Positions 1 to 60,601 of a stretch of 60,601 nucleotides of DNA are shown one piece after another. The stretch lies in NCBI GenBank assembly GCA_041738755.1, contig JBGSPE010000003.1, positions 1 through 60,601 of the forward strand, given 5' to 3'. Each line of letters starts with the position of its first letter. The first letter of the stretch is position 1. The notes beneath the pieces were generated by a model. The model was not told the DNA's origin. It saw nothing but the letters and a program-made list of their open reading frames with translations, and did not search any database. Position numbers and translations under genes: made by a program. Source of the stretch: Minisyncoccia bacterium. GTDB taxonomy: Bacteria; Patescibacteriota; Minisyncoccia; Phycocordibacterales; UBA918.

Positions 1-72
1 TTTCTAAACGTGTTCAGGAGAAGATAGACGCTGAAAATAGTTTCGAACCTAAGAAACACCGCTCTAATAAAC

Positions 73-102
73 GACAAAACGACTCTTTCAAGTCGCTTTG
101 TC
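73..102 (-). terminator. Intrinsic terminator downstream of tRNA-Asn
   Basis: Minus-strand hairpin GACAAAGCGACT-TGAAAG-AGTCGTTTTGTC followed by GTTTATT, just after the tRNA 3' end. Confidence 0.65.
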
Positions 103-110
103 CTGCATTG

Positions 111-442
111 CTCCGCGGGTAGGATTCGAACCTACGACCAATCGGTTACACGTATCCGTACGTTTCCGTAGGGGTGGACTATATCATCATCCTTTCTCTG
201 AGAGATGAGGATGTAAGGCGCTTCGACTCGCTTTCACGAGGCTACTCCCGTAAGGGATAGTCTCTGAACCTTCAATGGATGTAACTCCAAAGCTTGGCTG
301 CTGATCGCCCTCGTCGCACTAAGCGCACGTTAGGGGTTCCAGCAATTCACCTTATTTTCAATACCGATTTCTCTGGTAAGGCTGCTATTTAGAACATTGT
401 TCAATGTTACAGCCGACTGCTCTACCGCTGAGCTACCGCGGA
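111..442 (-). tRNA. tRNA-Asn(GTT), intron-containing (exons 442-409 and 148-111)
   Basis: Joined exons give TCCGCGG TA GCTC AGCGGTA GAGC A GTCGG CT-GT|T-AA CCGAT TGGTC GTAGG TTCGAAT CCTAC CCGCGGA G, a canonical cloverleaf with anticodon GTT and discriminator G; CCA is not encoded. Confidence 0.95.
149..408 (-). ncRNA. Group I self-splicing intron (260 nt, no ORF) at tRNA position 35/36
   Basis: Minus strand shows P AATTGCTGGAA (347-337), Q GATCAGCAGCC (306-296), R GTTCAGAGACTA (269-258) and S GATATAGTCC (185-176). IGS GCAGCC (385-380) pairs with exon GGCTGT including the U-G at the 5' splice site. P3 is TAAGGTG/CGCCTTA and the terminal omega-G is at 149. Confidence 0.93.
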
Positions 443-479
443 ATACTATTCTGTTGTTCGTTCTTTGTAGCTGTTTAAA

Positions 480-612
480 GTGATTTCTGTGGAGCAGTCG
501 ACTACGCCGACCCTCTTACAGAGGCTGTTCAGGTTATCGCCCAGACGGGCTGGCAACCTCTTGCGAAAGTCCCCCGGACTTTCTCACTCTACCGCTGAGC
601 TACCGCGGAGCA
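480..612. repeat. tRNA-derived structured element with an exact 23-nt copy of the tRNA-Asn 5' end
   Basis: 587-609 is identical to 420-442. Internal hairpins are GAAAGTCC-CCC-GGACTTTC, AGGTT..GCCC-AGAC-GGGC..AACCT and CCTCT-TAC-AGAGG. Confidence 0.7.
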
Positions 613-650
613 CACCAATTGTTTATTACTCACTATACGTAAGTGGGACT

Positions 651-678
651 ATTGTACAGTTTTCTGAACGGTTTTCAA
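651..678 (-). promoter_or_regulatory. Sigma70-type promoter for the leader/tRNA-Asn transcript
   Basis: Minus-strand TTGAAA-16 nt-TACAAT. Confidence 0.55.
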
Positions 679-695
679 TAGGCATGTATTGTACA

Positions 696-722
696 AAAAA
701 TCCGGCTCAAAGCCGGATTTTT
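696..722 (-). terminator. Intrinsic terminator after the nitroreductase
   Basis: AAAAATCCGGCT-CAA-AGCCGGATTTTT hairpin right after the stop at 725. Confidence 0.7.
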
Positions 723-724
723 GA

Positions 725-1357
725 CTATTTTGTGACAACGATATCCTTCAAATCTCGTCGCACCTTGATATAGTGTTGCCATTCATCAGTTGAAGAACGG
801 TACCCCACGGCCAAAAGCACACCCGCGGTGAGGTTGTGTTCTTTTAATCCGAGTACTTCATCAAATCCAGCTGGATTAAATCCTTCCAGGGCGTGGTTAT
901 CAACCTCAAGCAGTGAAGCCTGGGCCATCATGCCACCAAGAGCCAAGAAGGCTTGTCGTTTCGCCCAGACGAGTCGCTCTGCTTCAGATCGAGCAACAAT
1001 ATCACCCACCATGACATCCTTGAAACCATCAGCACTACCGGCAGGAAGGTTTCTGGTTGTTTCAATTCGCGCAGTGTATTCCGCTACAAAAGCTTCATCA
1101 ATGTCGGTTCGAGCCGCAATCACAATCAGGTGTGAATTTTCAGCTACGTGCTTTTGACCATACGCATGCTCAACCAGTGATTGCTTAACAACTTCATCAC
1201 TCACCACCACAAATGAAAATGGTTGGAGACCGTAGGCGGTTGGCATTAAATTACCAGCGGTTAAAATTGCCTCGAGTGTTTCTTCGGGAACCTTCTTTTC
1301 GGTATCAAATTGATTGACGGCATATCGCCACGCCAGTGCTTCGGTTAAGGTATGCAT
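725..1357 (-). CDS. NAD(P)H-dependent nitroreductase (NfsB-like)
   Basis: WRYAVNQFD (RxxxKxF-like FMN motif), PTAYGLQPF and EGFN motifs. Confidence 0.9.
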   Translation of the reverse strand: MHTLTEALAWRYAVNQFDTEKKVPEETLEAILTAGNLMPTAYGLQPFSFVVVSDEVVKQSLVEHAYGQKHVAENSHLIVIAARTDIDEAFVAEYTARIETTRNLPAGSADGFKDVMVGDIVARSEAERLVWAKRQAFLALGGMMAQASLLEVDNHALEGFNPAGFDEVLGLKEHNLTAGVLLAVGYRSSTDEWQHYIKVRRDLKDIVVTK

Positions 1358-1397
1358 AGTGTTTGATTAAAAATAATGACAGTATTGTGAAGCACCA

Positions 1398-1454
1398 ACT
1401 TTACAAAGTAAAGTTATTCAGCGATTACGACATAGTGACTTTACATTGTAAAGT
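1398..1454. promoter_or_regulatory. Two palindromic operator boxes ACTTTAC-N3-GTAAAGT (1398-1414 and 1438-1454)
   Basis: Two near-identical inverted repeats 40 bp apart, between the divergent nitroreductase and HxlR-family genes. Confidence 0.75.
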
Positions 1455-1482
1455 ATATTGAATCTGTTATAGTGCTAGGAAT

Positions 1483-1779
1483 ATGCATGAAGACGCCGGA
1501 AAACACACCTGCCCTATCACCAAAGTAGCTGAGCTCCTGTCCGATACCTGGACCATGTTAATTATGCGAGCTCTCACCGAAGGCCCGAAGCGCTTCAGTG
1601 AGCTAAAGATCTGGCTTGATACCATTTCTACCAGAACCCTCACCCTAAAACTGCAGAAACTTACGATCGAGGGGTTAATAGAAAAAACACCCGATGGACT
1701 CTATAAAGTAACTGAAAAAGGTGCCGGTTTAAAAATCATTGAGCGTGCAATGGTGAAATATAGCGAAAAATATTTGTAA
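1483..1779 (+). CDS. HxlR/DUF24 (MarR-type winged-helix) transcriptional regulator
   Basis: CPITKVAELLSDTWTMLI..GPKRFSEL..ISTRTLTLKL..Y.VTEKG pattern with the conserved N-terminal Cys. Confidence 0.9.
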   Translation: MHEDAGKHTCPITKVAELLSDTWTMLIMRALTEGPKRFSELKIWLDTISTRTLTLKLQKLTIEGLIEKTPDGLYKVTEKGAGLKIIERAMVKYSEKYL

Positions 1780-1782
1780 TCT

Positions 1783-2646
1783 ATGCCAGAACTTCCAGAG
1801 GTCGAAACCGTTCGACTACAACTTCGTCATAAAGTAAGTAATAAAACGATTGCTTCAGTGACTGTCTATCATGCAAAAACAGTGGCTCATGATGCTACCA
1901 TTAGCAAAAAGCTACGAGGTAAAACTATCGAAGATATTGATCGGATTGGAAAGTTGATGATTTTTTCTTTTACCGATGAAGCGGATTTATTTCTTCTGGC
2001 TCACCTCAAAATGACTGGGCAATTCTTCTACGTTGATGAAAACGGTACGGTCGTTGGGGGTGGTCACACCTTCACCAAAAGCAATCATATTCTTCCCTCT
2101 TCTCACACTCGAGTAGCCTTTCATTTTACAGACAATACAACACTTTTCTTCAACGATATGCGTCTCTTTGGCTACACGAAGCTCGCAACGAAGGCTGAGG
2201 TCGCTCTTGCCCGTAACGGCTATGGTCCAGAACCAATTGATCCTGAATTTGATTGTGAGTGGTTTACCAAAAAACTTCGCTCACGAAAAACGCCGGTAAA
2301 AGCTGCTCTCCTCGACCAATCATTTGTAGCTGGGCTTGGTAATATCTATGTGGACGAAGCCCTCTGGCGAGCCAAAGTTCGACCAATGCGAAGAGCGGAC
2401 CGGGTTACCAAAGCTGAAGCAGCGGCTCTTTGTGCCGCCTCAGGTGACGTGATGAATGAATCAATCAAGGTTGGTGGAACAACCTTCCAGCACTTTGTCG
2501 ACACTGGTGGTGATGCCGGAAATTTTACCGATTATCTACGGGTCTTTGGTAAGCAAGATACCCCCTGTTCGCGCTGTGGCACGATTATTAAAAAGACCCG
2601 CTGTGCGGGTCGCGGAACACACTATTGTCCCGGCTGTCAGAAGTAA
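1783..2646 (+). CDS. mutM: Formamidopyrimidine-DNA glycosylase
   Basis: N-terminal PELPEVE, HLKMTG, GLGNIY and C-terminal zinc finger CSRC..CPGCQ. Confidence 0.97.
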   Translation: MPELPEVETVRLQLRHKVSNKTIASVTVYHAKTVAHDATISKKLRGKTIEDIDRIGKLMIFSFTDEADLFLLAHLKMTGQFFYVDENGTVVGGGHTFTKSNHILPSSHTRVAFHFTDNTTLFFNDMRLFGYTKLATKAEVALARNGYGPEPIDPEFDCEWFTKKLRSRKTPVKAALLDQSFVAGLGNIYVDEALWRAKVRPMRRADRVTKAEAAALCAASGDVMNESIKVGGTTFQHFVDTGGDAGNFTDYLRVFGKQDTPCSRCGTIIKKTRCAGRGTHYCPGCQK

Positions 2647-2651
2647 CAAGG

Positions 2652-3119
2652 TTAGACACGACTTGGCCAACTCACCTGTGAAAGTGCAAAAACCATAATA
2701 CAGTATGCGAGTATTCCGACAAAAAACAGATATATCAAACCCATCGTAACAACATCAATTGCAACTGCTTTAGTGACAATATTACTTGTAGTAAAAAACT
2801 CATAGAGTGCATAAAAAAACAAAACTACAAAAGCGACGACTACCAACCAAAAAACTGGGACAGAAATATAATCCAAAATATCTTTAATTGATTCAGATAA
2901 AAACTCAGTATACAGGACCAGGCTTATCACAAAAAAAGGGAAAAAAATCAAAACGGCACAAAAATACTTTGCAAGTGGTGATTCGATAAAATATTGTTTT
3001 TGTTTAAAGAAAAAATTAACCGCAATAAGTAGCAGAGGAACAGTTGCTACTAAACAAACAATCCATGTCTGATCAATAAGTAGTTTGCTAAAGGATGTAA
3101 GAAATTTTTCTAAAAACAT
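2652..3119 (-). CDS. Hypothetical membrane protein (about 4 TM), AT-rich
   Basis: 155-aa ORF with four hydrophobic segments filling the intergenic space. Confidence 0.65.
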   Translation of the reverse strand: MFLEKFLTSFSKLLIDQTWIVCLVATVPLLLIAVNFFFKQKQYFIESPLAKYFCAVLIFFPFFVISLVLYTEFLSESIKDILDYISVPVFWLVVVAFVVLFFYALYEFFTTSNIVTKAVAIDVVTMGLIYLFFVGILAYCIMVFALSQVSWPSRV

Positions 3120-3171
3120 ACAGTGTGGTATTAGTGCTTATTACGTGTTTAAGGTCATTTACCGTTGGTCA

Positions 3172-3396
3172 TTATTTGATATTTGGTTCAACACCAAACC
3201 TGCCCCAGTGCACCTTACCCCAGGCTCGTTCGTGTAAGTAGTAAAAGAGAATTTTCACCGTTACATCTACTACACCAACACTAGCTACTAATTCTAAGTT
3301 GCCAGTGACGATAAACACCACTAGCATAGTGGTGCCTGAAGCTATAAAACGCCACGTTATTCCTTTTGCAACACTGCGGGTATGTGATTCAGTCAT
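3172..3396 (-). CDS. DUF2061-family small membrane protein
   Basis: [22 protein letters not shown] signature. Confidence 0.85.
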
Positions 3397-3431
3397 ATAC
3401 CAAACAGTGTACCACTTGTTATACTGGCACC

Positions 3432-4100
3432 ATGAAGATTTTACTTGATTCGGGGTGGAAAAATCTCTTGCGTGATGAGTTCGAAAAACCGTATTTTAAA
3501 GAGCTGGACCGGGCCCTTTCCTATGCCTATGAGACGAGGGAGATTTTTCCACCTGAGCCACTGATATTCAATGCCTGTAATCATTGCTCCTTTGAAAATG
3601 TGAAGGTAGTCATCCTTGGCCAGGATCCGTACCATGGACCTGGCCAGGCCCATGGACTTGCCTTCTCTGTTCAAGATGCTGTTCCTATTCCACCATCATT
3701 ACGCAATATCTACCAAGAAATTGTGAGTGACATAGGAGGAGAAGTCCCTGGGAGTGGCAATCTCGAACGCTGGAGCAAACAAGGTGTACTGCTTCTTAAC
3801 ACCACACTGACAGTGGAGCCGGGCGAAGCAGGTAGTCACGCTGGGTGGGGCTGGGAGCAGTTTACAGACCGGGTCATTGAGACAATCTCCACGAAAAAAT
3901 CAGGCGTCGTGTTTCTCCTTTGGGGCAAACACGCCCAATCAAAATTGACATTGATTGATACCAAAAAACATTTGGCATTAGAGGCCGCCCACCCTTCTCC
4001 GCTCTCAGCGTACCGAGGTTTTTTTGGCTGTAAACATTTTAGCCAAACGAACGACTATCTCATCTCACAATCACTTACACCAATCAACTGGCTACCCTAA
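3432..4100 (+). CDS. ung: Uracil-DNA glycosylase (family 1)
   Basis: GQDPYH, GVLLLN and HPSPLS motifs; start moved to ATG 3432, 6 nt after TGTTATACT. Confidence 0.96.
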
Positions 4101-5659
4101 GCCAAGCCTGGGAAAAAGTCTTTAGTGAGATTTTTTTCTTTTACTCCCATCGACTTTAGTAACTTTGCATATGCCGCTACCATGCCCGGCGGACCAGAGA
4201 GATACCAATGCCGTTCTAAAACGTCTGGCGTCAACCGAGTAATCATGTCAGCGGTAATAAATCCATGCTCATACGGAGCCGTAAGTTGTTCGTCTGAGAG
4301 GACGTGTACAACCTTAAAAGCAAACGTTTGTTCTGCCGCCCTAAATGTATCGTTATAGGCAATTTCGGCCTGTGTTTTATTACAGTAATACAAAACTGTG
4401 TCGTGGGCTTTACCACTATCAACCATGTACTTGATGTGACTTCGAAATGGTGTGACACCGATTCCCCCAGCGATAAAGCCGAGTTTCTTTGTGGTGTCTT
4501 TTGGTAACACAAAATCCCCTGCCAGCTGACTCGCAATGACCGGTTGTCCGTTATCGAGTGTTTGTAAGGCGGCTTTGTAGCTACTGCCGTTTGGCATATG
4601 TTTGAGAGAGAGGTGTACGTCAGCCTCAGTTGGCGAAGAAGCGATGGTGAAGTACCGCCTGATTCCTCTTTCATCACTTTTTTGGTGCGGTAACATCCAT
4701 TCTAGATATTGCCCAGGCACAAAGGTAAAACCAAACGGCTTTTCAAAGATATACTCAAAGGTATCTTTTGCAATCTCACGTTTTTCTTTGAGCTTGAGGA
4801 AGAGTTTTTGGCGGAGTGTGAATGGATAAAACAAAACATTACCCACAATCAGCGCTAATTCTGGTGTCATTTTTATAAACGGGAGAAAAGCGGTTGTCTG
4901 GGACAAGAATCCCACAACTGCACCGTATGCCGTCTGCTGTTCTTTCCGAGGCGGTGTTGTAAATGGCTCAGTGAGCATAAAAAAGGCTAAAAATAACGTT
5001 GGACCTGACGTAAAAAATCCAGGAGCAATCATCGAGAGATCGCCAGCAAAGCGCCACTCTTCAAACACATAGACTAGGTATGCCACGGCTACAAATGAGG
5101 TAATCGGTACCCATTTTCGCACCTTACTCACAACGGTCGCTCCTGCGAGAAGCAGTGGGATAAATAATACCGGCTGACCAATCCACCACCCTGTTTCAAA
5201 GTACCCTGGCGGTAAGTCAACAAAAGAATAGATAATCATCACAGCGAGAGTACCAGCCGCAGCCGGGTTTATGATGTGCTGTTTTCGCCAGACGATGACG
5301 TATTTTGAAAGGACAGCAAAGAAAATTGCTGCCGCTCCAATTAATGAATACTGCAGCTCATTCATTTGAGCAGGAAGCACCAAGAAAAAAACAATCAAAC
5401 CAGTAATTATGGCCGACTCATGGTTGGCACTCACCCTAAACAAAAACGCCAGGAGAATATTACTGCAGAGCGCCACCCCACAAATGATGAACAATGAAAT
5501 GATTTGTTCTGGTACGGTATAGGGGGAAAGATTGAATAATCCTGCCAAAAGTGAACATATCACTAAAAAGAGCAGTGCGAGCGTGACAGTACGGTACATA
5601 CCGGTCGCATCAAGCTTTTTTTGAATAACGGTAATCGGTGCAAAAAATTTCTGTTTCAT
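4097..5659 (-). CDS. RnfD/NqrB-like membrane domain fused to an FNR-type FAD/NAD(P)-binding oxidoreductase
   Basis: About 10 TM helices with HIINPAA and [11 protein letters not shown] (RnfD/NqrB FNPA and FMATDPVT-like). C-terminal [17 protein letters not shown] and YLSGPPGM are FNR motifs. Confidence 0.85.
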
Positions 5660-5741
5660 ACGTAGTAGCATTGTACCTGAAAAAGTAGAGCTTTTTGAGT
5701 AGACCGTGTATACTAACCCGAAATAAATTTTAAATCATATT

Positions 5742-6248
5742 ATGCCAATCATTATTGCAATTGTTGCTGTTATTGCCATTTTAGGAGTTGGAGGCTATGT
5801 ACTGCAGTCAAATACAGTAGAAGATAGTGTTATTGCTCCGACTGAAATTACCACCCGACCGGAAGAGGCTACTAGACCGACAGAAACGGCAGAGGTGACT
5901 GACGCAGAACCAGCTCCGGCTACTACAGCGCCTGCACCAGTAGCTGAAACTAGTTCAGAAATGACATACAAGGCCCGTGGCGAGTATCTCACCCCAGCCC
6001 GAACCAATCACATAATTGATGTGACCCTTACCCTAGAGAATGGTATCGTCACTGCTGCTGATGTGATCTACGACGAAGGAGATGGCTTTTCAAACCCTCA
6101 CCAACAACGCTTTGATGGCGCGTACAAAGCCCAAGTAGTTGGTAAGCGTCTGGATGAAATCAATCTTTCACGAGTTGGAGGAGCCTCAGTTACGTCACGT
6201 TCATTTAACGAGGTAATTGCTGATATTGAAGCACAAATCAACGCCTAG
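5742..6248 (+). CDS. Membrane-anchored FMN-binding (flavinylated; NqrC/RnfG-like) domain protein
   Basis: N-terminal TM anchor, T/A/P/E-rich linker and C-terminal domain with V.LTLENG.VT and SRVGGASVTS ([S/T]GA[S/T]-like flavinylation site). Confidence 0.8.
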   Translation: MPIIIAIVAVIAILGVGGYVLQSNTVEDSVIAPTEITTRPEEATRPTETAEVTDAEPAPATTAPAPVAETSSEMTYKARGEYLTPARTNHIIDVTLTLENGIVTAADVIYDEGDGFSNPHQQRFDGAYKAQVVGKRLDEINLSRVGGASVTSRSFNEVIADIEAQINA

Positions 6249-6253
6249 ATAGT

Positions 6254-7117
6254 ATGGTGCAGGATTCCTTCCCAGCACTTGGAACAACCTGGTGGATTGA
6301 AGTATTTGACGATATTGATGCAGAACAAGCGAGCTCGGCCTTAGGCCGAGCTCGCTTGTTAATTGAAACCTTTGAAGCGAATTATTCTCGCTTTAAACCC
6401 GACTCCTTGCTTTCACAGCTAAATCACAAAGGTATCTTTGAAAACCCTACGAGCGAATGGCGGGATATTTTACTACTCGGTCAAACCTTATACAACAAGA
6501 CCAATGGCGCCTTTAATTTTCTTACTGGTAATATTTTGTCTAACCGAGGGTACGACAAGGACTACTCATTTACCCCCACCGGGACTCCAGAGATATTCTA
6601 TGACCCACTGACAGATATCGTTATCGAACCTGAAAAAGTAACACTGCGCCAGGGACAGGTTGACATCGGTGGATATGGTAAGGGGTATCTCATTGATCGG
6701 GTAAAAGAATTATTTCAAACCATAGGCATCCAGTATTTTTTAATTAATGGTGGTGGCGATATGTATGCCTCGAGCGATAACGGGAGACCGCTCACCATCT
6801 ACCTGGAGCATCCGCTCCAGGTAGAAACGTATATAAATGAAACGACTCTATACGAGCAAGGCTTTGCTGCCTCAAGCCCCTTTAAACGCCAGTGGCGGCA
6901 CGCTAATAGGACCTATTCGCATATTGTGAGTCAAGAACCATTACCACTTACGGCGACCTTTACAAAGGCACCGAGCGCCGCCTTGGCTGACGCTTTTGCC
7001 ACCACTGCCCTTTTATTACCACAAACAACACTAATCGAACTTGCTGCCCTGCATGGATTTGCCATAGCTCAGTTTGACCCAAGCATAAACGAAATCTGGT
7101 ATACACAGAATTTCTAA
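6254..7117 (+). CDS. apbE: FAD:protein FMN transferase
   Basis: ALGT, YSRFKPDS, DIGGYGKGY, INGGGD, SHI and ADAFATT ApbE motifs. Confidence 0.92.
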   Translation: MVQDSFPALGTTWWIEVFDDIDAEQASSALGRARLLIETFEANYSRFKPDSLLSQLNHKGIFENPTSEWRDILLLGQTLYNKTNGAFNFLTGNILSNRGYDKDYSFTPTGTPEIFYDPLTDIVIEPEKVTLRQGQVDIGGYGKGYLIDRVKELFQTIGIQYFLINGGGDMYASSDNGRPLTIYLEHPLQVETYINETTLYEQGFAASSPFKRQWRHANRTYSHIVSQEPLPLTATFTKAPSAALADAFATTALLLPQTTLIELAALHGFAIAQFDPSINEIWYTQNF

Positions 7118-7127
7118 CAATCCAAGC

Positions 7128-7174
7128 TAACACCACAAAACCCCCAAGCCTTGCTTGGGGGTTTTGTGGTGTTA
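7128..7174. terminator. Bidirectional terminator between apbE and atpC
   Basis: 22-bp perfect stem TAACACCACAAAACCCCCAAGC-CTT-GCTTGGGGGTTTTGTGGTGTTA between convergent genes. Confidence 0.85.
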
Positions 7175-7184
7175 CTACTCTTAT

Positions 7185-7445
7185 CTACGCAATGTTCTCA
7201 GTAGTCTCATTGACCAACAGAACTGCCTGACTACCAGGCCGTACTTCAAGCACTCCGCCACCAGTAGTATAGGTAATAGTGACTTCCCCTTTTTTAACTG
7301 TCATTTGGCCCGGACGAACGATAGTAATGAGTGGTGAGTGATTTGCGAGCACACCAATCACCCCTGACTCGGTTGGCAGTGTAATTTCGTCAACCATGTC
7401 ATTATAGACAGTTCGATCAGTGGTGAGGATTCGCAGGTGCAACAT
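7185..7445 (-). CDS. atpC: ATP synthase F1 epsilon subunit (N-terminal domain only)
   Basis: LPTESGVIGVLANHSP and GGVLEV; last gene of the atp operon. Confidence 0.92.
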   Translation of the reverse strand: MLHLRILTTDRTVYNDMVDEITLPTESGVIGVLANHSPLITIVRPGQMTVKKGEVTITYTTGGGVLEVRPGSQAVLLVNETTENIA

Positions 7446-7449
7446 AGGT

Positions 7450-9755
<2,306 letters not shown>

Positions 9756-9769
9756 ACCTCATTCATTAC

Positions 9770-11266
9770 TTACGCTGCTTTGGTTGCTGCAAACTCGGTG
9801 ATAGCTGATTTTAGTTCCGTTTCTTCTGCTTCACTCCAGCCTTTGGCGATTGCTGACAAAAGACTTTGTTTTGATGCATCGAGAAACGCCCCAAACCCTT
9901 CTTTCCAAGCAGCAATTTCGTGCACATGTAAATGATCAAGCGCACCACTGTTAACCGCGTAGATGTACGCTACCTGCTTAGACACGACAAGCGGACTGTA
10001 TTGTGATTGCTTCATTACTTCAGTAATTCGCTTTCCGCGCTCAAGTGTATTTTTAGTATCTTCATCGAGGTCTGAGTCAAATTGTGAAAAGCTTTCAAGC
10101 TCTCGATATTGTGCCAAGTTCAACTTCATTGAACCAGCATTTTTCTTCATTGATTTAATCTGCGCTGCTCCACCGACACGAGACACTGACGCACCCACAT
10201 TGATAGCTGGTCGTACTCCTTTATGAAAAAGACTAGACTCTAGAAAGATTTGACCGTCGGTAATTGAAATGACGTTGGTAGGAATGTAGGCTGAGTTGTC
10301 ACCTCCTTGGGTTTCAATGATTGGCAGAGCAGTAATTGACCCGCCACCCGCTTCGGCGTTCCGTCGACAGGCTCGCTCGAGAAGTCGTGAGTGGAGGTAA
10401 AAAACGTCTCCTGGATACGCTTCCCGCCCTGGTGGTCGTCGCAGGAGGAGAGAAATTTCTCGGTACGCTACCGCGTGCTTAGACAAATCATCGTATACCA
10501 CCAACACATCCTTCCCTTGCGCCATAAAGTACTCAGCAATAGTTGCTCCAGCATACGGTGCGAGATACAAGAGTGATGGAGCATCAGAAGCACCAGCTAG
10601 TACTACCGTCGTGTACTTCATCGCGCCGTGCTTTTCAAGCTCATTCACAAGCCGTGTCACCTTTGAGCGCTTCTGTCCAATCGCCACATAGACACAAACA
10701 ATATCTTCGCCTTTTTGATTTAAAATAGCATCAATCGCTACCGCAGTTTTACCAGTACCACGGTCTCCAATGATGAGTTCTCGCTGTCCTCGACCAATTG
10801 GTACCAAGGCATCGATTGCCATGATTCCGGTTTGGACTGGTTCAGACACTGGCTCTCTATCCATTACTCCCGGTGCAATTTTCTCAATTGGAAGTTCAGT
10901 TACATTCGTTAGTGAGGCCTTACCATCGAGCGGTCGCATGAGCGGGTCGACAATCCGTCCAATTACATCATCAGATACACCAACTGAGAGAATCTTTCCC
11001 GTTCTCGTCACCTTCTCACCTTCATGTACCGCTGAAGATTCACCAAGGAGAATGGTACCAACGGTGTCAGCTTCAAGGTTGAGCGCAATACCAGTCATGC
11101 CACTTTCAAAGGAAAGCATTTCAGATGACATACAGTCAGCTATGCCAGATACGCGGGCGATACCAGCAGATACAGATTGAACAATCCCGTAGGTTCCACT
11201 CGTTGGAGCCGTATCAGACGATTCAATCTTTTGTTGCAGGGTTTTGATTAATGCATCGGTGTTCAT
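9770..11266 (-). CDS. atpA: ATP synthase F1 alpha subunit
   Basis: GDRGTGKT and [24 protein letters not shown]. Confidence 0.99.
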
Positions 11267-11278
11267 AATGTAATTGTG

Positions 11279-11659
11279 CTAAGGGTGTAATAGATGGTGT
11301 TTGAGTCGAGTAATAGCGTCTTTTGTCGTGACATCAACGAACCTATGCGCATGTTCAGTTCGATATCCTCCCACGAGGTCTGTATCAATAATTTCTTCTA
11401 CAATAGCGTCGGGTGAAAACTGTGAAAGGATTGCTTCTTTCTCTTCCTTCGGAAGCGGATATGGTGAGTAGAGTCTTACAACGGCCGCTTCACGTTTTGT
11501 AGCAAGTAGTCTCTCTAAGTACCGAGCAACCGCTGGCTTAAACCCGGAAAGACCATGTGTCTCCATAAACGTAAACACCGTATCGATACTTTCTTTTTCA
11601 CCCATTCCGTCTTTGGTATACGCAAGAATGGCATGAGCGAGGGCTTGAGAAATTGTCAT
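11279..11659 (-). CDS. atpH: ATP synthase delta subunit (short)
   Basis: Position between atpF and atpA; C-terminal IDTDLVGGY..D.T OSCP-like motif. Confidence 0.8.
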   Translation of the reverse strand: MTISQALAHAILAYTKDGMGEKESIDTVFTFMETHGLSGFKPAVARYLERLLATKREAAVVRLYSPYPLPKEEKEAILSQFSPDAIVEEIIDTDLVGGYRTEHAHRFVDVTTKDAITRLKHHLLHP

Positions 11660-11670
11660 AGCGTATAGAA

Positions 11671-12162
11671 CTAAGCGGCACCAATAGCCTCCTTAACTAA
11701 TTGGGTGTTTTTTGTGACATCGATTTCTTCTTTAAGAATTGTCGATGCTCCCAAAATAGCCAAATCAACAGCTTTCACTTTAATTTCAGATTCAAGTCGA
11801 CTTCGCTCTTGAGCAATTTTTTCTCGCGCATCGTGCAGAATAGTTGCCGCTTCTTTCTCTGCTTCTTCCGCCCGACGCTCCTTCAACAGGCTACCATCTT
11901 TTTCGATAGCGCTAATGACAGCATTTGCCTGGGCACGCGCCTCAGCGATAATTCGCTCCCCTTCCTTTTGCGCCGCAGCCAAAGCATCTGAAGCCAAGGC
12001 TGCATTTGCCATACCTTCAGCAATCGCTTTTTTCCGTTCAGCTATGATGTTTGAAATCGGGCCAAACAGAAACCGCTTGAGAAGGTAGAAGATTATGAGG
12101 AAGTTGACGAGGTTAGCGAGCGCAACCTGCCAGTCAAATCCAATTTTTGCTAAAATTTCCAT
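11671..12162 (-). CDS. atpF: ATP synthase F0 b subunit
   Basis: NFLIIFYLLKRFLFGPI..ERK followed by a long coiled coil. Confidence 0.95.
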   Translation of the reverse strand: MEILAKIGFDWQVALANLVNFLIIFYLLKRFLFGPISNIIAERKKAIAEGMANAALASDALAAAQKEGERIIAEARAQANAVISAIEKDGSLLKERRAEEAEKEAATILHDAREKIAQERSRLESEIKVKAVDLAILGASTILKEEIDVTKNTQLVKEAIGAA

Positions 12163-12197
12163 CTGAATTCTTGAATCTTTTAATTAAAGCCTGAGCT

Positions 12198-12413
12198 TTA
12201 GACAATAAAGAATGCTACGAGTGCGTAAATCGCGGTTGACTCACAGAGTGCGAGACCAATGATCATTTTAGTAAAGAGAGAATCTCCTACTTCAGGATTT
12301 CGTCCAATAGCCTCCATTGTTTTACCAACAAGGTATCCTTCTCCGATTGCTGTACCCATCATCGCTAAGATGATTAGTCCTTGTGCAATATATCGTGCTG
12401 CCTCTACTTCCAT
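12198..12413 (-). CDS. atpE: ATP synthase F0 c subunit (Na+-type signature)
   Basis: Two TM helices, RNPE loop, GEG and ESTAIY. Confidence 0.96.
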   Translation of the reverse strand: MEVEAARYIAQGLIILAMMGTAIGEGYLVGKTMEAIGRNPEVGDSLFTKMIIGLALCESTAIYALVAFFIV

Positions 12414-12495
12414 ATACTTATATTAGGTTTATTGATAAGTGACCCTTAAAGGCCAATGTTGACTCTGAACCGAAGTACAGAAGCAACATTGAACA

Positions 12496-13284
12496 TTAAG
12501 AAGGTGTGTCGTCTTTGACTGACAAGGTATAAAAAACCGTTACGAGAGCCGTGAACACAATCGCCTGCACAGTAGCAGCCAGTACTCCCATCGCCATCCA
12601 TAAAGCTGGAACGAAGAAGGCAAATGAGCCAATTAAAATCGTGGTGAGAATTTCACCTGCATACATGTTACCGAACAAACGAAGTGAGAGAGAAATGACC
12701 TTGGTAACCTCTCCCAAAATATCAAGCAGGCCAATGAAAAATTCAATGATGCCAATAAATCCTGCTCCAATTCCTTTGCGAAAGCCTTGATATACCTCTT
12801 TAAACTTGAAGAATTTACCAAGGTAACCAAATATTCCCCACTCTCTAATTGAGATTACATTGATGGCAATAATTGACCCGAAAGCCAACGCAAAGGTGGT
12901 ATTAAAATCGGAAGTTGGTGTACGAAACACTGAGATTCCATCATAGGTAATTGAACTCACACCAGGAAGCAATCCAGCAAAGTTTGAGGCGGCAATAAAT
13001 ACAAAAATTGAACCGATGACTGGAAGAATAGTTTTGGTTCGTTTTTCATTTCGGGTGATTTGGCCAATCAAATCCGCCACCCATTCGTACACAGACTCAA
13101 CCACCAACTGAACCTTTCCCGGCATAACTGCCAAAGAGCGAGACAGGAGCCACGAACACACGCCGAGTACCACCGCAATTAACACGAGATACAGTGTTGA
13201 GTTAGCTACAGAAACGGTACCTATAGAAAAGACTATATCGGGGCTAACATCAGCAATTTCTCGTGGGAAGCGGAAGAATTCCAT
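12496..13284 (-). CDS. atpB: ATP synthase F0 a subunit
   Basis: PTSDFN, SLSLRLFGNMYAGE and VQAIVF. Confidence 0.97.
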   Translation of the reverse strand: MEFFRFPREIADVSPDIVFSIGTVSVANSTLYLVLIAVVLGVCSWLLSRSLAVMPGKVQLVVESVYEWVADLIGQITRNEKRTKTILPVIGSIFVFIAASNFAGLLPGVSSITYDGISVFRTPTSDFNTTFALAFGSIIAINVISIREWGIFGYLGKFFKFKEVYQGFRKGIGAGFIGIIEFFIGLLDILGEVTKVISLSLRLFGNMYAGEILTTILIGSFAFFVPALWMAMGVLAATVQAIVFTALVTVFYTLSVKDDTPS

Positions 13285-13291
13285 ATAAAAA

Positions 13292-13555
13292 TTATTTCTT
13301 CATGTGTCGTGTGACTGAGCGATAGCGGGCTATCACGATCAGCCAAGAGAACATGTACGTTGTAAAAAAGATTGCAATCGTTGCCGGTATTCCAGACTCT
13401 GGATACAGTTCCTGGACACGTTTATTCGCAAAAAAGCCTATGATTGCCGGCAGCCCAAAATACGGTATAAGTTCGAGCGCAAACAAAAAAATTCGGGTAC
13501 TGTAATCCTGCTTGGATTGAACAGTTTCACTTTTTTTGTCGGATACGGGTTGCAT
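13292..13555 (-). CDS. AtpZ/AtpI-like 2-TM protein
   Basis: Two TM helices, first gene of the atp operon. Confidence 0.6.
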   Translation of the reverse strand: MQPVSDKKSETVQSKQDYSTRIFLFALELIPYFGLPAIIGFFANKRVQELYPESGIPATIAIFFTTYMFSWLIVIARYRSVTRHMKK

Positions 13556-13764
13556 GTATAAAAGATAGAGAATTCACGGACAATCTGCCAAAAAATTCTC
13601 TAAGGACAAAAGATTGACCAATGTGGACAATCTCCGTGCGGGAGTATAACAGAGGGTGATTATTAAATCAATTTTGACCTGTGCAGAGCCTACTTTTGGA
13701 GGTCGCCAGTACCCCCTTACAGCATTCTTAAAATGATGGATTGTCTCTGGTATACTGACAGTAT

Positions 13765-13845
13765 ATGAAATTTATTCTCTTAGTAATTGGCGGATTTATT
13801 CTCCTCATGATGATTAATGCCCACTTGGATGGTAATCCCATTTAA
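13765..13845 (+). CDS. Putative 26-aa hydrophobic small protein (MKFILLVIGGFILLMMINAHLDGNPI)
   Basis: ATG 8 nt after TGGTATACT; stop lies 2 nt before the truB-like ATG. Confidence 0.45.
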   Translation: MKFILLVIGGFILLMMINAHLDGNPI

Positions 13846-13847
13846 CA

Positions 13848-14654
13848 ATGGAACCATATGTTGTTATCGACAAGCTTGTAGGCGAAACTCCACTTTCTGC
13901 CGCTGAGACCTGGCGTCTTACTCGACCTGACCTAGCCGGGGTACCGTTATCCTATGCTGGCAGACTTGACCCAATGGCCTCCGGAAAGTTATTGGTGCTG
14001 ATTGGTGAAGAGTGTAAAAAACAAGCCAACTATCACGACCTCGACAAAGAATACCAATTCTCGGTTTTGTTTGGTGTGACTTCAGATACCGCTGACGTGC
14101 TTGGTCGCCTCGAATCAAACGATGATGTACCAATAATGACCCTCCCTCAACTACAAGCTATTTGTGATACGTACATAGGAGAACTAAGGGTCCCCTATCC
14201 AAAATTCTCATCCAAAACTGTCGCGGGAAAGCCCCTCCATATGTGGACCCTTGAGGGTAGGCTGAACGAAATCACTATTCCGACTCGGACCTCGACTATT
14301 TATGAGTTAAAAACAGTGTCGATTGAGACACTTACACGTGACGAAGTCGTAGATTCGGCTCTCTTAAAAATTAACAGCATTCCAGAGGTTACTGACCCTC
14401 GCAAAGCCCTCGGCGAAGACTTTAGACGTGCACCGATCCGGAAAGACTGGGAAATGTTCAGAGATGACACTCATAAGCCAAACACGTACCAGGTTGCTCA
14501 CTTTCGCTGTGTCGCTTCTTCGGGTACATATATGCGCACGCTAGCAACCCTCATCGCAAAAGACGCTGGCACTGTTGGTCTCGCATTTTCTATTCACCGA
14601 ACAATTATTGGAACCTATGTTCCAAACACAAAACAGTGGGTAAAAATCTTCTAA
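13848..14654 (+). CDS. truB: TruB-family pseudouridine synthase
   Basis: YAGRLDPMASG.L, K.Y, SDTAD..G, P.FSSK...GK.L and SSGTYMRTLA motifs. Confidence 0.8.
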   Translation: MEPYVVIDKLVGETPLSAAETWRLTRPDLAGVPLSYAGRLDPMASGKLLVLIGEECKKQANYHDLDKEYQFSVLFGVTSDTADVLGRLESNDDVPIMTLPQLQAICDTYIGELRVPYPKFSSKTVAGKPLHMWTLEGRLNEITIPTRTSTIYELKTVSIETLTRDEVVDSALLKINSIPEVTDPRKALGEDFRRAPIRKDWEMFRDDTHKPNTYQVAHFRCVASSGTYMRTLATLIAKDAGTVGLAFSIHRTIIGTYVPNTKQWVKIF

Positions 14655-16627
14655 CGCTTCCCTTTTAACTGTTCGAGTTTTGCCAAATACGCATTCACTG
14701 CCAACACAAACTCCGCATGACTCCACACAAGTGGCGCAGTCGAAAGTTGCTCCCTTGTTTCCGGATGCATCTGCTCTGCCAATACACCACCGACCGTTGC
14801 GTGCGTTCCGGTCCATTCGAGAATATCAAGTGGTCGCTTGAGGTCAGTGAGCTTGGTAGCTTTTTCAATATAATACCGCGCTACCCAAAGCGTCGTGATT
14901 ACCCATGGATTAGGAGACTCAGCATCTTGCATCCGGTAGTACGCATCACCTTCGTACCGAATATATCCCTCACTTTGACTCTTGACCGACAGGCGTTCCT
15001 CAACAGCATGCATCATACGAGTAATTCGCTTATCATCAACGTCAAAGACATCAAACAGGAGGAGTCCGTACATACTGCTGATATCAAGCGTCAGATCATA
15101 CTCAAGCTCACCATCCTCATGATGAAGTACGTGCTTCACAAAAATTCCTTGTTCTTCATTAAAGAGAACGGTTCCTATTGCATTTTGTAATCGCTGTGCG
15201 ATGGCTTGGTACGTGCGAGCTGGCTCGACTTTACCGAGTGTCATGGCGAACTTTGCCGCTGCCATCAAGCCACCATAGACCGAAGCAGCCGTGTAGGTTG
15301 AGGTGCCATACTTTTCTTCCCAAAGGTCAAAGGAAGCTTGCGGAAGTCCGGTTGTTGACTCAATGTATTCACACAAAAATGATGCAGCCGGCTCAATAAA
15401 TGAGTTATAGAGTGATTCAATAAATTCAATATCCTTTACCATCTCATAGTGCTGCCAAAGGGAGAAAATGATGGTAGCAGTTTCATCTTCTTGAATTGGT
15501 AGCTGTGGTTTACCGGAAATCATCCAAGGGTGCCAGGAACTTCCCAAGACACCATCACTTCGATACTTGTGCATGAGATATCCATTGGGCTCAATACAAT
15601 CGGCAATAAATTTAAAAAACCGGGCTGAAACGTCGTGATACCCCGTAATATCAAACGCATGCGCAATAAACGCCGCATCACGGGGCCAGACGTAACTGTA
15701 CGTATCGCGACCATGGTGCAGCATATCAGTATCACTTGAGGCAATAATGCCACCTCGGTTATCGGTATGAACCCGCATAATCATCAGTGACTTTCGATAT
15801 AGCTTTTGTAGCTCTGGCGTTAGCGTGTGCAGCGCTGTTTCTTCTTTGGCTAACCAGGCTTGCCAGTACGCTTCGGTAGAAGCTATCAAGCGCTCTGGTG
15901 TTTCCTGTAACACCAACTCGTCGAGTGTATGCACTTCAGCAATAGATGCTCCGCAGACAATCCAGTAGTATGCATCTGCGGAACCGTCACCAGCCAGATC
16001 AAGCGACATGCCAATAATTGAATCCACTGATCCATGCTCAATGGGATTTTTATCGAGATATCCATCGAGCGCATCAAAGTAAGAACCTTCCTTTCCTTCT
16101 ATCCCAAAGAGTCCGATGGTATATTCAGAAAATTGCTTACCACCTACCATTGCATTAACTAAGAGTGTGGTGTTTCCTTTATAGTGAATAATCGCATTGA
16201 CTCGTGGATCGTAAAATCCCGTATCACCTCGTCTCGACTCTGAGATACGAAACTGCTGTGACAAAAATAATTTCACCGTTCGCTCTCCGGTTCGATTGTT
16301 ATGAACGGTGAAGTGCCGTAATAAGATATTTTTTTCATTATGGACCGCATCTACACTCGAGAGTGTAATCCCGAGCGAAACATTCTCCGCAAACAATGCT
16401 CCGACACACGCCGTTTCTTTTCCACCAACCGTAATCTTCCAGCTTGGGTCATCAAGCCACGACAATTGATCGTCCACATACACTCCAATCCGGTGAACGT
16501 AGTTTCCACTAGCACCACTGACATGGTTGGCTTCACCGACAAACGGATAGTACAGGTCACGAACTTGCCCTCGGCTATCGAAGCCGACCAAGAGATTCCC
16601 GTTTCCTAATGTGACGTAACGGGACAT
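14651..16627 (-). CDS. GH15 glucoamylase-family glycoside hydrolase
   Basis: YSYVWPRDA, QEDET, DLWEE, LAEQ and PLVWSHAEF. Confidence 0.93.
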   Translation of the reverse strand: MSRYVTLGNGNLLVGFDSRGQVRDLYYPFVGEANHVSGASGNYVHRIGVYVDDQLSWLDDPSWKITVGGKETACVGALFAENVSLGITLSSVDAVHNEKNILLRHFTVHNNRTGERTVKLFLSQQFRISESRRGDTGFYDPRVNAIIHYKGNTTLLVNAMVGGKQFSEYTIGLFGIEGKEGSYFDALDGYLDKNPIEHGSVDSIIGMSLDLAGDGSADAYYWIVCGASIAEVHTLDELVLQETPERLIASTEAYWQAWLAKEETALHTLTPELQKLYRKSLMIMRVHTDNRGGIIASSDTDMLHHGRDTYSYVWPRDAAFIAHAFDITGYHDVSARFFKFIADCIEPNGYLMHKYRSDGVLGSSWHPWMISGKPQLPIQEDETATIIFSLWQHYEMVKDIEFIESLYNSFIEPAASFLCEYIESTTGLPQASFDLWEEKYGTSTYTAASVYGGLMAAAKFAMTLGKVEPARTYQAIAQRLQNAIGTVLFNEEQGIFVKHVLHHEDGELEYDLTLDISSMYGLLLFDVFDVDDKRITRMMHAVEERLSVKSQSEGYIRYEGDAYYRMQDAESPNPWVITTLWVARYYIEKATKLTDLKRPLDILEWTGTHATVGGVLAEQMHPETREQLSTAPLVWSHAEFVLAVNAYLAKLEQLKGKR

Positions 16628-16631
16628 AGTA

Positions 16632-17033
16632 TTAGTATGAGTAGAATTTAAGTGATTTTTTGACGATAGCTGCTGCTGATTTTGCAGTCTTAGCTTTCTT
16701 TAGTTCGGCTGAACAAGCAGTGTCTCCTAACACATCGCTTACCCACTCAGCAAAGTCGTTCTTGTCTTTCGTAACATGGTGAGTAAATGTCTTTGGATTC
16801 ATCACCAAGAGAGCTTCATTCAGTGCTACCAAACTATTTAAAATGTTTCCATCTGCTACCCAAAAAGAAGTTTCGTTATCCGCGTATCGTAGCGGCTCAA
16901 GCGAATCAGCTTTCGAGGATACTTTTTTAACAACTTTTTTTGCCACTACTTTTTTAGGAGGTTTTGAAACAGTTGCTTTAGTAGTTGTTTTTTTGGTGGC
17001 TTTTTTAGGTGTAGAAGTAACAGTTTTTGGCAT
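16632..17033 (-). CDS. Lys-rich N-terminal tail plus DUF5752-like domain protein
   Basis: Start set at MPKTVTS (17033) to avoid overlap with GH57. C-terminal FWVADG..SL..L..F.HHV...KNDFAEWV..VLGD resembles DUF5752. Confidence 0.7.
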   Translation of the reverse strand: MPKTVTSTPKKATKKTTTKATVSKPPKKVVAKKVVKKVSSKADSLEPLRYADNETSFWVADGNILNSLVALNEALLVMNPKTFTHHVTKDKNDFAEWVSDVLGDTACSAELKKAKTAKSAAAIVKKSLKFYSY

Positions 17034-17043
17034 AGAAGAACGA

Positions 17044-18459
17044 TTAGTTTTTGTGTTTGGAATTGGTAAAGAACGGGATACGTTTGACGACAGTATCCCA
17101 CCAGGTGGTGGCTTCCCGAAGTCGTCCTGCATCACTTTGTTGAGCACGTGCTGTTGCAGGCTCTGTAATTTTTTTAATAGTTGTTTCATAAGGTACTGAT
17201 TCTTCCACTAATTTTGTGGTGATAGCTTTTGGTCGCTTCGGAGGTTTTTTGTCGAGCTCTTCGTTCGCGTACTGTACTCTCAATTGTAAATCAGAAAGCG
17301 CATTCATAAAAGCGATGTACGCATCATATGGGGATTGGTACGGACTGAAATACGCGTGCACATCTCCATCGTTAGACCATTTCGTGCACATGTAATAAAA
17401 ATGATCAGACGTTTGTAGTTTTCGCCAGGTTTCTATCAAATCTTTTTTCTTTGTTCTCATTACTGCTTCTTCCATACGGTAGGTAGTAGCGATTGCATCC
17501 CGTTGAATGTCATTGCCGGTCCAGGCTGTAAGATCTCTATCGGTATCTGCCCAGGTCAATACATCAGGAACATCATATTCTCCGATATGGTTGTAGGCTA
17601 AGACCGTTTCGGTTGGCGTTTTAAAACTTGTGTCCGGATGAGCCAAGACCATCTTAGGGAGTGATTTTAGAAAGTCAAAAATCCCCGTATCTTCCCACTG
17701 GTGCTCACCGAAACTTTCATAATCCATGAAGAGGTTAACCGTCTGGGCGTCGCCGTGATGAGCATGAATCCAATTAGCAAAGGTGTCGGCTTGAAGAGGC
17801 CATCCTTCCCACTCTTTGTTACCAAACCGGAACGCAATATCATCAGAGAGCTTATAATTTTTTAGTAAAACTTTAATCTTTTTACAACCGGCAGGTTGAT
17901 AGACAAAATTAGGGCTGCGCCACCCCAGGTATTTTTCCCAGCCTTCTGCCATGATACCGAGGTACCCATTATCCTCACACCACTTAGCTAAATCGTTTCG
18001 ATACGACAACTCAGTATTACGAAATACTTTTGGTGTCACACCGAAGAGTTCTTTGACACGTCGTTCGTGCTGTTTTACTTGTCGCTTAAATTCAGGTACC
18101 GAATAAAAAAAGGCCAGAGAGTGGTGATACGTATCTGCCAATACCTCTACCCTGCCGGTGGCAATCAGCTCTTGAAATGACTCCAATACATCCGGTGTAT
18201 AGGCTTCAAACTGATCAAGGACGGTGCCAGAAAATGAGAGGGCAAACCGAAACTCGGGATGCTCATCTAAGAGTTGTTTTAAAATTTTATTGGTGGGACG
18301 ATATGATTTGTCAGCCACTTTTTCAACAATTCGTCGATTATTTAAATCCGTCTCACTACTATCATTAAAATATTCCGTGTCGTTTCCGATATCAAATACC
18401 CGGTATCGCTTCACGCGATATGGTTGATGCACATGGAAATAAGGACAAACGGTAAGCAT
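17044..18459 (-). CDS. GH57 alpha-amylase-family glycoside hydrolase
   Basis: HVHQPYR, FRNTEL, DYESFGEH and LQTSDHFYYM. Confidence 0.93.
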   Translation of the reverse strand: MLTVCPYFHVHQPYRVKRYRVFDIGNDTEYFNDSSETDLNNRRIVEKVADKSYRPTNKILKQLLDEHPEFRFALSFSGTVLDQFEAYTPDVLESFQELIATGRVEVLADTYHHSLAFFYSVPEFKRQVKQHERRVKELFGVTPKVFRNTELSYRNDLAKWCEDNGYLGIMAEGWEKYLGWRSPNFVYQPAGCKKIKVLLKNYKLSDDIAFRFGNKEWEGWPLQADTFANWIHAHHGDAQTVNLFMDYESFGEHQWEDTGIFDFLKSLPKMVLAHPDTSFKTPTETVLAYNHIGEYDVPDVLTWADTDRDLTAWTGNDIQRDAIATTYRMEEAVMRTKKKDLIETWRKLQTSDHFYYMCTKWSNDGDVHAYFSPYQSPYDAYIAFMNALSDLQLRVQYANEELDKKPPKRPKAITTKLVEESVPYETTIKKITEPATARAQQSDAGRLREATTWWDTVVKRIPFFTNSKHKN

Positions 18460-18461
18460 AC

Positions 18462-19685
18462 CTATGGTGTAACGTATTGTAACAGACTCTGGTAGAGCTG
18501 CTTAATACTGTGAGCTGACGAACGCCATGAGAGTCCTTTTAATTGCTCCCTACCCTCTTTCACCATTTGCTCACGTAACACTCCATACTTTAAGCTCGAG
18601 AGAATTTGATTTGCCATCTCATCGGTATCCCAAAAATCTACCTTTAGTACATGCGTCAGTACTTCGGCTACACCTGACTGTTTCGAAATTATCGCTGCTG
18701 TACCATGTTGGAGTGCCTCCAGTGGTACTAATCCAAATGGTTCAGAAACTGATGGCATAACAATCAAATCAGCCGTTTGATACATTCTATCGCGTTCTTC
18801 TTCCCACAGTGCGCCCGCGAACTTTACGTGTTCAGATAATCCAAGTTGTCCAACTTGCTCAATAATTTGCGTCATCATGTCACCCCACCCCGAGATAATA
18901 AACACAACACTTGGGTCATGGTCGACCACTGTACGGGCCGCACGGACAAAATAATCAACGCCTTTTTGAATACTAATGCGTCCATGATATAGAACGATTT
19001 TTTTACCTTGGCTCTTTAGTTGCTGTAATGTTGGCGGCAGGGTCGGTGCTTCATGTGATTCACAACCATTGTAAACGACGACTGTCTTTTCTGCTGGAGC
19101 AGCGTGCCTGTCAATAATTATTCTTCGGGTGTAATCACTCACCGTGACAATTGCATCAGCTTCAGCAAAGGCTTCACATTCTATCTGATGGATGGATGGA
19201 TCTGGAGTTCCACCACCAGACTGGTCGTATGATGTTGCATGCACATGAAGGATGAGTGGTTTGCCACTTACTTTTTTGGCTGCCACTCCAGCCAAGTATG
19301 ATGTCCAATCGTGAGCATGAATAATATCGAATTCTTCAGTCTGAGCGATGAGTGACGCCTGGTGAGCAAACAGATGCACGGACTCAAGCATTGAACGAGC
19401 TTTGATAATTGGTTTACCATGAGTGTCATACCCTACAATGGTTTCAACCATTGTGTGTGACTGGGCGTATGGGAGGAGAGAAATATCAGTGTGCTTGAGG
19501 GTGAGATTATATTCATCATCAGCAAATAAAAATCGCGCATCACCATGAACCTCTTGGCGTTTTGGAAGCACAAAGAGGACCTCGACCCCTGATTGAATCA
19601 ACTCCTTGGTTAGACCATAGCAGGCAACGCCAAGACCACCGTTCTTGGCAGGGGGAAATTCAAAGCCGAAAGTAAGGATTTTCAT
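18462..19685 (-). CDS. GT4 glycosyltransferase (alpha-glucan/glycogen synthase-like)
   Basis: MKILTFGFEFPP..GGLG, HAHDW and PSVSEPFGLVPLEA; start set at MKILT. Confidence 0.92.
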   Translation of the reverse strand: MKILTFGFEFPPAKNGGLGVACYGLTKELIQSGVEVLFVLPKRQEVHGDARFLFADDEYNLTLKHTDISLLPYAQSHTMVETIVGYDTHGKPIIKARSMLESVHLFAHQASLIAQTEEFDIIHAHDWTSYLAGVAAKKVSGKPLILHVHATSYDQSGGGTPDPSIHQIECEAFAEADAIVTVSDYTRRIIIDRHAAPAEKTVVVYNGCESHEAPTLPPTLQQLKSQGKKIVLYHGRISIQKGVDYFVRAARTVVDHDPSVVFIISGWGDMMTQIIEQVGQLGLSEHVKFAGALWEEERDRMYQTADLIVMPSVSEPFGLVPLEALQHGTAAIISKQSGVAEVLTHVLKVDFWDTDEMANQILSSLKYGVLREQMVKEGREQLKGLSWRSSAHSIKQLYQSLLQYVTP

Positions 19686-19801
19686 AAAAATAAATCGGTC
19701 CTGTGCGGCCGCCCAAAGTCTCCTCCATGGTACCATATGAGCTAACGCACGCTTGTGTAAAACTATTCAAAATAGGTTTATAACGTAAAGGTTTTCTCTA
19801 G

Positions 19802-19830
19802 TTGACCTTAATTACCTCTTCTGGTACAAT
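19802..19830 (+). promoter_or_regulatory. Sigma70 promoter of rpmG
   Basis: TTGACC-17 nt-TACAAT with extended TG, 9 nt before the ATG. Confidence 0.75.
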
Positions 19831-19839
19831 CGCTCCACT

Positions 19840-20019
19840 ATGTCACAGGATTTACTTATCAAGATGGTGTCACTAGGCGACAAAAATGGCGTTGGGAAAG
19901 GCCATGTTTACTACACCCGGTACAACAACAAAAACAAGAAGGACCCAGGAAAGAAGTACGAGGCCAAGAAATTCAATCCTATCTCTAAGACCCACACGGT
20001 TTACAAGCAAAAAAAGTAA
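19840..20019 (+). CDS. rpmG: 50S ribosomal protein L33 (Cys-free form), absent from the ORF track
   Basis: MSQDLLIKMVSLGDKNGVGKGHVYYTRYNNKNKKDPGKKYEAKKFNPISKTHTVYKQKK fits the L33 pattern (Y.T.KNK..K.E.KKF.P....H..Y). Confidence 0.88.
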   Translation: MSQDLLIKMVSLGDKNGVGKGHVYYTRYNNKNKKDPGKKYEAKKFNPISKTHTVYKQKK

Positions 20020-20050
20020 ACATTAGCCCGCAAGGGCTTTTTGTTTACTT
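20013..20050 (+). terminator. Terminator after rpmG
   Basis: AGCCC-GCAA-GGGCT followed by TTTTGTTT, with an extended AAAGTAAACA/TGTTTACTTT stem. Confidence 0.7.
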
Positions 20051-20158
20051 TGTTCCGAATCAGCGGCTTTGGCCTGCCGATGATTCCTGGAACTGGTAAA
20101 ATTTCTTGGAAAAAATCTATTATAGAACTGGCAGAACTATCCGAATCTTTGTTTATTT

Positions 20159-20184
20159 AAAAACTCGCCAGTCGGCGAGTTTTT
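20159..20184 (-). terminator. Terminator after fba
   Basis: AAAAACTCGCC-AGTC-GGCGAGTTTTT. Confidence 0.7.
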
Positions 20185-20198
20185 TGTTTACTTAGTCC

Positions 20199-21200
20199 CT
20201 ACATTTTTCCTTGAGCTGCGAGGCTATTTTCTCGACAGACGTCGAGCAAGACCTTCTGTGAAGCTTCGATATTTTCAGGCTTCCCGCCCCAGGCATGAAG
20301 CATTGGTTCTTCAATCGCTCGCGAGAACGAAAACGTAATCGGCCACGGTTGGGCGCCAAGCTTGGCAATTGCATTAAGATTTTCGGTTGAACGTTTTGGG
20401 GTTTGTCCGCCAGAGAGGAAGACAATTCCAGCCACATCATGTGGAACTGATAGATGAAATGTGCGCAAGGTAGCCTGTGCAACTTGTTCAGGTGTTGAGA
20501 CATCCTGATGTTTGCTACCAGCTAAGACCATTGAAGATTTGAGTATGAGTCCTGAGAGATCTACCTGGTACTCCATGAGAGTCTGGAAAAGAATTTGCAG
20601 TGTCCGCGTGGTTACCTGCTCAGCTTTTACGAGTGAATGGTCACCTTCAAAAATCACTTCAGGCTCAACCATTGGGACAATACCAGCCGCTTGGGCCAAC
20701 TGAGCATAGCGAGCCAACATAATGGCATTAATCTTGAGTGATGCATCAGTCGGAAGTTCATCTTCATCAATCGTGATGACGGCTCGCCACTTGGCAAATC
20801 GTGCACCGAGGTCATAGTATTCTTCAAATCGTTTATCAAGATCATCAAGTCCTTGGGTCACGACTTCACCCTTGAAGCCATGGAGGTCTTTTACTCCAAG
20901 GTCTACCTTAATACCAGGAATAATTCCTTTAGCGAGTAACATATCGCCAAACGGAACGCCTTCGCTTGTTTCATCACGGAGTGTTGAGTCGTACAAAATA
21001 ACTCCAGAGATATATTCTTCAATCCCTGGTGCTCCAAGCATTGCCTCACGCCAAGCTCGTCGATTTTCTGGTGTGTTATCAAGACGCACCATATCAAGAC
21101 GCTTCCCGGCTGTGCTATCACTTTCATCAGCTGCTAAAATCCCTTTTCCTGATGCAAGCAGGGCAGCGGCAGTCTCGTATAGTTTCGTATTCTTTTTCAT
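20199..21200 (-). CDS. fba: Class I fructose-bisphosphate aldolase
   Basis: GKGILAADES, GIKVD.G, FAKWR, VPMVEPEV, FLSGGQ and FSFSRA; start set at MKKNT. Confidence 0.95.
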   Translation of the reverse strand: MKKNTKLYETAAALLASGKGILAADESDSTAGKRLDMVRLDNTPENRRAWREAMLGAPGIEEYISGVILYDSTLRDETSEGVPFGDMLLAKGIIPGIKVDLGVKDLHGFKGEVVTQGLDDLDKRFEEYYDLGARFAKWRAVITIDEDELPTDASLKINAIMLARYAQLAQAAGIVPMVEPEVIFEGDHSLVKAEQVTTRTLQILFQTLMEYQVDLSGLILKSSMVLAGSKHQDVSTPEQVAQATLRTFHLSVPHDVAGIVFLSGGQTPKRSTENLNAIAKLGAQPWPITFSFSRAIEEPMLHAWGGKPENIEASQKVLLDVCRENSLAAQGKM

Positions 21201-21220
21201 AATATCTATAGTGTAACAAA

Positions 21221-21246
21221 AGCCCCGGGCAAATAAGCCCGGGGCT
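21221..21246 (-). terminator. Terminator after the ABC permease
   Basis: AGCCCCGGGC-N6-GCCCGGGGCT followed by TTTGT on the minus strand. Confidence 0.65.
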
Positions 21247-21271
21247 GTGTGCAAGAGATAGAGTTCTGCAC

Positions 21272-22036
21272 TTAGGACCGGATTTTCCACCCCCGACGGA
21301 ATAATTGTGTCACCAAGATTCCCAATCCCAGTACGAGTCCCGCGATAACGAAAAACCCGATTACAATATTTCCTTCACTGTAGCCAATCATGCTACTCCT
21401 GATTCCGTCAGCAAAATAAAAGAATGGGTTGAATTGTGTAATGGTTGCAGCGAGCGGCGGTAAGAAGGTAATGGAGTAGAAAATACCTCCAAGATAGGTT
21501 AACGGTGTGATGACAAAGGTATTAAGAACCTGTAACTGCTCAAAACTCTCAGCCCACAGCGCAACGATAATTCCGAGCATGGCGAAGATGGCTGAGATGG
21601 CCGCGACATACAAAACAAACCCTAGTGGATTTACGAGCGAAATCGCTCCAAACAAAATCCCCGTAAGGAGAATGAGCCCGGCGACCATAAGCGCCCGCGT
21701 CACCGCACTCCCAACCAGACCAATCAACATCTCAAGATAGGAAAATGGTGCAATGAGCATCTCTTCAATTCCCCGCGTAAACCGCATGAAATAGAGTGAT
21801 GATGACGCGCTCGCAAACGACGCATTAATAATTGAAAGCATCAGTACTCCAGGAAATACAAAAGAGATGTACGGGACACCGGCAAAGTCTTCAATCTTGG
21901 TTCCAATCACCGTTCCAAAAATAAAGAGGTACAAAGCGGCTGATACCACTGGCGCCACCAGCGTCTGCACCACCACGCGCAAAGTCCGTTGTACCTCACG
22001 ACGAAACATCGTATAGAGTCCAATCCAATTTATCAT
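21272..22036 (-). CDS. ABC-2 type transporter permease (YadH-like)
   Basis: RREV.R, PGVLM, ITPLTYLGGIFYS and NPFFY; 6 TM. Confidence 0.9.
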   Translation of the reverse strand: MINWIGLYTMFRREVQRTLRVVVQTLVAPVVSAALYLFIFGTVIGTKIEDFAGVPYISFVFPGVLMLSIINASFASASSSLYFMRFTRGIEEMLIAPFSYLEMLIGLVGSAVTRALMVAGLILLTGILFGAISLVNPLGFVLYVAAISAIFAMLGIIVALWAESFEQLQVLNTFVITPLTYLGGIFYSITFLPPLAATITQFNPFFYFADGIRSSMIGYSEGNIVIGFFVIAGLVLGLGILVTQLFRRGWKIRS

Positions 22037-22782
22037 GCGTATTGTTTGTTATCTTGGCGAGTAATTTCAAGGTACCGCTCTTCAACGGTCTTGCCTCCCT
22101 GCATAAATTCTTCTTTTGTTCCATTGGCAACAATCTTGCCGTGATTGATAATCGCAATCTCATTACAGAGATACTGAATCTCTTCTAAGTAGTGTGAAGT
22201 CAAAATAATTGTCTTACCCTGCTCATTCATCTCTTTCAAGTACGCCCACAGATCACGGCGTTGCTCCACATCAACTCCAGCCGTCGGTTCATCAAGAATC
22301 AAAAGGTCTGGTGTGTGTACCAAGGCCCGCCCGAGCATAGCTCGGCGCTTCAATCCACCTGATAATTTTTGAAACTTTACATCTCGGTGTTCTTGCAAAT
22401 CAAACCGCTCAATCAAACCTTCAATGCGACTGTCACGTTCAGCTTTTTTGATACCGTAGTACCCACCCATGTAGTCCATGAGTTGTACTGGAGTTGAGAA
22501 GATATCGACATTGAATTCTTGCGGTGAGAGACCCACTTTGGTCCGAGCGAGTTTATAGTCCTTTACTACGTCGACCCCATCAATCAAAATAGTGCCTGAG
22601 GTCGGCTGAGCAATTCCGGTAATACAGTGAATGGTGGTCGACTTCCCTGCTCCATTTGGACCAAGTAGACCAAAGAAGGCGCCTCGCTCGACGGTCAGTG
22701 AAATGTTATCAACCGCAGTTTTGGCTCCCGGCCCACTTCCATAGGTCTTTACTAAATTTTTTATTTCGAGCATTGCTGACAT
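22033..22782 (-). CDS. ABC transporter ATP-binding protein (YadG-like)
   Basis: GPNGAGKST, LSGG, LILDEPT and SH motifs. Confidence 0.93.
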   Translation of the reverse strand: MSAMLEIKNLVKTYGSGPGAKTAVDNISLTVERGAFFGLLGPNGAGKSTTIHCITGIAQPTSGTILIDGVDVVKDYKLARTKVGLSPQEFNVDIFSTPVQLMDYMGGYYGIKKAERDSRIEGLIERFDLQEHRDVKFQKLSGGLKRRAMLGRALVHTPDLLILDEPTAGVDVEQRRDLWAYLKEMNEQGKTIILTSHYLEEIQYLCNEIAIINHGKIVANGTKEEFMQGGKTVEERYLEITRQDNKQYA

Positions 22783-22820
22783 AGGCTTACAGTATACTCC
22801 TCACGCTCACATAAAACAAA

Positions 22821-22863
22821 AAGCCCGGCTGCAGAATGACACAAGGTCATCCTGCAGCCGGGC
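22821..22863 (-). terminator. Terminator after the alpha-CTD protein gene
   Basis: GCCCGGCTGCAG..CTGCAGCCGGGC stem followed by TTTTTGTTTT on the minus strand. Confidence 0.7.
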
Positions 22864-22891
22864 AGTTTAATCAGATACTAAATTCCGAAAC

Positions 22892-23878
22892 TTATTTCAT
22901 CAAAGCCAAAAGCTTCGGGTCCAGAGTCATCCCTAACTCAAGACCATGAAGAGCAAGCTTACTTTCGACTAACTTAATTGCTTCGCTATCGTTACCAAGT
23001 AATTCTTCAACTTGAGCTTGTTTTGCCACAGCCACTTGGCCAAGGGTTATCAAACCAGCATCATGAAGTTTTTGAACATAAGAACTCTTAAGAGGACTGA
23101 AACAACCAGCTCGTCCGCTTTCTTCAATTAAAAGGTTGCCGCTTATCCAACGAGCACTGTGATAGGCCAAACGGGTTGCTAATTTAAATTGCAGCAACAA
23201 CGGAGACTCCATTCCTAAAGTAGCTCCTGCTTCTCCAAGATATTCTCTGATTTCCTCCACAGTTTTTCTACCAACATTTGGTAATAGTAACAGCTCCTTT
23301 TCAGTCATTACCGCAAGCTGCCCAATATAAGTGATAAAACGATTCTTAAGAGCATTTTGAGCTCTTACACTCAATGGGGCATCATCTATTTTTTGCCACG
23401 GATCAAATGAATGCTTATCCTCAAACAATTGAGTTGGTGAAAGAGTGACTCTCGTCAATAGCTTCACCCTTTGAGAGTTAAAAAGATACTGGAGCAATCG
23501 CTCGACAGCACTTCCCTCATGGAAATTATCTGAGTTTGCAATGGTAATGCGGCAATGCTGAATAATCACTCCTTGCTCATCTACACTTGGAACAAATACT
23601 CCACTAATCCAACCCTCAAACACCTCACGACTAAATATCGGAAATGCCTGGTAAGGATTACCTGGATTTGAGTAATGAGCTAAAAGAGCAATCTTTTCTC
23701 CAAAGCACTCTGACTCATCAGTTACCGTAGCGGTCACAAAGACTCCAAGCTTTCGCAGTTGCTCTGCAGCAAAGGTCTCGAGTTCTGATAATACTTGTTG
23801 TTGCCACACCACAAATGACTGGGATGTATTTTCAAATCCCGACTCAATGACACCAATGGGAAGACCTGGACCTGACAT
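22892..23878 (-). CDS. Orphan protein with tandem RNA polymerase alpha-CTD-like domains
   Basis: IDDAPLSVRAQNALKNRFITYIGQL..TEKELLLLPNVGRKTVEEIREYL, plus a second degenerate copy (LHDAGLITLGQV..LALHGLELGM). Confidence 0.8.
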   Translation of the reverse strand: MSGPGLPIGVIESGFENTSQSFVVWQQQVLSELETFAAEQLRKLGVFVTATVTDESECFGEKIALLAHYSNPGNPYQAFPIFSREVFEGWISGVFVPSVDEQGVIIQHCRITIANSDNFHEGSAVERLLQYLFNSQRVKLLTRVTLSPTQLFEDKHSFDPWQKIDDAPLSVRAQNALKNRFITYIGQLAVMTEKELLLLPNVGRKTVEEIREYLGEAGATLGMESPLLLQFKLATRLAYHSARWISGNLLIEESGRAGCFSPLKSSYVQKLHDAGLITLGQVAVAKQAQVEELLGNDSEAIKLVESKLALHGLELGMTLDPKLLALMK

Positions 23879-23954
23879 AAGAATTCTCCTTAGAATGTGT
23901 TGAGGTTTGGTTGACGAATGACTTTCTGAGGCGTACGATACAATACATATACAT

Positions 23955-24713
23955 ATGAGTCAAGAATTTGAGTGGCTACTTGCGGAGAAGTATAACGGCG
24001 TAAAAAACGACGCTTTTTACGCCGACTGTAAGCGCATGAGTCTTGGAGAACCCTTAGGATACCTCATTGGTCATGTACCCTTTCTGAACTGCACCATCTG
24101 GCTCGACTCACGCCCGCTCATCCCCCGCCCCGAGACCGAATACTGGACGGAAAAAGCCATCCAAGAAATCCACACCTCCCTCACCTCTCCCGAGGCCGGT
24201 CCTAGGGAGAAAGTAGCTGTGCTTGATCTTTGTGCGGGTAGCGGCTGTGTCGGTGTAGCAGCTGCAAAAGCGCTTCCAGAGGCTCAGGTAGACTTCTCTG
24301 AAATTGACGCCAAGCATATCCCAACCATTGAAAAAAACCTCGAACTTAATGAGATTGATACTAAGCGTACGACAGTACACCAAACGAATCTCTTTCAAGG
24401 TATCGAGAGGCGGTATGATTTTATTTTAGCGAACCCTCCATATATTGATGCCAACCTCAATCAAACAGATGAGTCAGTTATTGATTTTGAACCACACCTA
24501 GCTCTCTTTGGGGGAGACGGTGGTCTTGAAATAATTGAGCAACTCATTAATCAGGCCCCTCAATATCTGACTCCAGGTGGACAACTCTGGATTGAGCACG
24601 ATCCAGAGCAATCCAAGGCAATTGCTGACTTGGGTAGCAAGGCTGGGTTTGTGTGCAATACCCACCTCGATCAATTTGGATTAGAACGGTACTCTATCCT
24701 GGTGTTACAATAA
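23955..24713 (+). CDS. prmC: Release factor glutamine methyltransferase (HemK/PrmC)
   Basis: EPLGYLIG, LIPRPETE, LDLCAGSG and ANPPY. Confidence 0.93.
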   Translation: MSQEFEWLLAEKYNGVKNDAFYADCKRMSLGEPLGYLIGHVPFLNCTIWLDSRPLIPRPETEYWTEKAIQEIHTSLTSPEAGPREKVAVLDLCAGSGCVGVAAAKALPEAQVDFSEIDAKHIPTIEKNLELNEIDTKRTTVHQTNLFQGIERRYDFILANPPYIDANLNQTDESVIDFEPHLALFGGDGGLEIIEQLINQAPQYLTPGGQLWIEHDPEQSKAIADLGSKAGFVCNTHLDQFGLERYSILVLQ

Positions 24714-24719
24714 TCAGAT

Positions 24720-24965
24720 ATGGATCAAGCTCCCGTCACTACACTGCCCGAAATTGCGATTCTCCCTGCCCTACCTGTGGCTGACATGGTGACACTATTG
24801 TTCTATCTGGTAGCTATTCTCTACCTAATCTTTACCGGAATTTTGTATTACCACTGGAATGCGTACGCCAGCGATGCCAAAGTTATTGCCATTACCTATA
24901 TACTGTACTTTGTAATTACCATTCCCCTTCTGATTACCATGGGTACAAGCATAATTATAATGTAA
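24720..24965 (+). CDS. Hypothetical 2-TM membrane protein
   Basis: Hydrophobic ORF with YHW..Y; ATG 8 nt after TGTTACAAT. Confidence 0.7.
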   Translation: MDQAPVTTLPEIAILPALPVADMVTLLFYLVAILYLIFTGILYYHWNAYASDAKVIAITYILYFVITIPLLITMGTSIIIM

Positions 24966-24971
24966 TGCTGT

Positions 24972-25550
24972 ATGCTACTTGATAAACTCAGTTTAGAACC
25001 AGGTGAGGCCATCCTCAAAGTCGTGCGAAAACATTGGCTTGTTATCACGCTTGAGCTGGCCGGTATCGTCTTTGCCGGACTCCTACCGCTCTTACTGCTT
25101 GCAGCGTGGCTGCAAATCCCAGCCAGCTTACTGATAACCAACGTACCGACTGACGGTAGCCTGATTACCTTTGGTATCGCCACCTGGCTACTCTTATCTA
25201 CTTTTAGTGGCTTTATGGTCTGGACTCACTACTATCTTGATCTCTGGGTCATCACTGACCGCCGAATTATTTCGGTCGAACAAGTCCATTTTTTCAACCG
25301 TAACGTAGCCATTTTTCGACTCGAACGGTTGCAAGATATTGAATTTAAAATTAGTGGTCTTGTACAGACATTCTTCAATTTTGGCACACTCAGTGCACAA
25401 ACAGCAGGACACACTGAGGCTAATTTCAAATCAACCGGAATGCCGAACCCTGACCAACTCCAGAATATTATTCAATCCGCAATGGATGCTAGGTTGACCA
25501 CCCTTAACAACCGACCACACCTCAGTACAACCGAAATAATTGGTGAATAG
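24972..25550 (+). CDS. Membrane protein with a bacterial PH (bPH_2) domain
   Basis: RKHW, 2 TM, WVITDRRII..Q..FF.R...L.R.QD and FNFGTL. Confidence 0.82.
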   Translation: MLLDKLSLEPGEAILKVVRKHWLVITLELAGIVFAGLLPLLLLAAWLQIPASLLITNVPTDGSLITFGIATWLLLSTFSGFMVWTHYYLDLWVITDRRIISVEQVHFFNRNVAIFRLERLQDIEFKISGLVQTFFNFGTLSAQTAGHTEANFKSTGMPNPDQLQNIIQSAMDARLTTLNNRPHLSTTEIIGE

Positions 25551-25595
25551 CTTGAAAATAAAGGTTTTCTAACCTACAATACGATTAAACATAGT

Positions 25596-25775
25596 ATGGA
25601 CATTGAATCTGACAATGATGAACGTATCAGTAGTTCTGAACTAATTAGAACGGGTTTTTATTGGGGTATTGGTTTTTTCTTGTCAGCCATCCCCTTCATA
25701 ATTATATTAATACTTACGTACGTAATCGTTCTGTTAACGTATTTTAGTATTATGGATCCTTGGAAGGGTATGTAA
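25596..25775 (+). CDS. Putative 59-aa membrane protein (not in the ORF track)
   Basis: MDIESDNDERISSSELIRTGFYWGIGFFLSAIPFIIILILTYVIVLLTYFSIMDPWKGM fills the gap before hisS. Confidence 0.55.
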   Translation: MDIESDNDERISSSELIRTGFYWGIGFFLSAIPFIIILILTYVIVLLTYFSIMDPWKGM

Positions 25776-25799
25776 TAATTTCAGTAAACTATAGCTGTA

Positions 25800-27056
25800 A
25801 TGATAATGAGTAATAAAAAATTAAACACTGAGCCCTATAAAGGCGTCCGCGACTTCTATCCCGAAGACATGGCTATTCAGCAGTATATATTTACTATCTG
25901 GGCTAAAACCGCCGAACGTTTTGGGTTTGTTCGGTATGACGCCTCTGTGCTTGAACCATCAGATTTATACAAAGCCAAAGGTGCCGAGAATGAGGAGTTA
26001 GTCAATGAGCAGACCTACTCCTTCATCGACCGTGGTGAGCGAGAAGTAACCCTGCGTCCAGAAATGACTCCCACCGTCGCTCGAATGATTGCGGGTAAGC
26101 AGCGCGAACTCGCCTTCCCGGTACGCTGGTATTCTATTCCCAACTTTTTCCGGTACGAACGTCCACAAAAGGGTCGTCTTCGAGAATTCTGGCAATTAAA
26201 CTGTGACATTTTTGGTACCAATGATTTTTCATCGGATGTAGAAATTATCGCCTTAGCCTACCAGACCCTCATCGACTTTGGTGCCAAACCAGAACAATTT
26301 GAAATCCACATAAATGACCGGGCTCTGATGAATCGAATGTATTCAGCGCTTGGTGTTACTGAATCAATGATTGTTGAAATCAATCGTCTCAATGATAAAA
26401 AGAACAAGATTGATGACCAGTCGTACCGCACTGCTCTCAAAGAAATTACCGGAGACGGACTTATGGTTGAGGAGATTTCAATGATGCTTGAAAATAGTGA
26501 TGAGCAATCTGATGTACTCGCTGGGCTAGCTGAGCTTGGGATTACCAATGTGGTCTTTGATAAATTCTTAGCTCGTGGTTTTGATTATTACACTGGGACA
26601 GTATTTGAAATCGTGGATGTATCAGGAGAAAATAATCGCTCACTACTTGGCGGTGGAAGATTTGACAATCTCACCAGTATGTTTGGTGGTGAAGCTGTTT
26701 CTGCTATTGGTTTTGGCATGGGTGACGTCACAATGCGAGACTTTCTTGAGACACACAAGTTGTTACCCGAAAATCTCAAGAGTGCACCAACGGTAATGGT
26801 TATTCCAACCGAATCTGAATATAACCTCGAATCACAAAAAATAGCCAAGGAAATCCGTGACCAAGGTATTTCAGTTGTGACCAACATTAGTACGAAAAAG
26901 CTCGGAAAGAAAATTAGTGATGCAGCCCATAGCGGTTCAGCCTATATATTAATTGTGGGAGAGGACGAATTAACCTCTCAAAATTTTGTCCTCAAAAACC
27001 TCCAGACTGGCGAAGAAAAATCAGGCTCACTAGAAGTGATTAAAAAATTTCTATAG
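25800..27056 (+). CDS. hisS: Histidine--tRNA ligase
   Basis: KGVRDFYP, LRPEMT, FRYERPQKGRLREF, RGFDYYTG and GGGRFD. Confidence 0.97.
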   Translation: MIMSNKKLNTEPYKGVRDFYPEDMAIQQYIFTIWAKTAERFGFVRYDASVLEPSDLYKAKGAENEELVNEQTYSFIDRGEREVTLRPEMTPTVARMIAGKQRELAFPVRWYSIPNFFRYERPQKGRLREFWQLNCDIFGTNDFSSDVEIIALAYQTLIDFGAKPEQFEIHINDRALMNRMYSALGVTESMIVEINRLNDKKNKIDDQSYRTALKEITGDGLMVEEISMMLENSDEQSDVLAGLAELGITNVVFDKFLARGFDYYTGTVFEIVDVSGENNRSLLGGGRFDNLTSMFGGEAVSAIGFGMGDVTMRDFLETHKLLPENLKSAPTVMVIPTESEYNLESQKIAKEIRDQGISVVTNISTKKLGKKISDAAHSGSAYILIVGEDELTSQNFVLKNLQTGEEKSGSLEVIKKFL

Positions 27057-27125
27057 CAACACATCTCTCTTTCTTGACTCCCTTGTAATAATAGTGTTAA
27101 TTACCTTAAGAAAGGTAGGTGCGTT

Positions 27126-27440
27126 ATGTCTAAATCACAAACAACAGTTCACTTGGAACTACCGCCACTCTCACCCTCTGCGTTGGCCAAACTGGAAATT
27201 ATGGGACTAGCAAGTGACCCGGAACTTTCAACAATTTGTATTGTAGGTAGAGGCTCACTTACAAAGGAGCAGGAGGCAGAAAACCACCAACGAGCTGAAC
27301 TTCGCACAACGACGTGGTTGGCTATTATCAAAAAACATGGTGTTGAGGAGGAATATCTTGAACCTCTTCTGAAAGAACGAGCTCGTTTATGGTCGGAATT
27401 ATCTGCAGTTTGCCGAAAAATTGAAATGATTCGTACCTGA
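27126..27440 (+). CDS. Hypothetical protein (orphan cassette)
   Basis: 104-aa ORF with an AAGGTAGGT SD-like site and its own terminator at 27448-27486. Confidence 0.6.
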   Translation: MSKSQTTVHLELPPLSPSALAKLEIMGLASDPELSTICIVGRGSLTKEQEAENHQRAELRTTTWLAIIKKHGVEEEYLEPLLKERARLWSELSAVCRKIEMIRT

Positions 27441-27508
27441 AAAAATAAGCCGCTGCGACCAATTAGGTCACAGCGGCTTTTCGTTTGATATGATACAATC
27501 TTCCCACT

Positions 27509-28084
27509 ATGCGTTACGTCGTCTTTGACCTTGAGACTCAGAATATTTTCCAAGAGGTAGGCTCAAGCGACCCGACCGCCCTCGATATCTCGGTCGCCAC
27601 TGCTTATGATAGCGAGACCGACACCTATACAACAGTCACCATTGATGATATCGATACCCTCTGGCCAATTTTTGAAAAAGCCGATGCTCTTGTGGGATAC
27701 AATAGTAACCATTTTGATATTCCGCTGTTAAACAAATACTACCCTGGCGATCTCACTACCATTAAAAGCATTGATTTGTTAGAAGATATTAAAGCGTCAC
27801 TCGGGCGGAGACTACGGCTTGATAGTGTGGCCCAAGCAACCATTGGTGCCAAAAAATCAGCGGATGGGCTGCAGGCCGTCCGCTGGTGGCGCGAAGGTAA
27901 TCTTAAAGACCTTAAGAAATACTGCGAACAAGATGTCAAAGTTACCAAAGAGATTTTTGAATACGCCAGAAAACACGGTCATGTAAAATTCAAAGACGGA
28001 CACCGCAAGCGTGATATCGTCCTCAATATCGCTCACTGGGAAGAAGCTAGCGATAGCGCAATGACTCACTCCTTTCTATTCTAA
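27509..28084 (+). CDS. RNase H-like (YprB/RNase_H_2, DEDD) exonuclease domain protein
   Basis: VFDLET, VGYNS..FD.P, IDLL and YCEQDV. Confidence 0.85.
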   Translation: MRYVVFDLETQNIFQEVGSSDPTALDISVATAYDSETDTYTTVTIDDIDTLWPIFEKADALVGYNSNHFDIPLLNKYYPGDLTTIKSIDLLEDIKASLGRRLRLDSVAQATIGAKKSADGLQAVRWWREGNLKDLKKYCEQDVKVTKEIFEYARKHGHVKFKDGHRKRDIVLNIAHWEEASDSAMTHSFLF

Positions 28085-28890
28085 CCAACGAGATAGACAT
28101 ATCCTACAAAAGCTGAAAGTACGACACTGTACCAAACAAACGGCCATAGTGTGTACTTACGAATAAACGCGAGGAAAAAGTGAATCACGATAAAAGCGGT
28201 AACAAATGCGGTGATTGCACCGATATAAATCGGTGTCCATTCAACAACTGTCCCAGCTTGAAGGAGGTCGAGAGTCTTTTTAATTCCAACGCCTAACGTA
28301 ATAGGGATAGCAAGAAGGAAGGAGAAGCGTGATGCTTCGTAACGCGACAATCCAATCATCATTCCACCTGCGATGGTTGCCCCCGAACGGGAAAATCCGG
28401 GCATCAAGGCCAATACTTGAAATAACCCAATTTGTAATCCCCGCTTTTTTGTAATACTCCCGTGTGTCGGACGTTGGAAATATTTCCACTCAGCATACAA
28501 GAAAAAGACCGCTCCACACAAAAGAACTCCGGCCACAATGAGTGAGGACTGCAGATAGGTTGAAATAATATCTTCTAGGAAGAATCCGATTACTGCGGCC
28601 GGAATAGTTCCTATAATAAGGGCATAAAAAAGTGTGAGGTCTCGCTCATTGACCGGCAAACGACCGAGTTTACGCAAGACCGCTTGGAGCAAGGTCCATA
28701 AATCATTCCAAAAATAAATAATTACTGACGCGGTGGTGGCAAAGTGCAACACTGCATCGTAGGCCAGCGCATCATCAAGCTTCATATCAAAGAGGTCTCG
28801 AACGAGGACCAGATGTCCCGTTGAAGAGATGGGGAGGAATTCGGTAATTCCTTGGACAAGACCGAGGATAATAGCGTCGATAACTTCCAT
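28081..28890 (-). CDS. uppP: Undecaprenyl-diphosphate phosphatase
   Basis: GLVQGITEFLPISSTGH and PGFSRSGATI; start set at MEVID. Confidence 0.96.
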   Translation of the reverse strand: MEVIDAIILGLVQGITEFLPISSTGHLVLVRDLFDMKLDDALAYDAVLHFATTASVIIYFWNDLWTLLQAVLRKLGRLPVNERDLTLFYALIIGTIPAAVIGFFLEDIISTYLQSSLIVAGVLLCGAVFFLYAEWKYFQRPTHGSITKKRGLQIGLFQVLALMPGFSRSGATIAGGMMIGLSRYEASRFSFLLAIPITLGVGIKKTLDLLQAGTVVEWTPIYIGAITAFVTAFIVIHFFLAFIRKYTLWPFVWYSVVLSAFVGYVYLVG

Positions 28891-28958
28891 TGCAAATGAG
28901 TATACCACGTGATTACATGTGGTATAATTTTTTTATAACCAGCTTGTAATACTATTTT

Positions 28959-29717
28959 ATGGACCCCTATTCATCAGAATCAAAACAATCTGTCGCTGTA
29001 CCAGTTGCAATTGTGGCAGGCTTTGCCATGATTGCCATCGCCATATTTTTTACCGGTAACCGAGTTGATGTACCGAGCAGTACCCCACCACCAGTTCAAG
29101 ATAACGCAACTGAGGTAATAGCGGGAACACCCCGCCCAGTTGATGAAACCGATTATATTCGCGGTAATCCAAACGCACCGATTTTGATGATTGAGTATTC
29201 TGACTATGACTGTCCGTTCTGTAAGCAGTATCACGAAAGCATGAAGCAGATTATGGATGAATATGGAGTAACAGGTAGAGTCGCCTGGGTCTACCGACAG
29301 TTTCCACTGGTACAACTCCATCCGAATGCACCCCTCATAAGTGAAGCGGCACTGTGTGTAGGAGATATCGGTGGAGGCGAAGCATTTTGGCGCTTTTCGG
29401 ATTTAATCTTTGAAGAACGAGGTATCGATGAATTTACCAACGTAACGCTGCTTCCTGACTACGCTGAAGAAGTTGGTGTGAGTCGTAATGAATACCAGTC
29501 ATGTGTCGATAGTAACCGCATGGAAGCGGCAGTGACAGCGAGTCTTGAAGATGGCTTTAATGTTGGTGCGAGAGGTACCCCGTATACCATTCTCATCGTC
29601 GGTAATCAACAAGCGGTCATCAATGGTGCTCAACCATATGACACCATTAAAGGCATCATTGATAATCTTATCGGTCAGCTTGACGGCACAATTGGTACCA
29701 CTACCACCCCTTCATAA
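28959..29717 (+). CDS. Membrane-anchored DsbA-family thioredoxin-fold protein
   Basis: N-terminal TM, EYSDYDCPFC and the cis-Pro GTP motif. Confidence 0.92.
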   Translation: MDPYSSESKQSVAVPVAIVAGFAMIAIAIFFTGNRVDVPSSTPPPVQDNATEVIAGTPRPVDETDYIRGNPNAPILMIEYSDYDCPFCKQYHESMKQIMDEYGVTGRVAWVYRQFPLVQLHPNAPLISEAALCVGDIGGGEAFWRFSDLIFEERGIDEFTNVTLLPDYAEEVGVSRNEYQSCVDSNRMEAAVTASLEDGFNVGARGTPYTILIVGNQQAVINGAQPYDTIKGIIDNLIGQLDGTIGTTTTPS

Positions 29718-29721
29718 CCAT

Positions 29722-29757
29722 AATAAAAACCCCTCGCCATTGGCGAGGGGTTTTTAT
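29722..29757. terminator. Bidirectional terminator
   Basis: ATAAAAACCCCTCGCCA/TGGCGAGGGGTTTTTAT inverted repeat between convergent genes. Confidence 0.8.
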
Positions 29758-32756
29758 TATCGCGGTAGCTTCTCTACCAAATCACAATAGTGACACATCT
29801 TTGGGTCGCATGGGGCAACCAACGCCTGTCCAGAAATAATTTCTTTATACACTCTTATTAGTTCTTTTTTAAGCTCCTCTATCTCTTCATCAGTAATCAC
29901 AAATTGCTCTTCCTTTATTTCGCCGTGACTACCCGGCTCAACAAATGAAAGTACACCAGTTCGACAATGCAAAGCCGAATCTGACTGTAGCGAAAGTAGT
30001 AACGCATAGAATACCAATTGTCGTTTGTATTCACCGTTGCTGCTCGCAGTTGTTCCTTCAATGTGTCCACGAGTCTTTGGTTTGCCAGTTTTGTAATCAA
30101 CCACCTGTGTAATCAAACCGTCTCTATAATCAACCCGGTCCAAGGTACCGTTCAGTTTTAACACGGGATACTCAGGAATTCCGGTTGGCAGTTCGGCCTC
30201 AAACTTCATTTCTGTCTTACTTTCAATTGTAGCCGTTGCCAGCAAGTGATCAAGATAGACTGAGAGAATAGACAGACCTCGCTCATGCATTCTGGTGTAC
30301 TCTTCATCAGACAGAGCCTCTTGGTTCAATGACAACTTCAAAAGCTCACTCACCTGCCCTATAGATGGAACTGAACCCTTTGTAATTTCATCACGAACTA
30401 CCGTATCCAACACTGCGTGTACTGCCGTACCAAATTGTAGATTGAGTGACTTCACCTGAGGTACCCGAAGCACATTCCGGTAGAGGTACTCCCAAGGACT
30501 TTTGAGGTAGTTATTCAAAGCAGTTGGAGAGAAACCGCGGTGAGCTAAGGCCTCCAACATAAATGTTGTCGTGACTGGCAGAACAGGCAGTGGCTTCAAA
30601 TCTTGGACTGGTGAAAATTGTTGACTATACACTTCTGTACTTTTAAGACTAATCCCCGTTCCTGCCATCGTTGTCAGAAATCGTGAAGCAACTTGTTCTT
30701 TCCCCTCAGTTGAAAGGTCTGAAAGCGATAGTACCAGTCGCTTTTTAGCTCTTGTCATTGCTACATACAAGAGTCGACACTCATCGTCTTCGGCAACATC
30801 AAAATCTCCTAAGTCAGGTCGGGTAATTGGCAAGGTGAATAATTCACGAGCCTTTTTCTTACCCCAGGTCTTGTCACTGAGGTGTGGAATATAGACAAGT
30901 TCAAATTCTAACCCCTTAGACTTATGGGCGGTCATAACATGAACTGCGTCGCCACCTGAAGGAATAAATGGTGCATTGAGACTAAGGTTATATTGAATAT
31001 GTAATTCAAGCCTCCGCAAGATATCGGTAATACTTTTTACTTCTCCACGCTTGACCATACCCTCTACTTCATCAAACAATCGCCTTACTATTCGAGCTCC
31101 CTCAAACGGGTCATGCTTCATCACATACATCAGAAATCCCGAATCATGTAGGAGTTGCTCAAGAAGACGATGGGGTGCACTGGTTGATGATTCAGCTCGA
31201 ACAAAATCCAAACACTTTCCTACTCTCAAAACACTTTCAACATTCACAACACCTGCTTCGGTAAGCTCAGTTTGGTTACGAATAATGAGAGAGAGTGGCC
31301 GCCTCCGGTTTTGTTGTTGTAGTACTCGACCTAAATCTTCTACCGAAATATCCCAATATGGTTCGTGAAGTAAGCTCACAATCCCCGCTTCATCAGTTGG
31401 TTTAGCCAAACCACGAAGTAACCCAAAGACAGAACGTGTAATAGGGTGTTTTAAAATATCACTATCAGCTGAAGGAGCGACAGCGATTCCCTCTTTCCGC
31501 AAAGCGGTCGCATATTCTTCCACTTCATGATTGGTTCGAACTATAACGGTTATTTCAGATGGTGCGGTGCCGGCAGCCAAGGCAGCTTTTATGTCAGATA
31601 CGAGCCAGGCATTTTCAACTACTTCATGGGCAAAGTGAAACTGCTCTACCTCGCTCTGCTTCACGGCTTTAGCCAACAACGGTACCCGCAGAGCTTTTAA
31701 AACTTCATCATCAGTTGCAATCAAGTCTCCCGCGACATCAAGAATAGTTTGTCCTGAGCGATAGTTATCAGTGAGCGAGAGCGTGGTTGAGTCAGTGAAC
31801 GCAGTATCGAAATAGAGGAAGTTATTCAAAGAAGCGCCTTGGAAACGATAAATCGCCTGTTTCTCATCTCCCACTACAAAGAGGTTTGGTCGATCGTGAA
31901 AATTAACTAACAGTTCTAAAATTTTATTCTGACTCCCATTCACATCCTGGTGCTCATCTGCCAAGACGTACTGATATTGCTCTTGTAAATCAAGGAGCAT
32001 GTCTTGATTAGTCTCGAGTGCCTTCACTGTCTCAACAATCATGTCATCAAAGTCGTAGAGCTTGGCATCACGCAAAAGACTCTCGTAGCGGCGGTAGACC
32101 TGTAGTAGTTCTTGATTGCGGTGAAGAGCTTTCTCAGCATCTTTGTATTCGCCACGCACCTTACCCTTGTGGGCACCTTTGGTATGGAACTGCTCAATAG
32201 CAGAGAGTGACTCTGCTTGAACTTCAATCAAGTGAGCAAAGGTATCAGCGGTGATGTATTCCTGCTTCAGAGTTTGAATAGCTTTTTGAATGGGTCGGAT
32301 GTAGTAGCTTGGGTCACCAGCCGGACGAAGCGCCTTGAATGCAGGATCTTCAAGAATGCTTTCTATCATCTGCACTTTCTCCACTTCAGATGCCGGACGA
32401 CCACCGATAATCGTCGTATATGCTTCTGGATACCGGGCGATAACAGTATCAGCAAAACCATGAAAGGTATAAATCCCGACGTCATACGCCGCCTCACCAA
32501 TCAATGACTTCAATCGCTCGCGCATCGCCTTTGCACCGGAGTCTGTAAAGGTCAAAGCCAGGATATTACTTGGCTTCACATCGGTCTTCAGAAGGATATT
32601 CGCGATACGAAGGGTAAGGATCTGCGTCTTACCCGTACCCGGACCCGCAATCACCATAACTGGTCCTTCGATGGTATCGACCGCCTGCTTTTGAACGGCA
32701 TTCAACGCGCCATACGCTTCCTTAAATGCCACCTCCCCTTCAGTTTTCTTACTCAT
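29757..32756 (-). CDS. UvrD/PcrA-like SF1 helicase with a C-terminal PD-(D/E)XK (RecB/AddA/AdnAB-type) nuclease
   Basis: AGPGTGKT, DEHQD, VGDEKQAIYRFQGA, NYRS, HKSKGLEF and YVAMTRAK; C-terminal G.LDRVD..VVDYKTG..QL..Y. Confidence 0.92.
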   Translation of the reverse strand: MSKKTEGEVAFKEAYGALNAVQKQAVDTIEGPVMVIAGPGTGKTQILTLRIANILLKTDVKPSNILALTFTDSGAKAMRERLKSLIGEAAYDVGIYTFHGFADTVIARYPEAYTTIIGGRPASEVEKVQMIESILEDPAFKALRPAGDPSYYIRPIQKAIQTLKQEYITADTFAHLIEVQAESLSAIEQFHTKGAHKGKVRGEYKDAEKALHRNQELLQVYRRYESLLRDAKLYDFDDMIVETVKALETNQDMLLDLQEQYQYVLADEHQDVNGSQNKILELLVNFHDRPNLFVVGDEKQAIYRFQGASLNNFLYFDTAFTDSTTLSLTDNYRSGQTILDVAGDLIATDDEVLKALRVPLLAKAVKQSEVEQFHFAHEVVENAWLVSDIKAALAAGTAPSEITVIVRTNHEVEEYATALRKEGIAVAPSADSDILKHPITRSVFGLLRGLAKPTDEAGIVSLLHEPYWDISVEDLGRVLQQQNRRRPLSLIIRNQTELTEAGVVNVESVLRVGKCLDFVRAESSTSAPHRLLEQLLHDSGFLMYVMKHDPFEGARIVRRLFDEVEGMVKRGEVKSITDILRRLELHIQYNLSLNAPFIPSGGDAVHVMTAHKSKGLEFELVYIPHLSDKTWGKKKARELFTLPITRPDLGDFDVAEDDECRLLYVAMTRAKKRLVLSLSDLSTEGKEQVASRFLTTMAGTGISLKSTEVYSQQFSPVQDLKPLPVLPVTTTFMLEALAHRGFSPTALNNYLKSPWEYLYRNVLRVPQVKSLNLQFGTAVHAVLDTVVRDEITKGSVPSIGQVSELLKLSLNQEALSDEEYTRMHERGLSILSVYLDHLLATATIESKTEMKFEAELPTGIPEYPVLKLNGTLDRVDYRDGLITQVVDYKTGKPKTRGHIEGTTASSNGEYKRQLVFYALLLSLQSDSALHCRTGVLSFVEPGSHGEIKEEQFVITDEEIEELKKELIRVYKEIISGQALVAPCDPKMCHYCDLVEKLPR

Positions 32757-32843
32757 ATCCAACAGTATACCAGATTACCACAAATCATTGACTTTTGAGC
32801 AAATTTATGTATAATATTTATATACGTTCCTGAGGAGACGCAA

Positions 32844-32999
32844 ATGAAAACTGCTTTGATTGGTATTTTGTTGGCGGCTTTTGCTGCTATGCAACACCAC
32901 CCGAATGATAACGATATCAGCAGCTGGTGGATACTGGCAGGTATCGGCCTGGGCATGATTATCGGTCGAATCATGGGGAGTTTCAGCTACTCCAACTAA
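32844..32999 (+). CDS. Putative 51-aa hydrophobic small protein (not in the ORF track)
   Basis: MKTALIGILLAAFAAMQHHPNDNDISSWWILAGIGLGMIIGRIMGSFSYSN, with TTGACT-16-TATAAT (32788-32815), SD GAGGAG (32832-37) and a downstream hairpin. Confidence 0.65.
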   Translation: MKTALIGILLAAFAAMQHHPNDNDISSWWILAGIGLGMIIGRIMGSFSYSN

Positions 33000-33074
33000 A
33001 TTCAACCCCGCTACGACATCCCTCACGGTGCATGTCGTGCGGGGTTTCGTTTATCTACCCACATTTTAATTAGA

Positions 33075-33114
33075 CACAAAAATCTCCCTAGGGGAACCCT
33101 AGGGAGATTTTGTG
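33075..33114 (-). terminator. Terminator downstream of rpoD
   Basis: AAAATCTCCCTAGGG-GAA-CCCTAGGGAGATTTT. Confidence 0.8.
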
Positions 33115-33142
33115 AATCATAACTTAACCGAGCTTCTATTAT

Positions 33143-33267
33143 TTAAATCTTAGTAAAATCGATGAGTCACGAGGCGTGGGAGAAAAATATTATGAGGCGT
33201 ACTTCCTGTACGATGAATGATATTTTTGAACCACAACAAAGTGAATCACGATTTTAGTAAGATTTAA
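33143..33267. repeat. Palindromic element copy A (contains the rpoD stop codon)
   Basis: Long hairpin with core CGAGGCG..GAGGCGTAC-loop-GTACG-ATGA..CAACAAAG. Confidence 0.8.
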
Positions 33268-34645
33268 GACGTCGCGCTTTGTCGTGCTGGCGAATCTTCT
33301 CAAGAGCCTTCGCCTCAATCTGTCGAATACGTTCACGCGTCACACCAAACTCCTTCCCTACTTCTTCGAGTGTGTGGTACGTACCATCTAAGAGTCCATG
33401 TCGCATTTCAAGAATCTTTCGTTCTTTATCAGAAAGTGTGTCGAGAATTTCAGTAATCTGGTCAGTCAAAATACTATGAGCCACCTCCTGATCAGGTGAG
33501 GTAATCTTATCATCTGAAATGAAGTCCGAGAGTCGTGATCGATCATCATCATCTCCAACCGGTAGTTCAAGTGAGATAGTATCTTGGCTAATTTTTTCGA
33601 TTTGGTAGATCTTTTCTACTTCGACATTCATCTCAGTGGCAATCTCTTCTGGCATTGGGTCACGACCGAAGTCCTGCGCCAAACGACGTGATACTTGCTT
33701 GTACTTCGCCATCGTTTCCACCATGTGTACCGGGATACGAATGGTTCGTGACTGGTCAGCCAAGGCACGAGTAATGGCTTGGCGAATCCACCAGGTGGCG
33801 TACGTTGAGAATTTAAAGCCCTTCGTGAAGTCGAACTTATCTACTGCCTTGAAGAGGCCAAGGTTTCCTTCTTGAATGAGGTCGAGCAATGTCAGGTCTG
33901 GTGAGCGACCGACATACTTCTTGGCGATTGATACCACAAGACGTAAGTTGGCTCGAGCAAGCAGGTTACGCGCCTCATCATCACCGTCAACAATTCGCTT
34001 GGCGAGGACTCGTTCTTCGTGAGCATTCAGGAGTGGGTACTGACCGATTTCTCGTAAGTACATCTGAATTGAGTCGTAGCTACTATCACTTCGCTTGAAG
34101 CTATTTTTCTTAGCGAGGATTTCCTCGGTCCGATCTTCACCCAACATACCCCCGCTTTGGAGTACATCAATTCCAGCGATACCAAATCGCTCATAGAGTG
34201 TATCGAGAAAATCTACGTCTTTTTCAATCTCAGGGAATGAACGTAAAAGTTCATCGTAGGTAACATACCCACGCTCTTTACCAAGTTGCATCAACTCGGC
34301 AGCTTTTACTTCGAGAATTTTTTGAGCTCTGGTTGAAACAACTCGCTCTGGCTTCACTACTTTTGGTGCAGTTTTAACAGCCGGTTTTGCAACTGCTTTT
34401 TTTGCAACGGTTTTAGCCACTGGTTTAGTGGCTGATTTTACGACTTTCTTGAGGGCTTTTTTGGCAACAACAGGAGCTTTCTTTGCTACTGGCTTAACCT
34501 TTTTTGCTGGCGTCTTCTTGGCGACAACTTTTTTTGCGACCGGCTTTTTAGCTACTGCTTTCTTCGCGGGTGCTTTTTTCTTTGGTGTAACGGCTTTTTT
34601 GACCGCTTTTTTGACGACTTTTTTTGTGGCCTTTTTGGTAGCCAT
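33254..34645 (-). CDS. rpoD: Primary sigma factor sigma70 with a Lys/Ala-rich N-terminal extension
   Basis: [39 protein letters not shown] and [20 protein letters not shown]. Confidence 0.97.
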
Positions 34646-34705
34646 AATGTTCACCACTATACAGAAAATCCTTAAAATGTCCAGCTATCTTCTTCTGTCT
34701 AAGCT

Positions 34706-36445
34706 TTATGTTCCAATCATATCCACTGAATATGGTGGGAGCTTTAGCTTTGTCTCAAGCAGCTTAATTACCTCTAAAGTAGCGAGCAAAAGCGTATCAT
34801 CCTTCATTTCTTCGGCATCCTTGAGGGCTTGTTTGTGCTGAGCCAGCGAACGGCGGATTAAGGCTGTGCGGTATAAATTTAAACGTGAGAGGACTTCTTC
34901 TTGAATCATTTGAAGAGTCATTTTGGCAAACTGCTGTTCAAGGGTAAAGGTAACCCCCGCTAGCTCTGACTCAGGTATTACTTCATCAACCTCCCCTTCT
35001 GACAACTGTGCGAGTTCTTTTCTTAAAAATGAAGTCAATGGTTCTTCAGTAACCGCCAAGGCTGCTTCGAGAAATACCCGGCTACTCTGGGTCACGTCAG
35101 CTCGTTCACTAGAATCTTTTACGACCGACTCCGTAAGCTCATGGTGTGGTAAAGGACCTTGGTTGGTTTCTTCACGCAACCGGTCAAGCTCAAAACGGAC
35201 CGCTTCAGTGGTACTTTTAATCGCACTCGCCACAATCCCGACAAAATGTTCTTGGTCAATTCTATCTGGGAGTAACAGTAAAAACGGCAAAATATCAGTT
35301 CGAGTTTTTCGCTTTAACGCTCGTTCGTCTTTCTCTTCACGAGTGAGAACATGAAGGAGAAAATCAATCACATGGACCGACTTCCCAATAATCTGTTTAA
35401 ACTTCGCTGGGTCTTCTAAAATTAAATCAGCTGGGTCTTTCCCGAGCGGAATCTCAGCTACTTTGACATCAATCCCTCGCTTCAACATCAGTTCAGCCGA
35501 GCGCTTCATCGCTGCGATACCTGCCCTATCCGCATCAAGAGCAAGCACTACCCGGTCTGAGAGACGCTCTAGGAGCTGTACATGATGCAGTGTGAGCGCT
35601 GTACCAGATACAGCGACCGTATTGGTGTACCCGGCTTGATGAGACATCACCACATCAAATTGACCTTCAACAATCAGTGAAAAATTATAGGTTCTGATCC
35701 CCTGCTTGGCTTTATCATACCCGTAGAGCAACTCTGACTTTTTATAGAGCTCTGTCTCAGGTGAGTTTACATACTTTGGAGCTTCGGTGTCTTTGCTTAA
35801 GATTCGACCAGAAAATCCCACTACTTTGCACCCAGTATCACGCAGCGGAAACATAATCCGATCACGAAACACGTCGTACGGCTCTTTACCACCATCAGCT
35901 CCTTTGATTAACCCGACTTGTTGGAGTAATACTTTGGCGTAGCCTTTACCTTCAAGATGTTCTTTGACCTCTCGCCAGCCATGGTGTGGTGGTCCGGGCG
36001 CATACCCTATCTGCCAGTTTTGAATTGTCTCCGGCTTTACGCCGCGATTTGAAAGGTATTCAAGCGCTGCTTTTTCACTGCTGAGTTTATCTCCGTAAAA
36101 CGAAGTGGCGTCAGCCATTGCTGCATACCACTGCTCGCGCTCGGTTTTTTTCTTCGGGTCTTCCGCTACGAGTTCAACCCCAGCCTTTTGCGCCAACTGC
36201 TTCAAAGCCTCTTTGAAGTCGACCCCTTCCATAGCTTGAATAAAGGTAAACATGTCACCGCCTTGAGAAGTAGAAAAGCAATAGTACATCCCTCGATCTG
36301 GAGAGACATAAAATGACGGGGTTTTTTCGGCAGTAAAGGGTGACTTCCCTTTAAAGTTCTTCCCTGCTCGGTGTAACTCTACATACGGAGAAATTACGTC
36401 CAAAATACTGATTCTATCTTTAATCTGTTGCACCGCATCATTCAT
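34706..36445 (-). CDS. dnaG: DNA primase
   Basis: EKTPSF, FRDRIMFP, KYVNSPET, VEGQFD, TOPRIM D.D.AG and KDPAD. Confidence 0.96.
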   Translation of the reverse strand: MNDAVQQIKDRISILDVISPYVELHRAGKNFKGKSPFTAEKTPSFYVSPDRGMYYCFSTSQGGDMFTFIQAMEGVDFKEALKQLAQKAGVELVAEDPKKKTEREQWYAAMADATSFYGDKLSSEKAALEYLSNRGVKPETIQNWQIGYAPGPPHHGWREVKEHLEGKGYAKVLLQQVGLIKGADGGKEPYDVFRDRIMFPLRDTGCKVVGFSGRILSKDTEAPKYVNSPETELYKKSELLYGYDKAKQGIRTYNFSLIVEGQFDVVMSHQAGYTNTVAVSGTALTLHHVQLLERLSDRVVLALDADRAGIAAMKRSAELMLKRGIDVKVAEIPLGKDPADLILEDPAKFKQIIGKSVHVIDFLLHVLTREEKDERALKRKTRTDILPFLLLLPDRIDQEHFVGIVASAIKSTTEAVRFELDRLREETNQGPLPHHELTESVVKDSSERADVTQSSRVFLEAALAVTEEPLTSFLRKELAQLSEGEVDEVIPESELAGVTFTLEQQFAKMTLQMIQEEVLSRLNLYRTALIRRSLAQHKQALKDAEEMKDDTLLLATLEVIKLLETKLKLPPYSVDMIGT

Positions 36446-36539
36446 GTAAGACTAGTATACCGTGATGGATGAAAAGCTCTAAATACTTGATTTTTCTTAG
36501 TGTCGTGGTATTTTCGATACGGAAGCAATGGAGGTATGT

Positions 36540-36905
36540 ATGGCGTGCAGTGTAACATTCACTGTCTGGCCAACCCGCCGACAGTTTCAAGTAAACGTTA
36601 CAAAAGACTTTCAAGAATTTGAACGAATCTATCAATCAGCCCATCTTGAAGCGGCTATTGTATCTGCAAGTTATAGCGTCGAAACGTACATCACGATAGA
36701 ACAAAGTCTAGAGCGATGCACATTTAAGTCTGAAGAATATCTTAATCCCCGTTCACCACTTCGAATAATCATGAGTAGTGGTACCATTCGTTCGTATTGG
36801 AGTTTTGAAACTCGTTCGTGGTATCCACTACCTCTAGATTTAGAAGTTGATGAGGGCTACATAATTGCACGTAGAATGCTGCCACCACCAAAGAAACCAG
36901 TCTAG
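36540..36905 (+). CDS. Hypothetical protein (orphan cassette)
   Basis: ORF with SD GGAGGT (36530-35) and a downstream hairpin followed by TTTCGTTTTTT. Confidence 0.55.
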   Translation: MACSVTFTVWPTRRQFQVNVTKDFQEFERIYQSAHLEAAIVSASYSVETYITIEQSLERCTFKSEEYLNPRSPLRIIMSSGTIRSYWSFETRSWYPLPLDLEVDEGYIIARRMLPPPKKPV

Positions 36906-37003
36906 TACCCCACAGAAGCCCCATGCGCTTGTGTGGGGTTTCGTTTTTTATGTTGTGTCTATGGTTATTTTATGTAGAATCAAGCGAGACTGTGAGGTGA
37001 TGT

Positions 37004-37201
37004 ATGAAATACAAAAGCTTTTTACTGGCTCAGACTGCACTATGGCACCCCTGGCCACGTTTCCTTATAATGGAGATTGAATCAGAATGTAACCGAGAGG
37101 AGCCTTGGGATGGCTGGTTTGGATATGACTTCTCTTCTTTCCGTGACCACAATCATCTTCTACCTCAAAAGCCCACATCAGCGAGCCGCACGGCTCGCTG
37201 A
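37004..37201 (+). CDS. Hypothetical small protein (orphan)
   Basis: 65-aa ORF preceded by GAGGTGA and followed by hairpins. Confidence 0.35.
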   Translation: MKYKSFLLAQTALWHPWPRFLIMEIESECNREEPWDGWFGYDFSSFRDHNHLLPQKPTSASRTAR

Positions 37202-37212
37202 TTTTTTAATGC

Positions 37213-37244
37213 AAAAAGCCGGCCCCGAAGGGGCCGGCTTTTTG
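37213..37244. terminator. Bidirectional terminator (rpoC and orphan gene)
   Basis: AAAAAGCCGGCCCC-GAA-GGGGCCGGCTTTTT. Confidence 0.85.
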
Positions 37245-37259
37245 TTTTCTAGTTTTCTC

Positions 37260-37386
37260 TAAGGCTTCTTAAAATCGATAAGATGCGAGGCGCTCGAAGC
37301 AAATTGTGCCGAGTCGTACGTGATGTACGGTGAGCGCCAATTTGACTGAAGAGCAACAAAGCAGATTGCGATTTAAAGGAGTCTTA
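37260..37386. repeat. Palindromic element copy B (contains the rpoC stop codon)
   Basis: Core CGAGGCG..GAGTCGTAC-loop-GTACG-GTGA..CAACAAAG within a long hairpin. Confidence 0.8.
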
Positions 37387-40300
37387 TTGCTTCGCTTGCA
37401 TGTCCGCAATCATGTCATACTTCGCACTCCCTTGGAAACCAGTTCCAGCTGGGATGAGCTTTCCGATGATGACGTTTTCCATAAGTCCGGCAAGATTGTC
37501 ACTACTTCCCTTTACGGCAGCATTGATCAATACGCGAGTCGTGTTTTGGAATGATGCAGCTGAGAGGAAGCTCTTTCGTGAAAGTGATGTTTCGGTGATT
37601 CCTAGAATCAATCGATCGCCCTTCGCGAGTTCTTTTCCTTCGGCCTTGAGCTTGTTGTTTGCTTCAACAATAATCCACTCTTCGACAATTTCACCAATCG
37701 TGAAATTACTGTCTCCTCGATGAGTAATCTTCATGCGAGTCATCATCTGCTTCACAATCAATTCGATATGCTTTCGTGAGATGGTTACACCTTGGAGTTC
37801 GTAAATCTTATTTACTTCAGAAATGATGTAATCCTGAGTCACTTCTTGTCCACCGTATTTGAAGAGTTCAGGCAAGAGCGCAGAACCGTCAGTCAAGAGT
37901 TGTCCGGCAATGACTGAGTCACCCTTTGAGACGGCAGTGACACGACGGTAGTGTACTCCATATTCAATATTGTCAGCTTTCTTTGGAGCACCCTTCGCGC
38001 CCATGTCTGGTGCAACCACAATCACCTTCTCACGTCCTTCAGTTCGAATGTCAGTTACAACACCGTCACACTTAGAAACGACAGCTGGAATCTTTGGTTG
38101 TCGTTTTTCAAAGACTTCTTCTACACGAGGAAGACCTTGGGTTACGTCTCCTCCGACTGACGCCGCTCCTCCAGCGTGCTTGGTGTTCATCGTCAGCTGT
38201 GTTCCTGGTTCACCAATCGCTTGTGCAGCCACTGTTCCTACCGCTTCTCCAATATCAACCAGCTTGTTCTTTGTGAGGTCGATACCGTAACACTGCTGAC
38301 AGACTCCTCGCAGGGTCTTACAGGTCATTGGTGAACGTACCACCACTGATGAACAGGTAGTACCTTCAACTGCAATCGCATCACGTCGTGAGACGAGGTG
38401 CCCCTTCTTGAAGAGCACTACTCCCTTTCCGTCTACCGCATCTTCGGCGAGGATACGTCCCTTGATTGCCTTTGAGAAGGCAATTTCAATTCCTGAGGCT
38501 GATACTCGACTGATGGTTGTTCCACTCTTCGTCTTACAATCAGCTTCAGTCACAATCGCGTCTTGCGCAACCACGAAGAGTCGTCGAGTAAGGTATCCAG
38601 CCTTGGCAGTTTGAAGCGCCGTGTCAGCGAGACCCTTACGCGAACCGTGAGTCGTGTTGAAGTATTCAATTGGTGTCATACCTTCCTTCATAGAAGAGAG
38701 TACAGGGAACTCAAGAGTCTCTCCTCGAGTGTTAACAATAAGTCCCTTCATACCTGCCATCTGGGCAATTTGTCCGAGTGAGCCTCTAGCACCCGACTTC
38801 CACATTTCGTAGGCAGAACCGTTTTCACTCAAGGTGCTTGGAAGCACCTTTTCGATTTCAGTCTTGGCTCGGTGCCAGATTTCAATAATCATCCGACGTC
38901 GCTCATCACGTGAAAGTAACCCTTCATCGTAGTGTTCAATAATCTGTCGCTCTTCTTCACGTGAGGCTTCGATGATAGCAGCTTTCTCCTTTGGCACGAC
39001 TACTTCGTCGATTCCCCAGGTTACACCTGACTTCGTTGCATACTTGAAACCAAATTTCTTCAGCTTATCGACAATTGGTGGTACCGCTTGAGTTCCTCTA
39101 TCATCGATGATTTCGATGATGATTTGGAAGAGGGTTTTTTGGACTGCCACATCATTGATGAATGGGTAGTCACTTGGAAGCACTGAGTTGAAGAGAAGTC
39201 GTCCAACTGAGGTTTCAAAAATACCACTTTCGTATTGAGCGTACTTTGGTGTGTCGGTTGCAAGCACCTTTACCTTGGCTCGGAAGTCGATAACATCGTA
39301 GTCGAAAGCATTGATAGCATCATTTGGTGAAGCAAAAAACTTCCCTTCACCCTTTGCGCCATCAATTATCTTCGTCATCCAGTAGGCACCAAGAGCCATA
39401 TCAAGCAACTTTTCAGACACGACTGGTTCACTTGAACCTGGCTTGAGAATGTTGTTGTTTGCAGAAATAATTTCCTTCGCTTCAAGTTGTGCCTCATCTG
39501 AGAGTGGTACGTGTACCGCCATCTGGTCACCGTCGAAGTCAGCGTTGAACGCTCGACACACGAGTGGGTGCACCTGAATCGCGTTACCTTCAATCAATAC
39601 TGGTCGGAAGGCTTGAATACCTTGTCGGTGCAGTGTCGGTGCTCGGTTTAGGAGTACGTACTTATGCTTGATAACGTTTTCAAGAATGGCCCATACTTCC
39701 GGCACTCCGTCTTCAATCAAACGCCCTGCGCCACGGATGTTGTATGCCAACTCTTGCTTCAAGAGCTCAGCCACCACAAATGGTCGGAAGAGTTCAAGCG
39801 CCATGTGCTTTGGTAGACCACATTGGTCAAGAGCCAATTCCGGACCAATGATAATTACTGAACGTCCAGAGTAGTCCACACGCTTTCCAAGCAGGTTTTG
39901 ACGGAAGTATCCTTGCTTACTCTTAAGGTAGTCTGAGAGTGACTTCAATGGTCGGCGTTGTGCCTGACTCATGACTGAGTATGCACCACCACCGTGTCGG
40001 ATTGAGTTGTCGATGAGGGCATCAACCGCTTCTTGCAAGATACGCTTTTCGTTTCGCAAGATAACGTCTGGTGCTTGAATATCAATCAACTTCTTCAAAC
40101 GATTGTTTCGGTTGATAACCCGTCGGTACAAGTCATTAAGGTCAGAAGACGCGTGCCGTCCTCCTTCAAGCGCAACCATTGGTCGAATCGCTGGTGGTAC
40201 TACTGGGATACGGGTAAGGAACAACCACTCTGGTCGTACGCCCGCGTTTAGCATCCCACGAATAAGTGAGAGTCGTTTATCGAGCTTGGCTCGTTCCATC

Positions 40301-41061
40301 GCACCCGCCTTGGTGTACGCTTCTTCAAGCTTTTGCGCCAAGTCAGCAAGGTTGATGTTTTTGAAGAGTTCGAAAATCGCTTCAGCTCCAATTTTTGCCT
40401 CGAACAAAGTACTGTACTTAATTGAGAACTTGTGGAAGGTTCCTTCGTCGAGTACGACTCCAGCCTTAATGCTGTCGATTTCTTTTTTGATTTCATCCAT
40501 TCGGGTCTTGAGTGCGTCCCGAGCTTCTTCGTTTTGAAGCGTTTTTATCTTGGTCTTGAATTCAGTATCAAGTTCAGCTTGAATTCTTGTTCGATCACCT
40601 TCGCTTACTTTGGTGACAATGTATCCAGCGAAGTAGATAACTTTTTCAACCGAAGAGGCAGTAATACCAAGAATCATGGCGATTCGACTCGGCACACCTC
40701 GAAGGAACCAGATGTGTGAGACAGGTACACAGAGGTCGATATGACCCATTCGTTCCCGTCGTACAATAGCGCGAGTAATTTCTACGCCACACTTTTCACA
40801 CACGATTCCCTTGTATCGAATACCTCGGTATTTCTTACAAGAACACTCGTAGTCTTCAACGGGACCAAAAATTCGTTCGTCGAAGAGACCGTGCTTTTCT
40901 GGACGTTGTGTTCGGTAGTTAATTGTTTCTGGCTTGGTGACTTCGCCGTGAGACCATTCAAGAATGGTCTCAGGAGAAGCTAGCTTTAGGTTTACTCCAG
41001 TGTACGTCACCGGGGCTGGACTGGTTTTTTTGAAAGTTTCAGTAGACATAGGCGAAGACAT
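37384..41061 (-). CDS. rpoC: RNA polymerase beta' subunit
   Basis: NADFDGD, Zn ribbon CSC..CEKC and GKRVDYSGRS. Confidence 0.99.
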   Translation of the reverse strand: MSSPMSTETFKKTSPAPVTYTGVNLKLASPETILEWSHGEVTKPETINYRTQRPEKHGLFDERIFGPVEDYECSCKKYRGIRYKGIVCEKCGVEITRAIVRRERMGHIDLCVPVSHIWFLRGVPSRIAMILGITASSVEKVIYFAGYIVTKVSEGDRTRIQAELDTEFKTKIKTLQNEEARDALKTRMDEIKKEIDSIKAGVVLDEGTFHKFSIKYSTLFEAKIGAEAIFELFKNINLADLAQKLEEAYTKAGAMERAKLDKRLSLIRGMLNAGVRPEWLFLTRIPVVPPAIRPMVALEGGRHASSDLNDLYRRVINRNNRLKKLIDIQAPDVILRNEKRILQEAVDALIDNSIRHGGGAYSVMSQAQRRPLKSLSDYLKSKQGYFRQNLLGKRVDYSGRSVIIIGPELALDQCGLPKHMALELFRPFVVAELLKQELAYNIRGAGRLIEDGVPEVWAILENVIKHKYVLLNRAPTLHRQGIQAFRPVLIEGNAIQVHPLVCRAFNADFDGDQMAVHVPLSDEAQLEAKEIISANNNILKPGSSEPVVSEKLLDMALGAYWMTKIIDGAKGEGKFFASPNDAINAFDYDVIDFRAKVKVLATDTPKYAQYESGIFETSVGRLLFNSVLPSDYPFINDVAVQKTLFQIIIEIIDDRGTQAVPPIVDKLKKFGFKYATKSGVTWGIDEVVVPKEKAAIIEASREEERQIIEHYDEGLLSRDERRRMIIEIWHRAKTEIEKVLPSTLSENGSAYEMWKSGARGSLGQIAQMAGMKGLIVNTRGETLEFPVLSSMKEGMTPIEYFNTTHGSRKGLADTALQTAKAGYLTRRLFVVAQDAIVTEADCKTKSGTTISRVSASGIEIAFSKAIKGRILAEDAVDGKGVVLFKKGHLVSRRDAIAVEGTTCSSVVVRSPMTCKTLRGVCQQCYGIDLTKNKLVDIGEAVGTVAAQAIGEPGTQLTMNTKHAGGAASVGGDVTQGLPRVEEVFEKRQPKIPAVVSKCDGVVTDIRTEGREKVIVVAPDMGAKGAPKKADNIEYGVHYRRVTAVSKGDSVIAGQLLTDGSALLPELFKYGGQEVTQDYIISEVNKIYELQGVTISRKHIELIVKQMMTRMKITHRGDSNFTIGEIVEEWIIVEANNKLKAEGKELAKGDRLILGITETSLSRKSFLSAASFQNTTRVLINAAVKGSSDNLAGLMENVIIGKLIPAGTGFQGSAKYDMIADMQAKQ

Positions 41062-44000
41062 TACGCAGACTCATAATTACGTCGAGGAGCTTCTTCACGG
41101 TCGAGCCTCACATCAAGGGCGAGACCTCGAAGTTGATTCAAGAGCACATTGAAGGCAGCTGGAGTGTGTGGGTGAGTAATTTTCTCTCCCCGTACAATCG
41201 CATCAAAGGCTGCACTTCGTCCAACAATATCGTCAGACTTGATAGTAAGCATTTCTCGGAGGGTGTAAGCGGCTCCATACCCAAGGAGCGCCCAGACTTC
41301 CATTTCTCCAAACCGCTGTCCTCCCACTTGTGCCTTTCCACCGAGTGGCTGTTGGGTAATAAGTGAGTAGGGACCAATTGATCGCATGTGAATCTTGTCC
41401 TCTACCATGTGGTGGAGTTTCAAGATGTACATGTACCCAACTGCTGTTCGCTGTGCAAACGGCTCACCGGTTTGACCATCGCGAAGTTGAATTTTTCCAT
41501 CTTCTGGAAGACCGGCAGCTTTGAGTTCAGCTTTTACGTCAGTTTCTGTTGCTCCCGCAAATGGCGGAACAATCGCTTGGTACTTGAGAGTATTAGCGGC
41601 CATTCCCAAGTGAAGCTCGAGAATCTGTCCAAGGTTCATGCGACTTGGTACTCCAAGTGGAGTAAGAAGCACATCAACTGGTGTTCCATCTTCCGTGTAT
41701 GGCATATCTTCTTCAGGAAGGATTCGTGAGATAACTCCCTTGTTACCGTGACGACCAGCGAGCTTGTCTCCAACTGAGACATTTCGAACTTGTGCGATAG
41801 TGATGTGGATTCGCTTGATAACACCACTTTCAAGTTGGTCACCATTTTCTCGAGAGAAAATCTTTACACCGATGATACGGCCTCGCTTTCCAGCTTCAAG
41901 TCGAAGTGATGTATCTTTTACATCCTTCGCCTTTTCACCGAAGATTGATCGGAGAAGTCGTTCTTCTGGAGTAAGTTGGGTTTCACCTTTCGGTGTTACC
42001 TTTCCAACCAAAATATCTCCCGGTCGTACTTCTGCACCAATGCGGATGATTCCACTTTCGTCGAGGTTTCGGAGCTTGAGCTCTGAAACGTTTGGAATGT
42101 CAGGGGTTGTGACTTCTGGACCAAGCTTGGTGTCGCGGACTGCGACATCGAGCTCATCGAGGTGAATGGTTGAGAACTTACTTTGCTTTACAAGTCGTTC
42201 TGAAATAATAATCGCGTCTTCGTAGTTGGCACCATTCCAACTCATGAAGGCCACCATAGCATTTTGCCCTACGGCAATCTGACCATTGTCTGTTGATGAG
42301 GTGTCAGCCAAGAGGTCGCCTCGCTTGACCTTTTGTCCAAGCGCTACGGCTGGCCTATGGTAGAAGGCTGAGAAGTCGTTCGTTCGTTGGAATGAAGTGA
42401 GGGTATATTCCTTGTTCTTGCCATCTTTATTCTTTACCACCACCCGCTTGGCATCTACTTCAACCACTTCTCCAGCTTCATCGGCATAAATCACTCGACC
42501 AATATCTCGAGCTGACATCGCTTCAACACCGGTAGCTACAATCGGGGCCTCTTGTACGATACAAGGAGTTGCCTGCTTCTGCATGTTTGAACCCATGAGC
42601 GTACGGTTGGCGTCGTCGTGGTTTAAGAATGGAATCATTGAAGTTGCTACAGAGAATGGTTGATTCGTTGCAATATCCATGAACTCAACTTCTTCTCGGT
42701 CTACCGTACGGGGCTCACCTTTTCGGCGGGCTTCGACGAGTTCATTTTTGATCTTACCTTTATCATCAACTTCAATCGCTGCGTGAGCAATCGTGTATCG
42801 TTCTTCTTCGTGAGCGTTAAAGTACACAACCTCATCAGTCACCTTCCCTTTTACTACTTTAATGTACGGCGTTTCAATAATCCCAAATCGGTTGACTCGT
42901 GAGTACATTGAAAGACGAAGAATCAAACCAATGTTTGGTCCTTCTGGTGTGTGAATTGGGCAGAGCCGTCCGTAGTGAGACGGGTGAACGTCACGGACTT
43001 CAAAGCCCGCTCGTTCCCGAGTAAGTCCTCCTGGACCAAGGGCTGAAAGCGTTCGCAAGTGTTCAACCTCGGCAAGGATGTTTTGTTGTTGTGAGAATTG
43101 TGAGAGTTGGTTGGTGGTGAAGAATTCCTTAATCGCAGCCTGGAGCGGACGCGGATTAATGATTTGCATCGGGAGTGATGTTTCAGCTTCAATCGTAGAC
43201 ATTCGGTCTTGGATATTTCGCTTCATTCGGGTCATACCAACGCGAACTCGTTGTTGCAACATTTCACCGAAGTACCGCACGCGACGGAATCCAAGGTGGT
43301 CAATATCGTCAGGCAACGCAGATGCATCATGGTTTGACGTAATGATATGAGTCAAAATGAGCTTCATGTCATCAGTTGAAATAGTTCGTTCGGCTGTTGC
43401 CTTGGCGGTGATTGGGAGATCAAATCGGTTATTGAAGTGATGTCGTCCAATCTCTGAAAGGTCGTATCGCTCTGGAGCAAAAATTGACTTCACGAATTCA
43501 CGAGCGTTATCCACGGTCGCTAAGTCACCGTCACGAAGACGTTTGTAGATTTCAATATATGAATCATCAACGGTCTTGGCTGGATCTTTTGCCAAGGTAG
43601 CCTTGATGTACTCCTCACCTCGAGGGACGCCCTTCATGAGCGTAATCATTTCTTTATCAGTCGCAAGGCCAAGGACGCGCAAGAGTGAGGTGATTGGGAA
43701 CTTCTTCTTTCGGTCAATCTTTACGTAAATAACACCATCAGCTTCAGATTCAATTTCTACCCAGGCTCCACGAGCTGGGATGATTTTGGCACCAAAGAGT
43801 GTCTTTCCTTTAGATTCAGCAGTGGTGAAGAAGATACCGTATGACCGAGCTAGCTGTGGCACAATGACGCGTTCAACACCGTTGATGATGAACGTACCGT
43901 TATTGGTCATCACTGGCACATCAGCCATGAAGATTTCCTGTTCCTTTTCACTATCGAAGGTCTTGTTCTTCAATACAACCGTCGTTCGAAGTGACGCTTC

Positions 44001-44267
44001 ATAGGTTCGCTTGTTTTCCTTGGCAAACTCTGGCGTACATTTTGGCTCACTTAATTCGTACCGCTTGAATTGCAGTTCAAATTTCTTTTCTGAGTAATCA
44101 GTAATCGGTGAAAATTCCTTGAAAATTTCCTTCAACGCTGTCTCGATGAACCACGTATATGATTCTCGCTGTGGTTGAATGAGGTCTGGTAGTGGTACTC
44201 GTGCGGCCGCGCTTTTCTCAAAACGCTTCTGCGGCAAGTGACCGACTGAAACTTCTTTCGTATGCAT
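41061..44267 (-). CDS. rpoB: RNA polymerase beta subunit
   Basis: GDKLAGRHGNKG, GQRFGEMEVWAL and HYGRLCPIHTPEGPNIGL; start set at MHTKE. Confidence 0.99.
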   Translation of the reverse strand: MHTKEVSVGHLPQKRFEKSAAARVPLPDLIQPQRESYTWFIETALKEIFKEFSPITDYSEKKFELQFKRYELSEPKCTPEFAKENKRTYEASLRTTVVLKNKTFDSEKEQEIFMADVPVMTNNGTFIINGVERVIVPQLARSYGIFFTTAESKGKTLFGAKIIPARGAWVEIESEADGVIYVKIDRKKKFPITSLLRVLGLATDKEMITLMKGVPRGEEYIKATLAKDPAKTVDDSYIEIYKRLRDGDLATVDNAREFVKSIFAPERYDLSEIGRHHFNNRFDLPITAKATAERTISTDDMKLILTHIITSNHDASALPDDIDHLGFRRVRYFGEMLQQRVRVGMTRMKRNIQDRMSTIEAETSLPMQIINPRPLQAAIKEFFTTNQLSQFSQQQNILAEVEHLRTLSALGPGGLTRERAGFEVRDVHPSHYGRLCPIHTPEGPNIGLILRLSMYSRVNRFGIIETPYIKVVKGKVTDEVVYFNAHEEERYTIAHAAIEVDDKGKIKNELVEARRKGEPRTVDREEVEFMDIATNQPFSVATSMIPFLNHDDANRTLMGSNMQKQATPCIVQEAPIVATGVEAMSARDIGRVIYADEAGEVVEVDAKRVVVKNKDGKNKEYTLTSFQRTNDFSAFYHRPAVALGQKVKRGDLLADTSSTDNGQIAVGQNAMVAFMSWNGANYEDAIIISERLVKQSKFSTIHLDELDVAVRDTKLGPEVTTPDIPNVSELKLRNLDESGIIRIGAEVRPGDILVGKVTPKGETQLTPEERLLRSIFGEKAKDVKDTSLRLEAGKRGRIIGVKIFSRENGDQLESGVIKRIHITIAQVRNVSVGDKLAGRHGNKGVISRILPEEDMPYTEDGTPVDVLLTPLGVPSRMNLGQILELHLGMAANTLKYQAIVPPFAGATETDVKAELKAAGLPEDGKIQLRDGQTGEPFAQRTAVGYMYILKLHHMVEDKIHMRSIGPYSLITQQPLGGKAQVGGQRFGEMEVWALLGYGAAYTLREMLTIKSDDIVGRSAAFDAIVRGEKITHPHTPAAFNVLLNQLRGLALDVRLDREEAPRRNYESA

Positions 44268-44555
44268 ACTACAAAATATGTTATTCGAGAGACAACATAA
44301 CAAAAAACCCGCTCCGGCGTTTTATTAGTTTGTATCCCTACCCGATAAATAATATTCTCACAACCGTGAAAGGTTACCCCCGCTTTTTATGACATCTCCC
44401 ATCCAAAACTCATCCGAGATCGCATCCCCTGCGTTTGTGCGAGGATTATACAGCAAGCTATAAATTACGCAAGGGTTTAAAGGGTACAATTTGACGAATC
44501 CCTTCAAATTAGTATGGTTAAAAGCAGTCAGTCACGAATTTATCAGGAGTTCATC

Positions 44556-44864
44556 ATGTTCCTTGCCAAAAAAGTAGCGTTTATCGTCGCCCCCTTGGAG
44601 TCATACAAAAACCCTAATCTGCTCCCAAAGCAAACGGTACGCCTTGAAAAAGCTGATTTTCCAGTCCTTTCGGTTGGTTTAACCTATCACCTTACCGTCG
44701 AACCCTATACTTTTGGTGATAATAAATCGACCTATGACTCTGTAGAAATAAAAGTACAGGCAATTACATACCGTGAAGCAGATGGTTGTTATGTCTTAGT
44801 TTGCACTGCCGGCGCCTATTGTTACCCTGGACTTTGTCTCACCTTTGGTGAAGCTGAATTCTAG
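44556..44864 (+). CDS. Hypothetical protein (orphan cassette)
   Basis: SD AGGAG (44545-49) before MFLAKK; downstream hairpin AGACCCCTCA/TGAGGGGTCT. Confidence 0.55.
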   Translation: MFLAKKVAFIVAPLESYKNPNLLPKQTVRLEKADFPVLSVGLTYHLTVEPYTFGDNKSTYDSVEIKVQAITYREADGCYVLVCTAGAYCYPGLCLTFGEAEF

Positions 44865-45001
44865 ATTAGCAGCCCAAGACCCCTCATCTGAGGGGTCTTC
44901 TTGTATTTGTAGCAGCTCGAGCAAGATACATTGATGCAGAAGTTGAAATTTGAGCACGTATTCACTATATTTACATACATCACCGAGAACGGAGGGATAC
45001 C

Positions 45002-45391
45002 ATGTACTTTGATTTCGCATCATTCAAAAAATCACTGCAGGGTTATACTGAGCCTTTATGCAGAACTGTGCACGAAAGTTATCATGAGATTCCAATGGTG
45101 TTGATTGCAACAAGAAAGGGTTGTCATCAGTACTGGGTAAACAATAAACCCAAAAGTATCGGGGGCGTCTTAGGATTCCTTCTTTTTAACATTTTTATGT
45201 TGCTCGTGTTGCTACTCTTCATGTTGTGGTCAGCGTTTCATAATCTTGAAAGAAATGAGCCTGGCTGGCTTATTATGGGATTCTTTCTAGGTCTCTATGC
45301 TCTTTCAATTCCGATAGCACTACTGATACTGGTACTCTTCAATACGAAGTTTGGGTTACCGAACTACCCGCAGACATGGACGATGGACTAG
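45002..45391 (+). CDS. Hypothetical 2-TM membrane protein (orphan cassette)
   Basis: SD GGAGG (44991-95), two hydrophobic helices and a terminator at 45402-45430. Confidence 0.6.
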   Translation: MYFDFASFKKSLQGYTEPLCRTVHESYHEIPMVLIATRKGCHQYWVNNKPKSIGGVLGFLLFNIFMLLVLLLFMLWSAFHNLERNEPGWLIMGFFLGLYALSIPIALLILVLFNTKFGLPNYPQTWTMD

Positions 45392-45432
45392 ACACACAAG
45401 TAAAAGGCCGCACTATTGTGCGGCCTTTTTGC

Positions 45433-46104
45433 TTATCTGCCTCGGTATTTTTCAATCGCTTTATGATCCCCTTCTACTAACACAGCTGGGACAGGGTGGT
45501 CTTTTTTCTTATACACCAACGTCGCTGGTCTGGTGTACGTTTCGCCACTGGTGACTCTATCATCTTCAAGTGAATCATGGGTACCGAGGACACCTTTTAT
45601 GTGTCTGGCGGTTGCATCAATAATAGTTAATGCTGGAAGCTCTCCGCCCGTAAGCACGTAGTCACCAACGCTTACTTCCTCGGCATTCAAAATCTCTTTA
45701 ACCCTAGCATCTATTCCTTCATACCGACCGCTAATTAAAACTAAGTGTTCGTACGTTGCGACGTAGGATTTAGCTAATTCTTGCGTAAAGACTGTTCCGC
45801 GTGGCGACATGATTAAGGTCTTAATCTTTGTTTGATCTTTTTTCCGTCCGACTGCTTTCTCCCAGGCTTTTAAAATTGGTTCGGCTTGCATCACCATTCC
45901 TGGACCACCACCGTATGGACGTGCATCAACACGGTTATGTTTGTCACGGGTGAAGTCGCGCGGATTGTAATATGTCACTTCAATTTTCTTCCCACGAACT
46001 TTGGCCCCTTTCCCCTTCTCTGTTTTCTGAGCCCGTCCAAGTACACTCGCATCAGTATACGCAGCGCAGACTTCCGGAAATAACGTAATAACGTGAAATT
46101 TCAT
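45433..46104 (-). CDS. trmD: tRNA (guanine37-N1)-methyltransferase
   Basis: PYGGGPGM, GRYEGIDAR and SVGDYVLTGGE. Confidence 0.97.
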   Translation of the reverse strand: MKFHVITLFPEVCAAYTDASVLGRAQKTEKGKGAKVRGKKIEVTYYNPRDFTRDKHNRVDARPYGGGPGMVMQAEPILKAWEKAVGRKKDQTKIKTLIMSPRGTVFTQELAKSYVATYEHLVLISGRYEGIDARVKEILNAEEVSVGDYVLTGGELPALTIIDATARHIKGVLGTHDSLEDDRVTSGETYTRPATLVYKKKDHPVPAVLVEGDHKAIEKYRGR

Positions 46105-46107
46105 AAC

Positions 46108-46509
46108 TTAGATATAAATATAGTAGCCGTGTTCCGGTGCCTCTTCAACTTCTCTAAAATACTTTTTCCATTGTTCTAATCTTCTTTCGCCACCAAGGGA
46201 ATCTTCATTATACGGAGATACCCAGAACCGGGTTTCTCCTGTATCTTGCGCGACAGCTTGAATGCAAGTTAAAACGTATTGCATATCGACACCTGGACGT
46301 TTAAAGGCAGGTTTATCAAGTGACGCCTCGTCAGAGTCTCGATCATACGTTGCATATATGAGCTCAGGAGCACCACGATTTTCTTCCTGCAAAGAATTAA
46401 TATTTACCACAACATGCGGAAATATATATTGTGTAATACCTGGCCGCTTAGATATTACTTCGAAGGCTGGAGGTTTCGTATTCTCGCGTGGTAATGATTC
46501 ATTATTCAT
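46108..46509 (-). CDS. Hypothetical protein
   Basis: ORF packed between the NUDIX gene and trmD; start set at MNNES. Confidence 0.6.
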   Translation of the reverse strand: MNNESLPRENTKPPAFEVISKRPGITQYIFPHVVVNINSLQEENRGAPELIYATYDRDSDEASLDKPAFKRPGVDMQYVLTCIQAVAQDTGETRFWVSPYNEDSLGGERRLEQWKKYFREVEEAPEHGYYIYI

Positions 46510-46513
46510 ACAT

Positions 46514-46945
46514 TTACAACTTATTCTTATACCGTTCAAGAAAGAGTGGAAACTGGGAGTGCTGTGGTTCTGGAATTTCATTTACTTTACACCACCTAAT
46601 TTCAGCACATTTTTCAGGCTCCATAATTTGTACTTCCCCACGGTTCACTTGTGCTCGGTAATCAAATGCTAGCCAATGGGTTGGTTTACCATCATGTTCT
46701 CGTAACACTTCTCGTACACCGAGATATTCAAAATTAAATGGTGTTCCTCCTGTTTCCTCAATAACTTCGCGAATGATTGCCGCTTCGATTGATTCGCCAA
46801 ATTTTAATCTCCCACCTCCGAGCGGTTCCCAGGTAAAGTGTTCGTCACGGCATTTATCAGTCCGGAGACTCACCAGATAGTTTCCTTCTCCATCATGAAG
46901 AAACGGAACGACCGCAATACCGATATAATCAACTCCTTTAATCAT
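46514..46945 (-). CDS. NUDIX hydrolase
   Basis: Nudix box GRLKFGESIEAAIIREVIEETG and EPEKC. Confidence 0.9.
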   Translation of the reverse strand: MIKGVDYIGIAVVPFLHDGEGNYLVSLRTDKCRDEHFTWEPLGGGRLKFGESIEAAIIREVIEETGGTPFNFEYLGVREVLREHDGKPTHWLAFDYRAQVNRGEVQIMEPEKCAEIRWCKVNEIPEPQHSQFPLFLERYKNKL

Positions 46946-46959
46946 GGTTGCATGCTAGC

Positions 46960-46997
46960 ACAAAAACAACGGGCGCCGAAGCGCCCGTTGTTTTTGT
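46960..46997 (-). terminator. Terminator after khpA
   Basis: AAAAACAACGGGCGC-CGAA-GCGCCCGTTGTTTTT. Confidence 0.8.
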
Positions 46998-47014
46998 TTC
47001 TTCGACACCTCCTC

Positions 47015-47131
47015 AGGATTTAGGCTGAGGAAAGTTCGAGACGTGCAAAGAATTTTGAGGAAGGCGTACCTAGATGTACGTTGACCGAAAAATTCTGCAG
47101 CACAACAATGAAATTTTCCAGCCTAAATTCT
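47015..47131. repeat. Palindromic element copy C (contains the khpA stop codon)
   Basis: Core CGAGACG..GAAGGCGTAC-loop-GTACG-TTGA..CAACAATG within a long hairpin. Confidence 0.8.
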
Positions 47132-47476
47132 TAGGTCTTCGATGGCTTGGTCGAGGGACTTGGTTTCACTAACCGGATTATCTTCCTTCATCGCTTCTGA
47201 CATTTCACGGCTCATACCCTTCCCTCCTTCTGGTTCATTGATTTTGAGATTCACCCGAGCGTCGTGCTTCATCCCAACCACTCGCAAGAGGGTTCGAATG
47301 GCTTTGGCGGTATTACCTGAGCGACCGATAATCTTCCCCATATCGTCAGCGTGTACATCAAGCGTGAGAAGTACTCCCATTTCGTCTACGGTTCGATTGA
47401 TCTTTACGGTATCTGGGTGGTCAACGAGTGCCTTTACGAGCGTTTCGAGAAATTGCTTATCTTCGTGCATATCCAT
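47123..47476 (-). CDS. khpA: KH-domain RNA-binding protein KhpA (YlqC)
   Basis: LVDHPD.V and DMGKIIGRSGNTAKAIRTLL; follows rpsP. Confidence 0.92.
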   Translation of the reverse strand: MDMHEDKQFLETLVKALVDHPDTVKINRTVDEMGVLLTLDVHADDMGKIIGRSGNTAKAIRTLLRVVGMKHDARVNLKINEPEGGKGMSREMSEAMKEDNPVSETKSLDQAIEDLRI

Positions 47477-47588
47477 ACATCTATATCTTATCTATAACTG
47501 GTAAGCATCCATTACAAGATTGCAACGGGCCTTACATAAAATCATACGAGACTGACTCGTTTGCGTCAACAACAAAAAGTGGAGTAGC

Positions 47589-48017
47589 TTACGCTGCTGG
47601 AGCCTCTTCTTCAGCTGGTGCTTCTGCTGCAACCTCTTCTACGGGAGCTTCTTCTGCTGGAGCCGCTGCTGCCGCTTCCTCGGCTGCCTTAGCTTTTGCT
47701 GCGGCTTCTTCCTCAGCTCGCTTGATAGCTGCTTCGTCAATAATTGGTGACTTCTTAGGCAATACATTCTTCTTCTTTCCTTCAATTACCTTTTGTCCAA
47801 CGAGAATATTGTGGACAGTATCAGATGGTTGTACACCCTTTTCAATCCATTCTTTAGCCTTTGCAGCATCAATTTGAACATGATTCATTTTTGGATTGTA
47901 TGAACCAAGACGATCAATATGCTTGTCGCTCTTTGGTCCTGTTCGTTTGTCGGTCACCACAATTCGAAACGACGGATCGTTTTTGCGGCCAACACGTTGT
48001 AATCGCATCATTAACAT
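47589..48017 (-). CDS. rpsP: 30S ribosomal protein S16 with an Ala/Glu-rich tail
   Basis: RLQRVGRKNDPSFRIVV.D, LGSYNP and GVQPSDTV. Confidence 0.97.
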   Translation of the reverse strand: MLMMRLQRVGRKNDPSFRIVVTDKRTGPKSDKHIDRLGSYNPKMNHVQIDAAKAKEWIEKGVQPSDTVHNILVGQKVIEGKKKNVLPKKSPIIDEAAIKRAEEEAAAKAKAAEEAAAAAPAEEAPVEEVAAEAPAEEEAPAA

Positions 48018-48199
48018 AGTGGGGCTAGCATACCAGATTCAATTAAAACGTCAACCTGCACTCTATTTTATAAGAATGGGCTCCCCGCTAGTCTTTGGAA
48101 GAGCATTTTTAAAATTAGTAGTACGGGTCATGGATATAAAAAAGAAAAGGCGGGACACATGCGTGTCCCGCCTAATGTCTAGTCATACTGATGACTGAC

Positions 48200-49300
48200 T
48201 CAGTGCAAAATATGTTCGAGGTACAACTTCTTTTGGTCTTGACCGCGAACATCAATCGCGAGAAAGGCTTCTTGCGAAACCTTTTCACCACGATTACACA
48301 GAGCAATTACTTCGATTTGTTCACCCGGGAACCATGCAATAATCCGATCCAGGGCGGCAATAATATCGAACGAAAGCTCCTTACCGGCCAGAAAGTTCTC
48401 GACCGACATCTTCCGCCAGCGCCGACCTGAATCAACTGGTACAAAGAACGTACCAATGAGTGCAATCGGCACGTACAAAGCGAGGATGACCGGCAGTGCC
48501 AACGGGGCCGCCAAGGTCCACCTCACAATATTACGGAATTTCTTCAGTGACACTGAAGTTTCAACACCTTTGATCTCAGGACCGCTTGCTTCGTTATTAC
48601 GTTCACGTGAATGACCGAACTTCCGCATATACAAAATCTCAAGACCCTTTTGGGTGGGTACCCACTCGCCCTTTTTCTTCATCATTTTTCCATAGGCTTT
48701 GGCTTTTTCCCGAAGCTCTTCTTCGGAGAGAGTACGGGATGATTTTGATGATCTTTGAGTCGGGGATGTATCCTTTGCTGCTTGCTGAATTGCAATGACA
48801 ACTAACAATACACCAATCCCTATGATGAGATATTGTGCTGGAGTTGCATCCCACCGACCATCAGCGGTTTGTTCAAAGCCAACAAGGAGTGCGTATACTG
48901 CCGGGTAACCAAACAGCCACATAGCGAAGGCGAACACTTTGCCTAAGGCGCCGTGCATGAAGAATTGTTTCAGTCTCCTGAGACTTTCCCGAAAGCTGAT
49001 ACCTGCACGCTCACCAAAGGTCCGTTGCACTTTTGACTTTTGGTAAGCAATTACCTCATGCTCCATGAGTGGGTTGAGGTGCATCGTGCCACAAACTCTC
49101 TCGAGCTCGGTCAAATGGCGCTCTGCTTCGATCTCAGCTTGAATGACAGAGCCTGGCGTCTTGAGCGAAGGAAAAACCAGCTCAAGTCGTTGACAGGCAG
49201 CCAACGCTTCATCTTTGGAGCCATAATAGATGATGGCATCATCAGACAATGTCAGCGAGTCCGGTGCGAACAAGCGATTGATATTTTTTGCGACAGTCAT
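48200..49300 (-). CDS. Hypothetical membrane protein (orphan cassette, about 3 TM)
   Basis: 366-aa ORF, SD AGGAG 6 nt upstream, hairpin at 48148-48173 downstream. Confidence 0.7.
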   Translation of the reverse strand: MTVAKNINRLFAPDSLTLSDDAIIYYGSKDEALAACQRLELVFPSLKTPGSVIQAEIEAERHLTELERVCGTMHLNPLMEHEVIAYQKSKVQRTFGERAGISFRESLRRLKQFFMHGALGKVFAFAMWLFGYPAVYALLVGFEQTADGRWDATPAQYLIIGIGVLLVVIAIQQAAKDTSPTQRSSKSSRTLSEEELREKAKAYGKMMKKKGEWVPTQKGLEILYMRKFGHSRERNNEASGPEIKGVETSVSLKKFRNIVRWTLAAPLALPVILALYVPIALIGTFFVPVDSGRRWRKMSVENFLAGKELSFDIIAALDRIIAWFPGEQIEVIALCNRGEKVSQEAFLAIDVRGQDQKKLYLEHILH

Positions 49301-49491
49301 CCGACTCTCCTATTGAATTAGGTGAAATTGCGATGTGAAAAACAATATTCTTTCTGTCAATGTAAATAACATATTATTGACCATAAGTCAATATATTTGA
49401 ATAATATAAAATCCTCTATTATGTAAAATCACTCCACTTTACATATCATCTATTACATGACGAAGTAGCCTTCAAATGCTATACTCCAGCC

Positions 49492-51429
49492 ATGAAACAA
49501 ACGTTTGAAGCCCCGATTATGATTCGTGGCAAGGGCACTGGATTTGTTGCCCACCCTGACCTGACTGAAGATGTTGTTGTCGAGAGAAACTCCCTTGGAT
49601 TTGCCCTTGATGGTGATATTGTCGAAGTCGAACTTGAAAAGGCAGTCGTTGGTCGCCGCCAAGGCGGTATCGTCAAGCGCGTCGTCAAACCGGCCCACCG
49701 CGAGCTTATTGGTGTCGTAAAGGAAAAGACTGACGCTAGCAAAACCATTAAATTCCTCCAACCTGACAATAGTCGCATTCACGTTCGCCCACTTCTCCCG
49801 GCCGCTACCGGTAACGATATCGGGATGAAGGTGGTCGTTGAGATTGATAATTGGAGTGACGCAGGCCAAGAACCGGCTGCAAAAATTACTGAAACAATCG
49901 GTCGAGCCGGTGATCACGAGACAGAGATGCAGGCCATCATTCGCTCTGGTGGATTCTCAAAAGCATTTCCCGAGTCTGTTCAACAAGCTGCCCACGTTTT
50001 ATATGAAAACAAAGAACAGATTTTTGCTGATGCTTTAAAAGATCCAAAACGAAGGGATGTCCGTGGTGTAACCACTATGACGATTGACCCTCATGATGCC
50101 AAGGACTTTGACGATGCTCTCTCCTGTCAGACTCTCCCTAACGGTAATATCGAAATCGGCATTCACATCGCCGATGTGTCGCATTACGTGCGAGATGGTG
50201 AACCGCTTGATCAAGAAGCGCGAGAACGAGCAACCTCTGTCTACCTCGTAGACCGAGTAATTCCGATGTTGCCGGAAGTCCTGAGTAACGACCTCTGCTC
50301 ACTTCGGCCAAACGAAGACCGACTTGCCTTCTCAGCTATTTTCGAACTCACCACGGATGCTCATATTGAAAACGCTTGGTATGGCCAAACCGTCATTCAC
50401 TCAGACAAACGGTTTAGCTATGAAGAAGCGCAAGAAGTTTTGGACAAACAGGCTGGACCGTACTTGGATGAACTCAATATCATGATGACGCTCGGTCGAA
50501 AGCTTCGCCGAAAACGATACGCAAATGGTGCGATTGCCTTTGAGCAACCTGAGGTCAAATTTGAACTTGATGAACGCGGAGCACCGATTCGTGCTTATAC
50601 CAAAGTCCGAACCGAAACCATGATGATGATTGAGGACTTCATGCTCTTAGCGAACCGTGAAGTCGCCACCTACATCAATAACATCGCAAAATCTAAAAAC
50701 CGCGAACTGGCGTTTGTCTATCGAATTCACGACGTACCTAATCCAGATAAGATTGAAGAGCTCGCTACGTTCGTGCACGCCCTTGGGTATGAGTTTGAAA
50801 CCAAACATGGCATCGTCGGAGCGAAAGCTATCAATCAACTCATGAAAGAAGTTGAGGGTAAGCCAGAGGAAAACCTCATCAAGACTGCCAGCATTCGTTC
50901 CATGGCCAAGGCTGTGTATTCAACTAAAAATATTGGTCACTTTGGACTAGCCTTTAAGTACTACACGCACTTCACCTCCCCAATTCGTCGCTACCCTGAC
51001 CTTATGGCGCACCGAATGCTTCGTCGCCACCTTGATGGGAGCACTATCAGTGGTCAAGAAGTAGCCAAGTTTGAACAAACTTCAATCAAATCTTCACAGC
51101 GAGAAATGGAAGCGGTCTCAGCCGAACGTGATTCAATCAAATTCAAGCAGGTTGAATACATGATGAATAAAGTAGGTGAAGAATTTGCTGGCGTCATTAC
51201 CGGAGTGACCGACTGGGGCATTTATGTTCAGGAGACTGGTTCCCTCTCTGAAGGTATGGTACGGCTCGCCAGTATTAAAAGTGACTTCTTCGAACACGAA
51301 GCAAGCAAGTATCGCATCAAAGGTCAAAAGACTGGTAAGATTTACCGCCTTGGTGACGCCGTCCGAGTAAAGTTAACGAGAGCAGACAAGGATGAACGTC
51401 AGCTTGATTTTGAATTGATAACCACATAA
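49492..51429 (+). CDS. rnr: Ribonuclease R
   Basis: TIDPHDAKDFDDA, HIADVS, YTHFTSPIRRYPD and a C-terminal S1 domain. Confidence 0.96.
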   Translation: MKQTFEAPIMIRGKGTGFVAHPDLTEDVVVERNSLGFALDGDIVEVELEKAVVGRRQGGIVKRVVKPAHRELIGVVKEKTDASKTIKFLQPDNSRIHVRPLLPAATGNDIGMKVVVEIDNWSDAGQEPAAKITETIGRAGDHETEMQAIIRSGGFSKAFPESVQQAAHVLYENKEQIFADALKDPKRRDVRGVTTMTIDPHDAKDFDDALSCQTLPNGNIEIGIHIADVSHYVRDGEPLDQEARERATSVYLVDRVIPMLPEVLSNDLCSLRPNEDRLAFSAIFELTTDAHIENAWYGQTVIHSDKRFSYEEAQEVLDKQAGPYLDELNIMMTLGRKLRRKRYANGAIAFEQPEVKFELDERGAPIRAYTKVRTETMMMIEDFMLLANREVATYINNIAKSKNRELAFVYRIHDVPNPDKIEELATFVHALGYEFETKHGIVGAKAINQLMKEVEGKPEENLIKTASIRSMAKAVYSTKNIGHFGLAFKYYTHFTSPIRRYPDLMAHRMLRRHLDGSTISGQEVAKFEQTSIKSSQREMEAVSAERDSIKFKQVEYMMNKVGEEFAGVITGVTDWGIYVQETGSLSEGMVRLASIKSDFFEHEASKYRIKGQKTGKIYRLGDAVRVKLTRADKDERQLDFELITT

Positions 51430-51435
51430 AAAATT

Positions 51436-51472
51436 AAACCCCGGGATGCCTATGGCACCCCGGGGTTTTTTT
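51436..51472. terminator. Bidirectional terminator
   Basis: AAACCCCGGG.TGCC-TAT-GGCA.CCCGGGGTTTTTTT. Confidence 0.75.
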
Positions 51473-51482
51473 GCTTTTCCTT

Positions 51483-51860
51483 TTAGAAAGGTTGTCCAGC
51501 AATTACCCGAACCGGACGGGTGATTCGTCGCAGACTAGCTCGTCGATGCGGCAACTTAGCGAAACGACGAGCCCGGCGATTGCCATCTTGTGTTGCGATA
51601 GATGACCTACTCTTAGCTGTCTTCACCACGCCCCGTGTCGTTTCGGGAACTCTTTCTTCCGCCGGAAGCACCTGCCACAAAGCTTCAACAGTCTGTGACC
51701 ACGGAAACCGGGTAGGATTCTCTTCCTTGGTCAGATTTACAATCGTAGCAACCGACAGTCCCGTAAGACGAGCTAGTTTGGCATTGTTGCCATAGGCTTT
51801 GATAGCTTTTGACAACCTTTCCAGACTCTCAGGGAAGCGCGGTTCAATTTTCTTTCGCAA
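51483..51860 (-). CDS. XRE/Cro-like HTH protein with an Arg-rich tail
   Basis: NNAKLARLTGLSVATIVNL helix-turn-helix; TTG start with AGAGGA SD; TTGACA-17-TATTAT promoter. Confidence 0.6.
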   Translation of the reverse strand: MRKKIEPRFPESLERLSKAIKAYGNNAKLARLTGLSVATIVNLTKEENPTRFPWSQTVEALWQVLPAEERVPETTRGVVKTAKSRSSIATQDGNRRARRFAKLPHRRASLRRITRPVRVIAGQPF

Positions 51861-51919
51861 TGTACGTATCCTCTACTCAAAATGAAGAGGTTAATATAAT
51901 ACTATGAATATTACTTTTG

Positions 51920-53074
51920 TCAATCATTTTCTTCTTTTCTCTGCTCAAGGAGTGTGGCTGCAGCGTAGATCTTAATGACATAGTTTCTCGCATCATCCCC
52001 AAAGCTGGCTGCTGCGCCTTTATCTTGCTTGTGAGCCCACTCGATAATATCAAAAAATAATGCTTCACCGTGCAACTCCGAATCGCGGTGTTCTTCAACT
52101 TCAAAATATTCCCGCACCACTCCAGCCATACCAGCTGGTCCAACATTGTAGGCATTAACAAGCAGTCGCGGGAGAAATTCTTTTTCAAATTCTTCAGCAC
52201 CATGTCTTCGGGCTAGCTCTTTTTTGACTAACTCACCGACACCATACCGCTCACTATCGAACATTACATAGCGCGCGTTTATAAAATATGCACCCGCTAC
52301 TTCTGTCTGCTTGGCAAGTGAACGTTGCACCTCATCTGCTTCATATGGAGACAATTGCTCAATCGTTCCTGGTAACTGCTGCAAAATCCCGACTGCTCCG
52401 GCATTACTTACCAATCCATTATGGTAGCCAGATTCTTGAACTGCCAGTGCTGGTAGTAGTCTGAGCAATTCGCCCTGGGTAGCTTCTGGTAATTCTCCCC
52501 ATGTTTTGTGTGGTTCAAACTTTGTCTGTGTACGAATATATTCTTCCCGAGTCAACTGCTCTGCACCAACCACCCGCTCATCTGCGAGCGTCAATGCGGT
52601 CTCGAAATAATCTTTCATATCTGACTGCCACCACGCCAGCCTCTTTTCAAACTCTTTCTGAAATTCATTTTTGTCTTCTTGGTTCCCTCTTTCTGTATCA
52701 ATACCTTCCCGACTAGGAACAGGAATCTCAGACTTTTCATGAACCGACACATCAACACTCACTAATTCTTCAGTCGGGGATACTGGCGGATCTTCTGAAC
52801 TCTGTTGAGGCAACATTACAGCCATTGCGAGCGGCGCAATGTTTAAGAGTACATCACTAAGGGCCTTACGTTGTTCAAAGGTAAGAGAACGATTTTCAAT
52901 CGCATCAGCAATTCCACTAACACTCTCTTCAGCCTGAACAGCAATGTGCTGTACCGTATTTTTCATTGATGAAAGGAAATCCCCAACCCAATCCTCTCCA
53001 TCGACTCGCTCGTACGAAGCATACCCGCTTTCGTTCTCACCCGCTTTCTTTAATCTGAAAAATTTTTCTGACAT
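51920..53074 (-). CDS. SLT-domain lytic transglycosylase-like protein
   Basis: AVQESG (catalytic Glu), SNAGAVGILQQLPGT, AYNVGP and the terminal NYV..I. Confidence 0.8.
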   Translation of the reverse strand: MSEKFFRLKKAGENESGYASYERVDGEDWVGDFLSSMKNTVQHIAVQAEESVSGIADAIENRSLTFEQRKALSDVLLNIAPLAMAVMLPQQSSEDPPVSPTEELVSVDVSVHEKSEIPVPSREGIDTERGNQEDKNEFQKEFEKRLAWWQSDMKDYFETALTLADERVVGAEQLTREEYIRTQTKFEPHKTWGELPEATQGELLRLLPALAVQESGYHNGLVSNAGAVGILQQLPGTIEQLSPYEADEVQRSLAKQTEVAGAYFINARYVMFDSERYGVGELVKKELARRHGAEEFEKEFLPRLLVNAYNVGPAGMAGVVREYFEVEEHRDSELHGEALFFDIIEWAHKQDKGAAASFGDDARNYVIKIYAAATLLEQRKEEND

Positions 53075-53076
53075 AC

Positions 53077-55323
53077 CTATTTCGCATTTACAGCAGCCTC
53101 TTCAAATTTTACAGACAACATCTTAGAGGCTCCGTCCCCACCCATCGTAATACCGTACAAGATTCCGGCTCGACTCATCGTTTCGCGATTATGAGTAATA
53201 AGTACCAACTGTGACTTACGAGCCAGCGCTTCAATCATATCGCCATACCGCCGACTATTGGCTTCATCAAGTGCTGCATCTGTCTCATCCAAAATAATAA
53301 ATGGTGGCGGATTCACCTGACTCATCGCAAAGATTAGTGCGATTGAAGTGAGGGCTCTCTCACCTCCTGAGAGCATATCAAGTCCACGAACACGTTTGTT
53401 CGGGAGCGAAACCGACAGCTCTACCCCCAGCTGAGATGGACCTTCATCATCTCCCGCCTCATCATCAGTCTGGCGATTTTTAATCACGACTGTCTCAAGA
53501 CCAGCCGAACCACCACCGAACATCAGTGTAAAAAACGTTTGAAATTCAACCGCAATTTTTTTAATGCCTTCAGTAAACTGCTCTTCTAGCTTGGCTTGCA
53601 AGTCTGCTATCAATATTTTGAGGTTTTGTACCGAAGCTTCAAGATCGGCCAGTTCTCGCTCAAGAAATTCATCTCGTTCTTTAGCAGTTTCATATTCTTT
53701 TAATAAATCCTCAGTACCTCCAACCCCTAATTCTTCTAAGCGAATCTTGAGCTTTTCCAAGTCTCTCCGGCGAAGTCGTTGTGCATCTCTATCTTCACCA
53801 ACAATGTCTGCATGAGAAATAATCTGTCCATTACCATCAACTATTTCATGGGAAAAATAATCAGCTGCTCCACGACCAAGAAGCGTCACCGCTTCTTGTA
53901 ATTCACGCTTAAACTCATCTCGATCTCGCTCGAGAACCTGTAATTGACTATCAATCTGTCTAATAGCCGCTTCAAGGTCCCGTTCTTTTTGCATAAACGT
54001 AAACATAGATCGCTCGGCTTCTCGCTGTAATTCAAGATCGGTTACTTTAGCAGAGCGAAGTTTTACCACCACAGACTCTGCCTCAAGTACTTCAGCTTCT
54101 ATTTTCTCTGCTTTTTTTTGAACGTTCGGTAATGTGTTTGTAAGCCTTTCTAGTTCTTCCTTATCAGCTAGCGTTGGGTCCACGGTGACCGAATCATTCT
54201 TTTTTAAAAACGACCGGAGCTGGTGAACAATATCAGCCAAGGCTCGTGCCAATACTGCCTCCCCACCACGGCCAATTGCCTTTTCGGCTGACTGCGTAAC
54301 TTCTGATATAAAAGCCTCAACTTCAGCTTGTGGAATTAAACGACTATTCTCAACCGGTCGACTCGAAGCTGCCGCAATTCTACGCTCCAAGAAACTAATC
54401 TGACCTTCAATTTGACTCACTTCATGGAGTGCACCTTGGCGTTCTCGGGTCACCTCTTTCAATCTAGCCTCAGCAGTAGCAATCTTCTCAATCATCTCCG
54501 TATCTTCGGTTTGCTCGAGCGCCTTCTTGGCTTCGCTCAAAGACCGTTTTACTTCCGCCAGCTCAGTAACAGGCTCATGTCGTAGCGTAGTCAGGGTATC
54601 AAAATGATATGCCAAATAGGTATCTTCCCGCTTTAAATAGTGTGCAAAGGCTAGCTTCAATTGCTGCTGAATTTGCAGTGAACGCTCCGCTCTCTCAACT
54701 TGCTTCTTTAGATATTTTAAATGCGGAGCAGCCTCCCGCCTGAGTGACTGGACTTGTCCGATATTTTCGTGCGTCTTCTGCAGTTTTCTATCAGCTTCAA
54801 GTTTTTTAATTTGGTAGACTTTGAGACCAAGCGCATCTTCAATCATCTCGCGTCGCTCGCGCGGCCCAGCCGAGAGCACCCTATCGGCTTCACCTTGAGA
54901 AATAATATGGTGACCCGTTGAACCAATGTTGGCATTTGCAAGTAGCTCGTGTACATCTTTCAGCCGTACCGTTGAGCCATTAAGCTTGTACTCATTTTGT
55001 CCATCTCGGTGGACGATGCGCTCGATTTTTACATAGTCAAAATAGAGCGCAAACGTCCGCCTTGAATTATCGAACACGAGCTCGACACTTGCTCGATTGC
55101 CTCTTGAAATCTTTTCTGAACCACCCCAAATTAAATCTTCTCCTCGCTTACCGCGCATCGACTTGACTGACTGCTCACCAAGCACAAAGCGAAATGATTC
55201 AGCCACATTACTCTTTCCTGACCCATTTGGACCAACGATACCGGTAATTGGTACTGAAAATTCAAATTCGCTTTTTTTAGCGAATGATTTAAACCCATTA
55301 ATTGAAAGTTCTTTTAAGTACAT
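53077..55323 (-). CDS. smc: Short SMC-family ATPase
   Basis: MYLKEL..GFKSFA, GPNGSGKSN, Q-loop ISQG, LSGGE, DETDAALD and ITH. Confidence 0.88.
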   Translation of the reverse strand: MYLKELSINGFKSFAKKSEFEFSVPITGIVGPNGSGKSNVAESFRFVLGEQSVKSMRGKRGEDLIWGGSEKISRGNRASVELVFDNSRRTFALYFDYVKIERIVHRDGQNEYKLNGSTVRLKDVHELLANANIGSTGHHIISQGEADRVLSAGPRERREMIEDALGLKVYQIKKLEADRKLQKTHENIGQVQSLRREAAPHLKYLKKQVERAERSLQIQQQLKLAFAHYLKREDTYLAYHFDTLTTLRHEPVTELAEVKRSLSEAKKALEQTEDTEMIEKIATAEARLKEVTRERQGALHEVSQIEGQISFLERRIAAASSRPVENSRLIPQAEVEAFISEVTQSAEKAIGRGGEAVLARALADIVHQLRSFLKKNDSVTVDPTLADKEELERLTNTLPNVQKKAEKIEAEVLEAESVVVKLRSAKVTDLELQREAERSMFTFMQKERDLEAAIRQIDSQLQVLERDRDEFKRELQEAVTLLGRGAADYFSHEIVDGNGQIISHADIVGEDRDAQRLRRRDLEKLKIRLEELGVGGTEDLLKEYETAKERDEFLERELADLEASVQNLKILIADLQAKLEEQFTEGIKKIAVEFQTFFTLMFGGGSAGLETVVIKNRQTDDEAGDDEGPSQLGVELSVSLPNKRVRGLDMLSGGERALTSIALIFAMSQVNPPPFIILDETDAALDEANSRRYGDMIEALARKSQLVLITHNRETMSRAGILYGITMGGDGASKMLSVKFEEAAVNAK

Positions 55324-55326
55324 GAC

Positions 55327-55890
55327 CTAGAGACATTCACCACCCGAACTATAGACGGCCATCGACTGATAAAAATCAGCACTACTTGGGACACATGACC
55401 CACTCGATGCGCAGGTACTTGGACAGCGAGCAAACTCATCATCTTGTTTGATTCCTTCGGCTTGACTGGCTGCACCTTCATAACAATTGACTGCAGTTAA
55501 TTTATAAAATGTTTGACTAGAATCAACCGCATAGGTAATTAAGCACGCATCACTACCTGAGCTTTCATGAGTTGGTAATCCGGCAATATAATTTGGTACC
55601 AATCCATCAATATATCGAAACACTGAATTACAGGTACTGTCACTCGTTATGATACTTGAACCTGTAGGGTTACATTGTGAAGCTGGAAGCGGATAGGATC
55701 CTGTTTGAGCCTTGTACAGTTCAATTGCCAATTGCACTTCACTCAACGTAGTTCGCAATGCTTTATTACGAGAATTCTCTCTCGCCTCTGAAAAACTCGC
55801 CGTCAAGACGGTGACCAATATGCCGATAATAGCAATTACGACTAGGAGCTCAATCAGAGAAAAGCCTCGTTGCTTGAGATTATAAATCAT
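55327..55890 (-). CDS. Type IV pilin / GspG-like prepilin
   Basis: RGFSLIELLVVIAIIGIL class III signal; ELYK..G.YP. Confidence 0.92.
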   Translation of the reverse strand: MIYNLKQRGFSLIELLVVIAIIGILVTVLTASFSEARENSRNKALRTTLSEVQLAIELYKAQTGSYPLPASQCNPTGSSIITSDSTCNSVFRYIDGLVPNYIAGLPTHESSGSDACLITYAVDSSQTFYKLTAVNCYEGAASQAEGIKQDDEFARCPSTCASSGSCVPSSADFYQSMAVYSSGGECL

Positions 55891-55942
55891 ATCTATATTC
55901 TATCATTTATCACCTACGGTCTTCTAAGTCCTGTACACACGA

Positions 55943-56593
55943 CTACGGTATATTACAGATGACCGCTTCCGTATCACGCTCTACAATATTTGCTGTATTA
56001 CCAGAGGCAAAACCTCCCCATAAACCGTACGACGTCTGAAATATTATATTTGTTCGTTCACAATGAGCTGGCCGAGGATTGCTTGGCATAATAGCGTCAC
56101 AGATATCTGTACCGTTAATATTTGTGGCACAACTCTTGAAGTCATTAGAAAAAGCTTCCGTACTACTTAACGTATCTGCTTCAGTTTCAACAGTCAACCG
56201 CGCCATGAGTTTATACACCGTACCCTGAGCGTTGGTCGTATAGACATACCCTGAGTCTGTGCCGTTAAGTTTCGCATCACTAGGGAGAACAGGAATAAAT
56301 TCTGGCGCTAATCCCACAATGTACTGACTGTTATTACCGCCACATTGGTATGCAGTACCAATCTGACCAGACCATCTACCCGGCGCTCGACAGCCAGCAG
56401 GATACCGACCATACTTTAGCTTGTACAGCTCCAAGGCTGATTGGATGCTTCGCAAGTCAGCTTTTCGTTCCGCATCGCGAGCTTGCGCTTGGCCTTCACC
56501 GAGGTTTGCTAAAACAACCGCTGATAAAATACCCATGATAGTAATCACGACTAAAATCTCAATGAGCGTAAAACCTAAACGCTTTGATACCAT
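55943..56593 (-). CDS. Type IV pilin / GspG-like prepilin
   Basis: GFTLIEILVVITIMGIL; ARDAERKADL..ALELYK..GRYP. Confidence 0.92.
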   Translation of the reverse strand: MVSKRLGFTLIEILVVITIMGILSAVVLANLGEGQAQARDAERKADLRSIQSALELYKLKYGRYPAGCRAPGRWSGQIGTAYQCGGNNSQYIVGLAPEFIPVLPSDAKLNGTDSGYVYTTNAQGTVYKLMARLTVETEADTLSSTEAFSNDFKSCATNINGTDICDAIMPSNPRPAHCERTNIIFQTSYGLWGGFASGNTANIVERDTEAVICNIP

Positions 56594-56623
56594 TTCGAAA
56601 TTATATCACGGAGTTTGCTCTCC

Positions 56624-57340
56624 CTAAGAAGCTTCCCACCCTTTCGTTTCAATTGCCCGTTCAGCTGCTTGTTGTTCAGCTTCTTGTTTCGAGCGGCCAG
56701 TTCCTTCCGCAATCATTTGATTACGAAGATATACTCCAACTGTAAAAATACGGTCATGGTCTGGTCCTGTTTGTCCCGTTGTCTCATAGGTTGGTGTTAC
56801 TGAGGCATGTTCCTGAGCGAGTTCCTGAAACCGACTCTTAGCGTCCTGCCACAACCGCTTCTTCACAATCTCATCAGTTCGTCCATAGAGTCTTCCGGCG
56901 ATAAAGGTTTTGGCTGCATCATACCCTTGATCTATATAAATAGCTCCAATACAGGCTTCAAACACATTAGCCAAAATATACTGTCGAGCACGCCCAACAT
57001 CTTTTGACTCTCCTTTCGACATGAGAAGGAATTCGTTTACCCCGAGCTTCTCAGCAGCGATTGAGAGTGAGATGGTATTAACGAGAGCCGCCCTGATAGC
57101 GGTGAGCTCGCCTTCTGGCTTATCTGGATACTCGTGGAAAAGATAATCAGTTACGACTAATTCTAGTACAGCATCGCCCAAAAATTCGAGACGTTCATTA
57201 TGGTCCCACGTTGCTTCACGGTGCTCGTTAAGATACGACCGATGAGTTATAGCAGTCAGTAAGGTCGTCGTATTAGCAAATGTGACACCGAGTATTTTTT
57301 GGAGTTTTTCTAAATCAGTCGTTAAGTTTCGGTCTTCCAT
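56624..57340 (-). CDS. rnc: Ribonuclease III
   Basis: NERLEFLGDAVLE signature and a C-terminal dsRBD. Confidence 0.98.
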   Translation of the reverse strand: MEDRNLTTDLEKLQKILGVTFANTTTLLTAITHRSYLNEHREATWDHNERLEFLGDAVLELVVTDYLFHEYPDKPEGELTAIRAALVNTISLSIAAEKLGVNEFLLMSKGESKDVGRARQYILANVFEACIGAIYIDQGYDAAKTFIAGRLYGRTDEIVKKRLWQDAKSRFQELAQEHASVTPTYETTGQTGPDHDRIFTVGVYLRNQMIAEGTGRSKQEAEQQAAERAIETKGWEAS

Positions 57341-57385
57341 ATTCAGTAGATTGGTTTAGGGTTGATGTATTTTGGAACACTAGCA

Positions 57386-58288
57386 TTATTTACTTCCCCT
57401 GCCAACTAGCATCGTGATGGCCTTGGTCACAATCGGGAGAATATCTTCGTAAAAGTTCAAATCAAGGATTTCTGCCACCTTAAACCACCGCGCGTCATCA
57501 AGTCCGCCCTTTTTGGCCAACGTTACTTCTTGATACGGAGCTCTCGCCAAAAAATAGTGGACTTGCTTTCGAACCTTACCTACCTCTGGCTGTGAAGCGA
57601 TGTATTCATTATTACCCAGCTCAGCCTCAATCACGACTGGCAAACCAATCTCTTCTTGGAGGGCTCGCACTGCTCCTTGTTCTACAGTTTCTGATTCAGC
57701 TACCTTACTCTTTGAAAGCGTCCAGTGACCGAAGATATCATGAACGAGAGCCAGGTACATGTGCCCGTCGGCCTCAGCATATACGACCGCTCCCGAGAGC
57801 CGTTCAATTGGCATCTGTTCAAATGGTACATCCTTTGGTCGCTTCTTCCCTGTCTCCTCTTTGCCTGGCTCACCGATTTCTTTGTAGACAGCACCCAGTA
57901 CCCCGTTCACAAACCGACTGCTATTATCTCCACCGAATTGTTTAGCGAGCTCAATTGCTTCGTTGATGGCGACTTTAGCGGGCACTTCTTTCCGGTCAGA
58001 AAATAAAAGCTCATAGAGGCCAAGTCGAAGAATGTTTCTATCAACCGGTGAGATACGGTCAATTGGCCACTCTGGAGCAGCTTTCTCAATGACTAAGTCT
58101 AATTCTGGTTGCTTTGCCATTACTCCATCAAGGAGCTTTGTCATAAACGGCAGATCTGTTTTGTTTGGAGCGAATTCAGTGACGTTTCGTATGAGGACTT
58201 CGTGAACAGCTTTTTTTTCTAATGCATTTAAATCCCACTCAAAAAGTGACTGGAGGACGATACTGCGTGAAAGATGTCGATTTGCCAT
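57386..58288 (-). CDS. nusB: NusB fused to a C-terminal (degenerate) NUDIX domain
   Basis: RHLSR..LQ.LF, DRNILRLG.YEL, VAINEAIELAK and FVNGVL, followed by WTLSKSK..E...GAVRALQEEIGL. Confidence 0.92.
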   Translation of the reverse strand: MANRHLSRSIVLQSLFEWDLNALEKKAVHEVLIRNVTEFAPNKTDLPFMTKLLDGVMAKQPELDLVIEKAAPEWPIDRISPVDRNILRLGLYELLFSDRKEVPAKVAINEAIELAKQFGGDNSSRFVNGVLGAVYKEIGEPGKEETGKKRPKDVPFEQMPIERLSGAVVYAEADGHMYLALVHDIFGHWTLSKSKVAESETVEQGAVRALQEEIGLPVVIEAELGNNEYIASQPEVGKVRKQVHYFLARAPYQEVTLAKKGGLDDARWFKVAEILDLNFYEDILPIVTKAITMLVGRGSK

Positions 58289-58415
58289 ACGAATGTACTA
58301 AAGTTCTATTACTGCATCAAGTGTATCATCTCTTATAAAACTTCAATGACCTTAATCCCCAAACAAAGACACGTTGTATCCTGATAACACAAAGTCCCGG
58401 ACTCGGGACTTATGA

Positions 58416-58694
58416 CTATGATTTGTTTGCTTCAGCCTCTGCTTCTGGAGTAGTTTCGCCATTTTGGGAACGAATCATGTCTCGCTTTGCTTCGATTCGA
58501 GCTTCTCGGGCCTTTTTCTTGCTAGCAAGGTCTACCACCATTTTCCCGTTGTAAAATCCACAGTTCAAACACATGTGGTGTGGTCGGTGCTTGGCAGCAC
58601 AGTTTTGACACACCGAAAGCTCAGGCGCTGTAAGGGCGTGATGAGACCGGCGATTGGCGGTGTGTGACCGCGTGTGACGCATTCGAATTACCAT
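58416..58694 (-). CDS. rpmF: 50S ribosomal protein L32
   Basis: RRSHHAL and CQNC..PHHMC..CGFY. Confidence 0.96.
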   Translation of the reverse strand: MVIRMRHTRSHTANRRSHHALTAPELSVCQNCAAKHRPHHMCLNCGFYNGKMVVDLASKKKAREARIEAKRDMIRSQNGETTPEAEAEANKS

Positions 58695-58730
58695 AGTGGC
58701 AGAACTATATCAAAACGGCCTAAAAAAGCA

Positions 58731-58776
58731 ATAGCCACCGTAAACATAAGCCTAGGCTTATGTTTACGGTGGCTAT
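58731..58776. repeat. Perfect 46-bp palindrome
   Basis: ATAGCCACCGTAAACATAAGCCT|AGGCTTATGTTTACGGTGGCTAT with no spacer and no mismatch. Confidence 0.9.
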
Positions 58777-58795
58777 ACCAATAGGACCAGGAGAC

Positions 58796-58972
58796 CTATA
58801 TTTTAACGTCCCAACCGCGGTTGCGGACAATCTCTTGAACCTCCTCAAAAGTAGCTGTTGATGGTTTATGCAAACGAGACTCAAGTTGTCCTGCCAAACC
58901 TGGACAATGTCCGTCTCTTACGACACGATTCCGAGCTTCTATCGAAAGTCCCGGTAGTGGTGTAGTCGCCAT
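58796..58972 (-). CDS. Putative 58-aa orphan protein (not in the ORF track)
   Basis: MATTPLPGLSIEARNRVVRDGHCPGLAGQLESRLHKPSTATFEEVQEIVRNRGWDVKI, with G-rich SD-like sites upstream. Confidence 0.4.
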   Translation of the reverse strand: MATTPLPGLSIEARNRVVRDGHCPGLAGQLESRLHKPSTATFEEVQEIVRNRGWDVKI

Positions 58973-59018
58973 AAGATCCCCATGTACATTCCCCTCCTAA
59001 CCTCTCGCTAGGTGGAAT

Positions 59019-59624
59019 CTATACTGTATCCCATATATGAATATTTTTGCAATAGGTTACGCGGTGTATAGATGAGAGTCCAATGGAAGCAATTGTTTGC
59101 CGATGAGCTTTTGTACCGTAGCCTTTGTGGGTATCGAAACTATATGCGGGAAATTGCGGAGCAATTTCCCGCATATATGCATCACGAGTTTCTTTCGCAC
59201 AGATAGACGCCAAACCAATCACTAATTCCTTACTATCACCTTTTATAATTGTCTCTTGCGAATATTCCGCTGGAGCCTTCAGGGAACCATCTAATTTTAT
59301 ATGGCACGCAATCGGTGAAAGCTGTAGTTTCATCAAACCGTTTTGGATACACTCACGAATTACCACAGCGATTCCTTTTGTATCAATCGCCTCAGCGTCT
59401 CCTAACATCACAACAAAATCAAGCTTCCCTGCTTGTTGTAATAGTTTTACTCCCAAAAATATCTCTGCTCTATTCTTCGTCGACACCTTCTTACTATCTC
59501 CCACCCCAGGAAGTAAATTCCAGTCAAAGTCAGCTGCTACTTTCACTAACCCTACCGCAACCGGTCCCGCCAGTGGCCCTCTTCCTGCTTCATCAACTCC
59601 AATCTGCCAGACAACGCTGTTCAT
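59019..59624 (-). CDS. rnhB: Ribonuclease HII
   Basis: GVDEAGRGPLAGPV, DSKK, DG, IKGD, ASI.AK..RD and HKGYGT. Confidence 0.97.
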   Translation of the reverse strand: MNSVVWQIGVDEAGRGPLAGPVAVGLVKVAADFDWNLLPGVGDSKKVSTKNRAEIFLGVKLLQQAGKLDFVVMLGDAEAIDTKGIAVVIRECIQNGLMKLQLSPIACHIKLDGSLKAPAEYSQETIIKGDSKELVIGLASICAKETRDAYMREIAPQFPAYSFDTHKGYGTKAHRQTIASIGLSSIHRVTYCKNIHIWDTV

Positions 59625-59661
59625 AACTCTCTCATACGATTTTTGGTATACTAAGTATACT

Positions 59662-60601
59662 ATGCCAGTAACTCCGAAACTCGAAGCCTCCTTCGTCCAC
59701 CTTCATGTCCACTCACACTACTCGCTCTTAAATGCACTCCCCACCCCCAAAGAACTAGCCAAAGCTGCCAAAGCTGACGGCCAAGACGCCCTCGCAATTA
59801 CCGATGCTGGAGCTCTCTACGGGGCTATCGACTTTTATAAGGCATGTACCAATGAGGGTATTAAACCCATTATTGGACTAGATGCCTTTTTAGCTCCACG
59901 CACCCGCTTTGATAAAGAAACGCAAATAGACAAACCTCGCAGTCGGGTCGTATTACTCGCCAAAACCTTCAAGGGCTATCAAAACCTTATTCAGCTTGTT
60001 ACCCGTTCAAACTTCGAAGGCTTTTACTATCGCCCACGGATTGATGACGAACTGTTACAAGAGCTCCATGAAGACATTATTTGTATCATTCCTTCGTTTG
60101 CTGGCGAAGTAGCCCAAGCCCTGAAGGATGTTAATCCCGAAAAAGCAGCGGAGCAACTTGATTGGTACAAAGGTGTGTTTGGCGACGACTGTTACCTCGA
60201 AATTTCTCACCACCCCGAAATGTTTGGTCATATGGAAAACCAGGCAAAAATTAAAGCTCTAGCCATCAGCACCAATACTCCCCTGGTAGCCGCTCACGAC
60301 GTCTACTATCTCAAACCAAGCGACCGTATCGCCCGTGAGACAATGATTAAAATCCAAAATGGAGGGGTGGTTGATACCTCAAGTGATCATTCCCTAGATG
60401 AAAACTTTTCGTTTACTTCGCAAGCTGAAATGAAAGAGTGGTTTTCTGATACGCCTGAAGCGCTTTCAAATACCGTCAAAATCGCCGAACAATGTACGGT
60501 AGAGATTGAAATTGGAACTCATTGGTACTTCCCGGATTATATTATCGAAAGTGGTCGTGAACCAGATGAAGAACTCAAGGTCAGTGCCTACGAAGGTGTA
60601 A
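59662..60601 (+). CDS. dnaE: DNA polymerase III alpha subunit (5' partial, PHP domain)
   Basis: MPVTPKLEASFVHLHVHSHYSLL..ALAITD.G.LYGAIDFYKAC..GIKPIIG..GFYYRPRID; the ORF runs off the window. Confidence 0.95.
   Translation, partial: MPVTPKLEASFVHLHVHSHYSLLNALPTPKELAKAAKADGQDALAITDAGALYGAIDFYKACTNEGIKPIIGLDAFLAPRTRFDKETQIDKPRSRVVLLAKTFKGYQNLIQLVTRSNFEGFYYRPRIDDELLQELHEDIICIIPSFAGEVAQALKDVNPEKAAEQLDWYKGVFGDDCYLEISHHPEMFGHMENQAKIKALAISTNTPLVAAHDVYYLKPSDRIARETMIKIQNGGVVDTSSDHSLDENFSFTSQAEMKEWFSDTPEALSNTVKIAEQCTVEIEIGTHWYFPDYIIESGREPDEELKVSAYEGV

Follow-up and report, generated by a model that had tools for sequence, protein, structure and literature searches.

Gene content and organization of the locus

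The region described here lies between positions 4097 and 13555 of the window, the 60,601-nucleotide stretch of Patescibacteria DNA that was analyzed, and comprises a three-gene redox module and an F1Fo ATPase operon ( Table 1 ). The module genes, encoding an RnfD/NqrB-FNR fusion, an anchored FMN-binding protein and an ApbE enzyme, were recovered by Pfam and profile searches with the identities and boundaries of the original prediction, directly against the atp operon. The latter runs on the minus strand from 13555 to 7185, in the order small ORF, a, c, b, delta, alpha, gamma, beta and epsilon. The module is not co-transcribed with the atp operon as a single unit: the fusion and FMN-binding genes point away from each other, and ApbE and atpC point towards each other.

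The spacer between ApbE and atpC (67 bp) contains a perfect palindrome that folds strongly on both strands (-40.6 and -41.9 kcal/mol, with z-scores of -9.6 and -8.6 and none of 200 shuffles folding as well). A consensus terminator scan did not list this hairpin, because its U-run sits within the outer stem. The shared terminator originally proposed is thus borne out as a structure between convergent genes, and its role as a bidirectional intrinsic terminator, deduced from that structure given the silence of the scan, is probable.

Table 1. Predicted features of the redox module and the adjoining atp operon (positions in the window).
Feature	Position	Strand	Basis
FNR-type FAD/NAD(P)H-binding domain, C-terminal in fusion protein (about aa 286-524, plus stop)	4097-4816	-	Pfam, profile, Foldseek
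RnfD/NqrB-like membrane domain, N-terminal in fusion protein (about aa 1-285), lacking the flavinylated loop	4817-5671	-	PF03116 (E 1.3e-8), profile, fold
Membrane-anchored FMN-binding (NqrC/RnfG-like) protein, 168 aa, predicted flavinylation at Ser149 in RVGGAS	5742-6248	+	Translation, family profile
ApbE-family FAD:protein FMN transferase, no signal peptide or lipobox	6254-7117	+	Pfam ApbE (105.5 bits, E 4.5e-30), domain from aa 9
Perfect 20-bp palindrome with 3-nt loop between convergent ApbE and atpC, probable bidirectional intrinsic terminator	7130-7172		Sequence, folding energy
atpC, F1 epsilon	7185-7445	-	Pfam ATP-synt_DE_N (E 1.4e-18)
atpD, F1 beta, grouping with Na+-type operons of other families and not with congeners	7450-8826	-	Pfam, identities, tree
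atpG, gamma	8835-9755	-	Pfam ATP-synt (E 2.7e-74)
atpA, alpha	9770-11266	-	Pfam ATP-synt_ab (E 2.3e-85) and ATP-synt_ab_C
atpH, short delta, 126 aa	11279-11659	-	Pfam OSCP (E 5.2e-6), profile positions 86-172 of 172 (C-terminal half only)
atpF, b	11671-12162	-	Pfam ATP-synt_B (E 9.3e-22)
atpE, c, two-carboxylate Na+ motif (helix 1 Glu, helix 2 E-S-T-x-x-Y)	12198-12413	-	Alignment, typing rule
atpB, a	12496-13284	-	Pfam ATP-synt_A (E 4.6e-39)
87-aa ORF with hydrophobic stretches at the usual AtpI/AtpZ-type position	13292-13555	-	Translation

The Na+-type F1Fo operon

The c subunit (IGEGY...CESTAIY) carries Glu at the position of Q32 and E-S-T-x-x-Y on helix 2, a complete two-carboxylate motif that agrees with the published typing rule for Na+ c subunits (E1/Q1 + E[STQ][STQ]xxY; 10.64898/2026.10.01.756066), in keeping with the Na+ motif originally noted, and Na+ specificity is predicted from this motif only. 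Among solved structures it matches best, over its full length, the c-rings of three Na+ synthases, from A. woodii (4bem), F. nucleatum (3zk1, E 1.2e-12) and I. tartaricus (1yce), and it shares the helix-1 Glu with the two-carboxylate motif of 3zk1. Like these solved Na+ F1Fo synthases, the operon is canonical in gene order, but its delta subunit is short, a trait already noted in the candidate phyla radiation (CPR) in the same work (10.64898/2026.10.01.756066), and its host has a genome of about 1 Mb in which cytochrome bd oxidase and RNF/NQR subunits were not found. An N-type ATPase is ruled out by the delta subunit, the canonical order and a score of 38.5 bits with the alternate-F1Fo c model, against a cut-off of 130.85. 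The 87-aa ORF has no Pfam or NCBIfam match and is AtpI-like by position only. Na+-type c-rings are patchy in distribution.

The fusion protein

The fusion protein (524 aa; 4097-5671, minus strand; beginning at Met5 in its database version) matches Pfam NQR2_RnfD_RnfE at aa 180-263. A profile of 25 homologues of its membrane domain retrieved RnfD (8ahx_D, 1e-6) and NqrB (7xk3_B, 5e-6) from the PDB, and the best 15 Foldseek matches of an AF2 model (pLDDT 89.2) are all RnfD/NqrB chains (TM 0.58-0.67); profile and model together confirm the predicted RnfD/NqrB fold. In the profile alignment only about 9 positions correspond to NqrB residues 215-271, which include Thr236, so that the loop of about 57 residues bearing the covalent FMN of NqrB in the Na+-NQR of Vibrio cholerae is missing. 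The riboflavin ligands of NqrB are retained in place (T162, N200, N203, A205 and D346 correspond to T90, H132, N135, A137 and E235), N135 and E235 being invariant and H132 almost invariant among 33 fusion homologues.

The C-terminal part, a homologue of the FAD/NADH region of NqrF, matches NAD_binding_1 (E 6.6e-16) and, under the cut-off, FAD_binding_6 (E 0.001). Its profile matches are NqrF FAD domains (7qty, 2e-19) and its Foldseek matches comprise NqrF (8a1t_F, 3e-15) and further FNR-type reductases. The motifs [10 protein letters not shown] and GGIGVTPF are kept across the 33 homologues, and this part of the protein contains no 2Fe-2S ferredoxin domain.

The FMN-binding protein and ApbE

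The FMN-binding protein consists of an N-terminal hydrophobic helix, a Pro/Thr/Glu-rich linker and a C-terminal domain. Searched singly, its sequence scores 14.3 bits with Pfam FMN_bind (E 0.065), short of the cut-off of 22; a profile built from 14 homologues finds an FMN-binding domain of known structure (8p2a_A, E 1.2e-4), and in this alignment the invariant Ser149 falls on the Thr of the SGAT motif. Homologues with an N-terminal extension bear positive charges ahead of the anchor helix and acidic residues behind it, followed by long Pro/Thr-rich linkers, a pattern that favours an N-in, C-out topology.

The ApbE gene is preceded by only 8 in-frame codons between a stop and its ATG, and the ApbE ORFs adjoining the fusion gene in relatives all lack a signal or anchor as well (maximal 19-residue hydropathy of at most 1.24 within residues 1-60). 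ApbE lies beside the fusion gene at 25 of 30 order-level loci, within the 1.5 kb flank considered. The genome encodes a second ApbE, likewise leaderless. A transferase without export signal does not fit a substrate domain presumed to be extracellular, a mismatch that a simple extracytosolic model leaves unexplained. The leaderless enzymes, including the second one, would be accounted for if the FMN domain were cytoplasmic, shuttling between the FNR and membrane domains while the membrane domain alone delivered electrons to an outside or membrane acceptor, and ApbE enzymes that reside in the cytosol and act on proteins there have been described. This arrangement is nevertheless very unlikely, given the charge pattern and linkers described above and the outer position of the domain in a published AlphaFold-multimer model of a homologous pair (10.1101/2024.03.13.584918). 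Furthermore, ApbE has been reported to modify a 7-residue tag, which makes flavinylation ahead of export conceivable.

Comparison with known flavin-based systems

By its domain content, the module at 4097-7117 is an already described NQR/RNF-like flavinylation system. This class, defined by a PF03116 + PF00175 architecture beside ApbE, was published mainly from Actinobacteria and the CPR, with 127 clusters (Meheust et al. 2021, eLife, PMC8238504). The window shares with it the NqrB/RnfD-like domain fused to PF00175, the anchored NqrC/RnfG-like protein and ApbE, and likewise has neither the other NQR/RNF subunits nor a conserved flavinylated Thr of NqrB/RnfD; it differs in an FMN-binding domain below the Pfam threshold, with Ser instead of Thr, and in the leaderless ApbE. 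As modelled for Ktedonobacter racemifer, the class is without the flavinylation loop and Thr of NqrB, and the FMN domain of a homologous pair sits at the outer face, at the vestigial FMN site of NqrB (Huang et al. 2024, 10.1101/2024.03.13.584918). In the published model, the NQR-like unit hands NAD(P)H electrons to a flavin on the extracytosolic side, from which they reach an acceptor outside the cell (PMC8238504; 10.1101/2024.03.13.584918). The electron export originally envisaged for the window agrees with this model and with the kept cofactor ligands.

Compared with Na+-NQR and RNF, the membrane domain is homologous to NqrB/RnfD in sequence and predicted fold, the FMN-binding protein to NqrC/RnfG, and ApbE is the maturation factor, whereas NqrA, NqrD and NqrE (RnfA, RnfE) and the 2Fe-2S domain of NqrF are absent. 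Electron flow would presumably be one-way outward, with no loop back to quinone or NAD+. Bacterial NOX, MsrQ-like and PepSY-like systems (Meheust et al.) follow the same logic of a cytoplasmic FNR-type domain, fused to a membrane electron-transfer domain or next to one, serving an extracytosolic flavoprotein, and the SpNOX dehydrogenase domains (8qq1, 8qt6) are among the structural matches of the FNR domain. The membrane domain of the window, in contrast, has a haem-free RnfD/NqrB (Amt/urea-transporter-like) fold, presumably carrying flavins, and not the di-haem ferric-reductase fold. A second ApbE cluster of the FNR-driven electron-exporter kind is present elsewhere in the genome.

Ion-translocating components

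The original prediction took NqrB/RnfD to be the ion-translocating flavinylated subunit and proposed that the two-protein unit acts as a minimal redox-driven Na+ pump, the gradient of which would drive ATP synthesis by the adjacent Na+ F-ATPase. Several features speak for such a pump, namely the contact with an operon bearing the Na+ motif and the hairpin common to both, the RnfD/NqrB fold itself, and the conservation of the proposed NqrB gate residue F338 as an invariant Phe (F227) and of D346 as Glu (E235); moreover, Hau et al. 2023 argue for a Na+ channel in NqrB. However, D346 has been described as a riboflavin rather than an ion ligand, and the recent structural studies of Kumar et al. 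and Ishikawa-Fukuda et al. assign the movement of Na+ to RnfA/E and NqrD/E and see none in RnfD/NqrB. A search of the 99.7%-complete genome for PF02508, the family of RnfA/E and NqrD/E, gave no match at E<=1; the part to which Na+ transport is now assigned is absent. With the flavinylated loop deleted and the Na+ path assigned elsewhere, the premise on NqrB/RnfD does not hold here. In addition, the genes are convergent rather than in a single operon, and on chemiosmotic principles electrons moving outward from a cytoplasmic donor would dissipate, not build, the inside-negative potential. Together with the distribution described below, these observations make a Na+ pump highly improbable.

Distribution of the module and of ATPase types

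The co-occurrence of module and ATPase was assessed in an order sample of 201 genomes (30 with the module and 89 with a c subunit, all 90 c-like matches being typed) and in a phylum sample of 401 genomes, 47 of them with the module. The complete Na+ motif occurs in 11 genomes of the order sample, only one of which, the window genome, has the module. The 30 module genomes of the order divide into one with the Na+ motif, 17 with a c subunit without it, one ambiguous case and 11 with no c or beta match. The module is thus independent of c-ring type, being present in 1/11 Na+-type and 17/75 other-type genomes (Fisher p 0.45). Such independence is among the observations that the original prediction named as refuting it. 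The full motif is also absent from all 10 additional module genomes, which belong to other classes; this leaves the window genome as the only case among 29 typed module-bearing Patescibacteria. Besides, the module occurs without detectable F-ATPase in 11/30 genomes of the order and 15/47 of the phylum.

Synteny follows a similar pattern. Among the 26 phylum genomes with both coordinates listed, the module lies less than 10 kb from the beta gene only in the window genome, and within about 32 kb of atp genes in six. The c subunits of both congeners (G055 and G158) are H+-type, and the window beta subunit is closer to its counterparts in Na+-type genomes from other families (76-79% identity) than to those of the congeners (69-71%); a tree places it apart from the latter, in a clade with Na+-type operons (support 99/97). 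This placement suggests that the atp operon was swapped in, and the Na+-type operon of the window looks like a replacement that landed by the module in this genome only. The adjacency is thus indicated to be a lineage-specific accident, and the coupling of Na+ flux to the adjacent ATPase, the part of the original prediction that set it apart from the published class, finds no support in either co-occurrence or synteny.

A looser, electrical link that is not ion-specific should also be considered. NADPH oxidases depend on a proton conductance that balances the charge they move. Electron export from NAD(P)H by the module would likewise be electrogenic and leave H+ in the cytoplasm, so users of the conduit would need an ATP-driven cation exporter, and any rotary ATPase exporting H+ or Na+ could compensate the charge. 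The structural match of the C-terminal domain to bacterial NADPH oxidases is in line with this, as are the loose linkage (up to 32 kb) in the six genomes mentioned and the occurrence near the module, in the closest relatives, of rotary ATPases of three kinds (Na+ F-type in G000, the window genome; H+-type F in G158; V/A-type in L001). F-ATPases are also modestly in excess among module genomes: in the order, the module is found in 19/89 genomes with F-ATPase and 11/112 without (Fisher p 0.03), and in the phylum, F-ATPase is found in 32/47 genomes with the module and 167/354 without (Fisher p 0.008), although these tests are uncorrected for relatedness and exaggerate the significance, since relatives do not count as independent genomes. 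On the other hand, the excess may merely reflect the richer gene sets of some lineages, about one third of module genomes have no detectable F-type ATPase, and none of the 10 order genomes with V-type markers carries the module. An electrical link is therefore unlikely, if less so than the readings weighed above, and some general connection of the module to membrane energetics may exist. The gene arrangement around the module and H+-type F-ATPase of G158 differs, and the V/A-type genes of L001 lie at 2.8 kb.

At least 3731 database proteins belong to the fusion family at E<=1e-5 among 8000 candidates scored. With this number, and with the module in 30 of 201 and 47 of 401 sampled genomes, the family seems far more frequent in Patescibacteria than one would expect from the 127 clusters published.

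Proposed functions of the two units

The reading that we consider likely is that of two independent units abutting by accident, the module being an NAD(P)H-driven outward electron conduit and the F1Fo a separate Na+ ATPase. Electrons would pass from NAD(P)H to the FAD of the cytoplasmic FNR domain, then to a non-covalent flavin of the membrane domain, and next to FMN covalently attached by ApbE to Ser149 of the anchored protein, whose domain would dock at the former site of the covalent FMN loop of NqrB. From there they may exit to an outside acceptor such as Fe(III), a flavin, a quinone or a host surface, the module having no dedicated ion-pumping part.

As neither cytochrome bd nor RNF/NQR subunits were found in the genome, the F1Fo with its predicted Na+-binding c-ring most likely hydrolyzes glycolytic ATP and expels Na+, which would sustain the membrane potential; it could run in reverse if a Na+ gradient were supplied. 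A PF00999 Na+/H+ exchanger and a membrane pyrophosphatase were not found in the genome either. It does encode one protein of the Na+/Ca2+-exchanger family, a possible user of the Na+ gradient.

Gene organization of the locus

The open reading frame map and the Pfam scans bear out the gene anatomy first described for this region, namely a module made of a fusion gene, an FMN-binding gene and ApbE, which lies against an F1Fo operon with a full subunit set (Table). The FMN-binding gene lies within the 583 bp that separate ApbE and the fusion gene, and the same trio or pair occurs in the loci of relatives. The order Fpg-UDG-fusion is kept in the congener G055 and in L001, which was the sole relative recovered in the contig-level search for related loci.

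Table. Coordinates of the module, the ATPase operon and their neighbours in the window
Feature	Position	Strand	Remarks
Nitroreductase-family gene	725-1357	-	Flanks module
HxlR-type regulator	1483-1779		Flanks module
Fpg	1783-2646		Flanks module
ORF, 155 aa	2652-3119	-	No family match; flanks module
DUF2061	3172-3396	-	Flanks module
UDG-family glycosylase	3366-4100		Flanks module
Fusion gene	4097-5671	-	524 aa; NQR2_RnfD_RnfE aa 180-263, E 1.3e-8; NAD_binding_1, E 6.6e-16; FAD_binding_6 weak, E 0.001
FMN-binding gene	5742-6248	+	168 aa; N-terminal hydrophobic helix, Pro/Thr/Glu-rich linker, small C-terminal domain
ApbE	6254-7117	+	PF02424 105.5 bits, E 4.5e-30, profile positions 1-256 of 266
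Hairpin	7130-7172		Perfect 20-bp palindrome, 3-nt loop
F1Fo operon	13555 to 7185	-	87-aa ORF, a, c, b, delta, alpha, gamma, beta, epsilon (Pfam)
Delta subunit	11279-11659		126 aa
TruB-family pseudouridine synthase	13848-14654	+	Beyond atp operon
GH15 (glucoamylase-family) protein	14651-16627	-	658 aa; beyond atp operon

ApbE and the atp operon converge across a gap of 67 bp (ApbE-atpC) that contains the hairpin, with a folding energy of about -41 kcal/mol on either strand that was equalled by none of 200 shuffled sequences. On both strands its G+C-rich inner stem runs into U-rich sequence, and it can therefore fairly be inferred to act as a bidirectional terminator. A scan for consensus promoters and terminators did not list this hairpin and returned fewer sites than in shuffled sequence. 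Thus, of the terminator that the two units had been proposed to share, the palindrome stands as an observation and termination in both directions as an interpretation of it. Given this convergence, the module and the atp genes are neighbouring but separate transcription units.

The module belongs to the NQR/RNF-like class

Meheust et al. (2021) describe the NQR/RNF-like system as a flavinylation-associated cluster having a protein with N-terminal PF03116 and C-terminal PF00175, and count 127 such clusters, most of them from Actinobacteria and the candidate phyla radiation (PMC8238504). A two-subunit complex of this class from Ktedonobacter racemifer has been modelled by Huang et al. (2024; 10.1101/2024.03.13.584918). 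The window module is a member of this known, so far uncharacterised class. It resembles the clusters of Meheust et al. in that PF03116 (35.1 bits, cut-off 27.7) and PF00175 (59.4 bits, cut-off 22) are joined in one 524-aa protein clustered with ApbE and an FMN-binding gene, and the complex of Huang et al. in that the NqrB-type flavinylation loop and its Thr are missing from the fusion protein.

Assignment of the membrane domain required a family profile, as the single sequence gave nothing relevant against solved structures. The profile of 25 sequences matched RnfD (8ahx_D, 1e-6) and NqrB (7xk3_B, 5e-6). Folded alone (pLDDT 89.2), the domain had RnfD/NqrB chains as all of its 15 best structural matches (TM 0.58-0.67), with Amt and urea transporters ranking far lower; separate folding was needed, since Foldseek searches with the full-length model returned FNR-type domains only. 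In the alignment the covalent-FMN loop of NqrB/RnfD (with the Thr in its SGAT loop) is deleted: the stretch 215-271 of NqrB, which includes Thr236, is reduced to about nine positions in the family, and no conserved Ser/Thr motif was found in this region among 33 homologues. A candidate NqrB-type flavinylation site, AGAT at aa 176-179, was dismissed, since homologues do not conserve it and it falls opposite a transmembrane helix of NqrB in the alignment.

The riboflavin ligands of NqrB reported by Hau et al. (2023; PMC10643135), T162, N200, N203, A205 and D346, align with T90, H132, N135, A137 and E235 of the fusion protein, and N135 and E235 are invariant in the 33 homologues, so that the membrane domain probably retains a site for a non-covalent flavin close to the cytoplasmic face. 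Motifs of FNR-type reductases, RxYT and GGxGxxP, are found in the C-terminal domain, which matches the FAD/NADH part of NqrF. Matches to NqrF are restricted to that part (chain residues about 121-281 or 249-408), and no ferredoxin-type Pfam domain, and hence no 2Fe-2S domain, was found in the fusion protein at E<=0.01.

Unlike Na+-NQR and RNF, the module is devoid of NqrD/NqrE (RnfA/RnfE), the covalent-FMN loop of NqrB and, for electron input, the 2Fe-2S domain of NqrF or an Fe-S subunit such as RnfB/C. PF02508 (NqrD/E, RnfA/E) gave no hit at E<=1 anywhere in the genome, which is 99.7% complete, while the control search was positive in five of 14 reference genomes. In the original prediction, ion translocation by NqrB/RnfD was treated as established. 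A Na+ path through NqrB is indeed favoured by Hau et al. (2023; PMC10643135), but Kumar et al. (10.1101/2024.06.21.599731) and Ishikawa-Fukuda et al. (2026; PMC12901251) see no ion path in RnfD/NqrB and assign Na+ translocation to RnfA/E and NqrD/E, about the 2Fe-2S centre within the membrane; on these accounts that premise no longer holds as established. No title on the coupling of NQR/RNF-like modules to Na+ ATPases was found in a literature search judged mostly by titles.

Flavinylation substrate and ApbE

As a single sequence the FMN-binding protein scores 14.3 bits with FMN_bind, below the Pfam cut-off of 22, but a profile of 14 homologues matches the solved FMN-binding domain 8p2a_A (E 1.2e-4). 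Ser149 is the sole invariant residue of these 14 homologues and is aligned to the Thr of SGAT. The flavinylation motif is D-x-x-[ST]-G-A-[ST], with D-to-A and T-to-S changes tolerated and Ser accepted as target (PMC12052999). In the window protein it reads S-R-V-G-G-A-S, keeping the G-A-S core but having Ser at the first and Gly at the fourth position. Charge distribution and the linker suggest that the FMN-binding domain would be outside the cell. The predicted complex of this protein and the fusion protein, each with its alignment and run without controls, gave ipSAE values of 0.06 and 0.01 against a mark of 0.32, which speak neither for nor against binding.

A typical ApbE is a secreted lipoprotein (PMC12052999). 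In the window ApbE no hydrophobic stretch was found at the N-terminus: the domain starts at aa 9, and between the start codon and the preceding stop there are only eight codons. Nor does any ApbE ORF beside a fusion gene (L001-L031, L082-L087) begin with a hydrophobic segment, including when translation is extended back to the preceding stop codon, and the second ApbE of the window's genome is likewise leaderless. Such consistency raises the question of where flavinylation takes place. It could precede export, given that ApbE accepts a 7-residue tag (PMC12052999); alternatively, the FMN-binding domain itself could be cytoplasmic.

The atp operon encodes a predicted Na+-type ATPase

The Na+ motif noticed on the c subunit was confirmed at the sequence level. 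The 71-aa protein (...IGEGY...CESTAIY...) has the Na+ c-rings of A. woodii, F. nucleatum (3zk1) and I. tartaricus (1yce) as its best solved relatives, and its motifs align residue for residue with 3zk1 and 1yce. A Glu occupies the position of I. tartaricus Gln32 and E-S-T-x-x-Y spans positions 65-70, which makes it a two-carboxylate variant as in F. nucleatum. It thereby satisfies the rule for Na+ c subunits of E or Q in helix 1 plus E[STQ][STQ]xxY in helix 2 (10.64898/2026.10.01.756066), and Na+ specificity is predicted. The match of the delta subunit to the OSCP profile is confined to the C-terminal half of that profile; in CPR as in other phyla, short delta subunits have been linked to large predicted c-rings (10.64898/2026.10.01.756066). 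An N-type ATPase was considered and rejected on the canonical gene order, the presence of delta and the poor score against the alternate-F1Fo c model.

Origin of the atp operon

The c subunits of both congeners, G055 and G158, are H+-type. The window beta subunit shares 76-79% identity with its counterparts in Na+-type genomes of other families, versus 69-71% with those of the congeners. In a midpoint-rooted tree of 21 beta sequences, chosen by us from 89 genomes with matches, it is placed beside that of G068 (94/87), within a clade (99/97) that gathers all eleven Na+-type or ambiguous operons of the tree, the window's included, while the congener sequences form a pair (100/99) in another clade. 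Because of this closeness to the Na+-type sequences of other families and the well-supported separation from the congeners, the atp operon appears to be xenologous within its genus. These comparisons are most simply read as the arrival, in the window lineage, of a Na+-type operon that either displaced the ancestral one or joined it, and that came to lie beside the module by chance. Na+-type c-rings are patchy in the order (11 of 201 genomes) and seem to be passed from lineage to lineage with the whole operon.

In G158 the module is again found near atp genes but in another arrangement, the operon beginning on the opposite side of the fusion gene, downstream of a DUF2061 gene; in G055 the contig stops after ApbE. 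In L001 the comparison concerns positions 377-5647 and 8483-11533. On one side the UDG, DUF2061 and Fpg neighbours of the window are retained. On the other side, a V/A-type ATPase set (C, F, A, B, D) ends 2.8 kb from ApbE, with three ORFs of no family match in between.

Distribution of the module and of c-ring types

The single-protein search for related loci yielded one locus only, L001, and synteny was thus studied in genome samples of the order (201 genomes) and the phylum (401 genomes). A full-length fusion gene occurs in 29 of the 201 order genomes and a further copy is cut by a contig end (30 module genomes); in the phylum sample 47 of 401 genomes carry the module. Because the NQR/RNF-like conduit is thus present in about one eighth of the sampled Patescibacteria genomes, it is probably one of their main routes for disposing of NAD(P)H electrons.

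Co-occurrence of the module with Na+ c-rings was not borne out. A c subunit was found in 89 of the 201 order genomes, and typing of all 90 c-like matches gave 11 genomes with the full Na+ motif, three ambiguous and 75 without the motif. Among the 30 module genomes, only the window's is Na+-type, one is ambiguous (G128, with the c motif Q...ETT..F), 17 are without the motif and 11 have neither a c nor a beta match. The module is thus present in one of 11 Na+-type versus 17 of 75 other c-ring genomes (Fisher p 0.45). None of ten module genomes of other classes, chosen by us from the phylum sample, has the full Na+ motif, and 15 of the 47 module genomes of that sample have no beta subunit at E<=1e-150.

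Spacing could be counted in 26 of the 32 phylum genomes holding both module and beta, those with beta coordinates listed, and module and atp genes were within 10 kb of each other in the window's genome only. In seven genomes of several families (G513, G514, G197, G480, G210, G433, G475) module and atp genes share a contig about 14 to 62 kb apart, which seems closer than random in genomes of 0.7-1 Mb, ancestry and assembly fragmentation being uncorrected. A conserved pairing of the module with V-type ATPases, as hinted by L001, was rejected, the module being present in none of the ten order genomes with a PF01813 match over the cut-off.

A non-specific electrical link, by which the rotary ATPase would compensate the charge of electron export much as charge is compensated in NADPH oxidases, agrees with several of these observations. 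F-ATPases are more frequent in module genomes (p 0.03 in the order and p 0.008 in the phylum, relatedness uncorrected), module and atp genes are within about 32 kb in six of the 26 phylum genomes with coordinates, and in three close relatives the module is near rotary ATPases of three different kinds, including the V/A-type of L001. Even so, we regard such a link as unlikely.

Electron flow and the proposed Na+ circuit

We favour the reading of the module as an NAD(P)H-driven outward conduit, in which electrons would pass from FAD to the membrane-domain flavin, then to covalent FMN on Ser149 and finally to an acceptor outside. Its role would be to re-oxidise NAD(P)H in an organism in whose genome no cytochrome bd was found. 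From first principles, electrons moving outward from a cytoplasmic donor would carry negative charge out and leave a proton inside, and therefore an inside-negative, alkaline-inside gradient would be dissipated rather than built. The adjacent operon would encode a Na+ F-ATPase whose probable role is to export Na+ at the cost of ATP, a pumping mode that such enzymes can adopt in fermenters. Searches of the genome for a PF00999 antiporter, a membrane pyrophosphatase and an SSF symporter found none; it has one Na+/Ca2+-exchanger-family gene.

The evidence points away from Na+ coupling, and the circuit of the original prediction is not supported: the distribution of the module, the putatively exchanged operon and the absence of PF02508 from the genome all count against it. 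That the module is a redox-driven Na+ pump coupled to the Na+ ATPase is accordingly very improbable. Were it real, it would be a two-protein respiratory Na+ pump in candidate-phyla bacteria and would overturn the view that these have no ion-motive electron transport. A broader version is scarcely any likelier: the RnfD/NqrB-like domain with its tethered flavin would act as a stripped-down, redox-driven translocator of cations, or would at the least be electrogenically paired with the rotary ATPase, so that NAD(P)H oxidation at the membrane and the F-ATPase made up a minimal chemiosmotic circuit retuned to Na+ by the acquired atp operon, and this in an organism otherwise thought purely fermentative. 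The prevalence of the conduit, the leaderless ApbE and the patchy Na+ c-rings are useful at a smaller scale than a Na+ circuit would be.

Additional flavinylation genes

Two full-length fusion copies occur in G055 (contigs C10 and C12), 56% and 40% identical to that of the window. Each has its own FMN-binding and ApbE genes, and the FMN-binding ORF of the second copy consists of two tandem domains.

The genome of the window also contains, outside the window itself, a second flavinylation-type cluster (C3:18560-20788, minus strand; L088 1560-3788). No FMN-binding substrate was recognised near it. A VIT1-family gene (C9:51440-52102), of relevance to an iron-uptake reading, is located on a separate contig and beside neither ApbE cluster. 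The second cluster encodes a leaderless ApbE of 299 aa (PF02424, E 5.7e-42), a hydrophobic protein of 208 aa without a Pfam match and an FNR-type protein of 246 aa (FAD_binding_6 and NAD_binding_1), and adjoins a response regulator and histidine kinase pair.

Follow-up and report, generated by a model that had tools for sequence, protein, structure and literature searches.

A covarying hairpin family of about 130 nt at gene ends of a Minisyncoccia bacterium and in other phyla may be a miniature mobile repeat

The palindromic hairpins at the ends of rpoD, rpoC and khpA in the window (the whole stretch of 60,601 nucleotides analysed, contig JBGSPE010000003.1 of a Minisyncoccia bacterium) belong to a structured family about 130 nt long. 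With medium confidence, we interpret it as a non-autonomous MITE/REPIN-like mobile repeat, distributed patchily across many bacterial phyla and propagated by the mechanism proposed below. The original prediction had offered two readings, a REP/MITE-like mobile unit or a shared 3'-UTR regulator. Several results point to a mobile element and not to a conserved 3'-UTR regulator, and the first option fits best because the copy number varies among related genomes (1 to at least 77), orthologous sites are found both filled and empty, and a subfamily in another phylum has many nearly identical copies, with inverted ends and flanking CTAG. All three copies from which the family had been proposed were matched on the + strand by a covariance model, and the features of these loci are as follows.

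33142..33270, + strand (the folded strand): element copy 1, hairpin pairs 33142..33268; covariance model, 112.1 bits, E 2.3e-27
Copy 1 motifs, + strand: CGAGGCG at 33170-33176, GAGGCGTAC at 33194-33202, GTACGATGA at 33208-33216, CAACAAAG at 33234-33241
33254..33256, - strand: TAA stop of the sigma-70 gene (rpoD), within the 3' arm of copy 1; ORF 33254..34657, 467 aa
33078..33115, - strand: intrinsic-terminator-like GC-rich hairpin followed by a T run, after copy 1 in the gene direction; terminator scan
37258..37390, + strand: element copy 2, hairpin pairs 37260..37386; covariance model, 107.2 bits
37384..37386, - strand: TAA stop of rpoC, forming the three outermost pairs in the 3' arm of copy 2; ORF 37384..41061, 1225 aa
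37211..37245, no strand assigned: symmetric GC-rich hairpin preceded by an A run and followed by a T run, bidirectional terminator-like, after copy 2 in the gene direction
47012..47141, + strand: element copy 3, hairpin pairs 47012..47134; covariance model, 107.5 bits
47123..47125, - strand: TAG stop of khpA, within the 3' arm of copy 3; ORF 47123..47476, KhpA-type KH-domain protein, 117 aa
46960..46998, no strand assigned: symmetric GC-rich hairpin with flanking A/T runs, terminator-like, after copy 3 in the gene direction; found by eye

The three copies have in common CGAGGCG or CGAGACG, GAG..CGTAC-loop-GTACG.TGA and CAACAAAG/CAACAATG, and their stems vary in sequence with the pairing kept, as had been claimed. 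The stop codons of all three genes lie in the outer 3' arm, together with the final four codons of the sigma-70 gene (L K S Y, 33257-33268) and the last three of khpA, which are also paired. The expected terminator was likewise seen after each copy as a GC-rich hairpin with a T run, though one of the three was called on the minus strand by the terminator scan; the hairpin at 37211..37245 was called on the + strand and its minus-strand T run was read by eye, and that at 46960..46998 was not called by the scan. The element as an intrinsic terminator in its own right was ruled out, since no T run follows it and separate terminator-like hairpins do. The folding energies of copies 1-3 were -49.7, -49.8 and -53.8 kcal/mol on the + strand, antisense to the genes, compared with -38.4, -33.2 and -40.2 kcal/mol on the mRNA strand.

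A covariance model built from 7 copies found 21 full-length copies in the 0.96-Mb source genome (E<=2e-12), so the further copies that had been anticipated do exist. The element is one long hairpin with variable, covarying stems and three conserved internal loops that are non-complementary and purine-rich. The conserved parts comprise CGAGGCG, which faces CAACRAAG; a tandem G-A loop, GAG..YGA, below an apical stem of 5 bp; and the AAAAT/ATTTT stem. Across 56 copies, 95.0% of cells were paired versus 63.7% in shuffles, double changes occurred at 37 of the 37 pairs, and the covariation score was 0.80 versus 0.21, values that none of 500 shuffles reached. The recurrence and covariation of the element is thus far beyond chance, and its description as a structure-conserved family stands. 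The copies in the source genome are old, with a median pairwise identity of 64% and a maximum of 77%; that they have kept their pairing is unexpected for decaying selfish DNA, and selection could act at each locus.

The strand that folds is not arbitrary. Over the same 37 pairs and 56 copies, the strand antisense to the adjacent gene had 139 G-U pairs and only 13 A-C mismatches, which bears out the proposal that wobble pairs favour this strand, and the element strand folded better in all 21 copies of the source genome. Copies from other phyla gave 73 versus 29 (GC-rich) and 70 versus 12 (AT-moderate). The proposed fixed orientation at gene ends also held, as 19 of the 21 genome copies lie downstream of a gene with the folded strand antisense to it, and 18 overlap the stop codon of the opposite-strand ORF (29/35 in congeners). 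Orientation tracks the gene and not the replication strand, with convergent genes each carrying their own, opposite-facing copy. Among 47 stop codons adjoining the element, 36 were TAA, 10 TAG and only 1 TGA, a deficit relative to the genome-wide long ORFs, of which 72/592 end in TGA.

Gain and loss of copies were evident within the genus. The element was present in 24 of 24 congeners, yet a copy follows rpoD in only 6 of 30, in at least two unrelated subtypes. Five sites that are empty in the source genome are filled in a congener, giving the mixture of occupied and vacant orthologous loci expected of a mobile unit; other orthologous sites hold different subtypes. No target duplication was resolved at the filled and empty sites in the source genus. 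Elsewhere in the phylum the distribution is patchy, with the element in 5 of 150 genomes. Restriction of the element to CPR bacteria or to the source genome found no support, as Methylomirabilota, Acidobacteriota, Binatia, Chloroflexota and others hold full-length relatives; outside the phylum, 80 loci gave 87 matches, and the consensus of these 87 copies retains the core and its loops.

Two of these subfamilies bear on how the units insert. The one in Bryobacterales comprises some 85 units of 185 nt that are nearly identical and have sharp, inverted ends and CTAG/YTAR flanks, and one genome carries 84 and 86 inverted termini spaced 166-179 nt apart. Three other Bryobacterales genomes gave 44-61 matches of 82-94% identity, again with sharp ends. 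CTAG, CTAA or TTAG flanks these units, and CTAG likewise marks the borders of the Rokubacteria subfamily; such sequences at both ends, as read from filled sites, are compatible with a 2-4-bp duplication. Most copies in a large genome lie away from gene ends, and the 2 of 13 Bryobacterales copies that adjoin a confident gene end are both in sense orientation, which counts against the mobile repeat as proposed here.

These observations suggest the following course of events for a mobile repeat. As the comparisons above show, species gain and lose copies, and these can multiply into large numbers of nearly identical units. TA-containing YTAR/CTAG sites would be the insertion target, and gene-dense genomes would tolerate insertion mostly at stop codons, so that the element abuts or overlaps TAA or TAG and comes to lie between the stop and the gene's own terminator; the stop-codon overlap would be explained by such a TA-containing target. 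Selection would act on a single-stranded form, that of the strand antisense to the host gene; this would most likely be folded ssDNA handled in trans by a hairpin-recognising HUH/Y1 (RAYT-like) transposase that would read the internal loops and not the stem sequence. For the host gene, the copy would be a passenger that leaves the 3' UTR beginning with a long but weaker hairpin carrying A-C mismatches. The gene-following orientation counts against a mobile element moving as ssDNA, as it is not predicted by known ssDNA transposition.

An alternative, unlikely though serious, is that the hairpin is a structured signal selected by the host at gene 3' ends and that its mobility is secondary. Each copy would then be retained because its folded element strand, as antisense RNA or template-strand DNA, is recognised by a conserved protein and influences the gene upstream, e.g. 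through antisense control, termination or the stability of the mRNA 3' end. Copies that are only 64% identical at the median but 95% paired, loops conserved across phyla, the strict gene-relative orientation in small genomes (19/21 in the source genome, 29/35 in congeners) and the occupation of several sites in 2-4 species (khpA, C5:36562, C6:56441 and others) all speak for it, and the purine-rich tandem G-A loops may resemble protein-binding RNA motifs. However, no promoter-like sequence precedes the element strand at a constant spacing, and a terminator often lies directly before it on that strand. A host signal also sits poorly with a range of 1 to at least 77 copies within one genus, with the lack of a copy after rpoD in 24 of 30 congeners, with different subtypes at orthologous sites, with 145 of 150 sampled phylum genomes giving no match, and with gene ends holding a minority of copies in the large genome. 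The copies are dispersed behind housekeeping and core genes that are functionally unrelated. The narrower claim of a shared 3'-UTR regulator of expression-machinery genes found no support, given the A-C mismatches on the mRNA strand, the unrelated host genes and the species-dependent sets of copies.

To account for the mobile repeat, we searched for a mobilising enzyme. The original prediction had suggested looking for a co-occurring HUH/RAYT or IS transposase flanked by the motif. The source genome has, outside the window, one Y1/RAYT-like gene (C6:10469-11179, 237 aa, with HUH- and Y-like motifs), which scores 38.8-40.3 bits against PF01797 and 43.7 bits against NF047646, below the NCBIfam cut-off of 80. 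The flanking motif was not found, with 0 model matches at E<=1 within 1.5 kb of this gene and an element copy at 2 of 14 RAYT-like loci overall. No RT, TnpB, rve, IS110, DDE_3 or DDE_Tnp_1 was found in the source genome, and the RAYT-like Y1 (HUH) enzyme was the sole classical transposase found in the high-copy genomes. A homologue is present in all 6 congeners with at least 26 element matches; it is missing from 8 of the 25 genomes in the genus that bear the element, and these 8 have fewer matches (median 7.5 versus 15). At the order level, Y1 genes occur in 75 of 121 genomes, including 9 that are element-free by the model. These co-occurrence counts come from related, non-independent genomes. 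A non-exhaustive search of canonical IS200-like loci and Bryobacterales Y1 loci showed no autonomous partner with the same ends. The link between the RAYT-like Y1 gene and the element is weak.

The flanks suggest another enzyme class, as flanks of CTAG/TA are the classical mark of DDE elements (IS630/IS5) and not of Y1; IS630 targets CTAG with duplication of TA, and the duplication made by IS5 is YTAR. We regard it as unlikely that the element is a cut-and-paste dsDNA MITE of an IS630/Tc1-like or IS5-like DDE transposase with a TA or YTAR target, the centre serving as a site for a host factor or for the transposase and the surplus of G-U pairs arising as a by-product. Such a MITE agrees with inverted termini carrying CTAG, CTAA or TTAG on both sides (compatible with a TA, 3-bp or 4-bp duplication), with sharp unit ends at high copy number and with the under-representation of TGA among adjacent stop codons. 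On the other hand, a scan of 41 genomes of the genus detected DDE_3 in 2 and DDE_Tnp_1 in 6, and neither turned up in the source genome or in the four genomes with 54-77 matches. The 139 versus 13 wobble asymmetry is not predicted by a dsDNA mechanism, and the conserved centre with variable termini is the reverse of usual MITEs.

A bolder form of the host signal seems to us distinctly unlikely. In it, the element would be more than selfish DNA: a structure shared across phyla and recognised in single-stranded form would mark gene 3' ends, a conserved protein would dock on its conserved purine-rich loops, and the fixed antisense orientation at stop codons would be functional; it would serve, for example, template-strand or antisense-RNA control of core-gene 3'-end formation in reduced genomes. 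If the orientation rule proves functional, it would bear on how such genomes shape the 3' ends of their essential mRNAs. Most improbable is an attC-like site acted on by a tyrosine recombinase: the element resembles integron attC in size, in variable sequence with conserved structure, as an imperfect palindrome at the ORF 3' end that often includes the stop codon, and in the folding of the antisense (bottom) strand, and the genome has one tyrosine recombinase gene, but the consensus lacks the paired R/L boxes (RYYYAAC/GTTRRRY), the copies lie dispersed behind core genes and not in cassette arrays, no integron integrase accompanies them, and the single 306-aa recombinase has the appearance expected of a Xer-type enzyme.

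Compared with known repeats, the mobile element we favour resembles REP/REPIN-RAYT systems in being a non-coding extragenic palindrome that folds as a single strand, lies mostly just after genes, varies in copy number among relatives and shares the genome with a single-copy RAYT-like gene. It differs in being one 130-nt hairpin with three conserved asymmetric loops, whereas REPs are 20-40 nt or doublets, in having a RAYT-like gene that is not flanked by copies, and in copies that are strongly diverged within the source genome around a core conserved across phyla. REP units carry a conserved GTAG or CGTC tag (PMC3733652), which the consensus of neither 56 nor 87 copies contains. The likeness to bacterial MITEs (IS630-type, e.g. 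Correia and Nezha, and IS5-type) lies in a length of 130-190 nt, inverted ends, a long hairpin, CTAG/YTAR flanks and sharp-ended high-copy units; the element is small and non-coding, with terminal inverted repeats, variable copy number and presence or absence at orthologous sites, by which MITEs are defined. Unlike TA/CTAG MITEs, it has no matching DDE transposase in the copy-richest genomes, and it shows a strong strand-specific wobble bias.

A match to a known Rfam family had been named as the finding that would remove novelty. At gathering score, Rfam 15 reported only a group I intron in the window, and at E<=1 it gave no match on the element in five copies or at two more loci. A literature search retrieved no matching family, and this is apparently an undescribed, large family of small mobile repeats in many bacterial phyla. 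Small palindromic repeats are usually regarded as lineage-specific; here the stems are free to vary and the internal loops are kept from Patescibacteria to Acidobacteriota and Methylomirabilota, and in sub-megabase genomes the family sits in the short gap that separates the stop codon of a core gene from the terminator. The covariance model offers a means to mask or annotate a repeat otherwise mistaken for a novel ncRNA at many gene ends. The element also represents a clean natural case of strand-specific structural selection and thereby a probe of the single-stranded intermediate used by a miniature element. It is a candidate substrate, too, for the RAYT-like Y1 genes that are abundant in CPR bacteria but uncharacterised.

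ERIC/IRU and Rickettsia palindromic elements (RPE) are likewise imperfect palindromes of about 100-150 nt in transcribed regions of compact genomes. RPEs, one of which (RPE-1) the core motif had been proposed to resemble, insert in frame within ORFs. The present element is set apart from that description, as the ORF ends at or just inside it and the C-terminus of RpoD is the same in 30 of 30 genomes.

The three stretches at the ends of rpoD, rpoC and khpA aligned as copies of one hairpin element of about 130 nt, sharing the originally predicted motifs CGAG(G/A)CG, GAG..CGTAC-loop-GTACG.TGA and CAACAA(A/T)G, with stems between them that differ in sequence among the copies and retain their pairing. 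The adjoining minus-strand ORFs encode a sigma-70 factor, RpoC and a KhpA-type KH protein, and their stop codons were indeed located within the 3' arm of the outer stem, together with the last four codons of rpoD and the last three of khpA:
33142-33270, + strand, copy 1, at rpoD (stop codon 33254-33256)
37258-37390, + strand, copy 2, at rpoC (stop codon 37384-37386)
47012-47141, + strand, copy 3, at khpA (stop codon 47123-47125)
As expected from the prediction, the plus strand, antisense to the genes, was favoured over the mRNA strand by 10-17 kcal/mol in folding, and terminator-like GC hairpins with T runs followed each copy in the gene direction.

A covariance model was constructed from 7 copies of the element, and the proposed scan of the window's genome (958 kb, 11 contigs) recovered 21 full-length copies with E<=2e-12. 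Identity among these copies was low (median 64%, maximum 77%) with almost perfect pairing and intact loops, which reflects either fast turnover or selection on each copy; differing subtypes at orthologous sites suggest the former. Across 56 copies, drawn from the window's genome and its congeners (genomes of the same genus), standard pairs filled 95.0% of cells, compared with 63.7% after shuffling and 36-48% when the partners were slid, and none of 500 shuffles attained any of the observed measures. Compensatory double changes, the basis of the covariation claimed at the outset, were found at 37/37 pairs in this alignment, which was fitted to the model and therefore leans towards structure. 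For 7 copies aligned independently with MAFFT, RNAalifold gave double changes in 27 of 38 pairs.

The predicted preference of G-U pairs for the antisense strand held on this larger set, with 139 G-U against 13 A-C cells on the element strand (37 pairs, 56 copies), and the ratio was 73 to 29 in GC-rich and 70 to 12 in AT-moderate copies from other phyla. All 21 genome copies folded better on this strand. Known transcription- or replication-linked mutation biases would favour G-T on the sense strand. As the asymmetry runs opposite to these biases, we interpret it as reflecting selection for a folded element strand alone, whether ssDNA or RNA. Unpaired parts of this strand are purine-rich, with tandem G-A facing G-A; a K-turn in the apical loop was ruled out by inspection, the loop being symmetric (4x4) and without a 3-nt bulge. 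In the element-strand upstream flanks of the 21 copies, neither a promoter-like sequence nor a conserved -35/-10 recurred at constant spacing, and a terminator was often found just upstream. A promoter of its own was also rejected from within the element, where scan hits in copies 1 and 3 were variable or poorly matching hexamers.

The element was present in all 24 congeneric genomes searched, with 1 to at least 77 matches each, the high numbers being lower bounds, in 1 of 16 genomes representing the order's other families, and in 5 of 150 genomes sampled from the rest of the phylum. Scanning 185,579 species genomes for the motif returned at least 120 stretches, of which 80 are the listed loci L085-L164. 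Nearly all listed matches were 46-51 nt long, compared with a chance expectation spread across 45-67 nt, and the number of chance hits is estimated at about 26. The matches listed come from Methylomirabilota/Rokubacteria, Bryobacterales and other Acidobacteriota, Binatia, Deltaproteobacteria, Chloroflexota, Omnitrophota, Planctomycetes, Verrucomicrobia and several Patescibacteria classes. On the 80 loci the covariance model gave 87 matches, mostly full length and with G+C up to 71%; the loops were conserved across phyla and the termini variable. The original observation was confirmed and greatly extended. Phage carriage was considered and set aside, the motif matching in one viral contig. Some genomes hold head-to-tail copies, adjacent or about 360 nt apart (genome G315, contig C19:83137-84053; genome G024, contigs C45:9451-9712 and C8:53814-54081).

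The original prediction had left two readings, a mobile unit or a shared 3'-UTR regulator; copy gain and loss and bursts in Bryobacterales support the mobile unit, while the regulator found no support. Comparison of orthologous sites for empties, as had been proposed, yielded five at which a congener carries a copy and the window's genome has none, their divergence being too great to place the element ends or a target duplication. A copy follows rpoD in 6 of 30 congeners, from at least two unrelated subtypes, and the RpoD C-terminus reads ...RRLKSY in all 30. Where a site is filled in several species, the stems and even the apical subtypes differ. In one 6.9-Mb Bryobacterales genome, the family takes the form of units of 184-186 nt whose inverted termini number 84 in forward and 86 in reverse orientation, with spacings of 166 or 179 nt within pairs. 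Three related genomes had 44-61 matches with 82-94% identity and ends constant within 1-2 bases. These Bryobacterales units are bordered on both sides by CTAG, CTAA or TTAG; a Rokubacteria subfamily is also CTAG-bounded and has an additional 5' arm. The sequencing runs listed were 8 of DNA, from 3 studies, and none of RNA. Over window 32500-47500, the DNA reads of four runs from a single study yielded identical contigs spanning all three copies, with no joint at the element ends, no empty allele and no excision product; the joints listed lie in conserved genes, with short sides.

The flanks fit a TA-containing YTAR target that would be duplicated over 2-4 bp. A target of this kind contains TAG or TAA, and insertion elsewhere in a gene-dense genome would mostly be lethal, which together would explain the stop-codon overlap without any function. 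The stops adjoining 47 copies were TAA 36 times, TAG 10 times and TGA once (counts that are not independent, as some sites are orthologous), and TGA makes up 72 of the 592 stops of long ORFs in the window's genome. At 16 of these 47 copies the stop runs on into AA(A/T), which matches the element's conserved ATTTTA arm in reverse complement; here the genes end on the element's own TAA.

Overlap with or abutment on a stop codon was found for 18 of the 21 genome copies, rpmE being included when short ORFs are considered, and one copy lies 70 nt beyond the stop codon, past a terminator. The constant orientation relative to the gene, first noticed in the window, was seen in 19 of the 21, each following a gene to which its element strand is antisense; the other two are sense-oriented, immediately upstream of rpsS and a thrS-like gene. 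The rpsS copy is located at a break in the ribosomal-protein operon, and a congener copy there has the usual orientation. Among congeners, an opposite-strand ORF ended 5-27 nt inside the model's 3' end in 29 of 35 copies, and one copy had a same-strand gene end only. Convergent neighbouring genes each have their own copy, in opposite orientations, so the rule follows the gene; a replication-strand rule was rejected on these pairs and on differing orientations 4 kb apart on contig C5. Of 13 copies in the large Bryobacterales genomes, only 2 adjoin a confidently called gene end, both of them sense-oriented; the stop-codon habit and the orientation rule thus belong to compact genomes. This restriction points to selection after insertion rather than targeting. 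Possibly, a strongly folding strand in the mRNA at the stop codon harms essential genes, and the weaker orientation survives. Upstream of rpsS, about 600 nt (C5:52470-53100; 1632-2258 of locus L013) contain no ORF of at least 50 aa and no Rfam match where rplB would be expected, the operon appearing broken at the sense-oriented copy.

The weakest part of this explanation is a Y1/RAYT-like enzyme as the candidate mobiliser. The search for an HUH/RAYT gene turned up a single 237-aa Y1_Tnp/RAYT-like gene carrying HUH- and Y-like motifs, outside the window (contig C6:10469-11179, minus strand); copies of the element do not flank it. From work on IS608 and REP-RAYT, Y1 enzymes are known to use folded single strands as substrates and to recognise irregularities in hairpins, and such an enzyme would fit the wobble asymmetry and conserved loops. 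Of the 41 genomes in the genus, 22 have homologues of the RAYT-like gene, among them all six with at least 26 element matches, and element-bearing genomes had a median of 7.5 matches without the gene (n=8) versus 15 with it (n=17). Homologues of 200-300 aa are common in the order and often multi-copy (up to 13 matches); Y1 genes occur in 75 of its 121 genomes, 9 of these element-free by the model, and the genome of another family that carries a copy has no Y1 match. CTAG/TA flanks are a classic DDE signature. These flanks, the lack of flanking copies, the element-free Y1 genomes and the Y1-less carrier count against the Y1 link. IS630-type and IS5-type transposases were rejected, being found in 2 and 6 of 41 genus genomes and in none of the four with 54-77 matches. 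TnpB, rve, IS110, DDE_3 and DDE_Tnp_1 were not found in the window's genome, where the recombinases are one tyrosine and two serine enzymes. A retroelement route was dismissed, as no reverse transcriptase (RVT_1) was found in this 99.68% complete genome.

In its behaviour the family comes closest to a REPIN or MITE. Unlike REPINs, it has no GTAG tag and its RAYT-like gene has no flanking copies; unlike for MITEs, no cognate DDE partner was seen, and its constant loops and variable termini reverse the pattern of ordinary MITEs. It resembles integron attC sites in being defined by structure, overlapping stop codons and folding on the antisense strand, but lacks R/L boxes and arrays. Rfam gave no match on the element. 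A description of the family was not found in the literature searched (mostly abstracts), and searches with motif strings there returned chance primer or template matches only.

At empty rpoD sites of several element-free genomes (L056, L057, L062, L063, L065 and L066), the bases directly after the stop codon repeat the final 9-12 coding bases in reverse complement and track synonymous changes in them; in the window's genome, the element core lies in the middle of the equivalent palindrome. The rpoD 3' flanks of L063, L065, L066 and L057 contain one or two additional direct repeats of the final ~24 nt of rpoD that differ in their synonymous codons, each preceded by an inverted gene-end repeat, a terminator-like hairpin and a shorter hairpin whose GAG-stem-CGA apical motif resembles that of the element. 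The arrangement resembles small modules accreted in tandem, each bringing along a copy of the gene's 3' end. The N-terminus of the sigma-70 ORF (window 34300-34657, ~113 residues) gave a weak HC2 (histone H1-like) match below the cut-off (E 4.3e-5), a match suggestive of a lysine/alanine-rich N-terminal extension. Elsewhere in the window, the minus strand at 156-433 matched the full-length model of the Group I catalytic intron (RF00028, 77.1 bits).
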